Below, piece after piece: positions 1-64,000 of a stretch of 64,000 bases of DNA. The notes under the pieces are model-generated. The model saw only the letters and a program-made list of their open reading frames with translations. It was not told the DNA's origin and made no database searches. Source of the DNA: Eledone cirrhosa. Lineage: Eukaryota. Position 1 is the stretch's first letter. Each line of letters opens with the position of its first letter. The stretch is from the NCBI GenBank assembly GCA_964016885.1, contig OZ024740.1:211668001-211732000 (forward strand), written 5' to 3'. The position numbers were made by a program, and so were the translations under genes.

Positions 1-375
1 CCTCAAACACTCTGTCCAGCGAGTCCTGTCAGAAGCAACCATCTCCAACTGATCCAGCTGGATCCTCAAGCGTGACCAACGAAGCTTATCGATTTTATCC
101 AACCATCTTGCTTGGGGTCTATCCCAGGGTCCCCTGTCGGTTGGTTTTGCCAGTAAAATATGTCCAGCGATTATTTCCTGAGACATTCTAACCACATACC
201 CATAGTATCAGAGCTGTGATCTCTCAACTCAGAGAAGCAGTGGCTCTATCTGGAGTGACTCTCTGATCTCTGAGCTACGCAGTTTATCGAATAACGTTAC
301 TCCAAAGACCCTTCGGAGGAATCCCATTTCAGCCGCTTGTATTCGCGATCATATTCTTCCAGTTATTACCCATGA
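1..375 (-). mobile_element. Degenerate 3' fragment of an RTE-clade LINE ORF2
   Basis: Reverse strand translates (with stops) to SRIQAAEMGFLRRVFGVTLFDKLRSSEIRESLQIEPLLL..ERSQL..YGYVVRM..GPWDRPQARWLD..DRTRW, typical of the RTE C-terminus. Confidence 0.75.
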
Positions 376-462
376 TATAAAATACATTAAAAATAATTGT
401 GGGTGTTTATTGATTTATTATTTTTGTGTGAGAGACATAATATACTTTGATTTCCAGTTAGC

Positions 463-642
463 TGGCGGTGGATTGGCAGAATCAGTAGAGCGCCAGACAA
501 TATGCTTCGTATATATTTACGTCAAAGTTGAAAGCCCACCGATCAACTTTGCATTTCATTCTTCTGGGATCAATAAAATAAAGGTCCAGGATCGATTTAC
601 TACTTTCTACACCCACAAATTGCTGGCCTTGTACCTAAATTA
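463..642 (+). mobile_element. tRNA-derived SINE (Nin/Deu-domain-like family), diverged copy
   Basis: GGCGGTGGATTGGCAG head, core AACTTTGCATTTCATTCTT..GGGATCAATAAAATAAAG and TTGCTGGCCTTGT tail. The same family recurs about 10 times in the window. Confidence 0.75.
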
Positions 643-644
643 TT

Positions 645-2020
<1,376 letters not shown>

Positions 2021-2021
2021 C

Positions 2022-2613
2022 AAACATAACAGAGGAGTTTAAGACTGGCTGCCCATGGGAACATAGTATCTAGAATAAGGACGGGCTGGAAGATGTTTAG
2101 GGAGCTGCTTTCTCTGTTGACAAAGAAGGGTTTCTCCCTACGTCCAAAAGTCCGGTTATATGATGCCTGTGTGAGATGCGCGATGCTGCATGGTAGTGAG
2201 ACATGGGCAGCAACTGCAGAGGATATGCGACGGCTGGAGAGATATGAAGCAAGCATGCTCCGTTGGATGTGTAATGTCAATGTGCGTGAACAACCAAGCA
2301 TAGATAAGTTGAGAGAGAAACTGTGTATAAGAGGGATAAGTTGTAGGGTCCGGGAGAGAAGACTGCGATGGTATGGACATGTGATGCACATGGAGGATGA
2401 CCGCTGGGTAAAACAGTGCCAAGAAATCCCAGTAGAAGGAAGACCACGAAAAACATGGGCGGAGGTGATGAGAGCAGACCTCAGATCGCTGAAGCTCACG
2501 GAGGAGATGACGAAGGACCGTTACAAATGGAGGGACATGCTGTGCTGAATAGGACCCATCCCACCCTTGCAAGCAGGGAAAAGTGAACGTAAAATGATGA
2601 TAAGGATAATGAT
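2022..2613 (+). mobile_element. RTE LINE fragment with internal deletion
   Basis: ITEEFKTGCPWE is joined directly to ..RTGWKMFRELLSLLTKKGFSLRPKVRLYDACVR..RRLRWYGHVM..GRPRKTW (YADD and PHD deleted). Ends with AAGTGAACGTAAAATGATGAT. Confidence 0.85.
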
Positions 2614-2724
2614 GATATATATATATAGTGGTGGAACACTGGAAGGTAATATCCATAGTGGTAGAGCACTTAGTACAAGGGACGAGTTAGGTAGAAGTGG
2701 TTACACAACAGTTAGTTCACCATA

Positions 2725-2764
2725 CCGAGAACAATTATTTCACCTTAGCGGATCTTCAGCTCGG
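2725..2764 (-). ncRNA. Minimal type-I hammerhead ribozyme (PLE), inverted copy
   Basis: Reverse complement: CCGAG CTGAAGA TCCGCTAAGGT GAAA TAATT GTT CTCGG. Stem I is CCGAG/CTCGG. Confidence 0.72.
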
Positions 2765-4111
2765 AATGGGCATGGTATAGGAACAGGAAGGACAACCGTA
2801 CGAACGCGCATGCGCAGAAACCCGGTCACTTCACACAGGCAATACTAGACTGCGTGCGAGAGGTGTAAGGGAGAACACTGCGAAAGTCCGAAAAGTTTTT
2901 AGGTTGAAAATAAAATTACAAAGAATCAGTCCGGAGCCTTGTAGTTATGCAATAGGTATTTGGCGACGTGTGAACAACGTGTGAAAAATTCACTTCTCGT
3001 GTTTAGGCAATCACTATTGCGTAATCTCTTTAGAATAGTTATTCGTTCGTCAATACATAAGCCACACGTCGTATTTCCCCTTGCGTATGGCTTGGACTTA
3101 GTAATGGCTTTCCATTGAATGGAGTAGTCTATACTTGAGTCCTTGAGGGACCATACGTGGCTCGCGAGTTTCGTGGATGAACGTCTGTCTTGGTATCTGA
3201 AGGTAGACTGGTGGTTCAGGAAACGTTCCTTGAATCGGCCCTCCGCCATGCCCACATAGGATTTGACCTGTGGTTCGTTTGGTCGGTTGGAAGTGACCAC
3301 AGCTTCATAGATTACAGCTGGTGTGTTGCATTGCTGTTGAAGGGGGAAAGCTTCAGGCTTACGGCAAGAGCACCCTGGTGGGGTGTTGCTCCTAGGGCTG
3401 CTGGTGATGTGGGCCTTCATGTTCTTAGCGCAGGAGTATCCTAGTTTAACTTTGTGTCGGTTAAAGATGGAGCGGTATTTATGACCTATGGGGAAGTGTC
3501 TATCTAAGAGGGCTAGAATTTTTTTCCTACATTGGTTTTAAGGTTGAGTGAGAAGGGAGGAGAGAACCAGATAGTTTGTCTATTGTTGCGCTTACTTTTC
3601 TTAATGGTGTTGTTGCTAGTGGGAGAGTAAGTGATAGGTTGTGAGAAGCCGCTGTTAGCCAACGCCGTGTTATAGTGGGGTGCCGCCCTGTCAAAGATAG
3701 CCTTATGAGAGGAGAGGTTTGAGATTCTAGTACTGATATTCTTAACGAACTTTCTAAAAACAGTGGGAGGGTACATGTGGGGTTAGAAGTAAAGTCTACC
3801 TTGTGATCTTTCAGGGTGAGGAACACCTCCCGCTTAGCTAGAGATTGAACCACCAGTCTACCTTCAGATACCAAGACAGACGTTCATCCACGAAACTCGC
3901 GAGCCACGTATGGTCCCTCAAGGACTCAAGTATAGACTATTCCATTCAATGGAAAGCCATCACTAAGTCCAAGCCATACGCAAGGGGAAATTCGCAGTTA
4001 TCTCCCTTACACCTCTCGCACGCAGTCTAGTATTGCCTGTGTGAAGTGACCGGGTTTCTGCGCATGCGCGTTCGTACGGTTGTTCTTACTATTCCTATAA
4101 CCATGCCCATT

Positions 4112-4151
4112 CCGAGCTGAAGATCCGCTAAGGTGAAACAATTGTTCTCGG
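4112..4151 (+). ncRNA. Minimal type-I hammerhead ribozyme (PLE)
   Basis: CCGAG-CTGAAGA(4117-4123)-tCC gctaa GGt-GAAA(4135-4138)-palindromic stem III ACAATTGT-GUU(4144-4146)-CTCGG. Stem I extends with CCATG/TATGG. Confidence 0.8.
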
Positions 4152-4192
4152 TATGGTGAACTAACTGTTGTGTAACCACTTCTATATATATA

Positions 4193-4278
4193 TATAATTG
4201 CCTCGTCTGACGAACGAATGAAGTCGTTTATTTCGTATTCGCTTCATTCGGGAAACCTCTGGTAATGAGGTAATTATA
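4193..4278 (+). ncRNA. Type-I hammerhead ribozyme in a short orphan PLE tail (about 4193-4362) between (TA)n tracts
   Basis: Stem I TATAATTGCCTCGT/ATGAGGTAATTATA, CTGACGA (4207-4213), stem II CGAATGAAG/CTTCATTCG, GAAA (4252-4255), stem III ACC-tct-GGT, cleavage triplet GUA (4262-4264). Confidence 0.85.
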
Positions 4279-4360
4279 TTGTATTAAATTTTGCTCTGAT
4301 ACTTACATAGAGCACTCTTCATTTCTATGACCTTTTCTGTTTCCAACGGAAATTTCAATA

Positions 4361-4362
<2 letters not shown>

Positions 4363-4433
<71 letters not shown>
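4363..4433. repeat. (TA)n microsatellite
   Basis: Directly visible. Confidence 0.98.
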
Positions 4434-4435
<2 letters not shown>

Positions 4436-4745
4436 AATGAAAAAACGGAGTTAAAGACTCACGTTAATCCCCTGTAATTTAATGAGCTCAAGGTATAAGT
4501 ACCGAGCTCTTCATAATATAATATATATAGAGAACACACAAAAGAGTATGTTTTGAATTACAAGGGATAGAGAACCACTAGAGTGAAATACATAAAGTCT
4601 ACGAAATGTGTTGAAAATACATAATAATTAGAGAGATAAATTAAAATGCACAAACCTACCTTTATAACTATAAAACACCTGGACAGGTTTCGCCATAAAC
4701 AGTGCCAGAACGATTACATCCCAATATATACAATATATATATATA

Positions 4746-4958
4746 TCATCATCATTTAGCGCCTGCTTTTCTTTGCTTGTAAGGGTGGAACGGGTCCTTT
4801 TCAGCAGCACAGCATCTCTCCATTCACCACGGTCCTTTGTCATGTGAGCTTCAGCGATCTGGGGTCAGCTCTCACTACCTCTGCTCATGATTTTCGTGGT
4901 CTTCCTCTACTGCGTCTTCCTTCCACTCGGATTTCTTGACACTTCTTTACTCAGAGCT
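4746..4958 (-). mobile_element. RTE LINE 3' end
   Basis: Reverse strand gives VKKCQEIRVEGRRSRGRPRK..MTKDRGEWRDAVL and a (GAT)n tail. Same family as 2410-2613. Confidence 0.8.
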
Positions 4959-5064
4959 CATCATCTGGTGGAGTCCAATCCTCTCCAGGTCTGAATACAG
5001 CAGATTTCTTTCAAAGAATGATAAAGAGAGTGAGAGAATGGAAGTGAGAAAGAAATACAGAGGA

Positions 5065-5195
5065 AGGATCGACTCCAGTACTTGACTGGTACTTTTTTAT
5101 CGACTCGAATGGATGAATGGTAAAGTTGGTCTCGGTGGGATTTGAACGCAGAGAGCCGAAACGAATACTGCAAACGACTGCAAATTCGCCGCCTT
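5065..5195 (-). mobile_element. Diverged tRNA-SINE (Nin-like)
   Basis: Reverse complement contains GTTCAAATCCCACCGAGACCAACTTTACCATTCATCC..GAGTCGATAAAAAAGTACCAGTCAAGTACTGG. Confidence 0.7.
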
Positions 5196-5374
5196 CAGTA
5201 ATGCACCATTGTAGATAAAAACTCCCTTTCCTGTTTAGGAGAAAATGAAAAAAAAAAAAAAATCATCGTTTTTATTTATTTATTTATTTATCTACGAACA
5301 TAAAATATGACATTTCTAAAATCACAACTATTGTTGACTGTTGTTGAATTATGGGAAGACTACTTGTAGAAATT

Positions 5375-8300
5375 ACTGCCTCCGTCTCTCTCACTCTCCC
5401 CATCTCTCTCTTTCACTCACTGCCTCCGTCTCTCTCACTCTCCCCATCTCTCTCTTTCACTCACTGCCTCCGTCTCTCTCACTCTCCCCATCTCTCTCTT
5501 TCACTCACTGCCCCCGTCTCTCACTCTCCCCAGCTCTCTCTTTCACTCACTGCCTCCGTCTCTCTCACTCTCCCCATCTCTCTCTTTCACTCACTGCCTC
5601 CGCCTCTCTCACTCTCACCATCTCTCCCTTTCACTCACTTTCTACGCCTCTCTCACTCTCCCCATCCCCCCCTTTCATTCACTGCCTCCGTCTCTCTCAC
5701 TCTCCCCATCTCTCTCTTTCACTCACTTTCTCCACCTCTCTCACTCTCCCCATCTCTCTCTTTCACTCACTGCCTCCGTCTCTCTCACTCTCCCCATCTC
5801 TCCCTTTCATTCACTGCCTCCGTCTCTCTCACTCTCCCCATCTCTCTCTTTCACTCACTTTCTCCACCTCTCTCACTCTCCCCATCTCTCTCTTTCACTC
5901 ACTACCCCCGTCTCTCTCACTCTCCCCATCTCTCCCTTTCACTCACGGCCCCTGTCTCTCTCACTCTCCCCATCTCTCTCTTTCACTCACTTCCTCCGTC
6001 TCTCTCACTCTCCCCATCTCTCTCTTTCACTCACTTTCTCCACCTCCCTCACTCTCTCCATCTCTCCCTTTCACTCACTACCCCCGTCTCTCTCACTCTC
6101 ACCATCTCTCTCTTTCACTCACTGCCTCCGTCTCTCTCACTCTCCCCATCTCTCCCTTTCATTCACTGCCTCCGTCTCTCTCACTCTCCCCATCTCTCTC
6201 TTTCACTCACTGCCTCCGTCTCTCTCACTCTCCCCATCTCTCTCTTTCACTCACTGCCTCCGTCTCTCTCACTCTCCCCATCTCTCTCTTTCACTCACTG
6301 CCTCCGTCTCTCTCACTCTCCCCATCTCTCTCTTTCACTCACTGCCTCCGTCTCTCTCACTCTCCCCATCTCTCTCTTTCACTCACTGCCCCCGTCTCTC
6401 ACTCTCCCCATCTCTCTCTTTCACTCACTGCCTCCGTCTCTCTCACTCTCCCCATCTCTCTCTTTCACTCACTGCCTCCGCCTCTCTCACTCTCACCATC
6501 TCTCCCTTTCACTCACTTTCTACGCCTCTCTCACTCTCCCCATCTCCCCCTTTCATTCACTGCCTCCGTCTCTCTCACTCTCCCCATCTCTCTCTTTCAC
6601 TCACTTTCTCCACCTCTCTCACTCTCCCCATCTCTCTCTTTCACTCACTGCCTCCGTCTCTCTCACTCTCCCCATCTCTCCCTTTCATTCACTGCCTCCG
6701 TCTCTCTCACTCTCCCCATCTCTCTCTTTCACTCACTTTCTCCGCCTCTCTCACTCTCCCCATCTCTCCCTTTCATTCACTGCCTCCGTCTCTCTCACTC
6801 TCCCCATCTCTCTCTTTCACTCACTTTCTACACCTCTCTCACTCTCCCCATCTCCCCCTTTCATTCACTGCCTCCGTCTCTCTCACTCTCCCCATCTCTC
6901 TCTTTCACTCACTTTCTCCACCTCTCTCACTCTCCCCATCTCTCTCTTTCACTCACTACCCCCGTCTCTCTCACTCTCCCCATCTCTCCCTTTCACTCAC
7001 GGCCCCTGTCTCTCTCACTCTCCCCATCTCTCTCTTTCACTCACTTCCTCCGTCTCTCTCACTCTCCCCATCTCTCTCTTTCACTCACTTTCTCCACCTC
7101 CCTCACTCTCTCCATCTCTCCCTTTCACTCACTACCCCCGTCTCTCTCACTCTCACCATCTCTCCCTTTCACTCACTGCCCCTGTCTCTCTCACTCTCCC
7201 CATCTCTCTCTTTCACTCACTTCCTCCATCTCTCTCACTCTCCCCATCTCTCTCTTTCACTCACTTTCTCCGCCTCTCTCACTCTCCCCATCTCTCCCTT
7301 TCACTCACTGCCTCCGTCTCTCTCACTCTCCCCATTTCTCTCTTTCACTCACTGCCTCCGTCTCTCTCGCTCTCTCCATCTCTCCCTTTCACTCACTGCC
7401 TCCGTCTCTCTCACTCTCTCCACCTCTCTCTTTCACTCACTGCCTCCGTCTCTCTCACTCTCCCCATCTCTCTCTTTCACTCACTTTCTCCGCCTCTCTC
7501 ACTCTCCCCATCTCTCCCTTTCATTCACTGCCTCCGTCTCTCTCACTCTCCCCATCTCTCTCTTTCACTCACTTTCTACACCTCTCTCACTCTCCCCATC
7601 TCCCCCTTTCATTCACTGCCTCCGTCTCTCTCACTCTCCCCATCTCTCTCTTTCACTCACTTTCTCCACCTCTCTCACTCTCCCCATCTCTCTCTTTCAC
7701 TCACTACCCCCGTCTCTCTCACTCTCCCCATCTCTCCCTTTCACTCACGGCCCCTGTCTCTCTCACTCTCCCCATCTCTCTCTTTCACTCACTTCCTCCG
7801 TCTCTCTCACTCTCCCCATCTCTCTCTTTCACTCACTTTCTCCACCTCCCTCACTCTCTCCATCTCTCCCTTTCACTCACTACCCCCGTCTCTCTCACTC
7901 TCACCATCTCTCCCTTTCACTCACTGCCCCTGTCTCTCTCACTCTCCCCATCTCTCTCTTTCACTCACTTCCTCCATCTCTCTCACTCTCCCCATCTCTC
8001 TCTTTCACTCACTTTCTCCACCTCTCTCACTCTCCCCATCTCTCCCTTTCACTCACTGCCTCCGTCTCTCTCACTCTCCCCATTTCTCTCTTTCACTCAC
8101 TGCCTCCGTCTCTCTCGCTCTCCCCATCTCTCCCTTTCACTCACTGCCTCCGTCTCTCTCACTCTCCCCACCTCTCTCTTTCACTCACTGCCTCCGTCTC
8201 TCTCGCTCTCCCTTTCACTCACTGCCTCTGTCTTTCTCACTCTCCCCACCTCTCTCTTTCACTTACTGCCTCCGTCTCTCTCACTCTCCCCATCTCTCTC

Positions 8301-8597
8301 TTTCACTCACTTTCTCCGCCTCTCTCACTCTCCCCATCTCTCCCTTTCACTCACTGCCTCCGTCTCTCTCACTCTCCCCATTTCTCTCTTTCACTCACTG
8401 CCTCCGTCTCTCTCGCTCTCCCCATCTCTCCCTTTCACTCACTGCCTCCGTCTCTCTCACTCTCCCCACCTCTCTCTTTCACTCACTGCCTCCGTCTCTC
8501 TCGCTCTCCCTTTCACTCACTGCCTCTGTCTTTCTCACTCTCCCCACCTCTCTCTTTCACTTACTGCCTCCGTCTCTCTCACTCTCCCCATCTCTCA
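5375..8597. repeat. 44-bp pyrimidine-rich minisatellite (about 73 units) with higher-order blocks
   Basis: Unit ACTCACTGCCTCCGTCTCTCTCACTCTCCCCATCTCTCTCTTTC. A variant block containing ACGGCCCCTGTC recurs near 5945, 6999 and 7747. Confidence 0.97.
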
Positions 8598-8795
8598 CTA
8601 TTATAAGCAAATGGGCGCCCACGAGCTGGCCGCCCGGTGGACAGAATAGAGATGGTTTTTCCCTTGAGGATGGTGAGGGAGACGTGTTGGAACAGCCACT
8701 CCAGCTTGCGAGGCTCACACCTGCGGGTAGCCAACTCCATGCCGATAGTGGTGAGTAAGGAGGTGGTCCTAGGCTAACCGGAAGTCTCCACTGTT
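8598..8795 (-). mobile_element. CRE-clade non-LTR retrotransposon 3' remnant (RLE C-terminus)
   Basis: Reverse strand gives VETSG..PRTTSLLTTIGMELATRRCEPRKLEWLFQHVSLTILKGKTISILS, matching the CRE pattern VETxGxxGP..WLxQRxSxxxxRGN. Same family as 31515-31935. Confidence 0.7.
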
Positions 8796-9114
8796 ACGAG
8801 CTCGACCACAAACCTGTCGGAGAGCGACCGATATTTGGAGAAGACACATATAAACTATGAACCTATGTCTTAACTACTCAGGTAATATGACTATTTCATT
8901 GGTATATATTTCGTTGACTAAAGCCGACAAGAATAATTAACTCAGTGGTTGCCAACATTTGTGTAAATTAAAAATAATTTAGGCATGCTTAAAAACCCAT
9001 TAGAAGGAGCTCCTGTTGTGGTATAATTCAGCGTGAGGGTCTTCTTTTTTTCTTCCTTATTATTCTAACGTCTTTATTTAATAATGTATATTGGCACTCG
9101 ATTACTTCATTGGT

Positions 9115-9305
9115 ATATTTTTTCCATCCTGTGGAGTTCGTGACGTTTGGTGGAGCTGGACCTTTGATAGCGAAATTCTTGTCACCATTAGTGGCTCACC
9201 TTACCGAGGTATCAGGTGATGCCTGTGTGAGTGCTTGGTTGTGTCAGTGCCTTAGTCTCTCCACCACCCGCGGTAATACAGCAAGCGGGTTACCTTGCCT
9301 CAAAA
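9115..9305 (+). mobile_element. Second CRE-like RLE remnant
   Basis: FHPVEFVTFGGAGPLIAKFLSPLVAHLTEVSGDACVSAWLCQCLSLSTTRGNTAS in ORF 9110..9397. Confidence 0.65.
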
Positions 9306-9821
9306 ATTTCCGTTGTCCTTTGTGGTGGGCGGCTGATTGCCAACTTGGTGGTTGTTTTTGTTTGTTGGTAATTTTTTCTCCTCGAAAGTACCAGTAATGC
9401 ACTGAGTAATTGCTGGCCTTGTGCTTAAAGTAGAAACAATTATATATGTCACGTTCCTAGCTATATTCTGTAAGAATTATAAACATTTTGTCATCTTTTG
9501 TAGTATTCATTATATTTCGTTTATTTATGCTTCTTCACAGAATGATATATGTGCTTACATGAAAAAAAACGTCTTCAAAAAAAAAAAAAAAATACCAGTT
9601 ACTACTCACGTTGGTAGACGAAAACAAGGGTGCCGAACAATAACACATGCTACATCAATTGTAAGTATTAAAGCTTGGTTCTCTCCTCAAAGGGAAATAA
9701 CCTTTTTTGAAACTGGTTATCTCCCTTGCAACAAAATTATTTTCCTTACTTATTTCCCTTCATCTTTGAAAACTGAGATTAACACACGCGATTCTCATTT
9801 CTTGGGTGTCTTTCCAGAGAT

Positions 9822-10385
9822 GTAGGTAAGCAAGGTATTTAAAGTATGGTAGATGCCTGATGGAGGGTATTCGTTTGATTGCTCGTCTCTGAACAGTTCC
9901 CACGAGATCAATATTCTGAGCAAAACGGGTTCCAGACTGGTGGTGCAAATTCTAAGTGTGGACATACCATAGCTTTAAAAAGATAGATGGAGAGCAGCTG
10001 ACAAAGATCTTACTGAGTGATGCTAAGACACCCTCGGCTTTTTTAACAATTTTAGATATGTACTTTATGCAACGCAAATCGCTGCTGACAATAATTCCCA
10101 GGTCACGTTCACAAGAAGACTTCTTGATATTAGTGTTATGGAGGGAGTATATGAACGCTCGGTTTTCCTCTCAAAATGCATGGTGGTACACTTGTCCACA
10201 GCCAGCTTGAGTTGCCAGTCCATAATCCATTGCTGCATTATGTCCAGTTCTGATTGCAGGAAAGATCTATAGTGTTCAAGATCTGTCCTTTTTATCTCAA
10301 GGTACAGCTTGATGTCATCTGCATATTTCAGCACTGTGACATTCTTCAAGTTGGAATGTATGTCATTGATATATGGAACAGACAA
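9822..10385 (-). mobile_element. CR1-clade LINE RT fragment
   Basis: YINDI..LKYADDIKLY..WQLKLAVDKCTTMHF, ERDLGI, VQRRAIKRIP. Same family as 41020-42430. Confidence 0.85.
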
Positions 10386-10529
10386 ATGTTTGACTAAATA
10401 TTAAATCATTTATTATTTTCATGTAATCTTATCCTAGGAATATATTTGAATATTTTAGAATAAAGTATTTTTTCTTGTATCTTATGAATTAGACATGAGC
10501 TATAATGCGGTAAAATTAATGGAAATTCA

Positions 10530-10840
10530 ACTTAATCGTCCCCTAGCCCTTATTAATTTTCCAGATTTTTTCCACCACCACCTGCTTTTATTCCACCGCA
10601 ACCCCACTTATTACATTTTTCTAATCTATCTCTGGTGAAGTGGTTGCATTTCCTGTGACAATTTTCTTTAGACATTAAAAGACATTATACACGACAAAAG
10701 ATTACACTACTAGAAATCCCATATGTTATAAAATAAGTAGGATGGGTTTGGGGTCTCAATATGTAACCTAAACGACTAATTCTGGTTTAAAAAAAAAAAA
10801 TTAACTGAAACAACCTAGAAAAATTACTGACTTCTTCCCC
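10530..10840 (+). mobile_element. Internal part of a Tc1/mariner-type MITE
   Basis: Shares CTTTAGACATTAAAA..ATTACTAGAAATCCCATATGTTATAAAATA..ACTAATTCTGGTTTAAAA with the complete copy at 32347-32767. Confidence 0.6.
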
Positions 10841-11754
10841 TCATATTTGGAACTTGACAGTAGTTGAATGGAAATTTATCATCTGGGTCATCAAGCATGC
10901 TTCTTGTTGGCAATATTATTTTATCCTCCACCACCATTCAATAGGAAAATCCCCTGGGCTCTTTTCTCTTTGCACATCATGGCCCCATTCAGTGTTTAGT
11001 GCTTGGAAAATGCAGCTGTAGGTGAACCTGTATATGTAGTGCAATGGGGTTTAATAGTGAAACATGGCTATTGAATGTAGAAGCTATGTAAAGGCATTGG
11101 TCTATCCATTGCTAATACTATCTACTAGTCGCAACTCCTGGCAGAAAAAGTAATGTTAAATAAAATGTCTTGTTCGAGGACATAATGCATCGTTCAGTGC
11201 TGCAACTGAACTTGCAATCTCATGATTGTGAATCCAGTTCTCTAACCACCAAGCCATATGTTTTCACAATGACAAGCACAGTACATCCTGTCAAGATTAT
11301 TACAACATTTACAAATCTTTAAGACCATCTTTCAGATTGCTTGATGTGTATATACTCTGAGATCCTAATTAGAGTTGAAAACCAATTAAGAACATTCATC
11401 ATGTATCAATTTAGAGGGAAGTATGTCTGTGTACACAATGTGTATATTTATATAAACGCATTTATATAAGGACCGGATGGAATAAGTTTAAGGAGCTGCT
11501 TCTTCTATTGACCAATCCAGTATGTGTTTTTGTCTAGACATCGTGTGGCTTTTTTGTTGTCTTTGTGTTTTATCCTTCACTGCCAAGGGGTAATTTTGTT
11601 GATGATACCACCTCCAGGACGATTATCAACCAAGATTAGTGAGCTTGTCCTGCCCATCAGACACAGCTACTCCCCACAAGGTGCCAGGGATTGTATAATA
11701 ATTATTATTATGGCAGACCCCTTTTATGTCTTGTGGCCATAGCAAAAGTGGAAG

Positions 11755-12440
11755 AACCATCAGCAGGGCCTCTCTGAGATGTGCACAGGACGATGAAACC
11801 ATCCTGCATGCAATTGGCCAATATCCAAGCATTGCTGACTTGTGGGTTTATGTCAAACACCTGCTGGCACGTGTAGAACAAATTCGGTTATCAATCAAGT
11901 CGATTGTAAAGATCGTCCTGCCGCCTTCTTTTAGACAAGAAGGGCAGGGCATTTTTATGTCTTGTGGCCATGGCAAAAGAAGTTGTATGGTGGACACATT
12001 TGAAAGGTTTGAAGACAAGTACTTTCATCTTTGATTAACTTTTTCAGATTCCACTTGAGGAAGAAAATAAGGGTAGCGAGAGAAGTGCTGCTTTCAAAGC
12101 AATTTGTTGAAAGTTGTGTGAGAGAAGCGAGCATGGCTCGAGTGAATGGGTCCGCTCTGAGTGTAAGCCTGTAGATTGGAGGAGTACAACTGGGACAGGG
12201 CACTTGCCCTAAAGATCAAAGCATTCAAGGTTTTATGGGGCTTTTTCACGAATGACCCTCGAACGTCTCCTCTCTATTGAGGAAACTTATGTTTTAATTT
12301 TTTTTTTAACGTTGTTAAAATTTGTTTACATGCAAAACCCACACACGAACACACACATATACACACACACTCTGTTTTCGTTCATAATGTTTTTCTTAAC
12401 CCTTTGTTGTTAATAAAGAAATCATTATCATTATTATTAT
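11755..12440 (+). mobile_element. Tx1/L1-like LINE 3' fragment
   Basis: SRASLRCAQDDETILHAIGQYPSIADLWVYV (CCHC region), FFRFHLRKKIRV, AATAAA and (ATT)n tail. Homologous to 29540-30250. Confidence 0.85.
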
Positions 12441-12442
12441 TA

Positions 12443-12845
12443 TGGCTGTATCGGTAGAGGGTCGGATGCCATGCTTTGCAGCATAGAGTTATGGCTCTTT
12501 ATGATCTGAGCTCAAATCCCGCCGAGGTTAACTTTGTCTTTCATCCTTATGGGGTCGATAAAATAAAGTACCAGTCACGCACTGGGGTCGATTTAATCGA
12601 CTTCCCCCTCCCCCCAAATTACTGGCCTTGTGCCTATATAAGAAACCATTATTATTATTATGGATGTATCGGTAGAGGGTTGGACGCCATGCTTTCCAGC
12701 ATAGTTACGTCCCTTTACGGTCTGAGTTCAAATCCAGTCGAGGTTAACTTTGCCTTTCATCTTACAGGGTCAATAAAATAAAGTACCAGTAATGTACTGG
12801 GTAATTGCTAGCCTTGTGCCAAAATTAGAAACAATTATTATTATT
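12443..12845 (+). mobile_element. Two tandem tRNA-SINEs
   Basis: Two copies of GGCTGTATCGGTAGAGGGTCGGA..GAGTTCAAATCC..AACTTTGCCTTTCATC..AAAATAAAGTACCAG..CCTTGTGCC, each ending in (ATT)n. Confidence 0.85.
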
Positions 12846-12849
12846 ATTG

Positions 12850-13850
12850 TTTAAGTCTCAGTCATTGATGTTATTTAACTGGAAAGTTTGTTGAAATGAA
12901 CATCAAGCCTCAGATATTCAGGACGTATCGGAGGGTTCTTGCTGTTCCCAACAAACATGCCTTTTGAAGTGTTCCAAAAAACGGGGCTGGACTAATCTTC
13001 TTTAACCATCATTGGAAACTCCTTGAGATAGTACCTAGTGCACCTATGACAATCGGGACAACCTTGATTTCATGGCAGTTCCAAATCCTTTTTAACTCCC
13101 ACTTTAAATTCTGGTATCAGTTAATTTTCTCCCTCTCCTTTTCTTGCACTCTCGTGTCAAATGGGCAGGCTATATCTACAATCCCACTAGTTATTGTTTA
13201 GCCATTAGTCGCCACTCAGTATTCATTTATTACCACATTCCTATAGGTATTAGTACTAATACTATCACTACTATTACCACTACAACTACTACTACTACCA
13301 CTACTATTACTATTATCATCACTAGATAATTGTCTCCTCAGGCACAATCTTTTTTCCTTGTCAAAAACCACCAGGTCAGGCCTGTTGTGTTCTAATTTCT
13401 TGTCCGTCTGTATCCTAAAATCTCATAGCACTTCACTGGATCGTTTTCTATCACCAACTCTGGCTTATTCTCATACCACTTCTCAGAATGTGGTAAATTG
13501 TTTAGTTTGCATAGGTGCCAGTGGATCACCCTGCCTATCATATCATGTCTCCAGCCTTTATAGTGAGTCTGTGCTAGGTGTTTACACTTGGATACAATGT
13601 GAGCCACAGTCTTCTCTCTTCACAGATTCTACACAGTGAGCTAGCCTCCTCCTTGTCAATATGGTGTTTTACCCACTTCGTTCTGAGGGCTTGTTCTTGC
13701 GCAGCCATTAGCATTCCTTCTGTAGCTTTTTTAAGGTCTCCTCTTTTTAAGCAGTTCCATGTCTGTGGATCTCTGAATTCCGTTTTCTTAAAGAAGGTGC
13801 TATGAAGGGATTTTTCATGAAGGTTGCTCTTTCTCCTTGTTGTTATTTCC
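12850..13850 (-). mobile_element. R4/Dong-clade LINE 3' fragment (CCHC + restriction-like endonuclease), split by a low-complexity insert
   Basis: Reverse strand gives EGMLMAAQEQALRTKW, HIVSKCKHLAQTHYK..RHDMIGRVIHWHLC, NRPDLVVFDKE, KWELKRIWN..VPIVIGALGT. Bounded by (TAT)n. Confidence 0.8.
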
Positions 13851-13894
<44 letters not shown>

Positions 13895-16800
13895 GTTGTG
13901 CTGAATCTCTCGAGACGTGTGTAACTATGATGGAGTAAGTCAGTTGAATTTTATGAACTTATCGAAACTTTTATATAGTAATTTTTACATTGTTGTGTAG
14001 TTAAAGAACCCCTCTTTCAAAGGAAGTGGTTTTTTAACTGTATCTCTCGCCCTTAAGGGCTGAATTTGTATTTATTTATAATCGTACCCCTCAATTTTTT
14101 GTTAAAAAAAAACATGGTGGACAAAAAGAATTGTTTACAGGGAGGAACAGCAGGTTGTTCGGAGGGTAGAACAGCTGATTCCGTCCAATCACAAGGCAAA
14201 GGCAAGAACAACAGAAACAGCAGCAGCCACAGTGGAAATCGCGTGGTTGAATGCGGCCGTCTTCGCTGACGTCGAGGATTCAACAACTATCCTTGATGTC
14301 ATGCAAATAAGACAGGCGAATTGGGGATGGAGCTAATCATCCAAGCAAACCATGAGAACATCGAGGCCATCCTCGATGTAATAGACCTGGATGACGGCAG
14401 CCATCTACCTGTGACTGTCGAAGGTAGGCGCCCAAGGTGTCATAGATGCGGTGACAAGATGCACCTTAAGGTCTTCTGCCCCAAACTCACCAAAATGGGC
14501 ACGCACTCCCTCCTTCTCCCTACACCATGCCCCGCAACTGAAATGGACAAGCTTTCAGGTTAGTGGCCGTCTATGCCCCAACAGGACTAGCATAGGTTGT
14601 CCACAATTCAATATAGTCGACTACACGGACCACAAATTCGTGATCTGTGTGGTTGACTTAGATAGGCTTCATAGACAGGGACCCGGCTACTGGAAGCTAA
14701 ACGTGTTGTTAACTGCGCGCAAAGCTTACAGAGACCGGATTAGCAAATTAGTTAAGCGGTGCGTTGACGGGGGCCATCGTCAACAACAAATGGTGGTTTG
14801 CCCTGAAAAGAGTGATTAGACTAGAGTCCATTAGGTTTAGTAAGGCGTTAGTAATAGAGAAAAATACAACAGCCGGAGAATTAGTTGGCAAATTAGATGA
14901 GGCGCTTAGTAAAGGCATCGCGACCGACGTGCTTGCGGCGAATTTGGCTCACAACCAATTTTTCAACGCAAAGCACGAAGGCTGCGTTGTGAAGGCTAGG
15001 GTGCATGCTCTTAGACACGAGGCGACGAAAGCCGTTCAATGGGCCTGGGTGGTGGAAGCGTGTCGTGGCAACAAAACCACGATCCGGTCTTTGGCAGACC
15101 ACGATGGGCGCATGCTACTCGGTCCCGGGCAGATGTGTGTGGCTTTTCAGTGACACTTTGTGGTTCGGGGGCAGCGGCGGGCCGGATCGCGGGATGGACT
15201 TTAATGCCTACCTCGACAGACTGCTGTGGCTCTTGGCCACTGAGGCGGAGTGTTGCGAAAAGCCGATAACAGCTGCTGAAGTACGGGAGGAAATGACTGA
15301 GTGCACAATGGGTAAATCACCTGGTTTGGAGGGTCTGCTCTACGAACTTTACGTACAGATGTCAGACTTGTTCGGAGACCTCTTGGCGGACATCTACTGC
15401 AACTGGCAACAGAACGGGAGAATTCCCAGCTCTGTGAGCCGAGGAGCGGTGGCACTGCTGAGAAAAGATCCGAACAAGGGGGATAACATAGATAATTTCA
15501 GGCCCATAACTCTGCTAAACACAGAGTTCAAGATTTTGGCTAAGGTGCTAGCAAAGAGGTTGGCGTTTGTCGTCGGTGGTCTGGTGGGAGAGGCGCAGAC
15601 ATGCGGCATTCCAGACAGATCCATCCTCATGCGATACATTGTGGAGAGGGTAGCTAGGGAACCTGGCCCTGGTGGGTCCTTGATCAATTTAGATCAGTCT
15701 AAAGCTTTTGATAGGGTTGACCATCACTATCTGGTGGCAGTCCTGAGGGCGGCTGGCTTTGGGCCTGTCTTCAGAAGCTGGATTGATGCCTTGCACAGCG
15801 ACATCTGCTCTGTGGTGAGAGTGAATGGTCACCTTTTGGAACCATTTAACATCATGTGCTCTGTCCGCCAAGGATGTCTTCTCTCATCCCTGTTGTACGT
15901 TTTGACTCTCGAGCCATTACTGCACAAACTGGAGACGTTGAGGAGGCGAACTGGGATGCGTAAGAACCATGTCAGCATATGCAGTTGACGTGACTGTAGT
16001 GGTGTTGAATGCCAAACACATCGAGGCGATCGGCACCTTACTAAGAGAATACGAGGCGGTGACAGGAACAATGATCAACCAGGAAAAGTCAGTGGGTCTG
16101 CAGCTCGGCACCTGGAGAGGCAGGTCCATGCTGTCCAACAGCATCGTCGGGCGCTGGACAGACAGACCAATTAAATTGCTAGAGGTCTGGTTCAGTCTGG
16201 ACCTCCAGACGGACAAAATCTGGGACGAGGTGACGAGCAGGGTGGCCTCTCTCACCCAGAAATGGGCTGAGAGGAACCTATCCCTGAAAGGTCGAGTGGA
16301 GGTGGCGAATGCGTACATCGCGTCATTCATCTACTACCGCCTGACCATCGTGCCTTGTCCTAAGCCTCGCCTGACTGTGTTGAAGCGTTTGCTCTTTCGC
16401 TTTTTGTGGAAGGGACGTGCTCTGATGATCAGACATGCGCTCAGGCACGGCATCTCCACCTCTTCCTCGACGGTGATCAGGTGTGTCGCCCTTTGCTAGA
16501 CGCGTGTTTCTCCAGCTCATCTCCTTGGCGGAGTTGAAGTCCTGGGTCAAGCGAAGACTGAGAGGAAGCGTTTGGTGACTGGAATGTCTTCAGGCACTTA
16601 CAGCCCTCAACCAGCCGAGCAATACGATCGGTGGAAACTCCACCTTGGTGTTCTATAGAGGGTTAGTGGAGGGAAAGAGCGATGACGTCCTTGGGGAGGC
16701 TCTGGGTGTCGATGAAAACCAATTAGCCAATCTCTTCGGGAGAACTTTCGGGCTGGGGCCCATGGACAACTTCCAGAAATCCCTGGCCTGGCAGTGCTAC

Positions 16801-17490
16801 TGAGGAGCCTTGCCAGTTTGGGATAAAGTCTACAGGCATGGAAGTGCCCTCAGCTGGGCCTATTCGAGATGCGTGCAGGGCGATGAAACTGTCCTGCACG
16901 CTTGTGGCCAGTGTCCAAGCATTACTGACTCGTGAGTTTATGTCAAACACCTGCTGTCACGTGTAGAATGGATCTGGCTATCAGCTGAGTCCATCATGAG
17001 GATTTGCCCAGACGCCTTCCTTTAACCTGGTGGTCATGGTAAAAGAGATCGTATGGTGGACACGTCTGAAAGAGTTGAAGATGGGTACTTTCCTCTTCGG
17101 TGACACCCTCATTAACTTTTTCAGGGTTCACCTGAAAAGGAAAATCAGGGTGGAGAGGGAAGTGCTGCCTTCCAGCCAGTTTGTTAAAAGGTGGGTGAGA
17201 TAGGCTAGAATGGCCCATGTGAATGGGCCTACCCTGAGTGTGTGCCTGTAGCATAGTGGGAGGAAAGCTGGAAGAGGGCACTTGCCCTAGTGGTCAGGGT
17301 AACCGTGACGTTCTCCATGAGCGAACCTTGGAAGTCCTGGGGAATTTTTCATTGTTTCCTTTTTTTGTTACATCCTCTGTTTTTGTTTTTTTAAACACAG
17401 AAATGCCCATTTGTACCGTCTTATATTGTACTGTGTTGTCCTTAATGTTATACTTTGTTTTTGTCAACCCTTGTAGTTAATAAAGAAAGA
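13895..17490 (+). mobile_element. Tx1/L1-like LINE, internally deleted and frameshifted
   Basis: ORF1 remnant VEGRRPRCHRCGDKMHLKVFC. ORF2 pieces GPGYWKLN, KSPGLEG, FRPITLLNTEFKILAK, LDQSKAFDRV, SAYAVD. Ends at AATAAAG. Confidence 0.88.
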
Positions 17491-17496
17491 AAGCAT

Positions 17497-17690
17497 TGGC
17501 AGTATCGCTAGAGGGTCGGACACAATGCTTTGACGCATAGAGTTACCGCCCTTGCCATTCTGAGTTCAAATCCCACCGAGGTTAACTTTGCCTTTCATCC
17601 TTACGGGGTCGATAAAATAAAGTACCAGTCACGCACTGGGGTCAATTTCATCGACTTTTCCCTCCCCCCAAAATTGCTGGCCTTGTGCCT
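17497..17690 (+). mobile_element. tRNA-SINE (Nin-like), tail replaced by the next Tx1 element
   Basis: TTGGCAGTATCGCTAGAGGGTCGGAC..GAGTTCAAATCC..CTTTCATCCTTACGGGGTCGATAAAATAAAGTACC..GGCCTTGTGCCT. Confidence 0.85.
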
Positions 17691-20600
17691 AGAGAGAGCG
17701 CTGTCAGACAACACAGAGAGAGGGAGACTTTGTCAACACATCAAGACAGCGTTCTAGCGAAAATAAATATAAAAGAAAATATTACGAAGGAAAAGAGGAA
17801 CAATAGCATTTTTAATGATATTGTTACAGATTTAAAATTACCAAACATTTCTAACACAAACAACACCAACAACAACACCATCAATAACAGCAGCTACAAC
17901 AAAAATAACAACGGTAAGGTCGAGAACGACAATAACAATGACAATAACAGCCACAACAACAATAATAGCAAGAACAATATCAACAAAAACAACAATAATA
18001 ACAACAGCCACAATAACAGTAACAACAACAACAGTATCAACGAAAACAACAACAACAACAACAGTACCAATGAAAACATCAACAATGACATCGATACCTG
18101 TCACAGCGATCTCAGCACCACCAGTAAGATTAGTAGCGGCAGCAATAGTGGTGCTGCTGAAAAAAGGACCACTTCTTTTGCAGGTGTCGCCCGAAATATC
18201 GAAACAGTGTTAGTCACAGAGGAGGAGATGGCAGTCACAAGGGCCATGGTGACAAGAAACGCCAATAGAGTCTCCCTGAAACCTCCACCCGATTTTTTTC
18301 AAGGACCAGCAGCTTCGGACGGTGACTTACCGTACCGTAAGCAAAATGTCACATCGGGTGGAGAGAGCCATGGAGGCTCATCCAAAAGGGCTTGGGGTGC
18401 GTCTGGGCATGAAAACCCACATCACTCGAGGCAGAAAGTACGCCACAGTAGACATACTTTTCGCCACCCCAAGAAGCGAAGTCTCACTTTTTGGAAACCC
18501 TAAAGAGCGAGGAGATAGTCTTGGTGTCCTCCTACTGCGGGCAGAAAATTGTGAGGGTCAAAGTGACCCAGATCCCACCTGACGTGCCCATACCTTGGCT
18601 GGCCGCATCTGTCCTTGTTGGAATCGAGGACAGGACGACCATGCTGCAAGTAGAGAAAATAAGGAGAGAAAACTAGTCAGGTATAGGCCTGCAAATGCTT
18701 ATACAAACTGACCAGGAATGTATCGACGCTATCCCCGATATCATAGACATTGAGGAAGGACTCCAACTCCCTATAAGTGTGGAAGGAAGACGGCCAAAAT
18801 GTTATCTCTGTGGATCAAAGGGTCACCTCAGGGCCTTTGCCTGCAGAAGACAGCAAAGAAGAAGGCCCCTCTCCTTCCAATACCTGGTCCGCTGCTACTA
18901 AGAGCAGGGCAGGCAACAAACGCAGAAGCCCCTTCCACGGTAAGTAGGAGGGCAACGTCCGTGGCACCCGTACCAAGGCCACGGACAACTAAAGCAGCAG
19001 CATCAGTGGCGGCAACACCAGTAGCTACATTTCCAGTAGCTGCACCAGCAAAAAAATCGCTGGAGAGGGCTCCACTACCACCACCAACAGCTGTGGAGCA
19101 CATACCCCTCCCAGACGTCATGAAATCTGATATGGAGTCTGAGGCGGGAGTGAAGTGGCAAACGGTCTGCCACAAAAAAGAAAAAAACCCCTTAGGTTCA
19201 CCCTCCAAAAGCGAAGGCACACAAAGAGGGGTAAAGGATGTAAGGAGATTTGCAACAACACCATCACTATCACCACCACAAGCACCACCACCAACAACAA
19301 CCCACACCACTACCAGCATCACCAAAAACACCAACGCAAACACAACAAAACACACACACCAAACAGCAACAAGAAGAAAACAGCAACAAAATCACCCCTC
19401 TCCCCAAAACGTACACAGCCATAAACAGCAAATAAAGAACTCATACAATATATAAAGCAGCACACAGACATCACAGGAAAAAACTACTACACCCCTCCAA
19501 CACCAAGAACTCTCCCGACAAACATAAACATCATTGATGTCAAAATAGAACAGTACAAAACTTTAAAGCAAAAATTCTCCAACACAGTTGGAGACTTCAG
19601 AGGGTCAGTTACCAGGAGGATATACACTGACATCCTCTTGGAAACACCCATGACCAGCGAAAGGGACGGTTCTACTGTCCCTTCACCACACGATCAAGGT
19701 AAGTCACCCTTTCTTACTTGCCCCGTTTCTCATCCAACATGGCCGTACTTAGAATAGGCAGTATAAATGCACGTGGCCTGAGGTCATCTTGGAAGCAGGG
19801 ACACCTGCTCAACAACTTCAGGTCACTAAACATAGATGTGGTGGCCATCAGCAAGACCAGAATCTCCAAAGCACGAGCCTTCACACTGATCTTCGGCGGC
19901 TACGATGTATACGCATCTCCCAGCCGTCCAGGATCGGGGGGAGGGGTTGCCATCCTTTTTCGGAGTGGCTTGGATCTCACCACACGGGCCATCTTCCTAG
20001 ACCCAGAAGGTAAGTCGGTGGTGCTGGACATGACCGGCAGCGAAGGCAATGCTTTCAGGCTAGTAGCCGTCTACGCCCCAACTGGGGTAGGACGGCCAGA
20101 TTTCTTCAGACATCTAGATACCTTTCTTGGAATGTCCCGCTCTTTAGTGTTAGTGGGCAACTGGAACGGTATCTTGGAAGCACGCTGGGATTGTGTGGGG
20201 CTAGTGGATAGGAGAGGAGGGTGCAAGAGCCTCACCAACCCGCTCAGACGTTTTGAACTGTCTGACAGGTATCGACTGGATCACCTGAATGTGCCAATGT
20301 AGATATAGACAAACCGCATCGGGTCATCCAGATCGTATCTCAATAGGGTATTCTGCAGAGAACTAGATAAAAATAGTATAAGTTGTCCATAATTTAAAAT
20401 AGTCGACTACACAGACCACAAATTTGTGATCTGTGAGATCGACATAGACAGACTTCATAGACAAGGACCTGGTTACTGGAAGCTGAACGCGTCTATCCCG
20501 GCGCGCAAAGCCTACAGAGACCGGATTAGCATATTAGGTAAGCGGGCATTGACAGGAGCGGTCGTCAATAACAGGTGGTGGTGTCGAGCACCAGACACAT

Positions 20601-22160
20601 CCAGATACTCGGCACCGCTCTCAAGGAATACGAAGCGATGACAGGAGCAAAGATAAACCAGGAAAAGTCGGTGGGCTTACAGCTCGGCACCTGGAGAGAC
20701 AAGTCCATGTTGTCCGACAGTGTTGTGGGGCATTGGACGGATAGACCGGTTAAATTGCTCGGGGTCTGGTTCGGACCAGACCTCCAGATGGAGAAAAACT
20801 GGAGCGAGTTGACGAGCAGGGTGGCTTCCCTCACCCAGAAATGGGCCGAGAGGAAGCTGTCCCTGAAAGACCGGGCGGAGGTGGCGAATGCGTACATCGC
20901 ATCCATCGTCCCTTGCTCCGGCCCAACTCTCACCAAAATGGAGCGCCTTCTCTTCCGCCTTTTGTGGAAGGGACGCCCTCCCATGGTCAGACGATCCATC
21001 TGCTGTCAACACCCATTGCATGGATGACTGGGCATGCCATGGCTGATGATGCGCAAACATGCGCTGAGACTGTGACATCTCTGGTGCTTCCTTGATGGTG
21101 AACAGGTGTGGTCGCCGTTTTCAAGGCACGTTTTCCCACAGTTCGTCTCCTTGACGGAGCTGCAGTCCTGGGTCAGGAAAAGACCGAGGGATAGCGCTTG
21201 GAAACTGGAATGTCTCCAGGCGCTCACTGCTCTCTGCCAGCTGGGCACCAGTATCGGTGGAACATCCACCTCGGCGTTCTATAGAGGACTAGTGGAGGGG
21301 AAGAGCGACGACGTTCTCGGAGAGATCCTGGGCGTCGAAGAAGATCAGCTGTTTGCTCTCTTCCGGAGAACTTTCAGCCCAGGGCCTATGGATAACTTCC
21401 AGGTACGGAAGTGCCGTCAGCCGAGCCTGTCCGAGATATGCACAGAGTGACGAAACCGTCGTGCACGCACTCGTTCAATGCCCAAGCATTGCTGACTTGT
21501 GGAGCTATGTCGAACAGTTGCTGTCGCGTGTAGGACTGATCCGGTTGTCGACTGAGTCCATTGTGCAGATGGTCTCGCCGTCTTCCTTCGAGGAGGAAGG
21601 GCAGGCAGTTTTCATCTGACTGGTGGCTATGGCGAAAGAGATTGTGTGGTGGACAAGGGTAAAAGGGTTAAAGACAGACACTTTCCTCTTCGGCGAATCC
21701 CTAATTAACTTTTTCAAGTTTCACTTGAAGAGGAAAATCGGGGTGGAGAGGCAAGTGCTGCTTTCTAGCAAGTTTGTTGAAAGGTGGGTGAATGTAGCGA
21801 GAATGGTCCGAGTAAACAAGACCACTCTGAATATACGTCTGTAGTTTGAGAGATGGAAAAATTGAGAGAGGGCACTTGCCCTGGTGGTCAGGGTGGCCGT
21901 GGTGTTTTGTGTGGTTTTCGCCATGAGTAACCCTCGGAGGTTTCCCCCTATTGGGGAATTTTTCATTGTTTCAATTTTCATTTTTATTGTTTATATATAT
22001 GTTTCTGTCTTTTTTTTTCTTTTCTTATATAAATAATAAAAATATTTACACGCACAAAACCCACATTGTACCGTCCTGTACCGTCCTGTGCTGTCTGTAA
22101 TGTTTTTCTTGATGTCAGCCCTTGTGTTCAATAAAGAAATCATTATTATTATTATTATTA
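17691..22160 (+). mobile_element. Tx1/L1-like LINE (second family), ORF1 + APE, RT largely deleted
   Basis: Asn-rich ORF1 N-terminus, Zn knuckle CYLCGSKGHLRAFAC, APE LRIGSINARGL..VAVYAP..TDHK. A deletion near 20575 joins the APE linker to the post-YADD region. AATAAA and (ATT)n tail. Confidence 0.88.
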
Positions 22161-22164
22161 TTAC

Positions 22165-24262
22165 AATTGCATTTATCTTGCTTTATGTTCATACGAGTTA
22201 TCACCAAGTCACAACCAGTGAACTCAAGAGACAACAAGGTCCGCCATGTTCAAGGAAGAACATACATACTCACACATGCATCTTTAGTGTTTAGACTTGT
22301 GATGTACTTATATTGACAGAATCTTCCTTAGTATATGGGCAGTTCCCATTAGTACTATCTTTTGTATTTCTCCTATACGCGGGTTTCCTGGGATCTGCGA
22401 TAAGTAATCATTAGACCCCTTAGGTATCATTCCCAGAGCGCCTACAACCACTGGTATTGTTTTAGTTCTCAATTTCCACATTTTTCCAATTTCTATCTCC
22501 AGAAAGTTTTGTCAACATCAGGATTGTTAGCTCGCTCTGGGTATTTTCCATACAGAGGCTTTTCTTGCCATTTCTTAGCCAGTTTCTGTAGCAGTTCTTT
22601 CTTTGCAGTTACTTTTACCTGCTTTGCTTTTTCTGTGTTTTCCATTTCAGCAGTAAATGGGACTTTTGAAATTTGTAGTCTGTATCTTTGTGCATCTTTT
22701 GTAATGGAATATGATCTTTTGATGCTTTCGTGTTTCAAAACGAGTTTGATCATCCAATCATGTGATTCCCTTAGATATGTAGATAATCCAATTGTTGCAG
22801 TTTTCAACGCAATGTCTAACTGGATTAACCTACGTCCTCCTTCTTTCCTAGGGAGATATATTCTATCTATATCTGCCTTAGGGTGATGCATTCTGTGCAT
22901 GGTTAAGAATTTTCGAATTTTTGTATCGAGCCTACGGATCTCTGTGCTTGACCAGTTGATGACATTGTAACTGTAGGTTACTACTGGTATGGCAAGCGTG
23001 TTTATGGCATCGATCCTATTCCTTGCATTCAATTCCGTTCTTAAGATTGCTCTTACTCTGCGGTCACATTCCTTCCTTATCCTTTCCCTCATTGTCGAGT
23101 GCTTGATTCCGTCTCCTTCATAAACACCTAGATATTTGTAAGTTTTTTCTTGATCAAGTTCTCTTATCACGTTCCCCCGATCAAGATTAATGTCTGAACT
23201 CTTCAGCAGCTTTCCTCTGGTGAACGTTGCTTTGGCGCATTTATCTAGTCCAAACTCCATTTTAATGTCATCACTGAACTGCTCCACAGTGGATAATAGC
23301 CCTTGCAATTGTTCATCATTTTTTGTAAATAGTTTCAGGTCATCCATATAGAACAGGTGATTAATGGTTTTGTCATAGACTTTATATCCATGTTTTGTTT
23401 CATTGAGCATTTTACTTAATGGTATAAGTGCGATGCAGAATAAAAGCGGTGATAAAGAGTCACCCTGAAAAATTCCACAATTAATATTAACTTCTCCAGC
23501 TTCCAGTGATTTTGTTTCACTATTCAAAAGGAGTGTCGTTTTCCATGTCTTCATACTGAATGACAAAAACCTCCTGACAACGGGGGATATTTTGAAAATC
23601 TCTAAACATTTTTCAATCCAACTGTGTGGCAAACTATCGAATGCTTTTTTATAATCTATCCAAGCAATCGATAGATTTTTGTGTCTATTATGACAATCTT
23701 CCAGTATCAGTTTGTTAACCAGAAGCTGATCCTTACAGCCATATGAGCCTCGTTTACACCCTTTCTGCTCAATGGGAAATAGGTCATTTGTTATCAGGTG
23801 GTCATATGTGTATTCAGTTAGGACTGATGTTAAAATTTTATACATTGTGGTCAAGCAAGTTATCGGTCTGTAATTTTTGGGATTGTTTGTCTCATCATTC
23901 TTCGGAAGCAGGAATGTAATGCCGTTAACTAGCCATGATGGTATCTTTTCTGGCTCCTTAACTATTTCATTGTAAAGTTGGGCTAACAGCTCATGAGACT
24001 CTGTGAAGGCATTTATCCAAAAGTTTTGTATTTTGTCTTTTCCTGGGGATTTCCATTTGCTGGTTTTTCTTAGAGCCAAGCGCAACTGTTCAACTGTTAT
24101 ATTTTCCCATGTTTGTTCCTCAAGGTGAGCTGTATCTTTCATTTGTCTGTCTATCCATGGGGCATGTATGTTATGAACTTTTTCTTCGGCCCAGATCTTT
24201 TCCCAGAATTCTTGCACTTCCTCCTTGGGTGGTATTGATTTAGCAGTTATTGTTGACTTACC
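22165..24262 (-). mobile_element. R4/Dong-clade LINE, 5'-truncated, RLE core deleted, flanked by (TAT)n
   Basis: Contains the RT ORF 22493..24217 and C-terminus KMWKLRTKTIPVVVGALGMIPK..QKIVLMGTAHILRKIL*. The CCHC/PD-(D/E)xK region is missing. Confidence 0.88.
22493..24217 (-). CDS. R4/Dong-type reverse transcriptase (574 aa open segment)
   Basis: WKSPGKDKI, YRPITCLTTMYKILT, EQKGC..GCKDQL, AWIDYKKAFDS, GIFQGDSLSPLLF, HLFYMDDLKL, YKYLG. Confidence 0.9.
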   Translation of the reverse strand: MQEFWEKIWAEEKVHNIHAPWIDRQMKDTAHLEEQTWENITVEQLRLALRKTSKWKSPGKDKIQNFWINAFTESHELLAQLYNEIVKEPEKIPSWLVNGITFLLPKNDETNNPKNYRPITCLTTMYKILTSVLTEYTYDHLITNDLFPIEQKGCKRGSYGCKDQLLVNKLILEDCHNRHKNLSIAWIDYKKAFDSLPHSWIEKCLEIFKISPVVRRFLSFSMKTWKTTLLLNSETKSLEAGEVNINCGIFQGDSLSPLLFCIALIPLSKMLNETKHGYKVYDKTINHLFYMDDLKLFTKNDEQLQGLLSTVEQFSDDIKMEFGLDKCAKATFTRGKLLKSSDINLDRGNVIRELDQEKTYKYLGVYEGDGIKHSTMRERIRKECDRRVRAILRTELNARNRIDAINTLAIPVVTYSYNVINWSSTEIRRLDTKIRKFLTMHRMHHPKADIDRIYLPRKEGGRRLIQLDIALKTATIGLSTYLRESHDWMIKLVLKHESIKRSYSITKDAQRYRLQISKVPFTAEMENTEKAKQVKVTAKKELLQKLAKKWQEKPLYGKYPERANNPDVDKTFWR

Positions 24263-24495
24263 AATTATTATTATTATTATTATTATTGGCGACCTACGTA
24301 GTAAATCGTATTATCGTGAGCTCCGCAAAGGTTTGTTATTTCCGTTTGTTAAAAATTGCCATTTATGGAAAATTTTATTGTTAACTGTTTATAAGCACAC
24401 ATACATTGTTTTCCGAAAAGGACACCCAAAAAGATTGGGGCCTTGTGCCCAAAATTTTAACTTTTATTATTATCCAAAAATTTCTTTGAAAAAAA

Positions 24496-26519
24496 ATGGC
24501 TAATTCCCCTCTGCACGAAGCAGCTGAAAGCCTTCCTCACAAAATAACACCTCACACCGACACCACCATTGTAAATGTTACTACGTTTGCCAACACAAAA
24601 AAAAATATAAGCAGTAGCAATATTTTAAATTTGTCTCAGGCAGACATTCATTTCCCGCCATTACCAATGACTGCAGGTGTTAAAGCCTCCACCACCACCA
24701 CCACCGCGACAACCACCACCCCCACCACCACCGCGACAACCACCACCCCCACCACCACCGCGACAACAGAAACAAAAGAAGAAAAAAATAAATTAACTCG
24801 TGATGTCGAAATGAAATTAAGCAAGATGGACTCTTCCGCAGCAAAGACGACTGACGTCACCACCACCACAACTGAAACTAAAATTAAGATTAACACAAAT
24901 AACGATAGCAACAACAACAACAATGACATTATAAAACCGACCCTCAGTTTCGCCATCGTAGCAAAACAATTCGAAGCGTTCACGGTAACTCAAGAGGATT
25001 TAGAAAATGCCAAACAAATGGTAAAGAAAGATGAGTACAGGGTCAGCCTCACCCCCCCCCCACCTAATAAAATGGAGCATCGGCGCCTATGCACCGTGTC
25101 GTATAGAACAATAAATGTAAAATCGCGCTGAGTGGAACGGGCATCCGAGTCCCAAATCCAAAAAGCTTTGGGACATGTGTGGGCAAGAAAAACCCACATC
25201 AGACGTGGGTAAAAGTATGGAACCGTGGATGTGTTCTTTGAAACACCAGAGGAGGCTAGAGAACACTCCATGGCCCCATTAAAAAGTGACGACTTCACAC
25301 TCGTCCCAAGCTATTGTGGCCAGAGACTCGTAAAGATCAGGGTGACCCACGTTCCACCGGCCATCGAAATTCCCTGGCTAATAGCGGCTGTCCTCGCCGG
25401 CATCGAAGCCAACACGAAAATAATAGCAATAGCAAAAGAAAAGCAGGAAAACTGGTCCAGATCTGGGATGGAGCTCCTGATCCAAGCGGACCAAAAAAGC
25501 ATTGAGGAGATCCCAGAGGTAATAGACCTCACTGACGGCAGCCACCTCACGGTAATTGTCGAGGGCAGAAGACCTAGGTGTGTCGTTTGTGGTGAAGGAA
25601 CCCACCTAAGGGCTTTCTGCCCTCAGGCTAAAAGGTTGAGGCCACCTCTCCTACCCACCCCAGTGACACAACCATCAACACCACCAGTAGCAGAGATGGC
25701 AGCAACAACTGTAGCAGCAACAACAGAAGCAACTATAACAGCAACAACCCCAGCAACAGTAGCAAAACCAACACCACTACCACCACCAGCAAAACCAACA
25801 CCACCACCACCCAACGCTTCAGAACTAGCACCAGCGCCTACACCATCCACCACGCCACAACCAAAACTAACGGCTGTGGAGGATTTTCCACTCCCCGGCC
25901 TATCACAACTGGAGACAGATTGTGACGACAAGGAGTGGGAAACGATATCCGGAAAAAAAAAAAGAAACCAAAAAAGAAAAAATTCTCTTCCTTCCCCCTC
26001 CAAAAACAAAATACAGAGGGAAACAAATAAATTAAGAAACAAAAAAGTTAGGACAGATATGCCACCATCCACACCAGCATCACCAACCCCATCAACCCAA
26101 ACACCAACACCATCACCATCATTAACCCCAACACCACCATCACCTACACCACAAAAGTCACCAAAATGCGAAACAGAAACAAACCCACAACAAACGCAAA
26201 CAAAACAAAACAGCCAAAACGATACACACTACACAGCATTAAATTTGAACAACAAGCAATTATTACACTACATCCAACACAACACCAGCATCACAGAAAA
26301 AGACTACACAACAACCCCAAAATTCACACCACCTCCACACATACAAATCACTCGCATCACACAGAAAACGTACATGACACTAACAAAAAATTCCCCAAAG
26401 ACATCGGAGACTTCCAACAAGCACTCTCCAGGAGGATTTATAAGGACATCCTTCTTGAGGAGGCCACAAGCAGTGAAAAGGATGGAAAAACTGTCCTTCC
26501 CCTACGAGAAGTAAGGTAA
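24496..26519 (+). pseudogene. Tx1 ORF1 (gag-like, CVVCGEGTHLRAFC knuckle, Pro/Thr-rich linker)
   Basis: ORFs 24496..25131 and 25225..26514 are in the same frame, broken by TGA (25129) and TAA (25210). Homologous to 18150-19700. Confidence 0.82.
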
Positions 26520-26553
26520 GTGGTCTTTCCCATCTTTTCCACTCCTTTTCAAC

Positions 26554-29500
26554 ATGACCTCACTCAGAATAGGCAGCATAAATGCGCGTGGCTTGGGGTC
26601 GTCATGGAAGCAGGGCCACCTGCTCAACGACCTCAGGTCACTAAACATAGATGTAGTGGCCATCAGCGAGACCAGAATCTCCGAAGCACAGGCTTTCGCA
26701 CCGATCTTCGGCGGCTACGATGTGTACGCATCTCCCAGCCGTCCGGGATCGGGGGGAGGAGTTGCTGTGCTTTTTCGGAGAGGTTTGGATCTTGCCATAC
26801 GGGCCATCTTCCTGGACCCAGAAGGTAAGTTGGTGGTGATGGACGTGACCAGCGGAGACGGGCAAGCTTTCAGGTTAGTGGCCGTCTATGCCTCGACAGG
26901 AGCAGGGTGGCCTGATTTCTTCCGGCGTCTGGAGACCTTTCTTGGAACGTCCCGCTCTTTAGTGTTAGTGGGCGACTGGAACGGGATCTTAGATGCACGC
27001 TGGGATTGTGTGGGATTAGTGGATAGGGAAGGAGGGTGCAAGAGTCTCACCAACCTGCTCAGACGTTTTGAACTGTCTGACAGGTACCGAATGGATTTCC
27101 CGAATGTACCAATGTGGACTTGGACAAATCGCATAGGGTCATCCAGATCATATCTAGATAGAGTATTTTGTAGGGAAATAGATAGGTCCAGCATAGGCTG
27201 TCCACAATTCAAGATAGTCAGCTACACGGACCACAAATTCCTGATCTGTGTGCTTGACTTAGATAGGCTTCATAGACAAGGACCCGGCTACTGGAAGCTA
27301 AACGCGTCCTTACCAGCGCGCAAGGCCTACAGAGACCGGATTAGCGAACTAGTTAAGCGGGCGTTGACGGGGGCCATCGTCAACAACAAGTGGTGGTTTG
27401 CTCTGAAAAGAGCAATTAGAATACAGTCCATTAGGTTTAGTAAGACTTTAGCAATAGAGAAAAATAGAGCAGAGGGAGAATTAGTTAGAAAATTAGATGA
27501 GGCGCTTAGCAAAGGCATCGCGACCGACGTACTTGCGGCGAAATTGGCCCTTAACCAATTCTTCAATGCAGAGCACGAAGGCTGTGTTGTCAGAGCTAGG
27601 GTGCGTGCTCTCAGGCACAAGGGGACAAAAGCCGTTCAATGGGCCCGAGTGGTGGAGGCGCGTCGTGGCAACAAAGCCACGATCCGGTCTTTGGTGGACC
27701 ACGACGGGCGCATGCTACTCGATCCCGGGCAAATGTGTGAAGCTTTTCAGCGACACTTCGCTCAACTGTTCGGGGGCAGTGGCGGGCCGGATCGAGGGAT
27801 GGACTTTAGTGTCTACCTCGACGGACTGCCGCGGCTTTCGGCCACTGAGGCGGACTGTTGCGAAAAGCCGATAACAACCGCTGAAGTACGGGATGCAATG
27901 ACTAGTTGCACAAGGGGTAAATCGCCTGGTTTGGATGGTCTGCCCTATGAACTTTACGTACAAATGCCAAACTTGTTCGGAGGCCTCTTGGCGGACGTCT
28001 ACTGCAACTGGCAACAGAACGGGAGAATTCCCAGCTCTGTGAGCCGAGGAGCGGTGGCGCTGCTGAGAAAGGATCCGAACAAGGGGGATAACATAGATAA
28101 TTTTAGGCCCATAACTCTGCTAAACACAGAGTTCAAGATTTTGGCCAAGGTGCTAGCAAAGAGGTTGGCGCTTGTCGTTGGCGGTCTGGTGGGAGAGGCA
28201 CAGACATGCGCCATTCCCGACAGATCCATCCACGACAACCTCCACCTCATGCGATACATCGTAGAGAGGGTAGCTAGGGAACCTGGCACGGGTGGGTCTT
28301 TGATCAATTTAGATCAGTCGAAAGCCTTCGATAGGGTCGACCATCGTTACCTAGCGGCAGTCCTGAGGGCAGCTGGCTTTGGGCCCGTCTTCAGAGGCTG
28401 GATCGCTGCCATGCACAGCAACATCTGCTCTGTAGTGAAAGTGAACGGTCACCTTTCGGAACCGTTCAACATCATGCGCTCGGTCCGCCAAGGATGTCCC
28501 CTCTCGTCCCTATTGTACGTATTGACTCTCGAGCCATTACTGCACAAACTGGAGACGTTGAGGGGGGTCCCGCGCGAACTAGGATGCGGGAGATCCGTGT
28601 CAGCATATGCCGACGATGTCACCGTAGTGGTGTCGAACGCCAAACACATCGAGGCGATCGGCACTACACTAAAGGAATACGAAGCGGTGACAGGAGCAAT
28701 GATCAACCAGGAAAAGTCAGTGGGCCTGCAGCTCGGCACCTGGAGAGGCAGGTCCATGCCGTCCAACAGCGTCGTCGGGCGCTGGACGGACGGACCGGTT
28801 AAATTGCTAGGGTTCTGGTTCGGTCCGGACCTCCAGACGGACAAAAACTGGGACGAGGTGACGAGCAGGGTGGCTTCTCTCACCCAGAAATGGGCCGAGA
28901 GGAAGCTATCCCTGAAAGGTCGAGCGGAGGTGGCGAATGCGTACATCGCATCCGTCATCTACTACCGCCTGACCGTCGTACCTTGTCCTAAGCCCCGCCT
29001 GACTGCGCTGGAGCGTTTGCTCTTTCGCTTCATGTGGTAAGGATGCGCTCCGATGGTCAGGCGGTCCATCTGCTGTCAACACCCGCTACGTGGAGGCCTG
29101 GGCATGCCATGGCTGATGATGCGCAGACACGCGCTCAGGCTACGACATCTCCACCTCTTCCTCGACGGTGATCAGGTGTGGTCGCCGTTTGCTAGATGCG
29201 TTTTTCCCCAGCTCGTCTCCTTGACGGAGCTGCAGTCCTGGGTCAAGCGAAGACCGAGAGGGAGCGCTTGGAGACTGGAATGTCTTCAGGCGCTCACAGC
29301 CCTCGACCAATCGGGCAATGTGATCGGTGGAAACTCCACCTTGGCGTTCTATAGGGGATTAGTGGAGGGGAAGAGCGACGACGTACTTGGAGAAACTCTA
29401 GGCGTCGACGAAAATCAACTAGCCAATCTCTTCGGAAGGACTTTCGGGCCGGGGCCTATGGACAACTTCCAGAAATCCCTGGCCTGGCAGTGCTACCGAG

Positions 29501-30177
29501 GAGCTTTGCCAGTTCGGGATAAACTCTACAGGCATGGAGGTGCCGTCAGCCGGGCATGTCCGAGATGCGCGCAGGGCGACGAAACCGTCCTGCACGCACT
29601 CGTCCAGTGTCCGAGCATTGCTGACTTGTGGGTTTATGTCGAACACCTGCTGTCACGTGTAGGACGGATCCAGCTATCAGCTGAGTCCATCGTGAGGATT
29701 GCCCCGCCCCCTTCCTTTAGCCGGGAAGGGCAGGCAGTTTTTATCTGTCTGGTGGCCATGGCGAAAGAGATAGTATGGTGGACACGTTTGAAAGGGCTGA
29801 AGACGAGCACTTACCTCTTCGGTGATGCCCTGATTAACTTTTTCAAATTTCATTTGAAAAGGAAAATCAGGGTAGAGAGGGAAGTGCTCTCTTCCCAGCA
29901 TTTTGTTGAAAGATGGGTGAGAGAAGCAAGTATGGCCCGAATGAATGGGCCTTCTCTGAGTATGTGTCTGCAAATTAAAGGTGGAAAACTGGGAGAGGGC
30001 ACTTGCCCTGGTGGTCAGGGCCACTGTGGTCTTTTAATGGGCTTTCTCCACAAATGTCCCTCGGAAGTCTCCCCCCTATTGGGGAATTTTTCTTTGTTAT
30101 TTTATTTCATCCTCTGTTTTTTTTACACGCAGAAATGCCCATTTGTACCGTCCTGTATTGTCCTGTACTGTCCTTAA
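26554..30177 (+). pseudogene. Tx1 ORF2 (APE endonuclease, RT, CCHC) with one premature stop
   Basis: ISETR, GGGVA, VAVYA, GDWN, LDR, TDHK; QGCPLS, AYADD. The TAA at 29038-29040 is Lys (AAG) in sibling copies, and reading continues in frame to CPRCAQGDETVLHALVQC. Confidence 0.92.
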
Positions 30178-30216
30178 TGTCTACTTTATGTAAACCCTTG
30201 TGGTTAATAAAGAAAA

Positions 30217-30253
<37 letters not shown>

Positions 30254-30309
30254 TCAGGTAAGAATCAAGCATAAAGATTTGTTAAAAAGCGAAAGACAAT
30301 TTAGTGAAA

Positions 30310-30357
30310 ATGGAACCTAAACTGACATTTGGAATTGATGACAACCTAAACCTAGAG
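30310..30357 (+). CDS. CCDC13: Probable first coding exon of CCDC13 (MEPKLTFGIDDNLNLE)
   Basis: Acceptor TTTCAG at 30252-30257, ATG at 30310 after an in-frame TAA (30283), donor GTAATT at 30358. Phase 0 joins the next exon. Only weak similarity to the CCDC13 N-terminal region. Confidence 0.45.
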
Positions 30358-31143
30358 GTAATTCTTTGTTGTATTTGCATTTGACAAACACAGACATCTG
30401 TACAGAGCCATTGAGAGAAATTTTGTAAGGTGGAATAAGAGAGATTTTTGTAAAGTGGAATAAGAATGCTTTAGAGCCCTGGGAAGGTGGGGGTCTGCTC
30501 ACATTCAAGGGTGTTCAGAGGTGTTATTTTTCATGGAAAGGAGGGTGTCATATATTTCCAGACATTTCTTTGGTTCTCCAGGACCCAGACTAACGTATTT
30601 CCAGACATTTCTTTGACTCTCCAGGACCCAGACTAACGCACTGACTGAATTCCACTGTTACAGGTCTAACATCTTTGTGTATATTTTGGTTAGTTAATCC
30701 CATTCCATTTTAAAACATTCAGAACTTATCACAATAGCAGGAACAGGAACAGCAGAAAGAGTAGCTGTTGTTATTGTTGTTTCCCTCAAGGCATTGTGTA
30801 GACCTATAATCAAAATCATTCCAGCCTTGACCATCCTGTATTATTGGAGCCATCTAAGATTCCATTGTTTAACTATTTCTTTTACCATATTTCTAACAAA
30901 AGATACTGCTTATGATTTACAATTAATTTTGAAAATAATCAAGAATTTTGAAGTATTTAGTAATATATCTAACTTGCTTATTATTAAGCCTGTGTACCCC
31001 CAATGTCCCCATCTATTGTCTTGTCCGCTATATGTAGGCTCTTGTGGCCAATAAAGAAATTATTATTAAGCCTGTGTGATACAGATGGAGTGACAGAATT
31101 GTTTGAGTGTAGGAAAAAGTTTTTGCATTATTTAGTTATGACT

Positions 31144-31330
31144 AAGGGCGGTGGATTGGCAGTACCGGTAGAGGGTCGGACGCCATGATTTGACGCATAG
31201 TTACGGCCCTTGCCATTCTGAGTTCAAATCCCACCCAGGTTAACTTTGCCTTTCATCCTTACGGGGTCGATAAAATAAAGTACCAGTAATGTACTGGGTA
31301 ATTGCTGGTCTTGTGCCAAAAGTAGAAACA
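31144..31330 (+). mobile_element. Young tRNA-SINE with 17-bp target-site duplication
   Basis: TSD ATTATTTAGTTATGACT at 31127-31143 and 31331-31347. An older SINE follows at about 31350-31503. Confidence 0.9.
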
Positions 31331-31514
31331 ATTATTTAGTTATGACTCTCTATATTCTGAGTTCAAATCCAGTGAAGGTCAACTTTGCTTTTCATCCTTT
31401 GGGATTCAATAAAATAAAATACCAGTTAAGTACTGAGTCGATATAATCAAATTTCCTCCTCCCCTAAATTTCTAACCTTGTACCATTGTTAGAAAGAATT
31501 ATTAAGCTGGTATT

Positions 31515-31935
31515 TGGAACATAACTCAACAGTGGAGACTTCTGGTGTCTTTGGCCCTAAGACCACCTACCTGCTCACACCATCAACCCATAGTTGGCTA
31601 CCCGTAGCAGTGGAGACTTCTGGTATCCTTGACCCTAGGACCAACTCGCTACTCACCACCATCGGCACAGAGTTGGCTACCCATAGCAATGTAGTTTTCT
31701 GGTGTCGTTGGTCCTAGGACCAACTCCCTACTCACCAGCATTAGCACGTAGTTGGCTACCCACAGGTGGGAAGCTCACCAGCTGGAATGGCTGCTCTTCC
31801 AGTGCGTCTCCCTCACCATCCTCCTGGGAAATTCCTTCTCTATTTTGTCCACGGGGCTGCAGGGTGGCCTGTGCATGGGCCTCCATTTGCTTATATTAGT
31901 GAGAGATGGGGAGAGCAAGAGAGATGGAGGCAGTG
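31515..31935 (+). mobile_element. CRE-like 3' remnant with an internally triplicated ~78-bp segment
   Basis: AVETSGILDPRTNSLLTTIGTELATH (three imperfect copies), then HQLEWLLFQCVSLTILLGNSFSILS and a 3' end GTGAGAGATGGGGAGAGCAAGAGAGATGGAGGCAGT. Confidence 0.7.
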
Positions 31936-32244
31936 ACTATACCAGCATTGCTGAAGTATTTTGTAGATTTAAAGGTTAAGTAATTTTACACTAACAGTAA
32001 CGACAGTAGTTCTTTAACTATCTCTATATGTGGAATCAGATCAAAGCACTCAACAAAAGCTCATACATAAAATTATCATAGAAGGTTTTTAGATAAAAAT
32101 AAACATTCATCTGAGATTTTTTAATATACACTGTGTTGTTATATATAATATACACTATGTTATATATAATATACACTGTGTTGTACATTACTAGTTATAT
32201 ATAATATATGTTATATATAGTTGTTATATATAATTATTTTGAAG

Positions 32245-32316
32245 GTCGTTGATGTGACAAAAATCTGTGTATCCAGTGCTACTGACTCTCTTTTACTGAA
32301 CAAGAATCGAATACGA
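32245..32316 (+). CDS. CCDC13: CCDC13 exon (VVDVTKICVSSATDSLLLNKNRIR)
   Basis: TTTTGAAG acceptor, GTAAGT donor, 72 nt, phase 0/0. Joins to give ..RIR-GLKDENGR. Confidence 0.6.
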
Positions 32317-32346
32317 GTAAGTATTTGCATATATTACTTTGTTACA

Positions 32347-32767
32347 TACTCTTGGGTCTCAATTAATCGTTCCCCTACCCTTATTCATTTTCAGATCCGC
32401 CCCCTACCTCGCCCCACTCTTTTATTCCACCCCATTCCCACCTACCCCTTATTATATTTTGCTAATCTATCTCCGGTGAAATTATATTTTAAGTGGTAGC
32501 ATTCCTGTGACAATTAATTTTCTTTAGACATTAAAAAACATATGACATGACAAAGAGAAGTACATTACTAGAAATCTCATGTTATAATAAATAGGAAGGG
32601 TTGGGGTTTGAATATGTAAACTAAATGACTTATTCTGGTTTTTAAAAATATCAATGGAGAAAAATGACTGATTCCCCTCCACCTGTACACTTATTCCAAC
32701 TCCCATGCTTATTCCACCCAACCACAACTTATTCCAAGCCACCCCTATTATTTGGGACCCGAGAGTA
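32347..32767. mobile_element. Tc1/mariner-type MITE
   Basis: TIRs TACTCTTGGGTCTCAATTAAT / ATTATTTGGGACCCGAGAGTA with TA ends. Partial copies at about 10530, 39630-39875 and 63491-63735. Confidence 0.8.
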
Positions 32768-32992
32768 GATAAAAAAAACTTTTGATATACAAAGGAGAAG
32801 AAACAGCATTGTAAGGGGTGAGAATTTGCTTCAACTAGAAATAGAAACTGTATTGTGGGCTAAATGCTGCTGCTGCCGCTGCTGCTGCTACCATTGCTGT
32901 TGTTGCTGCTGCTGCTTCTTTTCTTCTTCTTCGTCTTCTTCTTCTTCTTCTTCGTCTTCTTCTTCTTCTTCTTCGTCTTCTTCTCATCATTT

Positions 32993-33520
32993 TAGTGATA
33001 TCAGTTGTGCATTCTTGCAGTCGTTTCCAGGAGTTAATCAAATTTTGTAGGGTTGGTCCCTCACTGTATTTAGCACATTCCTCCTCCATTTGTTGGTCAA
33101 TATCCTGATATTTTTGTTCATTGGAGGTAGCTCTTAATTTTAAGAGTTCTATTTCCATATTCATTTTGTTGAGTGACATTTGTTCGCGTAGTTTCCTTTG
33201 TTGTTCAGGCTCATTAGTTATGGGTTTTATTTGGAATTTATGGGGTAAGATTAGTGGTGTGGAGTTGATCCAGTTTTCATAGATTCCAGCTTTGTTCATA
33301 TTTTTCACCATATTCCAAAGAGTGAATTTTCTTATTTTCAATTGTTTTTTTTTTTCAAAAGTGTCAGATTTTGTTTTTAATTAAGGTGTTCACTCTAACA
33401 TAGTTGTATATATCAATAGGATAGATTAAGCATGGCACAGTTAAGATAAGACTGACATTTTTAATTTACAGGCACAATTATTTTTTTCCAGCTGAGTGGC
33501 TTTGAGTAACATGAAATAAT
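32993..33520 (-). repeat. Inverted duplicate of 44404-44925 (PLE 5' region plus flank)
   Basis: ORF 32835..33341 is nearly identical to 44583..44915 (RKFTLWNMVKNMNKAGIYENWINSTPLILPHKF..). Confidence 0.92.
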
Positions 33521-33709
33521 TGTTTCTACTTTTGGCACAAGGCCAGCTATTATTCCAGTGCATTACTGGTACTTTATTTTATCGACCCCGTAAGGATGAA
33601 AGGCAAAGTTAACCTCGGCGGGATTTGAACTCAGATCATAAAGGGAGGTAACTCTATGCTTCAAAGCATGGCGTCCGACCCTTACCGATACTGCCAATCC
33701 ACCGCCCTT
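33521..33709 (-). mobile_element. Young tRNA-SINE with 16-bp TSD
   Basis: TSD AGTAACATGAAATAAT at 33505-33520 and 33710-33725. The empty site is present in the duplicate at 44404-44419. Confidence 0.92.
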
Positions 33710-33749
33710 AGTAACATGAAATAATGTGTCTTGATTGTACCAGCTTAAT

Positions 33750-36700
33750 GAAACTTAGTCACGTATTATACACCTCACAATATGTTCTATCAACTATAAA
33801 CTTAGTCATGTATTACACACCTCACAATACTTTGTATCAACTATACTAATATAAACAGTCATGTATTACACACCTCACAATACTTTGTATCAACTATACT
33901 AATATAAACAGTCATGTATTACACACCTCACAATACTTTGTATTAACTATACTAATATAAACAGTCATGTATTACACACTTCACAATACTTTGTATCAAC
34001 TATACTAATATAAACAGTCATGTATTACACACCTCACAATACTTTGTATTAACTATACTAATATAAACAGTCATGTATTACACACCTCACAATACTTTGT
34101 ATTAACTATACTAATATAAACAGTCATGTATTACACATCTCACAATACTTTGTATTAACTATACTAATATAAACAGTCATGTATTACACACTTGACAATA
34201 CTTTGTATCAACTATACTAATATAAACAGTCATGTATTACACACCTCACAATACTTTGTATCAACTATACTAATATAAACAGTCATGTATTACACATCTC
34301 ACAATACTTTGTATTAACTATACTAATATAAACAGTCATGTATTACACACTTCACAATACTTTGTATTAACTATACTAATATAAACAGTCATGTATTACA
34401 CACCTCACAATACTTTGTATCAACTATACTAATATAAACAGTCATGTATTACACATCTCACAATACTTTGTATTAACTATACTAATATAAACAGTCATGT
34501 ATTACACACTTCACAATACTTTGTATTAACTATACTAATATAAACAGTCATGTATTACACACTTCACAATACTTTGTATCAACTATACTAATATAAACAG
34601 TCATGTATTACACACCTCACAATACTTTGTATCAACTATACTAATATAAACAGTCATGTATTACACACTTCACAATACTTTGTATTAACTATCCTAATAT
34701 AAACAGTCATGTATTACACACTTCACAATACTTTGTATCAACTATACTAATATAAACAGTCATGTATTACACACCTCACAATACTTTGTATCAACTATAC
34801 TAATATAAACAGTCATGTATTACACATCTCACAATACTTTGTATTAACTATACTAATATAAACAGTCATGTATTACACACTTCACAATACTTTGTATTAA
34901 CTATACTAATATAAACAGTCATGTATTACACATCTCACAATACTTTGTATTAACTATACTAATATAAACAGTCATGTATTACACACTTCACAATACTTTG
35001 TATCAACTATACTAATATAAACAGTCATGTATTACACACCTCACAATACTTTGTATTAACTATACTAATATAAACAGTCATGTATTACACACTTCACAAT
35101 ACTTTGTATCAACTATACTAATATAAACTTAGTCATGTATTACACACCTCACAATACTTTGTATTAACTATACTAATATAAACAGTCATGTATTACACAT
35201 CTCACAATACTTTGTATCAACTATACTAATATAAACAGTCATGTATTACACACCTCACAATACGTTCTATCAACTATACTAATATAAACTTAGTCATGTA
35301 TTACACACCTCACAATACTTTGTATCAACTATACTAATATAAACTTAGTCACGTATTACACACCTCACAATACGTTCTATCAACTATACTAATATAAACT
35401 TAGTCATGTATTAAACACCTCACAATACTTCCTAACACACCTCACAATACTTTGTATTAACTATACTAATATAAACAGTCATGTATTACACACCTCACAA
35501 TACTTTGTATCAACTATACTAATATAAACAGTCATGTATTACACACCTCACAATACTTTCTATCAACTATCATCATCATCATCATCAACATTTAATGTCC
35601 GTGTTCCACGCTTGCATGGGTTTGGACGGGGGTTTTCCCACTTGAGGCAAGAGTGATTGTCTTGCTCGCATAGGACTGTCTGGCAGGTTTTCTACAGCTG
35701 GATGCCCTTCCTAACACCAACCACATTTCCAGTGTGGGTCTGGGAGGTTTTTACCGTGTTGCCTACACGGCCACATTACAGCGTGGACTGTGTGTTTTTT
35801 TGTCGTGACACCTACACGATCTCATTTGTTTCGGCCTGGATGGTGTGGCACCAACATAACTTTACATAGAAGGGGGCGGTGTGGATGGGGTGGGGGTGTA
35901 TTTTGTTAGAGATGCCTACTGACTGTAGTAGGTTTTACTTTGTATTTAGGTAAGGCGGGTCTTCTCTATTACTGAGTACCGCCAAAGGTCTCGGTCCAGT
36001 GACACTGTCTTGGTGAGGTGTAAGTGTGTGAGGTCGGAGTTTATCAGCTCATCCCAGGTTTTTCTGGGTCTGCCTATTCCGTGGCTACCGTCTATCTTTA
36101 TTGCCCTGCACTTTGTTATACAGCTATTGTCCTTCATGCGCATCACGTGACCATACCAACGTAACCTTCTCTCGAGTAAACAACATCTGATCCCTCTTAT
36201 TTCTAATTTTTTCCTTAGTTCGTTTATGCTTTGTTGTTCACGTATATTACTATTACACATCCAGCGGAGCATGCAAGCTTCGTTTCTCTCTAGTCTGCTT
36301 ATATCCTCTGCACACAATGCCCAGGTCTCACTGCCATGCAACATTGCTGTTCGTATGCAGGCATCGTACAACCTGCCTTTCATTTTTAGGGAGAACCCTT
36401 TAGCGGCTAATAGTGGTATAAGCTCTCTGAACTTTTTCCACCCAGTTCTGACTCTAGCTACTGTACTTTCAGAGCACCCTCCCCCACTGCTGATTTTGTC
36501 ACCCAGGTAACGGAAGCTGTCCACTATTTCTATAGAACCCTCTGCGCAGTTGAAAGAGCTAGTATTTTGTGGGCACTTGCTGTTACTTATTGCCCCAGAA
36601 CACCGGCCACATGTAAAATCTATGTTCTTAGTTAGCTTACCTGTGATCCCACTACATCTTTTATGCACCCAAACTTTGCATTTGGGACACAAAATGGAAT

Positions 36701-36972
36701 TTCTACCTACGCCTTTCCTACACTCTGCGCATGGCCACTTCCCAGAGGGGACCGCCACTAATATAAACGTAGTTGTGTATTACACACCTCACAATACTTT
36801 GTATTAACTATACTAATATAAACAGTCATGTATTACACACTTCACAATACTTTGTATCACCTATACTAATATAAACGTAGTCGTGTATTACACACCTCAC
36901 AATACTTTGTATTAACTATACTAATATAAACGTAGTCGTGTATTACACACCTCACAATACTTTGTATCAACT
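33750..36972. repeat. 53-bp AT-rich minisatellite (about 38 units), interrupted by an RTE at 35571-36760
   Basis: Unit AACAGTCATGTATTACACACCTCACAATACTTTGTATCAACTATACTAATATA. A short inverted array lies at 43608-43845. Confidence 0.96.
35571..36760 (-). mobile_element. 5'-truncated RTE LINE with PHD finger
   Basis: ORF 35946..36758: CAEC..CPKCKVWVHKRC..CGRC, FRYLG, LHGSETW, RLRWYGHV, GRPRKTW. (GAT)n tail. Confidence 0.92.
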
Positions 36973-37040
36973 ATATCACTTTACTGTCAAATATATATTT
37001 CAGAGAAGCTTTATATGTTTACTCTGTCAGTAAAAAGAAA

Positions 37041-39033
37041 TCATCATGATCATCATCATTTTACGTCCACTTTTCCCTGCTTGCAAGGGTGCGATGGGAA
37101 CTGATTCTGGCTTGATTTCTACAGCTGGATGCCCTTCCTAACACCAACCTCATTTACAGTGAGTGGTGGGTGCTTTTTTTCCATGGCGCCTACACATCCA
37201 CTTTACAGTGTGGGCTGTGTGCTTTTTTGCCGTGGCTCCACCACGACCACTTTGCAGTGGGAGAGTGTGGGGGCATATTGCCTATATGCTTCAGCTTCGG
37301 CTTGTACCCGTGGGGGGTTGGGTCTTCTGTATTACTGTGTGACGCCAGAGGTCACGGTCGTGTGTCATCGCCTTTGAGAGGTGTAATTGGGTAAGGTCGG
37401 CTTTTATCACCTCATCCCAGGTCTTCTTGCATCTCCCCACTCCGCGGTTTCCATCGACTTCTAGTGCTCTGCACCTTTTTATGCAGCTGTCATCTTTCAT
37501 ACGCATCACATGTCCATACCAACGCAACCGCCTCTCCTGCACACAGCATTTGATTCCTCTTATGCTCAGTCTCTCTCTTAATTCATTTATGCTTTGCCAT
37601 TCGGGTATATTACTATTACACATCCATCGGAGCATGCAGGCTTAATTTCTTTCTAATCTACACAAGTCTTCCACAGTCAGTGCCCAGGTCTCACTACCAT
37701 GTAACATTGCTGTTCATATACATGCATCATACAGTCTGCCTTTCATTTTGAGGGAAAACCCTTTTGCAGCTAGCAGTGGCAGTAGATCCCTGAACTTCTT
37801 CCATCCCGTTCTTACCCTAGTTATTGTACTTTCCGAACACCCACATCCGCTGCTAATTCGGTCACCTAGGTAGCAGAAGCTGTCTACTGTTTCTACAGAG
37901 CCCTCCCAGAGATTGGTGGTACTTGTTTCCTGTGGCTGTTTGCTGCTTGCTGTCCCAGCACAGCTGCTACATGTGAAGCCTATATTTTTAATTAAACTTC
38001 CTGAGATCCCACTATATCTCTTGTGTACCCATTGTTTGCATTTGGAGCAGAGAATCGAGTTCCTACCTACACCTTTCCTACATACTGATCAAGGCCATTT
38101 CCCTGAGGGGATCTGGGTTCTGTTTTCTCGTCTACTTACAAGGACCTTAGTCTTTGTCAGGTTGACTTTGAGACCCTTTCTTTCTAGTCCCTGCTTCAAA
38201 GTTTGGAATTTCTTCTCTAGTTCTACCCTAGATTCAGCTATAAGTGCGAGGTCATCAGCATACAGGAGTTCCCATGGGCATCCGGTCTTAAACTCCTCCG
38301 TTATTGCCTGCAGGACTACGATGAACAGGAGAGGCCTAAGAACAGAGCCCTGGTGGACACCGACCTGTATGCTAAATTCCTCGCTATACTCATTGCTAAT
38401 CCTAACTTTGCTGACTGCTCTCCTATACATGGTTTGTACAGCTTTCACAAGCCATTCATCTTCTCCTAGTTTTCTAAGAGCCCACCAGATTATAGCACGG
38501 GGAACTCTGTCAAAGGCTTTCTCGAGATCGATGAATGCCAGGTAGAGTGGCTTACTTTTAGCTAGGTACTTTTCCTGTAACTGCCTCACAAGGAAAAGGG
38601 CATCAGTGGTGCCTCTTCCTGGCACAAACCCAAATTGCATCTCATCTAGTTTCACCCGGTCCCTAATCAACTGTGCTATAACTCTTTCTGTTACTTTCAT
38701 GACCTGGTCCATCAGCTTTATACCTCTATGCTTCCTCTATCTAGTGCATCACCTTTACCTTTGTAGCAGTTGACAATGATGCTACTGCATCAATCCTTTG
38801 GTATGAGTTCTTCTAGTATTACCTGGTTAACAATACGTGTGGTTATAGTGTGACCTACCGATCCAGATGCCTTCAGCATCTCGGCAGCTATATCCGATGG
38901 ACAGGTTGCCTTCCCCGTCTTCATATCTTTGATTGCCTTACTTACTACGCTGTTGCTGACTTGTACTGCCAGCCCCTCTATAGGGTCTACTTGGAGTAGG
39001 GTCTCTTCTTCCCATGCATTCTCCTCATTTAGT
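37041..39033 (-). mobile_element. RTE LINE (RT + PHD + C-terminus), 5'-truncated at (TA)n
   Basis: QFGFVPGRGTTDA, FIDLEKAFDRV, GVHQGSVL, LLYADD, PSGKWP, RLRWYGHV. Frameshifted. Confidence 0.92.
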
Positions 39034-39204
39034 AATATATATATATATATATACACTTAATCCTCCTCCCATCCCCAAACTGTACCAGAACCTCGGCTCT
39101 GATAATAAAATATTTTATGAACTATTCCCAGGCTTTCCTGATTGGCTGAGTATTGATTATGTAAGATAATCTGTGAATACATATATTTATTTCTTTGTTC
39201 TTAG

Positions 39205-39310
39205 GGTTTGAAAGATGAAAATGGGAGACTCAGTCAGCTATTAGGGGAGAAAGAATTTGAAATACGACAGCTTCAGAAAGAACTTTTGACACAAAATGAT
39301 ACAGTAAGAT
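39205..39310 (+). CDS. CCDC13: CCDC13 exon (GLKDENGRLSQLLGEKEFEIRQLQKELLTQNDTVR)
   Basis: TTTCTTTGTTCTTAG acceptor and GTAAGT donor at 39311 (phase 1). The DENGRLxxLLxExxFEI motif is characteristic of CCDC13. Confidence 0.88.
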
Positions 39311-40215
39311 GTAAGTTTTATAACATTATTCTTTTACTAAAAACAAAGAAAATTATTTAACTGAATTAAAATTTAGCTTCAGCATAGCTGTATATATATA
39401 TATGAATATACATTTCATATATCTAAAAATATATGGTATGTTTGATAAATAAACATTTTGAAAGCCCAGCTATGAATATTGAAAGGCACATGGTCAGCGT
39501 CGTCTAGCTAGCAGATTCCAGCAGAAGCAAGGGCGGGGGGGGACAACTTTTTATGCACATTTCAAGCTTATAGCTCTCATCGGGACAGTGTCTCCCCTGC
39601 TCTCTGCTGCAACTTGAAAACAAGCAAAAGGTTGTAGCATCCCTGTGACAATTAATTTTCTTTAGACATTAAAAAACATATATGACAAAAAAATAACATT
39701 ACAAAAAATCCCATATGTTGTAAAATAAATAGGATGGGTTAGGATTTCAATATGTAAACCAAACGACTAATTCTGGTTTAAAAAACAAAAATCAAGAGAG
39801 ACAACCTAGAAAAAATATAAATTTTTAAACACCCCCTCCCACTTTTTCCAAATCCCCTCTTATTTGGGACCGTAGAGGACATCCTAACCCTGCTTCTCGT
39901 AAGAAGTGACTAAAATGGTTAATGTCAAGTAGGGCATCTGATTGTAAAACATTACCTCAAAAAGCCCCATCCAACCCATGCTAGCGTAGAAAAGTGAATG
40001 TAAAAATGATGATGATGATTATTGATGTATTATTGAAGTAAATAGAAAGTAATAAAAGAATGTGATGTGACACTGAGAATATGATAACGTGACAACGTGC
40101 TGTAAAGTTTGGCTTTGTGTGGACTCTAAAAATTGTTTCAGCTTTATTTATTTATTAGTTTGAGGAAAGACAGTATTTTATAAGCTTTTGTATATACAAA
40201 CATAATGTTTATTTC

Positions 40216-40254
<39 letters not shown>

Positions 40255-40666
40255 TGTTGGTTAAAAATCCATAGGAATAGTTTCAAACAATTTACCCCCT
40301 TCTAAATCTACAACAGTTTCTAGAACATTCTGTAGCAGTGTAGCATTGAAGCATAAAACAACAAAAAAGAAATGTTAATCCATAAGTAACTTATTTATTA
40401 ACCTAGTAGGTTGTCAAGGAATATGTTATCATCATCATTGTTTAACATCCATTTTCCACACTAGCATGGGTTAGACGTGTTTGTCCCATTAGAGGCAAGT
40501 TGGGTGACCATGTCTCGCTCATATAGAACTGTTTTGGGCTGGTTTTCTATGGCTGGATGCCCTTCCTAATGCCAACCACATTCACAGTGTGTGCTGGGTG
40601 CTTTTTGTTGTGACACCTATATGACAACATTACTGTGTGGGCTGGATGTTTTGTGGTACCAATATA

Positions 40667-40714
<48 letters not shown>

Positions 40715-41019
40715 TGATGATGATGTGTAAACTGGTTTCTGAAATATACTTGAGCTACCAGAAAAATGGGTTTGTAAGTAGTGTGAACAAATAAAGAAGG
40801 GGCTCAGTCACTGATGAAATCTCATCACACCTAAGTCCCCTTTTTTTCTGTCCACAGTGATATTGTATATACAGATTTGTCTAATCCCAGAAATGCAACA
40901 GCCCGTCTTAACCATACAAGCATAGAAAATAGATGTAAAATGATGATGAAATAACGTGTTTACATTTGTCTATATGTACAATGCTGCGTAAAAATATGGA
41001 TATATTTTAATAATAAATA

Positions 41020-42430
41020 AAAAAAATAAATAATAATAATGAGATTATTGTGTACAGTGCTCAGGTGCACTACAACTCATCAAAGGTACATGTATAGTAC
41101 ATAGAATAATTGTTTCTACATTTGGCACAAGGCCAGCAATTACCCAGTGCATTACTGGTACTTTATTTTATCGGCCCCATAAGGATGAAAGGCAAAGTTA
41201 ACCTCGGCGGGATTTGAACTCAGATCATAAAGGGACGTAACTCTATGCTTCAACGCATGGTGTCCGACTCTCTACCGATACTGCCAATCCACCGCCCTAT
41301 ATAATTGTTTCTACTTTTGGCACAAGGCCAGCAATTACCCAGTGCATTACTGGTACTTTATTTTATCGACCCCCCGTAAGGGTGAAAGGCAAAGTCAACC
41401 TCGGCGGGATTTGAACTCAGATCGTTAAGGGACGTAACTATGCTGGAAAGCATGGCGTCCGACCCCCTACCGATACTGCCAATCCACCGCCTCAAGTACA
41501 TAGAATAATGTTCAAATGTCAGGAAAATGAATAGTGTATCAGTCATGATATATATATGTGTGTATGTGTGTGGAGGGGGAATATTAGGTGTAGTGTTGGT
41601 GAATTTCAGGAAGCATGGAGGTTTTAAAGGATGCAGTGTCTCGACAGCTAACAACTGATGCAGATAGTTTGTTCCATGCTTCAGCAACTCTGAGCGTGAA
41701 AAAATGTTTCCGAAAGTCATGGGTGCTGTGTTGTTTTCTGACTTTGTAGGTATGCCCACGTGTGTTAGACACATGGAATTCAAAAAGGTGCTCAGGGTTG
41801 TTGTTGGCAAGATGGTTAATCATTTTGTGGGTGTTTACAAAGTTAGTTGCCAGACGTCAAAGTTTCAGTGTATCCATGCCCAGGGAAGCAAGGCATTCAG
41901 TGTATGGTAGATGCCTGGTGGAGGGTATTCGCTTGGTTGCAGGTCTCTGAACAGTTTCCAGGAGGTTAATGTTCTGAGCAAGATAAGGGTTCCAGACTGG
42001 AGATGCAAATTCTAAGTGTGGCCACACCATAGCTATATACAGCTTTAAACAGATAGCTAGAGGGCAGCTGACAAAGGTCTTGCTGAGTGATGCTAAGACA
42101 CCCTCGACCTTCTTGACAATTTTAGAGACGTGTTTCGTCCAAAGCAAATCGCTGCTGACCGTAATGCCCAGATCATGTTCACAAGAAGACTTCTTGATAT
42201 TAGTGTTGTGAAGGGAGTATGTGGATGCTGGGTTTTTACTACCAAAATGCATGGTGGTACACTTGTCCACAGCCAGCTTGAGTTGCCAGTCTGTGATCCA
42301 TTGTTGCATTGTGTCCAGGTCTGATTGCAAGAAAGATCTATAGTGTTCAGGATCTGTCTTTTTTATCTCAAGGTTCAGCTTGATGTCATCTGCATATTTC
42401 AGCACTGTGGCATTCTTTAAGTTGGCATCT
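41020..42430 (-). mobile_element. CR1-clade LINE 3' portion, interrupted by a SINE dimer
   Basis: KYADDIKL, LEFASPVWNP, ETVQRPATK, TRGHTYK..RKHFFTLRVAEAWNKL. (ATT)n tail. Confidence 0.88.
41111..41494 (-). mobile_element. Head-to-tail SINE dimer flanked by one 15-bp TSD
   Basis: TSD AGTACATAGAATAAT at 41096-41110 and 41495-41509, enclosing two ~190-bp monomers. Confidence 0.88.
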
Positions 42431-43151
42431 ATTTTGTAGTACAGTAAAACATTGAAGAAAAACACTGTCAATGCCTCAGTAATTTATTAATTTAACTAGA
42501 TGCCAAAAGTGCGCAAAGTCACAAGAAATAGTGAGTTTATAAACAGTATGTTTGTGGACATTTAAAGAGGGTACTCAATCATTGATAAAACCCCAACAGT
42601 AGAATTGAAACTATTCTATCTAATCCATATGTTTTCTTTCAATGAATATTTATATATAGTCCACGCTGTAAAGTGGTTGGTGTTAGGAAGGGCATCCAGC
42701 CATAGAAATCAAGCTAGAAACAGTTCTGTATGAGCAAGACTCAGTCAGCTGATCTGACATCTCACAAAAGGACAACTCATCTAATCCCATGCTAGCGTAG
42801 AAAATAGACGGTAAATGATGATGATGATGATGTAAGTACTGGCCTATCTAACGTCATGCAATAATAGAAAATAGATATTAAAAAGCGAGACAAATATCAC
42901 ATCTGTTTGTATAAATACTACTAGATAAACATATAAATACTGCTAGATAAACATATAAATACTACTAGATAAACATATAAATACATAAACATAGCACAGT
43001 ATAATATTGACTTTAACCTCCTTAATTAAACAACAGTGTGTGGGGTTGTTATCAGGGATCAATATCTATCATGTTGATACAAGATGTCTTTCTGTATTTA
43101 ATATTGTCTTTACTTATTTAATCCTTGATTAATCTTATTTAATCCTTGCAT

Positions 43152-43540
43152 GGAGGCAAATGGCTTAGTGGTTAGAGCATTGGCCTTGCAATCGAAAGGT
43201 TGTGAGTTCAATTTTCAGACCGGGTGATGTGTTGTGTCCTTGAGCAAGACACTTTATTTCACATTGCTCCATTTTAGTTAGCTATAGAAATGAGAGGATA
43301 GGACTGGGGTCCCTATCATTCCACTGCAAAGTGGTCGTGGAGGTACCACGGCAAAAAAGCACACAGCCCACGCTGTAAAGTGGACGTGTAGGCGCCACGG
43401 AAAAAAAGCACCCAATACTCACTGTAAATGAGGTTGGTGTTAGGAAGGGCATCCAGCTGTAGAAATCAAGCCAGAATCAGTTCCCATCGCACCCTTGCAA
43501 GCAGGGAAAAGTGGACGTAAAATGATGAGGATCATGATGA
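43152..43540 (+). mobile_element. tRNA/CORE-like SINE with RTE-derived 3' tail
   Basis: A box TGGCTTAGTGG, B box GAGTTCAATT, CORE-like TGTGTCCTTGAGCAAGACACTT. The 3' ~220 bp matches the RTE 3'UTR at 37041-37260. Confidence 0.8.
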
Positions 43541-44105
43541 TTTCTTTTTACTGACAGAGTAAACATATAAAGCTTCTCTGAAATATATATTTGACAGTAA
43601 AGTGATATAGTTGATACAAAGTATTGTGAGGTGTGTAATACACGACTACGTTTATATTAGTATAGTTAATACAAAGTATTGTGAGGTGTGTAATACATGA
43701 CTAAGTTTATATTAGTATAGTTAATACAAAGTATTGTGAGGTGTGTTAGGAAGTATTGTGAGGTGTTTAATACATGACTAAGTTTATATTAGTATAGTTG
43801 ATAGAACGTATTGTGAGGTGTGTAATACGTGACTAAGTTTCATTAAGCTGGTACAATATGGTAGAAATATATAAAAGGCAAAGAATGACAAACAAAACAA
43901 AGTAATGTTTTTATCCAGTATAAATGTAAAAATGAAGACGGTTCAAAACAAAACCAATGATCAATGTGTTCTGCTCTGTTTTTTTCATTTGAAAAGAGGG
44001 TATTAGCCCTATTATTATGTTGATTTAATTAGCCCTAAAATATTATGTTGACTGAAACTTATCAGTCATTTATTACATATTTATGAGAGAATATTTTTCT
44101 TGCAG

Positions 44106-44245
44106 TACCAGAAATTACAAATGATGCTGCAGCTATGAAAATTGTGGAACTTTCTAAAAACCTGCGTAAAGCAGTGTCATATCTTGAAGTTGAGAAAACA
44201 AAATCCAGAAATTTAACAAAACTGTATGAAGAATTGAAAGAAGAG
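44106..44245 (+). CDS. CCDC13: CCDC13 exon (LPEITNDAAAMKIVELSKNLRKAVSYLEVEKTKSRNLTKLYEELKEE)
   Basis: TTTTTCTTGCAG acceptor, GAG|GTAAC donor, phase 1/0 consistent with the previous exon. Contains the DxxAxKIVELSK motif of CCDC13. Confidence 0.9.
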
Positions 44246-44519
44246 GTAACTATTATCATGGCAACTACTAGTATACTATTAGTATATCAATGAGTTATTA
44301 GTAACAAAGTATATATATGATGATGATGATGATTTTGTAGTTAGGGTGTTTTACTCAATTGTAAGGGCATCTGTTTGGTTCCCTGTGGCCTTGAACAAGA
44401 CACATTATTTCATGTTACTCAAAGCCACTCAGCTGGAAAAAAATAATTGTGCCTGTAAATTAAAAATGTCAGTCTTATCTTAACTGTGCCATGCTTAATC
44501 TATCCTATTGATATATACA

Positions 44520-45942
44520 ACTATGTTAGAGTGAACACCTTAATTAAAAACAAAATCTGACACTTTTGAAAAAAAAAAACAATTGAAAACAAGAAAATTC
44601 ACTCTTTGGAATATGGTGAAAAATATGAACAAAGCTGGAATCTATGAAAACTGGATCAACTCCACACCACTAATCTTACCCCATAAATTCCAAATAAAAC
44701 CCATAACTAATGAGCCTGAACAACAAAGGAAACTACGCGAACAAATGTCACTCAACAAAATGAATATGGAAATAGAACTCTTAAAATTAAGAGCTACCTC
44801 CAATGAACAAAAATATCAGGATATTGACCAACAAATGGAGGAGGAATGTGCTAAATACAGTGAGGGACCAACCCTACAAAATGTGATTAAATCCTGGAAA
44901 CGACTGCAGAATTGATATCACGAAAACGATGTGAAAAATCTGAAAACTGTTTCCTTAAATATGAAGAGGATTTCAAAAATACACATCACCCAGATAACCT
45001 CTTTATAAAGAAATTAAACAAAACAAGAACCCCCACAGAAACATTCATACCGCCAACCCTAACACACATAAACCACAGACAAAACCTCACTCAACACAAA
45101 CAAATACAACCAGCTACAGTAGAAGAAACATACCCAACCATCACAACATAAGTACCCACAAAAATATCTCCTACAGAAACCAACCCCAAAACAACATAGA
45201 ACTAACCCACAACATAAACAGCATATACTTCAGAAGAAATCCACCTGGACCACATGAAATCCCAACAAACTTTTCCCCACATTAACAACTGCAACAGGTA
45301 TCACCCCTAACACTACAAAAAACAACCTTTTATCAACACTATGTATTCTAGATGAATCCACCAAGACCACACAAAACCACCACTGAACCCTTACACAACA
45401 ACGACAACAATGGGTACCATTCCCAACACTGTTAACCTCGAAAGAAAACATCCTACAGATCCATACAAAACAGACTATAATTACACCCAAAATAACATTC
45501 CTTTTTTAGAACAAAGACTGAAATACCAGGACACCCGATGGCTCCTATACATGAAAAACTGAAGGTAATTAACCTTTCAAAGAAATCACTAACTAACACA
45601 CAAATTAACATATTAAGTAAGAGACTGAAATTTATACCCACACCACAAAATCAAACTTTCCTGAAATGAAGATGACATCATGGAATTTTGACAAAAACTC
45701 AGACTAACCGAATACTTCTCCAATGACACAACACTGAAGACGAATCAATAGTGAGAAACAAAAGTGATTTCTGCCCACACAAATGAAGGAACTCAGCACT
45801 GGACACCTACTGCAAACACATCATCAACTTTCCCTATGAGAAAATTGAAAATAAACACACAAAATCGAACCTCTCAAAACATGAACGGAAAGAATTATTC
45901 ACACTGAGATAACACAGAAATAACCATCAAAGAAGGCGATAA
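44520..45942 (+). mobile_element. Degenerate 5' fragment of a Neptune/Poseidon-like PLE
   Basis: KVINLSKKSLTNTQINILSKRLKFIPTP, KLRLTEYF, SNLSKHERKEL, ITIKEGDK (IKxADKG) with stops and frameshifts. Confidence 0.7.
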
Positions 45943-46090
45943 AATATTTTATATATTTTATAAAAAAATTGTTCTCCTTTTTTCAATAATGTAACTTTGA
46001 CAGATTAAAGAAGAAAAAAAGAAAAAAAGATTCTTTAAATATATTTATATGCTGTTTCCATTCTTACTTTTTTCTACACACACATATATA

Positions 46091-46448
46091 CAGTTGTCCC
46101 CCCCCCCCAGTATTCGCGGGGTTTATGTTCCTAGAGCACTCGCGAAGAGTGAAAAACTGCGAATATTGGACATAGTCCATAAAAATGTCTATAAATGTCA
46201 AAATATAATTAAAAGGGGGGTGGGGAGCGTCTTATGTGGAGGGGCGTCCAATAGGCCAGCAAATATGGTATATTGTTATTAATAATTTAGCATTAAAAAA
46301 TATATATTGCCACGAAAAAAGCCATTAAAATATCGCGGAGATATTTACGATTCTGCGAATATGCGGTGGATTGCCATGAACAATTATTAGTTAGGTTCTA
46401 ATGACAATTCTGTAAATAACTGGGACTGCGAATGTTGGGGGTACACTG
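46091..46448. mobile_element. pogo/Tigger-like MITE
   Basis: TA|CAGTTGTCCCC..AGTATTCGCGG and CTGCGAATGTTGGGGGTACACTG|TA terminal inverted repeats. Confidence 0.75.
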
Positions 46449-46479
46449 TATATATATATATATATTTAGTTATACCATA

Positions 46480-46725
46480 TACGTGGTTTTGTCTTTGCGT
46501 GTAATTGTTTTCACTGAACCAAATAATGACGTATTATCTTCGTTTTTTTCCTTCTTTGTAAGGGAACGTTTCCACAAACCAAAGTATCGTCTTCCTGTCT
46601 TCCTTTGGTTGCAACGTTTTTTGAAATATTTACTTCTGCGTTCACAGATTGACTTTTTTAGTTTCAGAAGATCTCGTTAAGGGTGAAAGCAGCGATTCTT
46701 TGCTTAAACTTTAATCTGTTATTTA
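46480..46725 (-). mobile_element. Partial copy of the Helitron-like repeat at 63737-64000
   Basis: 46635-46725 is the reverse complement of 63910-64000. Confidence 0.6.
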
Positions 46726-47028
46726 TATATATATATTATATATATATATATAATATATATATTTATGATTTAGTGTTAAAAAATAAAAATTAATGGTAAA
46801 ATAAAATTACATCTTTTTAAAATGTCCTCCACCCCACATCTGAGGGTGTGTGACCCTAAGCTATAGTTTATTTAGCTTATAGGTATGTCCAGTACTGTAT
46901 TATATAGTGTAAAAAACACTCCCTGAGGTATTTTCCCTCAGCAATATTGTTTAACCCTTTAGCATTTACATTACTCTATATATACTATTATATTTTCATG
47001 GTAAAGGCTTTATCTCACATAATATCGA

Positions 47029-47228
47029 NNNNNNNNNNNNNNNNNNNNNNNNNNNNNNNNNNNNNNNNNNNNNNNNNNNNNNNNNNNNNNNNNNNNNNNN
47101 NNNNNNNNNNNNNNNNNNNNNNNNNNNNNNNNNNNNNNNNNNNNNNNNNNNNNNNNNNNNNNNNNNNNNNNNNNNNNNNNNNNNNNNNNNNNNNNNNNNN
47201 NNNNNNNNNNNNNNNNNNNNNNNNNNNN
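47029..47228. other. Assembly gap (200 N)
   Basis: N run. Confidence 1.
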
Positions 47229-47826
<598 letters not shown>

Positions 47827-47888
47827 TGAAATATATGAAATATATGAAATATATGAAATATAAGAATCAAAGAGCTGTTCAAAACATT

Positions 47889-47942
47889 ATTGTGCTTACA
47901 GCTGTTTCCTCCAAACCGAGGTTTGGATTCTTCGGAGCAATT
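47889..47942 (-). ncRNA. Hammerhead ribozyme (inverted copy)
   Basis: Reverse complement of the motif at 55720-55766. Confidence 0.75.
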
Positions 47943-49382
47943 TATTAATGCATGGACAGTTATATGACCTCCTTTTCAGCCGAGAGACATACCAACACAT
48001 ATTCAAACATTGATACATATTCAAACATTGTGGGTCAACATTCATTACAGAATTTAGAGTGGCAGTACACACTTCGAGATTACATTTATATTAATAGGTA
48101 CAATCAAAAATCAAAGATATAGGTTAAAGTACAACATGAAGATAAGTGGTTATATAGTGCAAATGTTATATGTGTGGCACGCATGTGCGTCTTGTTTATA
48201 TAGTGTGGCAGAGAGATATGTGTGGTAGAGGCACTTAGGTAGGTAAATAAGAGTGTTAGGTTGGTAGATCTGGTGGCAAAGTCTTTATATGATTGATATA
48301 GTCTGTGTGTGGAGAAATATTATAAGCATTAAAGATAGTGCAAGCATTAAAAGTGTTATAAGTATTGGAGATGCACAGCGCATGGATGTCAAGTAATTCA
48401 TGTACTTCGGTATTTTCATGGTCAAGGGAGTGTATATTTCGATTATATGCCTTTCACATAATCCACGACAATCTAGTTAGAGATCGTAGTCTGGTGCTCT
48501 TTAGTTCGATACAGGTGGTTGTTACGTTTCGAGAGACGCCATTGAATACCGGAAGTGTGTGTGTGGCTAAGGGGAGTTAATGCATGCGGGGAGGTAACTC
48601 TGGGGTTTCTATATCTAGCCATTAAAATGTGTCTCAATATAGACCCTAAATTCTATGGTGAGGTGCACCTTCCAAGAGAGACTTTTAAAGCATAAAGTGT
48701 ACTAACTATAGAGTAGTTTAACTAAATTATGCTGAAGGTGATCATATTATTATTAGGGTGGATTAACCCATCTTAAGGTGCTACAAATGGAAATTATAGA
48801 TGATGAGCGAGGATTCTAAATTAATGATCTCTATGGTTGTAGTCTGCTCATATGACCAGGCGCGGTGATTGCAGGATTGCTTCAGGACCCAATGATCTCT
48901 GGTAAGATCTGGGTCATCGCTTGCTACATTGGATGTCGAAAGATAATCGTCCCCAGGCAGGCCAAAGGTCAAGCCGCAGTCCTCGCGACCCCTCTCTGAC
49001 CGTCAGATCATCCATATACGTACAACCCGCACGGCAGTTGCATTGCATTCACTCACTGCGCTCAGCGGCCTGGTCCTACTGGTCAACAGCGCTACTCGAT
49101 TAAATCATTTTACATCTGTCTAAGGAAGGTGTTTCCTCTGCCCAACACCATCCAACCGATCAATTCATGCTCAAATTACCCTTAGAGCGGCGTAGTGCCG
49201 TCCAGGTGGGTGGATGTTGTCACACCTGCCGTAGAGGTATAAATGGGTATTTTCCCTGCGAAGGGTTCCAGTGGGATGTCGTTGTTTGTGTTATAATGGA
49301 TCAGCTAGTGTTGGGTATGTAGTATAGGGTGTGTCTCTGGTGTTTGATGCTAGATGTGGTGTTAGGTTCCAGTCCGACATTG

Positions 49383-51008
49383 CTATATATGGGGCTTAAA
49401 GTTTTGGAAGGAATGTCTGAGGCGGTGCTGGCAAGTTGCAAACACCTCAGATTTTTTGTTAAGTAGGTTACGGTTGGAGAAGATAATATTGTGTGTCTCT
49501 AGTATACAGAGGTTACAGAATTTATTAGGTGGTTTGTACGAGGTCGCGCTGCCTATCACTTCCCATTTGAGTGTGTATGGTTTATTTTTAGATTTTAGAT
49601 AGTGAATGTAGCTAGAAAGTGAGGTGGAGTTGGCTAGGCTGTGCTTTTTGAACGAGTGGATGTGCGAGTTATATCTAATTTTGAAGCAGTTAGAAGTGGA
49701 GCCTACATAGGTTTCTGAAGAGTTATTAGTCGTGACTGTGCATGAGTATATGACATCCTTGGTTAGGCATTTTTTATCTAAAGGGCAGGTTCTATTAGCT
49801 CTACAGTTACAATTATTCTGTGCGTTAGTCCGCTGGTTATAATGCAATGCGGAAGTCTGTGTGGTGGGTATAGGATTTTGGGTGTTCAGGTTGACAACCC
49901 TGGTGTTATTACTTATACTAGTGTTATTTCTATTGTTACTGCCGTTGCTATTGTTGCTTGCTACAGTGGTATTTAGAGGGTTTGCATCCCGTTGCGATTT
50001 TGTTTGTTGGAAGTAAGAACTAATTTTACTATTATTGCTGCTAGCTATGTGGTATGCTAAGTTAGGCGTCGTGGAGTATGAGATTTTAATGGTGTTTTTG
50101 TTTAAGAGGTTGTGGTACTTGTGTCCTAGAGGGAAGTTTTTATCTAGTAGTGAGAAGAAAGCCCTAGGTATGTTGGTGGAGACATTTAGGTTGAAAGGAG
50201 GGTTGAAAAATGTATTATTTCTTCTTCTATTTTTGCTTTTAGTGTTTGGTGTGTTGCTTCCTCCTAAGGCCTCACAGTAGTTTCCATGGTAATGGTTACT
50301 TCCGGTGGCACCCTCCGCTTTGGTGTACTTGTGGTTGCTATTCCTATTATTAGATTTCCTCATGGACATGTTGTGCGAGATGATGTTGTAGCTATGTGTT
50401 TTCTTAGGTAGGAACTCAATTTCTATATTATGGCCGGAGCTAGCTAATGCTTGATTGTAATATTGTGAGTTTTTGCTAAATATGTTTGCGTCATAGGACA
50501 GACTAGAGATTCTATTGGACACCCCCTTAGAGATAGAGTTTAATATTGATCTAGGGTGATTAGACTTGGTATCTACGTAAATAAGTTTCTCATTAGGCTT
50601 ATGGAAGGGTGTATATATTTTTGAGTCTAGGTATAGTGTGGCGTCTAGGAAGTTAACATTTTTAGTGTTTTTGTCCATGGTGATACTAAGGTTAAAGTTT
50701 TTGAATGTCTTATGCAGTTGTTTTCTAGTTCTTTCTATATTAAATTTTTTATATTCTATGAGTAGAAGTGCATCATCGCGGTACAAACCACCGTTGAGGT
50801 AAGGGAGGTCTTTATGGATTTCATTGAGGAGGTATAGGCCGACCAAATCAGTGACCTGCGCCGAGTCACTAGATCCCATGGTTATGTCGAAGTTGTTGTG
50901 CGTATCCTTGCGTGTCCATAGTTGGTCCTCGAAGGTGATTATGGTTTTACGGGCCGCAAGGATGACATCAACCTGGGCTCTAGTCAGGTCGCTATTGGTC
51001 ATGGCCAT
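49383..51008 (-). CDS. Inverted, 5'-truncated copy of the PLE RT/GIY-YIG ORF
   Basis: 541 aa identical to the C-terminal part of 52315..54276. Confidence 0.9.
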   Translation of the reverse strand: MAMTNSDLTRAQVDVILAARKTIITFEDQLWTRKDTHNNFDITMGSSDSAQVTDLVGLYLLNEIHKDLPYLNGGLYRDDALLLIEYKKFNIERTRKQLHKTFKNFNLSITMDKNTKNVNFLDATLYLDSKIYTPFHKPNEKLIYVDTKSNHPRSILNSISKGVSNRISSLSYDANIFSKNSQYYNQALASSGHNIEIEFLPKKTHSYNIISHNMSMRKSNNRNSNHKYTKAEGATGSNHYHGNYCEALGGSNTPNTKSKNRRRNNTFFNPPFNLNVSTNIPRAFFSLLDKNFPLGHKYHNLLNKNTIKISYSTTPNLAYHIASSNNSKISSYFQQTKSQRDANPLNTTVASNNSNGSNNRNNTSISNNTRVVNLNTQNPIPTTQTSALHYNQRTNAQNNCNCRANRTCPLDKKCLTKDVIYSCTVTTNNSSETYVGSTSNCFKIRYNSHIHSFKKHSLANSTSLSSYIHYLKSKNKPYTLKWEVIGSATSYKPPNKFCNLCILETHNIIFSNRNLLNKKSEVFATCQHRLRHSFQNFKPHI

Positions 51009-51518
51009 GATAAGTGCCTTATTTAATAGGATAGGGGAAATAGAGGTGTAGTATGAATTGATATCAAATTGAATAAATTTTTTGTTCTTATTATTCTTAT
51101 AACACTTTTAATGCTTGCACTATCTTTAATGCTTATAATATTTCTCCACACACAGACTATATCAATCATATAAAGACTTTGCCACCAGATCTACCAACCT
51201 AACACTCTTATTTACCTACCTAAGTGCCTCTACCACACATATCTCTCTGCCACACTATATAAACAAGACGCACATGCGTGCCACACATATAACATTTGCA
51301 CTATATAACCACTTATCTTCATGTTGTACTTTAACCTATATCTTTGATTTTTGATTGTACCTATTAATATAAATGTAATCTCGAAGTGTGTACTGCCACT
51401 CTAAATTCTGTAATGAATGTTGACCCACAATGTTTGAATATGTATCAATGTTTGAATATGTGTTGGTATGTCTCTCGGCTGAAAAGGAGGTCATATAACT
51501 GTCCATGCATTAATAAAT

Positions 51519-51565
51519 TGCTCCGAAGAATCCAAACCTCGGTTTGGAGGAAACAGCTGTAAGCA
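51519..51565 (+). ncRNA. Minimal type-I hammerhead, variant core CCGAAGA (5' pLTR)
   Basis: TGCT-CCGAAGA(51523-51529)-a TCCAAAC ctcg GTTTGGA g-GAAA(51550-51553)-palindromic ACAGCTGT-GUA(51559-51561)-AGCA. Confidence 0.78.
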
Positions 51566-51814
51566 CAATAATGTTTTGAACAGCTCTTTGATTCTTATAT
51601 TTCATATAACTGCTCTGTAAATCATCTGATGTTTTTACATTGAGCTACTTAACTTACTGGTAATAAGGTAGTAATACATTACTGCCTACCACTATTTAGG
51701 GTGTGTGTAAAATACTTACAACTGCTTAAGGTTTTGTGTTTACATAACCATAAATAGTATAACTAATACTATTAACTGCTCCATATCGTTGAGCTGACAT
51801 ATAATATTGCCAAT

Positions 51815-54276
51815 ATGCTAATCAAAGACCAACTCCCCATGTCAACCAAGAACATACCAATACCATCCAGGAATACATATGAGAAATTGCTGATCAACAG
51901 TGTAAATTCATTTATCAATAGAGTGAGATGGAGGACATTCCATTATGATAGAAACAAATCTAACAACTTGAATAATACTAACAATTTTGACTCCTTCGGC
52001 TTTAAAACCTTTAAAAGCCCCCCTCATAACACTCTACTTAACTCCTTTGAAAATGACCTAGTTAAACTAGTTAAGAACATTAAATACAATAAGCACCATA
52101 TTAGAAGCAACACCTTCTTAAACAAACTTAACACTTCTATTAGTGGATTCAAAACTAGTAATAAAATTATTGTACACGCAGATAAAACTAATAACATATA
52201 CAGCCTAGATTATATTACTTATAGAAAGTTTATATATAATGAACTACATAAAAGCTACAAAAAAACCACCTTGAAAAACTTATTAAAGATATTAATGTAG
52301 AGGGTTATAATATAGTGTCTAAACTAGGACTACAGAGGCATACACAACCTTTCACTCCGAACCCCCCTAGATTCTCTCTGAAGGACCATAAGGAGAACTT
52401 CATCAGCAACCCCACGATAAGACTTATCTGCCCTTCCAAGTCCGACATTGGTATTATCAGCAAGAAGATTTTGGATAAAATCATCCCACAAATTAAACAC
52501 AAGATACACCTTAAACAATGGGGAAATACGGGTGAAGTAATTGAATGGTTTAAGGATATCAAGAATAATAAGAACAAAAAATTTATTCAATTTGATATCA
52601 ATTCATACTACACCTCTATTTCCCCTATCCTATTAAATAAGGCACTTATCATGGCCATGACCAATAGCGACCTGACTAGAGCCCAGGTTGATGTCATCCT
52701 TGCGGCCCGTAAAACCATAATCACCTTCGAGGACCAACTATGGACACGCAAGGATACGCACAACAACTTCGACATAACCATGGGATCTAGTGACTCGGCG
52801 CAGGTCACTGATTTGGTCGGCCTATACCTCCTCAATGAAATCCATAAAGACCTCCCTTACCTCAACGGTGGTTTGTACCGCGATGATGCACTTCTACTCA
52901 TAGAATATAAAAAATTTAATATAGAAAGAACTAGAAAACAACTGCATAAGACATTCAAAAACTTTAACCTTAGTATCACCATGGACAAAAACACTAAAAA
53001 TGTTAACTTCCTAGACGCCACACTATACCTAGACTCAAAAATATATACACCCTTCCATAAGCCTAATGAGAAACTTATTTACGTAGATACCAAGTCTAAT
53101 CACCCTAGATCAATATTAAACTCTATCTCTAAGGGGGTGTCCAATAGAATCTCTAGTCTGTCCTATGACGCAAACATATTTAGCAAAAACTCACAATATT
53201 ACAATCAAGCATTAGCTAGCTCCGGCCATAATATAGAAATTGAGTTCCTACCTAAGAAAACACATAGCTACAACATCATCTCGCACAACATGTCCATGAG
53301 GAAATCTAATAATAGGAATAGCAACCACAAGTACACCAAAGCGGAGGGTGCCACCGGAAGTAACCATTACCATGGAAACTACTGTGAGGCCTTAGGAGGA
53401 AGCAACACACCAAACACTAAAAGCAAAAATAGAAGAAGAAATAATACATTTTTCAACCCTCCTTTCAACCTAAATGTCTCCACCAACATACCTAGGGCTT
53501 TCTTCTCACTACTAGATAAAAACTTCCCTCTAGGACACAAGTACCACAACCTCTTAAACAAAAACACCATTAAAATCTCATACTCCACGACGCCTAACTT
53601 AGCATACCACATAGCTAGCAGCAATAATAGTAAAATTAGTTCTTACTTCCAACAAACAAAATCGCAACGGGATGCAAACCCTCTAAATACCACTGTAGCA
53701 AGCAACAATAGCAACGGCAGTAACAATAGAAATAACACTAGTATAAGTAATAACACCAGGGTTGTCAACCTGAACACCCAAAATCCTATACCCACCACAC
53801 AGACTTCCGCATTGCATTATAACCAGCGGACTAACGCACAGAATAATTGTAACTGTAGAGCTAATAGAACCTGCCCTTTAGATAAAAAATGCCTAACCAA
53901 GGATGTCATATACTCATGCACAGTCACGACTAATAACTCTTCAGAAACCTATGTAGGCTCCACTTCTAACTGCTTCAAAATTAGATATAACTCGCACATC
54001 CACTCGTTCAAAAAGCACAGCCTAGCCAACTCCACCTCACTTTCTAGCTACATTCACTATCTAAAATCTAAAAATAAACCATACACACTCAAATGGGAAG
54101 TGATAGGCAGCGCGACCTCGTACAAACCACCTAATAAATTCTGTAACCTCTGTATACTAGAGACACACAATATTATCTTCTCCAACCGTAACCTACTTAA
54201 CAAAAAATCTGAGGTGTTTGCAACTTGCCAGCACCGCCTCAGACATTCCTTCCAAAACTTTAAGCCCCATATATAG
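51815..54276 (+). CDS. PLE polyprotein (about 820 aa): RT + GIY-YIG endonuclease, one -1 frameshift near 52259-52265
   Basis: STKNIPIPS, FGFK, ADKTNNIY, LKDHKENF, FIQFDI, MGSSD, GLYRDD, NFLD, SNHP, FNPPFN, CNCR..CPL..C, VIY..YVGST..FKIRYNSH, CNLC..E, LLNKKSE..C.H. Confidence 0.93.
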
Positions 54277-55719
54277 CAATGTCGGACTGGAACCTAACAC
54301 CACATCTAGCATCAAACACCAGAGACACACCCTATACTACATACCCAACACTAGCTGATCCATTATAACACAAACAACGACATCCCACTGGAACCCTTCG
54401 CAGGGAAAATACCCATTTATACCTCTACGGCAGGTGTGACAACATCCACCCACCTGGACGGCACTACGCCGCTCTAAGGGTAATTTGAGCATGAATTGAT
54501 CGGTTGGATGGTGTTGGGCAGAGGAAACACCTTCCTTAGACAGATGTAAAATGATTTAATCGAGTAGCGCTGTTGACCAGTAGGACCAGGCCGCTGAGCG
54601 CAGTGAGTGAATGCAATGCAACTGCCGTGCGGGTTGTACGTATATGGATGATCTGACGGTCAGAGAGGGGTCGCGAGGACTGCGGCTTGACCTTTGGCCT
54701 GCCTGGGGACGATTATCTTTCGACATCCAATGTAGCAAGCGATGACCCAGATCTTACCAGAGATCATTGGGTCCTGAAGCAATCCTGCAATCACCGCGCC
54801 TGGTCATATGAGCAGACTACAACCATAGAGATCATTAATTTAGAATCCTCGCTCATCATCTATAATTTCCATTTGTAGCACCTTAAGATGGGTTAATCCA
54901 CCCTAATAATAATATGATCACCTTCAGCATAATTTAGTTAAACTACTCTATAGTTAGTACACTTTATGCTTTAAAAGTCTCTCTTGGAAGGTGCACCTCA
55001 CCATAGAATTTAGGGTCTATATTGAGACACATTTTAATGGCTAGATATAGAAACCCCAGAGTTACCTCCCCGCATGCATTAACTCCCCTTAGCCACACAC
55101 ACACTTCCGGTATTCAATGGCGTCTCTCGAAACGTAACAACCACCTGTATCGAACTAAAGAGCACCAGACTACGATCTCTAACTAGATTGTCGTGGATTA
55201 TGTGAAAGGCATATAATCGAAATATACACTCCCTTGACCATGAAAATACCGAAGTACATGAATTACTTGACATCCATGCGCTGTGCATCTCCAATACTTA
55301 TAACACTTTTAATGCTTGCACTATCTTTAATGCTTATAATATTTCTCCACACACAGACTATATCAATCATATAAAGACTTTGCCACCAGATCTACCAACC
55401 TAACACTCTTATTTACCTACCTAAGTGCCTCTACCACACATATCTCTCTGCCACACTATATAAACAAGACGCACATGCGTGCCACACATATAACATTTGC
55501 ACTATATAACCACTTATCTTCATGTTGTACTTTAACCTATATCTTTGATTTTTGATTGTACCTATTAATATAAATGTAATCTCGAAGTGTGTACTGCCAC
55601 TCTAAATTCTGTAATGAATGTTGACCCACAATGTTTGAATATGTATCAATGTTTGAATATGTGTTGGTATGTCTCTCGGCTGAAAAGGAGGTCATATAAC
55701 TGTCCATGCATTAATAAAT

Positions 55720-55766
55720 TGCTCCGAAGAATCCAAACCTCGGTTTGGAGGAAACAGCTGTAAGCA
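55720..55766 (+). ncRNA. Minimal type-I hammerhead (3' pLTR)
   Basis: Identical to 51519-51565. GUA at 55760-55762. Confidence 0.78.
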
Positions 55767-56395
55767 CAATAATGTTTTGAACAGCTCTTTGATTCTTATA
55801 TTTCATATATTTCATATATTTCATATATTTCATATATTTCATATAACTGCTCTGTAAATCATCTGATGTTTTTACATTGAGCTACTTAACTTACTGGTAA
55901 TAAGGTAGTAATACATTACTGCCTACCACTATTTAGGGTGTGTGTAAAATACTTACAACTGCTTAAGGTTTTGTGTTTACATAACCATAAATAGTATAAC
56001 TAATACTATATATATGTATATATATATATATATATGTATAGAGCCTAACGGGTGTCATATATAATAATAGGACCACGCCAGGTCCTGCGGGAGGAATTAC
56101 ATTTACAAAGAACATTGATTTGGTGGTCTGATTCTTCTTATAGAATGTTCAGATATGACACCCCTTAATAGAAGGTAATCATCCTGATATATACACCTTA
56201 GTACTTCTTAATAGACAACACTGTAACCTATAAATAAGTAACATAATCTAGAAATTAGTTATAACATCATATGATAGGCACTTATTTGAAACACCATTAA
56301 TGTAATTTAGGATAATAAATTTAACTAAGAAAACCAGACATGGTCGCATTCTTTAAGGGTATGTCAATATTTTTTTATAAAACTGCTCTATATTA

Positions 56396-56460
56396 TATTT
56401 TATCTGATGAAAGCGCACCATAATTTGCTTTGGTGTCCTTGAAATGTGTATAATGAAATA
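56396..56460 (+). ncRNA. Type-I hammerhead in an orphan non-coding PLE tail (about 56040-56495) between (TA)n tracts
   Basis: Stem I TATTTTAT/ATGAAATA, CTGATGA (56404-56410), stem II AAGCGCACCA/TGGTGTCCTT, GAAA (56441-56444), stem III AT-gtgt-AT, triplet AUA. Confidence 0.8.
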
Positions 56461-56564
56461 AATATGGTTTTATGAATATAGTTTCCATTTGTTAATATAT
56501 TATATATATATATCAAGAAAGAAGAGTGACATGGTTTGCTATACAAAAAAGGCTTTTAATCACT

Positions 56565-56675
56565 TTTCTGACAATTGTTTCTCTGAACTGGTAGGTCTAG
56601 AGATCACTACCCGCCTGTTTTCGCGTCAATCGTTCACCAATACATAGTTGTAACCAGTCAATTCATCAGACCTAG
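56565..56675 (-). ncRNA. Hammerhead copy with degenerate stem I
   Basis: Reverse complement has CTGATGA..GAAA CAATT GTC, but stem I (AGGT/AGAA) no longer pairs. Confidence 0.5.
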
Positions 56676-59335
56676 CGAGAATGAAGGGAATACACAGGCA
56701 TGGCCTCTATATATAGTAGTGGTAGCATTCAATCAGAACAATAACAACAATACTAACAGTGCTAGCAATAAATTATTTGAAATAATCACATCAATCTAAG
56801 TGAGACATATAGTATACTTAAGACTTTAGCATGTAAAATGAGTTGATATGAGGCAGATGTATGAAATTGACATGTAAAAGCTGTCATGGGGTGTATTATA
56901 TATAGTGTGGATATAAGCCGGGGCTTTAAACAATGTACCATTTCCTTTACCGTAGGTTTGGTGACCATAAGAATTATTTATTATCTGACAGATAAAATAT
57001 TTATCATTGTAGTGAGGATAGTAATTTTTGTGGTGTGAAGTGGATTCAATATTTATGTGGTCTATATTAGATGAAGGGATTGTTAGTTCGAATCATGGGG
57101 TTGTTTAGCTTTCACATCATCAATAACATACATGTAAAAGATAACATTAACAGAGTAGCAATATAATAGGTAAGTTAATACAAAGGTTAAGGAGGCAATA
57201 TATATAGAGAGAGAAAACATGCTGACTACAATTATAACAACAGGAGGAAGGTTATGTTTTACTGTGGTAGTATTCTGATAATGTACTTGGATTTAGGTTC
57301 ATCTGTTGAGAATCAAGGGTGAGGAAGTTGTGTTGACAGCAGCTGAGAAGAGATATATTTATGGGTTGATAAGATATTTGCAGACATTACTGTGGTATAG
57401 AATTAAGAAGGCTAGAATTTGCTTAATGAGTATTTTAGTTCTGTGGTGGTCCGTGTAATAGCATGGATTTCATATGTTGAATGCTAAGTTATGTTGGTTC
57501 GATTCACAGTGGCTTAAATCTTGTGAATTTAGTGACGTTCCTGTGTCTGCAGAAAATTGATCTTTCTATCTTGTTGTTGAGTAGCCTTTTTTAATTCCTA
57601 AGGATATACAGTAATTCAAGATCACAGAGCCTACAATAGGACATGCCGGTACTGTATGCCCTTGCGGCCGACAACCTCGACCAGTTGATATTGTAGTTGG
57701 TGCTATTGTCCTTAAGTTCCCAGATTTTTTTGGCGAGAGTTGTAGAACCTATAAGTGCACGGTTCTTCATCGAGTGTCTGTGCATATACCATCTTTTTTT
57801 TAATAAAATTAACCGCGGTGGATCCAATGTAATACCAAGTGGAGTTGCCCGAGTTCACCGTACACATGTACACTAGGCTTGAATCAAGGCATCTGTTCGC
57901 CAATGGGCACCTATCCGGTAGGTGACAGTTGTAGTTTGAGGTGTTATTCCGTGCAGCTTCCACACTGCTGTTTTGCACACTGCTATAAGTGGGTTGTGAT
58001 TTGTGCCCATTGAGGTTTTGCTGCTGCGTGCTTGTATGCTTTTGCGGTTGTGATACTGTGATGTGTTTATGTTTAGAATTTTGTGCTATGTTGCGCATAG
58101 GTGGAGCGGTTTCCCTAGAGGTATTTCTGTGGTTGATCTTGCGTATGTGTGATTCTATATTTGCAGCCGTAGAGTATGAGCGTTTTATAGTTTTTCTATT
58201 GAGGATTTTATGATATCTGTGTGATATAGGGGAGTGTTTATCTATTAGTTCAAAGAACGTAGAAGGCAACAAAATCTGGGAACTTAAGGACAATAGCACC
58301 AACTACAATATCAACTGGTCGAGGTTGTCGGCTGCAAGGGCATACAGTACCGGCATGTCCTATTGTAGGCTCTGTGATCTTGAATTACTGTATATCCTTA
58401 GGAATTAAAAAAGGCTACTCTACAACAAGATAGAAAGATCAATTTTCTGCAGACACAAGATCGCCACAAAATTCACAAGATTTAAGCCACCGTGAATCGA
58501 ACCAACATAACTTAGCATTCAACATATGATATCCACACTATAACACGGACCACTACAGAACTAAAATACTCATTTAGCAAATTCTAGCCTTCTTAATTCT
58601 ATACCACAGTAATGTCTGCAAACATCTTATCAACCCATAAATATATCTCTTCTCAGCTGCTGTCAACACAAATTCCTCACCCTTGATTCTCAACAGATGA
58701 ACCTAAATCCAAGTACATTATCAGAATACTACCACAGTAAAACATCACCTTCCTCCTGTTGTTATAATTGTAGTCAGCTTGTTTTCTCTCTATATATATA
58801 TATATATTTCCTCCTTAACCTCTGTATTAACTTACCTATTATATTGCTACTCTGTTAATGTTATCTTATACATGTATGTTATTGATGATATGAAAGCTAA
58901 ACAACTCCATGATTCGAATTAACAATCCCTTCATCAAATATAGACCACATAAATATTGAATCCACTTCACACCACAAAAATTACTATCCTCACTACAATG
59001 ATAAATATTTTATCTGTCAGATAATAAATAATTCTTATGGTCACCAAACCTATGGTAAAGGAAATGGTACATTGTTTAAAGCCCCGGCTTATATCCACAC
59101 TATATATAATACACCCCACGACAGCTTTTACATGTCAATTTCATACATCTCCCTCATATCAACTCATTTTACATGCTAAAGTCTTAAGTATACTATATGT
59201 CTCACTTAGATTGATGTTGTGATTATTTCAAATAATTTATTGCTAGCACTGTTAGTATTGTTGTTATTGTTCTGATTGAATGCCACCACTACTATATATA
59301 GAGGCCATGCCTGTGTATTCCCTTCATTCTCGCTA

Positions 59336-59441
59336 GCTCTGATGAATTGACTGGTTACAACTATGTATTGGTGATCGATTGACGCGAAAACAGGCGGGTA
59401 GTGATCTCTAGACCTACCAGTTCAGAGAAACAATTGTCAGC
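59336..59441 (+). ncRNA. Hammerhead with ~80-nt expanded stem II
   Basis: GCT-CTGATGA(59339-59345)-TGACTGGT..ACCAGTTCA-GAAA(59427-59430)-palindromic ACAATTGT-GUC(59436-59438)-AGC. Confidence 0.72.
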
Positions 59442-59659
59442 AATGTGATTTAAAACCTTTTTTGTATAGCAATCCGTGTCACTCTTCTTTCTTGATTTAT
59501 CATTACTCCAAATGTAAACAACATATAAATCAACGCGTACTCACAGCATCACTATGGTAACGCCTTGTTGAGTCGAACTTAGCCAAGCATTGATACAATC
59601 CACTACTCGGAGTACCCTAACTGGACTACACCTAAGTGGACTACCTATAACAATAATCT

Positions 59660-60320
59660 GTTATCCTGTATATAGCGACAGCTCGTAGTATAGGGGAACA
59701 GATAAATGAACCTGGCAAGACCTTCAAGATAGTAAAGAATCATCTGTACTCTACCAACATGCTAAAATAGAACATAAGGGTAAATTAGAGAACATAGAAA
59801 TAAAAATAGAATCTACACACAGAAAAGATGCAATGTTTAGACAAATCACAGAGGCAATAAACATAAATAAACTCCAACCAAAATTAAATAGAAAACATGA
59901 ATGCAACAGCAACATCACAACTTACAATTAAGGACAAAATGAAAACACACACGCACATAGAACAAACAACCAACCAGTAACATGTAAATAAACAAATAAA
60001 TAAACGAATATAAACACACACAGACACCCGGATGTAACACATGCGCAAACTAAGCACACAACACACACACAAAAACAAAATGGCGTAGGACAGAACAAAG
60101 GAGCGGCACAAAAACAAAGAAAAGAATCCCCAATCACTGAAGAGGTCACAGAATGTGTGACGAAAGAACTTTGACAATATATAAAAAATCATCTGGTTGT
60201 GAAACCAAGCAACCGACCGAAATTTATAAATTCCTAAATTTATAAATTTATTATAATAAATTGAAGTGAAAGCAACTGGTGCGTGTGTTTCTTATTGGCA
60301 ACATGACCCTCCCAAATTAT

Positions 60321-60324
<4 letters not shown>
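59660..60324 (+). mobile_element. 3' remnant of a different PLE lineage (GIY-YIG C-terminus + 3'UTR)
   Basis: ..SSVLYQHAKIEHKGKLENIEIKIESTHRKDAMFRQITEAININKLQPKLNRKHEC (RQIxEA..I..P.LN.K.E motif). Confidence 0.7.
60134..60174 (+). ncRNA. Variant hammerhead (extra nt after A9, 2-bp stem III)
   Basis: TCA-CTGAAGA-g-GTCACA gaatg TGTGAC-GAAA-GAAC-TT-TGA. Confidence 0.62.
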
Positions 60325-60350
<26 letters not shown>

Positions 60351-60355
<5 letters not shown>

Positions 60356-60466
60356 AACAAGTAAGACCCCGACGGCTGAGCTCAAGCCGTTTCGACGACT
60401 AATTCTGGACCCAATTAGCTGTCGAAACGGCTTGAGCTCAGCCGTCGGGGTCTTACTTGTTCCTAT
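60351..60466. repeat. Perfect 46-bp inverted repeat (24-nt spacer) carrying the 3' half of a hammerhead, in a ~190-bp insert within (TA)n
   Basis: 60351-60396 is the reverse complement of 60421-60466. The right arm has GAAA CGGCT tgagctc AGCCG TC. Confidence 0.92.
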
Positions 60467-60670
60467 TACCCACTCTACTACCCTAAGTAATGAGTACTTT
60501 GGTGCGTTACCACATTTGGTTCCTTACCACATTTCCTTCGTTATATATATATATATATATATATATCCACCACTAACATTTGGTCTTATTTCACTATATA
60601 TACCTAACACTAACATTTGAAGCTTTGTATTCAAAATTAACATCGTTATGTATTCTGCTCTAATATTTAG

Positions 60671-60784
60671 CATGAAGATGAACTGAAACTACTGGAAGTA
60701 AAATGGAAACAAATGGAAAGTAAGATGACCGAGTGGAAAAATCAGTGTCAAGTTTTGAAGCAAGAACTGAAATTGGCTAACAAA
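60671..60784 (+). CDS. CCDC13: CCDC13 exon (HEDELKLLEVKWKQMESKMTEWKNQCQVLKQELKLANK)
   Basis: TTTAG acceptor, GTGAGT donor, 114 nt, phase 0/0. Matches the KMxxxxNQxQxxKQELxxAxK motif of CCDC13. Confidence 0.88.
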
Positions 60785-60927
60785 GTGAGTTATAAATAGC
60801 AGTTTTGACTTGTTAACTTCATAATTCAATATAGTAGATAATACTGTTATTATTATAGATCCATGCACAGAAATGCATGTACAAAAGAGACAACCTCCCC
60901 CAAAACGCTATAGAAACACAGTGATAA

Positions 60928-60971
60928 TCACTGAAGATGTCACAGGAAAATATGTGACGAAAGTACTTTGA
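60928..60971 (+). ncRNA. Variant hammerhead in a PLE tail (about 60820-61106) related to 60120-60322
   Basis: TCA-CTGAAGA-t-GTCACA ggaaaata TGTGAC-GAAA-GTAC-TT-TGA. Palindromic AAAGTACTTT. Stem II is conserved with 60134 while the loop differs. Confidence 0.68.
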
Positions 60972-61106
60972 GAAATTATTGCCAGCTAAATTATTTATAG
61001 AAATATAAAAAAAATATATATACTGAAACTGAAGCGAAAACCAAACTGAGTGTGTTTTACTATTAATTGGCAATATTAGAACAACATGACCCTCCCCAAA
61101 TATAAC

Positions 61107-61440
61107 TAACTACATTGAATGGTTTCAATTTAGCAACATTTATCCGAACACAAATACTTCAGTATTCATATAGAGACATCAGGGCAGCAAGAAGCTGATC
61201 ATCAATCCCATACTCCTGCACAGTCTTCCACAGCAGATCCCGAGGATCGCAGCCATATGCATTTTAGATGTCGGCAAAAATAAGAATATACTTCTTTGCA
61301 ATACTTCTACGATTTCTTGAATATCTGCCGCAGTGTGAATATTTGGTAAGCTGCGCTGTGTCTGGGGCAAAAACAACACTGTTCATCAACTAGCTTGGAC
61401 TTGACAATCTCCCTTCAGATTTTTTATAATTTTAACATGT
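61107..61440 (-). mobile_element. Old RTE RT fragment
   Basis: Reverse strand gives EQCCFCPRHSAAYQIFTLRQI and PRDLLWKTVQEYGIDDQLLAALMSLY..CVRIN. Confidence 0.65.
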
Positions 61441-62656
61441 AGTATCCCACCAGTAAGTATCCCACCAGTAGTCTCACCTGTAGTGCCACCTGTAGTCTCA
61501 TCTCTAGTCACACCTGTAGTCTCACCTGTAGTCTCACTTGTATCCCACCTCTAGTCTCACCTGTAGTCCCACCTCTAGTCTCACCTGTAGTCTCACCCGT
61601 AGTCTCACCTGAAGTCCCACCTGTAGTCTCACCTGTAGTCCCACCTCTAGTCCCACCTGTAGTCCCACCTCTAGTTACACCTGTAGTCTCACCTGTATCC
61701 CACCTGTAGTCACACCTGTAATGCCATCTGTAGTCTCACCTGTAGTCCCACCTATAGTCCCACCTGTATCTCACCTGTAGTCCCACTTGTAGTCCCACCT
61801 GTAGTCCCACTTGTATCTCACCTGTATCCTACCTGTAGTCCCACCTGTAGTCCCACCTGTATCCCACATGTAGTCCTACCTGTAGTCCCACCTGTAGTCC
61901 CACCTATAGTCCTACCTGTAGTCTCATCTGTATCCCACCTCTAGTCTCACCTGTAGTCTCACCCGAAGTCCCACCTGTAGTCCCACCTGTAATCACACCT
62001 CTAGTCACACCTCTAGTCCCACCTGTAGTCCCACATGTAGTTCGACCTCTAGTCTCACCTGTATCCCACCTGTAGTCTCACCTGTAGTCTCACCTGTAGT
62101 CCCACCTGTAGTCCCACTTGTAGTCCCACCTGTAGTCCCACTTGTATCTCACCTGTAGTCCCACCTGGAGTCCCACCTATAGTCTCACCTGTAGTCACAC
62201 CTGTATCTCACCTGTATCCCACCTATAGTCCTACATGTAGTCCTACCTGTAGTCCTACCTATAGTCCTACCTGTAGTCCCAACTGTATCTCACCTGTATC
62301 CCACCTGTAGTCCTACATGTAGTCCCACCTGTAGTCCCACCTGTATCTCACCTGTATCCCACCTGTAGTCCTACATGTAGTCCTACATGTAGTCCTACAT
62401 GTAGTCCCACATGTAGTCCCACATGTAGTCCCACCTGTAGTCCCACCTGTAGTCCCACCTGTAGTCCAACCTCTATCTCACCTGTATCCCACCTGTAGTC
62501 CTACATGTAGTCCCACCTGTAGTCCAACCTGTATCTCACCTGTATCTCACCTGTATCTCACCTGTATCCCACCTGTAGTCCTACATGTAGTCCCACCTGT
62601 ATCCCACCTGTAGTCCTACATGTAGTCCCACCTGTGGTCTCACCTGTAGTCTCACC
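61440..62656. repeat. 12-bp (with 11-bp variants) minisatellite GTAGTCCCACCT
   Basis: About 100 degenerate units. Confidence 0.95.
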
Positions 62657-62713
62657 TTTATAAAATAATTACATGACTGAAACATGAGCTGCTTCCTTTT
62701 TGTGCCTGTGATT

Positions 62714-62714
62714 G

Positions 62715-62745
<31 letters not shown>

Positions 62746-63490
62746 TGTGTGTGTGTATGTGTGTGTGTATGTGAGGTGTGAGGTGTCTGTATGTGTGTCA
62801 GTGTCTCGTGTCAGTGTGTGTCTGTGACAGTGTGTGTCGGTGTATCGCGCGTGTGTGTGTGTCTGTCAGTATGTGTGTGTCTGTGTTTCGCGTGTCAGTG
62901 TGTGTCTGTGTATGTGTCAGTGTGTGTGTCTGTGTGTGTGTCAGTGTGCGTGTGTGTATGTGTCTCTGTGTGTCTGTGTGTGTGTCTGTCTGTCTGTGTG
63001 TGTCTGTCTGTCTGTGTGTGTGTGTATGTGCGTGTGTGTCTGTCTGTCTGTCTGTGTGTATGTGTGTGCATGTGTGTCTGTGTGTGTGTGCATGTGTGTC
63101 TGTGTGTGTATGTGTGTCTGTATGTGTGTCTGTGTGTGTGTATGTGTGTCTGTGTGTGTGTATGTGTGTCTGTGTGTGTGTATATATGCATGTATCTTTT
63201 GTGAGAAAATATAACAAAACAGATCTTAAGCTGTTACTTTACACACACACACATGTATTCACTTACACACACATGTATGTACTTACACACACACACATGT
63301 ATGCACTTACACATACACACATACACACACACACACACACATGTATGTACATACTACACACACATGTATGTACTTATTACACACAAACACACATTTATGT
63401 ACTTACACACACATTTATGTACTTACACACACATATATGTAGTTACACACACACATGTATGTACTTATAACACACACAAATGTATGTACT
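62714..63490. repeat. (TG)n-rich followed by (CA)n-rich low-complexity tracts
   Basis: Directly visible. Confidence 0.95.
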
Positions 63491-63736
63491 TACTCTCGGG
63501 TCTTGAATAATTCTCCCCCCACTCCGCTTATTAATTTTTCAGATTTTTCCACACACACACACACACCCCTTAATCCACCCACCCCTCCTTTATTATATTT
63601 TCCTAATCTGTCCCCAGTAATTTTATTTTAAGTGGTAGCATTTGTGCAACATGTGATTTTCTTTAGACATTAAAAAACATTATACATGACAAAAACAAAA
63701 AGAACATTACTAGAAATTCCATATGTTTTCAAGTAA

Positions 63737-64000
63737 ACTAGCAGAATGGCCCGGCGTTGCTCGGGATTTGCTCTAGGGTTCTTGTATATTTGATATATAT
63801 TTACCCTTATCGAGCCTCGTGAAATAAATACGTTTGTTTATATTTTGTTATTGTGTAGGCAAAAATATCTGTACACGAATATATAATTATATATATATAT
63901 ATATATAAAAAATAACAGATTAAAGTTTAAGCAAAGAATCGCTGCTTTCACCCTTAACGGGATCTTCTGAAACTAAAAAAAATCAATCTGTGAACGCAGA
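63737..64000 (+). mobile_element. Helitron/HINE-like non-autonomous element inserted into a MITE (63491-63735)
   Basis: Begins ACTAGCAGAATGGCCCGGCGTTGCTCGGG (short subterminal hairpin) and has a second copy at about 46480-46725. Confidence 0.55.

Follow-up and report, generated by a model that had tools for sequence, protein, structure and literature searches.

The mode by which Penelope-like elements (PLEs), whose RT is the sister group of telomerase, integrate into a genome is an open question. The locus considered here raises it directly: how does one insertion come to carry two pseudo-LTRs (pLTRs), an inverted arm and a tail at one side only? The window analysed is a stretch of 64,000 nucleotides from Eledone cirrhosa (contig OZ024740.1), and the copy within it, whose reading frame is shifted, was inserted recently by a PLE family of the Hydra clade that is itself very young. 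The preferred reading, held at a probability of about 0.55 and drawn from genomic sequence, is that both ends of a cut TA microsatellite would prime reverse transcription at two fixed sites, referred to below as A and B, of one element RNA, and that this RNA was probably a circle, cut by the ribozyme and then re-ligated.

The features of the window copy and its surroundings are listed in Table 1. Much of the layout in a preliminary description of this DNA stands. The inverted arm is an exact reverse complement of the downstream segment over all 3,272 compared bases and is joined to the long arm at a CTT; the two pLTRs are identical save for four extra 9-mer copies in the 3′ pLTR; both pLTRs carry identical hammerhead-like motifs, with predicted cuts 4,201 nt apart; and both ends of the insertion lie in a TA/TATG microsatellite, within which a target-site duplication was looked for and is unreadable. 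A third hammerhead motif lies on the minus strand inside the inverted arm (47892-47940). The ORF, which had been described as whole, is not: a 2-nt insertion and one substitution at 52283-52285 split it into pieces of 174 and 674 aa.

Table 1. Features of the window copy and its host locus (positions in the window)
Feature	Position	Strand	Remarks
Further upstream host coiled-coil exon	39205-39303	+	AG/GT boundaries
Host coiled-coil exon (CCDC13-like), upstream of the insertion	44106-44245	+	AG/GT boundaries; weak Atlas CCD13 match, 0.96
Host TA/TATG microsatellite, left of target	47229-47825	.	95% match to the microsatellite of the empty second copy
Inverted arm	47825-51098	-	Outer end is start site A (46 nt past the cut) with four 9-mer units; 0 mismatches to 52561-55834
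CTT microhomology	51096-51098	.	Head-to-head arm joint
5′ pLTR	51096-51772	+	Long arm, second pass
Type I hammerhead motif, minimal	51518-51566	+	Core CCGAAGA (U4C), palindromic stem III; predicted cut after 51561
Start site A	51596-51608	+	TATATTTCATATA, about 1.5 copies of the 9-mer; internal, unexpanded
Start site B	51758-51772	+	210 nt past the cut; internal copy continuing into the ORF
ORF	51815-54276	+	RT, CxCx5C linker and C-terminal GIY-YIG; broken at 52283-52285; in-frame ATGs at 51815 and 51839
Long 3′ untranslated region	54277-55296	+	1,486 nt between stop codon and second cut
3′ pLTR	55297-56009	+	Ribozyme 55719-55767 (predicted cut after 55762); five 9-mer units 55797-55845; 164-nt tail to start site B
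Host TA microsatellite, right of target	56009-56041	.
Host exon downstream	60671-60784	+

The clade motifs make it practically certain, as far as protein and DNA motifs can tell, that the element is a Hydra-clade PLE. In the protein of an intact sibling (P0001) the GIY-YIG domain is C-terminal, following the RT (VIYS at 710 and YVG at 725, against YRDD at 367). DKT stands at 136 in place of DKG, neither DKA nor DKG being present, and RWR stands at 51, where relatives have RWK or RWR. A CxCx5C linker at 691 is conserved across the alignment of relatives, CxxC and CxH occur as CNLC at 789 and CQH at 817 around conserved E and N residues, and CCHH is absent, the only cysteine between the GIY-YIG halves being an unconserved one. 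A Pfam search with P0001 itself gave no match; among its aligned relatives Pfam GIY-YIG and RVT_1 domains were found, the former in 1 of the 25 searched, and a PDB sequence search with the alignment gave 0 matches. These features are shared with the Hydra-clade PLEs of Craig et al. 2021 (PMC8557442), including Hydra-1_Obim, namely a C-terminal GIY-YIG without CCHH, RW[K/R], DKT, the linker, CxxC and CxH. Also in common are the (TA)n targets, a hammerhead whose palindromic stem III is short, a one-ended tail, and the presence of both partial tandems and inverted 5′ copies. The family differs from the listed Hydra families in its unit of 4,199 nt (1.1-3.0 kb in all of them), its tail of 164 nt (30-40 nt in the clade), its U4C hammerhead core (CUGA in all listed), a ribozyme unlike that of Hydra-1_Obim and a very recent burst. 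The element had earlier been labelled a Naiad. Naiads share its (TA)n targets, its tandem and inverted structures and a length of about 4 kb; however, they have an N-terminal GIY-YIG joined to the RT by CxC, DKA, and an insertion in the fingers, and they lack a canonical hammerhead, although core-only motifs exist in some. Here the endonuclease is C-terminal and the motif is DKT; every Hydra feature tested is present, and the Naiad label is refuted. The hammerhead tells less on this point, as it has its full fold but a non-canonical, variant core. Naiads in cephalopods have been reported as old remnants, unlike the present family.

The youth of the family is evident from 2,038 exact ribozyme matches in the assembly, about a thousand near-identical copies, 132 exact pLTR-to-ORF junctions, a mean pairwise divergence among copies of 0.55% and a second copy of the host site that is empty. 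Insertions in the assembly are put at about 1,000-1,400. Among the top 20 copies, 18 have an open frame of 831-832 aa, one (L020) is 5′-truncated at 780 aa, and the window copy is split. Its frameshift occurs in 0 of the 19 others, so the family appears active and the window copy does not; the earlier view of a young, probably active PLE thus applies to the family, whereas the window copy itself is ordinary and probably dead. Programmed frameshifting at 52283 was considered as well, but the reading frame of the other copies passes that position uninterrupted, which rules it out. Element sequence is also near-identical in four public runs bearing four organism labels, which may reflect close kinship or horizontal transfer, as both fit.

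The insertion is intronic, and its main unit has the same sense as the host gene, of which three spliced coiled-coil exons, all on the plus strand, flank it. The preliminary description placed it in host CCDC13 pre-mRNA, but the identity of that gene is weak: one exon, whose motif presumably resembles that of CCDC13, reaches 0.96 to the 'CCD13' Atlas cluster, a weak match because its recognition score of 2039 falls under the tool's mark of 2300. It had been proposed that the window copy is an active source, its 4,201-nt unit being released from the host pre-mRNA. The sense orientation, two intact ribozyme motifs and the mere 2 substitutions in 3.3 kb that separate it from the C4 sibling would suit such a role, and the frameshift could be an assembly error. 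The proposal is nevertheless very improbable: the frameshift, besides being unique among the 20 copies, is absent from three public runs whose contigs span the position, and an allele table has the 2-nt insertion in no other copy. A read-through transcript would moreover meet the antisense arm first. Because this arm is complementary to 3,202 of the 4,201 unit bases and to both ribozymes, the likelier fate of such a transcript would be a 3.3-kb duplex, not the release of a unit RNA.

The inverted arm itself is almost certainly real. It is 100% identical to its counterpart, and a 200-N gap (47029-47228) lies about 600 nt past its end, beyond the microsatellite, hiding about 55 kb; the host region is also present twice on the scaffold, the second copy (C1:212.09-212.27 Mb) being 99% identical and without the insertion, which would be heterozygous if that copy is the other haplotype. 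An assembly artefact could be read from these circumstances, but is scarcely credible, as the arm ends at A and the unit at B, the 9-mer counts differ (4 and 5), arm lengths vary and older arms have diverged. Across 66 loci, all 25 opposite-strand ribozyme clusters are tail-out. Inverted arms are the normal layout for PLEs; the new part is a family-wide rule for where arms end.

In two-armed insertions, one arm ends at A, 46 nt past the predicted cut, and the other at B, 210 nt past it. This was seen in 54/54 typed junctions out of 59 examined, those set aside being L035 (degraded arm), L036 and L087 (three-piece), and L046 and L063 (incomplete sequence); L046 was later typed A/B as L128, and the left arm of L063 is without its end. 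A further 12 of 12 distinct two-armed insertions in 20 hand-picked stretches have A/B ends, L117 being a duplicated insertion counted once, and L114, L119, L127 and two same-flank facing A ends in L115 not being taken as two-armed. Apparently single copies point the same way: among 23, a mini-arm of the opposite type was found at 6 clearly and at 1 weakly, and of the same type at 0. Genome-wide, the 998 B ends compare with 754 A ends of the plain kind and 391 reiterated site-A strings, and a neighbouring family follows the rule in 8 of 8 opposite arms seen. From these ends it is very likely that both target ends prime, at two sites. Since the ends are fixed at A and B in all typed insertions, both cut ends likely copy one, probably circular, RNA. 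Arm ends also carry repeated units of 7, 9 or 10 nt. Reiteration at site A affects 12 of 48 A ends (4 unparsed) as against 0/42 long arms and 0/10 internal copies; that is, short repeats are re-copied at start sites only. Priming at A alone is insufficient, because 14 copies genome-wide, including the window copy, have an expanded 9-mer followed by the tail.

Comparison of alleles suggests that the arms of one insertion were probably copied from one RNA molecule. Divergence is 0.23% between arms and 0.30% between tandem units, as against 2.1% between loci, and shared minor alleles are concordant in 228/239 arm comparisons and 57/67 tandem comparisons (10% between loci); the discordant remainder, 11 and 10 respectively, speaks against one template. 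The two arms stop at most 12 nt apart in 8 of 54 insertions (permutation mean 0.96), and arm lengths are correlated (Spearman 0.35, p 0.009). One RNA and two RNAs from one source locus look alike in DNA, and part of the likeness of the arms could stem from gene conversion. An ADAR-edited template was considered and ruled out (76 private A>G against 91 T>C). That the template is a covalent circle is judged, from the tandem structures, a little better than even. One arm, in L111, is 8,522 nt long, more than two units, and no ends pile up at the ribozyme cut, exact-match loss being 0.68% per nt across it and 0.87% just downstream. In L113, a ribozyme-bearing mini-unit of 507 nt is copied 2.5 and 1.7 times in the two arms, with a letter-identical junction occurring four times and at this one locus only in the assembly. 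As this junction is not at the ribozyme cut, a circle would need a lost donor or ribozyme-independent joining.

Several observations count against a circle made by the ribozyme. The motif was read by hand, and its CCGAAGA core is fixed in 142/143 passes. The hammerheads described earlier are present as identical motifs, but their core is a U4C variant, Rfam at its gathering threshold gave 0 matches within the window, and the cleavage sites are predicted. U4C has been reported to reduce hammerhead activity considerably in vitro (PMC3088659). The lowest-energy fold places a competing hairpin over the cut site (z -1.65), and ribozyme positions are barely more conserved than the remaining pLTR (0.69% vs 1.07%). 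Priming at A and B on a linear, uncleaved RNA, where tandems would arise when the template is switched to the homologous pLTR and no ribozyme would be needed, is the leading alternative, though an unlikely one. In the one reconstituted PLE, hammerhead mutants inserted normally, cleavage being dispensable in vitro, uncleaved RNA was the main substrate and no RNA-seq reads ended at the cut (PMC11167929). A linear template also suits the variant core, the cluster of 5′ ends about 150 nt before the cut (8/118 at 4047-4054), a possible transcription start, and the shortness of second-pass arms, 9 of 9 unbiased arms that cross the cut a second time ending within 930 nt. It is less easily squared with the L111 arm or the four identical mini-unit junctions. 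Minor and private alleles are common to both pLTR passes of a tandem, downstream of the cut (13 concordant, 4 discordant) as well as over the preceding 155 nt (9 concordant, 9 discordant), a pattern that would not result if the two pLTRs were inherited separately.

Somewhat more doubtful is an asymmetric protein dimer holding two RNAs of one source locus, one starting at A and the other at B. A dimer has been predicted for the PLE protein (PMC11167929), the palindromic stem III permits two ribozymes to co-fold (-35.1 vs 2 x -11.7 kcal/mol), and a few arm pairs are discordant; one shared template, in contrast, fits the coincident 5′ ends and correlated lengths, and both L113 arms carry a junction that is absent from the rest of the assembly. 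For rotifer Penelope elements, self-priming by fold-back at a palindrome has been put forward (PMC3846280); here it is improbable. Some junctions do lie within hairpins, such as that of L098 in ribozyme stem II, and some of the 8 coincident junctions may fit. Fold-back is contradicted for 20/54 insertions, in which neither arm was copied from the other cDNA because neither sequence is contained in the other, and it leaves the fixed, differing outer ends unexplained.

Under double priming on a circle, the GIY-YIG domain would cut both target strands, as may be supposed from PMC11167929, and each DNA end would prime at one site, A or B, helped by TATA pairing. The primer may then slip and re-copy the start template, as in telomerase and some LINE RTs, and the RT would run round the circular template and across the ribozyme site, giving near-identical tandem units. 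Finally, pairing of a few bases between the two nascent cDNAs would let each be copied from the other, and no separate second-strand primer would be required; 19/59 junctions carry extra bases in place of microhomology, which counts against such annealing. As a tentative generalisation, a single RNA circle may serve for double priming whenever PLEs integrate, with one start site per end, a telomerase-style stutter, as many as two turns or more, and first strands that anneal and copy each other. If true, one rule would account for the pseudo-LTRs, for the inverted arms and for a tail at one side only, and L113 would be a retrozyme caught at birth. A family of about 1,000 near-identical insertions yields a rule that is strict and can be counted, with one template and a single arm for each start site; its intact ORFs of the Hydra clade and the naturally occurring 507-nt mini-unit also provide material, the latter as a substrate.

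A circular unit RNA for PLEs, which the present family as a whole supports indirectly, was proposed in 2014 (PMC4209133), and two internal RT start sites defining the tail were described in 2024 for Poseidon PAc of Anolis (Frangieh et al. 2024, PMC11167929); a link of the two to genomic structures was not found in the cited PLE literature. Poseidon PAc also shares the cutting and extension of both strands and AT-rich targets (PMC11167929). Its start sites are without target homology and both strands are alike in start site, whereas here the starts are TA-rich and target-matching and each is used once per insertion; inverted insertions, circles and slippage are not discussed in the main text of that paper. 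Non-LTR retrozymes, thought to be derived from PLE pLTRs, share type I hammerhead tandem units (PMC7229834; bioRxiv 10.64898/2026.07.22.740005), and L113 fits, with three complete, identical, non-coding 507-nt units running cut to cut, each with such a hammerhead. The main element differs in being autonomous, and L113 in being a single head-to-head locus with A/B ends.

The arms may also be set beside other elements in which priming has left its mark. In L1 twin priming, both target ends prime on one RNA and the joint shows microhomology, the inverted pieces being non-overlapping; here, in contrast, both arms begin near the 3′ end and overlap by up to 4 kb. A short, repeat-ended template copied repeatedly at the start is shared by the present family with telomerase repeat addition and with RT-initiation slippage in UnaL2, a LINE of the eel (PMC1636434). 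The family differs from both in using two internal sites and a microsatellite primer, and in adding at most 4 further units, as it does at a quarter of its A ends.

The element at 47825-56009 consists of an inverted arm, a 5' pLTR, an RT + GIY-YIG ORF and a 3' pLTR. As the preliminary description had proposed, the reverse complement of its arm (47825-51098) equals 52561-55834 base for base, with a CTT overlap between arm and direct unit; the predicted cuts after 51561 and 55762 were likewise reproduced, 4,201 nt apart (4,199 in an intact sibling, a near-identical copy with an open ORF used as reference). The two pLTRs differ solely by four extra 9-mers (TATTTCATA) in the 3' copy. The ORF, previously taken as whole, is split by a 2-nt insertion and one substitution at 52283-52285. 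Among the 20 top copies only the window copy has this change; the frame stays open over 831-832 aa in 18 others, and another is 5'-truncated. The change is also absent from contigs of three public runs covering the position, and may be a real mutation or an assembly error. An asparagine-rich linker (53260-53850), similar to the N-rich inserts reported for rotifer Penelope elements, lengthens the ORF by about 110 aa over that of most relatives.

The Hydra clade is defined by a C-terminal GIY-YIG domain, RWK, DKT, CxCx5C and CxxC/CxH motifs, hammerheads and (TA)n targets (Craig et al., PMC8557442, accessible text). The intact sibling carries, in order, RWR, DKT, FDI, MGS, YRDD, CxCx5C, VIYS..YVG, CNLC and CQH, and it lacks the N-terminal GIY-YIG and DKA of Naiads, so that the earlier Naiad-type assignment was rejected. 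Relatives built alike number 816 among 7,999 candidates. The Hydra families listed in the accessible text of PMC8557442 all have shorter units, and the ribozyme of Hydra-1_Obim is not the same; the element is a new family within a known clade.

A genome-wide count of the 33-nt ribozyme string gave 2,038 matches, and the first 100 matches represent 66 loci, which extrapolates to about 1,300, similar in size to the genome-wide counts of arm ends (998 B, about 1,100 A; defined below). Exact pLTR-to-ORF junctions number 132. With copy number and divergence thus measured, the proposed very young age is borne out by a mean divergence of 0.55% among the top 20 copies. Sixteen intact ORFs show 18 synonymous changes in 498 sites and 25 non-synonymous changes in 1,935 (ratio about 0.36). 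When compared over 51096-55296, the element sequences in runs X1, X2, X5 and X7, which come from three studies and bear four organism labels, are about 98-99% alike, reflecting either close kinship or horizontal transfer.

Arms terminate at either of two positions, site A (46 nt past the cut) or site B (210 nt past it). The analysis covered all 66 loci from the first 100 ribozyme matches (the unbiased set) and 14 long loci; both ends were typable in 54 of 59 head-to-head junctions (40 of the 54 from the unbiased set), and all 54 combined one A with one B end, for which independent choice gives a probability of about 2^-54. Twelve further distinct insertions among 20 hand-picked stretches were also A/B. 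Among 23 apparently single copies, an opposite-type arm of 9-24 nt was present clearly in six and weakly in one, seven adjoined TA directly and nine had unrelated flanks. The same rule is obeyed by an unrelated neighbouring family, in which 8/8 opposite arms were short-ended at 30 loci picked mostly by the long end. That one of two inverted pLTRs bears a tail has been described in qualitative terms (PMC3846280; PMC8557442), and in vitro work has demonstrated a pair of RT starts that set the tail (PMC11167929).

Features in the window and at two other places in the assembly (G000)
Feature	Position	Remarks
Further Hydra-like remnant	2759-4207	CxCx5C + GIY-YIG frames 2926-3883 (-)
Hammerhead-like strings of this remnant	2759 (-), 4117 (+)	
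Nearly complete Tx1/L1-like LINE	24490-30177	same host gene
RT-encoding LINE fragment	22493-24310	same host gene
Neighbour family, older Hydra-like PLE	56508-59674	head to head, arms 96-97% alike; 500 nt from element
CTGATGA motif of neighbour family	56669 (-), 59339 (+)	
Neighbour family ends	short 59500, long 59674	174 nt apart
Two related CTGAAGA...GAAA strings	60137, 60931	
Second host-region copy	G000:C1:212.09-212.27 Mb (L165-L168, L175-L188)	element absent
L113	G000:C2:284698594-284700758 (C2:284.70 Mb)	ORF-less 507-nt unit with ribozyme + sites A and B

Both arms of an insertion appear to share one template. Divergence was 0.23% between arms and 0.30% between tandem units, against 2.1% between loci, and alleles common to other loci were concordant in 228/239 cases between arms and 57/67 between tandem units (10% between loci). 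The stops of the two arms lay no more than 12 nt apart in 8/54 insertions (permutation mean 0.96) and in 5/40 of the unbiased set (0.66 by permutation). A fold-back origin of the inverted arm is excluded in 20/54 insertions, because neither arm is contained in its partner. The 59 junctions showed an overlap of 1-5 nt in 35, a longer one in two, none in three and extra bases in 19.

Site A, TATATTTCATATA, comprises about 1.5 copies of the 9-mer with TATA at either end. Of the 48 A ends in the unbiased set, 12 carry one to four additional units (9 nt long in 20 instances, 7 nt in six), whereas none is found at site A in its 42 long arms or 10 internal copies; four cases were unparsed. At three B ends 7 or 10 nt are repeated at site B. 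Across the genome, site A is expanded in 391 strings, and 14 of these, the window copy included, then carry the tail (164 nt ending at site B), which may reflect stalling of B-primed RT at the A-primed duplex. For a LINE, slippage during initiation has been described and compared with telomerase (PMC1636434). In the openly accessible literature searched, with PMC7229834, PMC13282606 and a retrozyme preprint among the texts covered, no earlier report of the one-each rule, the common arm template or start-site reiteration in PLEs was found, and the end rule may therefore already be in print in some form.

Three spliced + strand exons lie on both sides of the insertion, in agreement with the proposed same-strand host; its tentative name, CCDC13, comes from a weak Atlas hit and from motifs of that protein. 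A SINE resemblance would point to an octopod as the host organism. The preliminary description envisaged host read-through releasing a unit RNA from a probably active copy. The antisense arm, which any host transcript through the insertion would encounter first, is complementary to 3,202 of the 4,201 bases of the unit and to both ribozymes, so that a long duplex would be likelier than a released unit; given its frameshift, the window copy is probably a dead end. A second copy of the host region, collinear and 98-99.7% identical in long aligned blocks, lies gap-free 420-475 kb downstream; its microsatellite continues directly into the right flank, and about 55 kb of it corresponds to the 200-N gap of the window. 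It would be either the other haplotype, possibly uncollapsed, or a recent duplication, and the insertion either postdates the split of the two copies or was lost from one. The LINE in the same gene carries a gag-like ORF and an endonuclease-RT with an in-frame stop. The CTGAAGA...GAAA strings may be what remains of the ribozymes of another element, at 59675-60950.

The hammerhead core CCGAAGA, a U4C variant, is present in 142/143 passes of the family; a U4C core lowers activity in vitro and retains viroid infectivity (PMC3088659, accessible text). Stem III is palindromic and two ribozyme copies co-fold computationally as a dimer, the expected form of PLE ribozymes (PMC4209133, accessible text). 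Exact-match counts drop by 0.87% per base just past the cut and by 0.68% across it (2,177; 2,064; 2,036), and these genome-wide counts show no pile-up of ends or scars at the cut, which excludes a cut linear RNA as template. Minor alleles are common to tandem passes on either side of the cut, one arm (L111) extends over 8,522 nt, more than two units, and the mini-unit of L113 is present in about 2.5 copies in the A arm and 1.7 in the B arm; its complete units do not differ from one another, and all four genome occurrences of the unit junction lie within that locus. Arm 5' ends cluster (8/118) at about 51408-51416, 150 nt upstream of the cut and near the 5' boundary of the 507-nt unit, possibly a transcription start or RT pause. 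A circular template would account most simply for the crossing of the cut, the long arm and the tandem mini-units, and exact jumps from end to end, or a tandem donor that has since been lost, could also produce such structures. The circle idea dates from 2014 (PMC4209133). PAc, the reconstituted Poseidon PLE of Anolis, did not require ribozyme cleavage in vitro (PMC11167929). In its tandem, ORF-less and ribozyme-bearing organization, the mini-unit resembles retrozymes.
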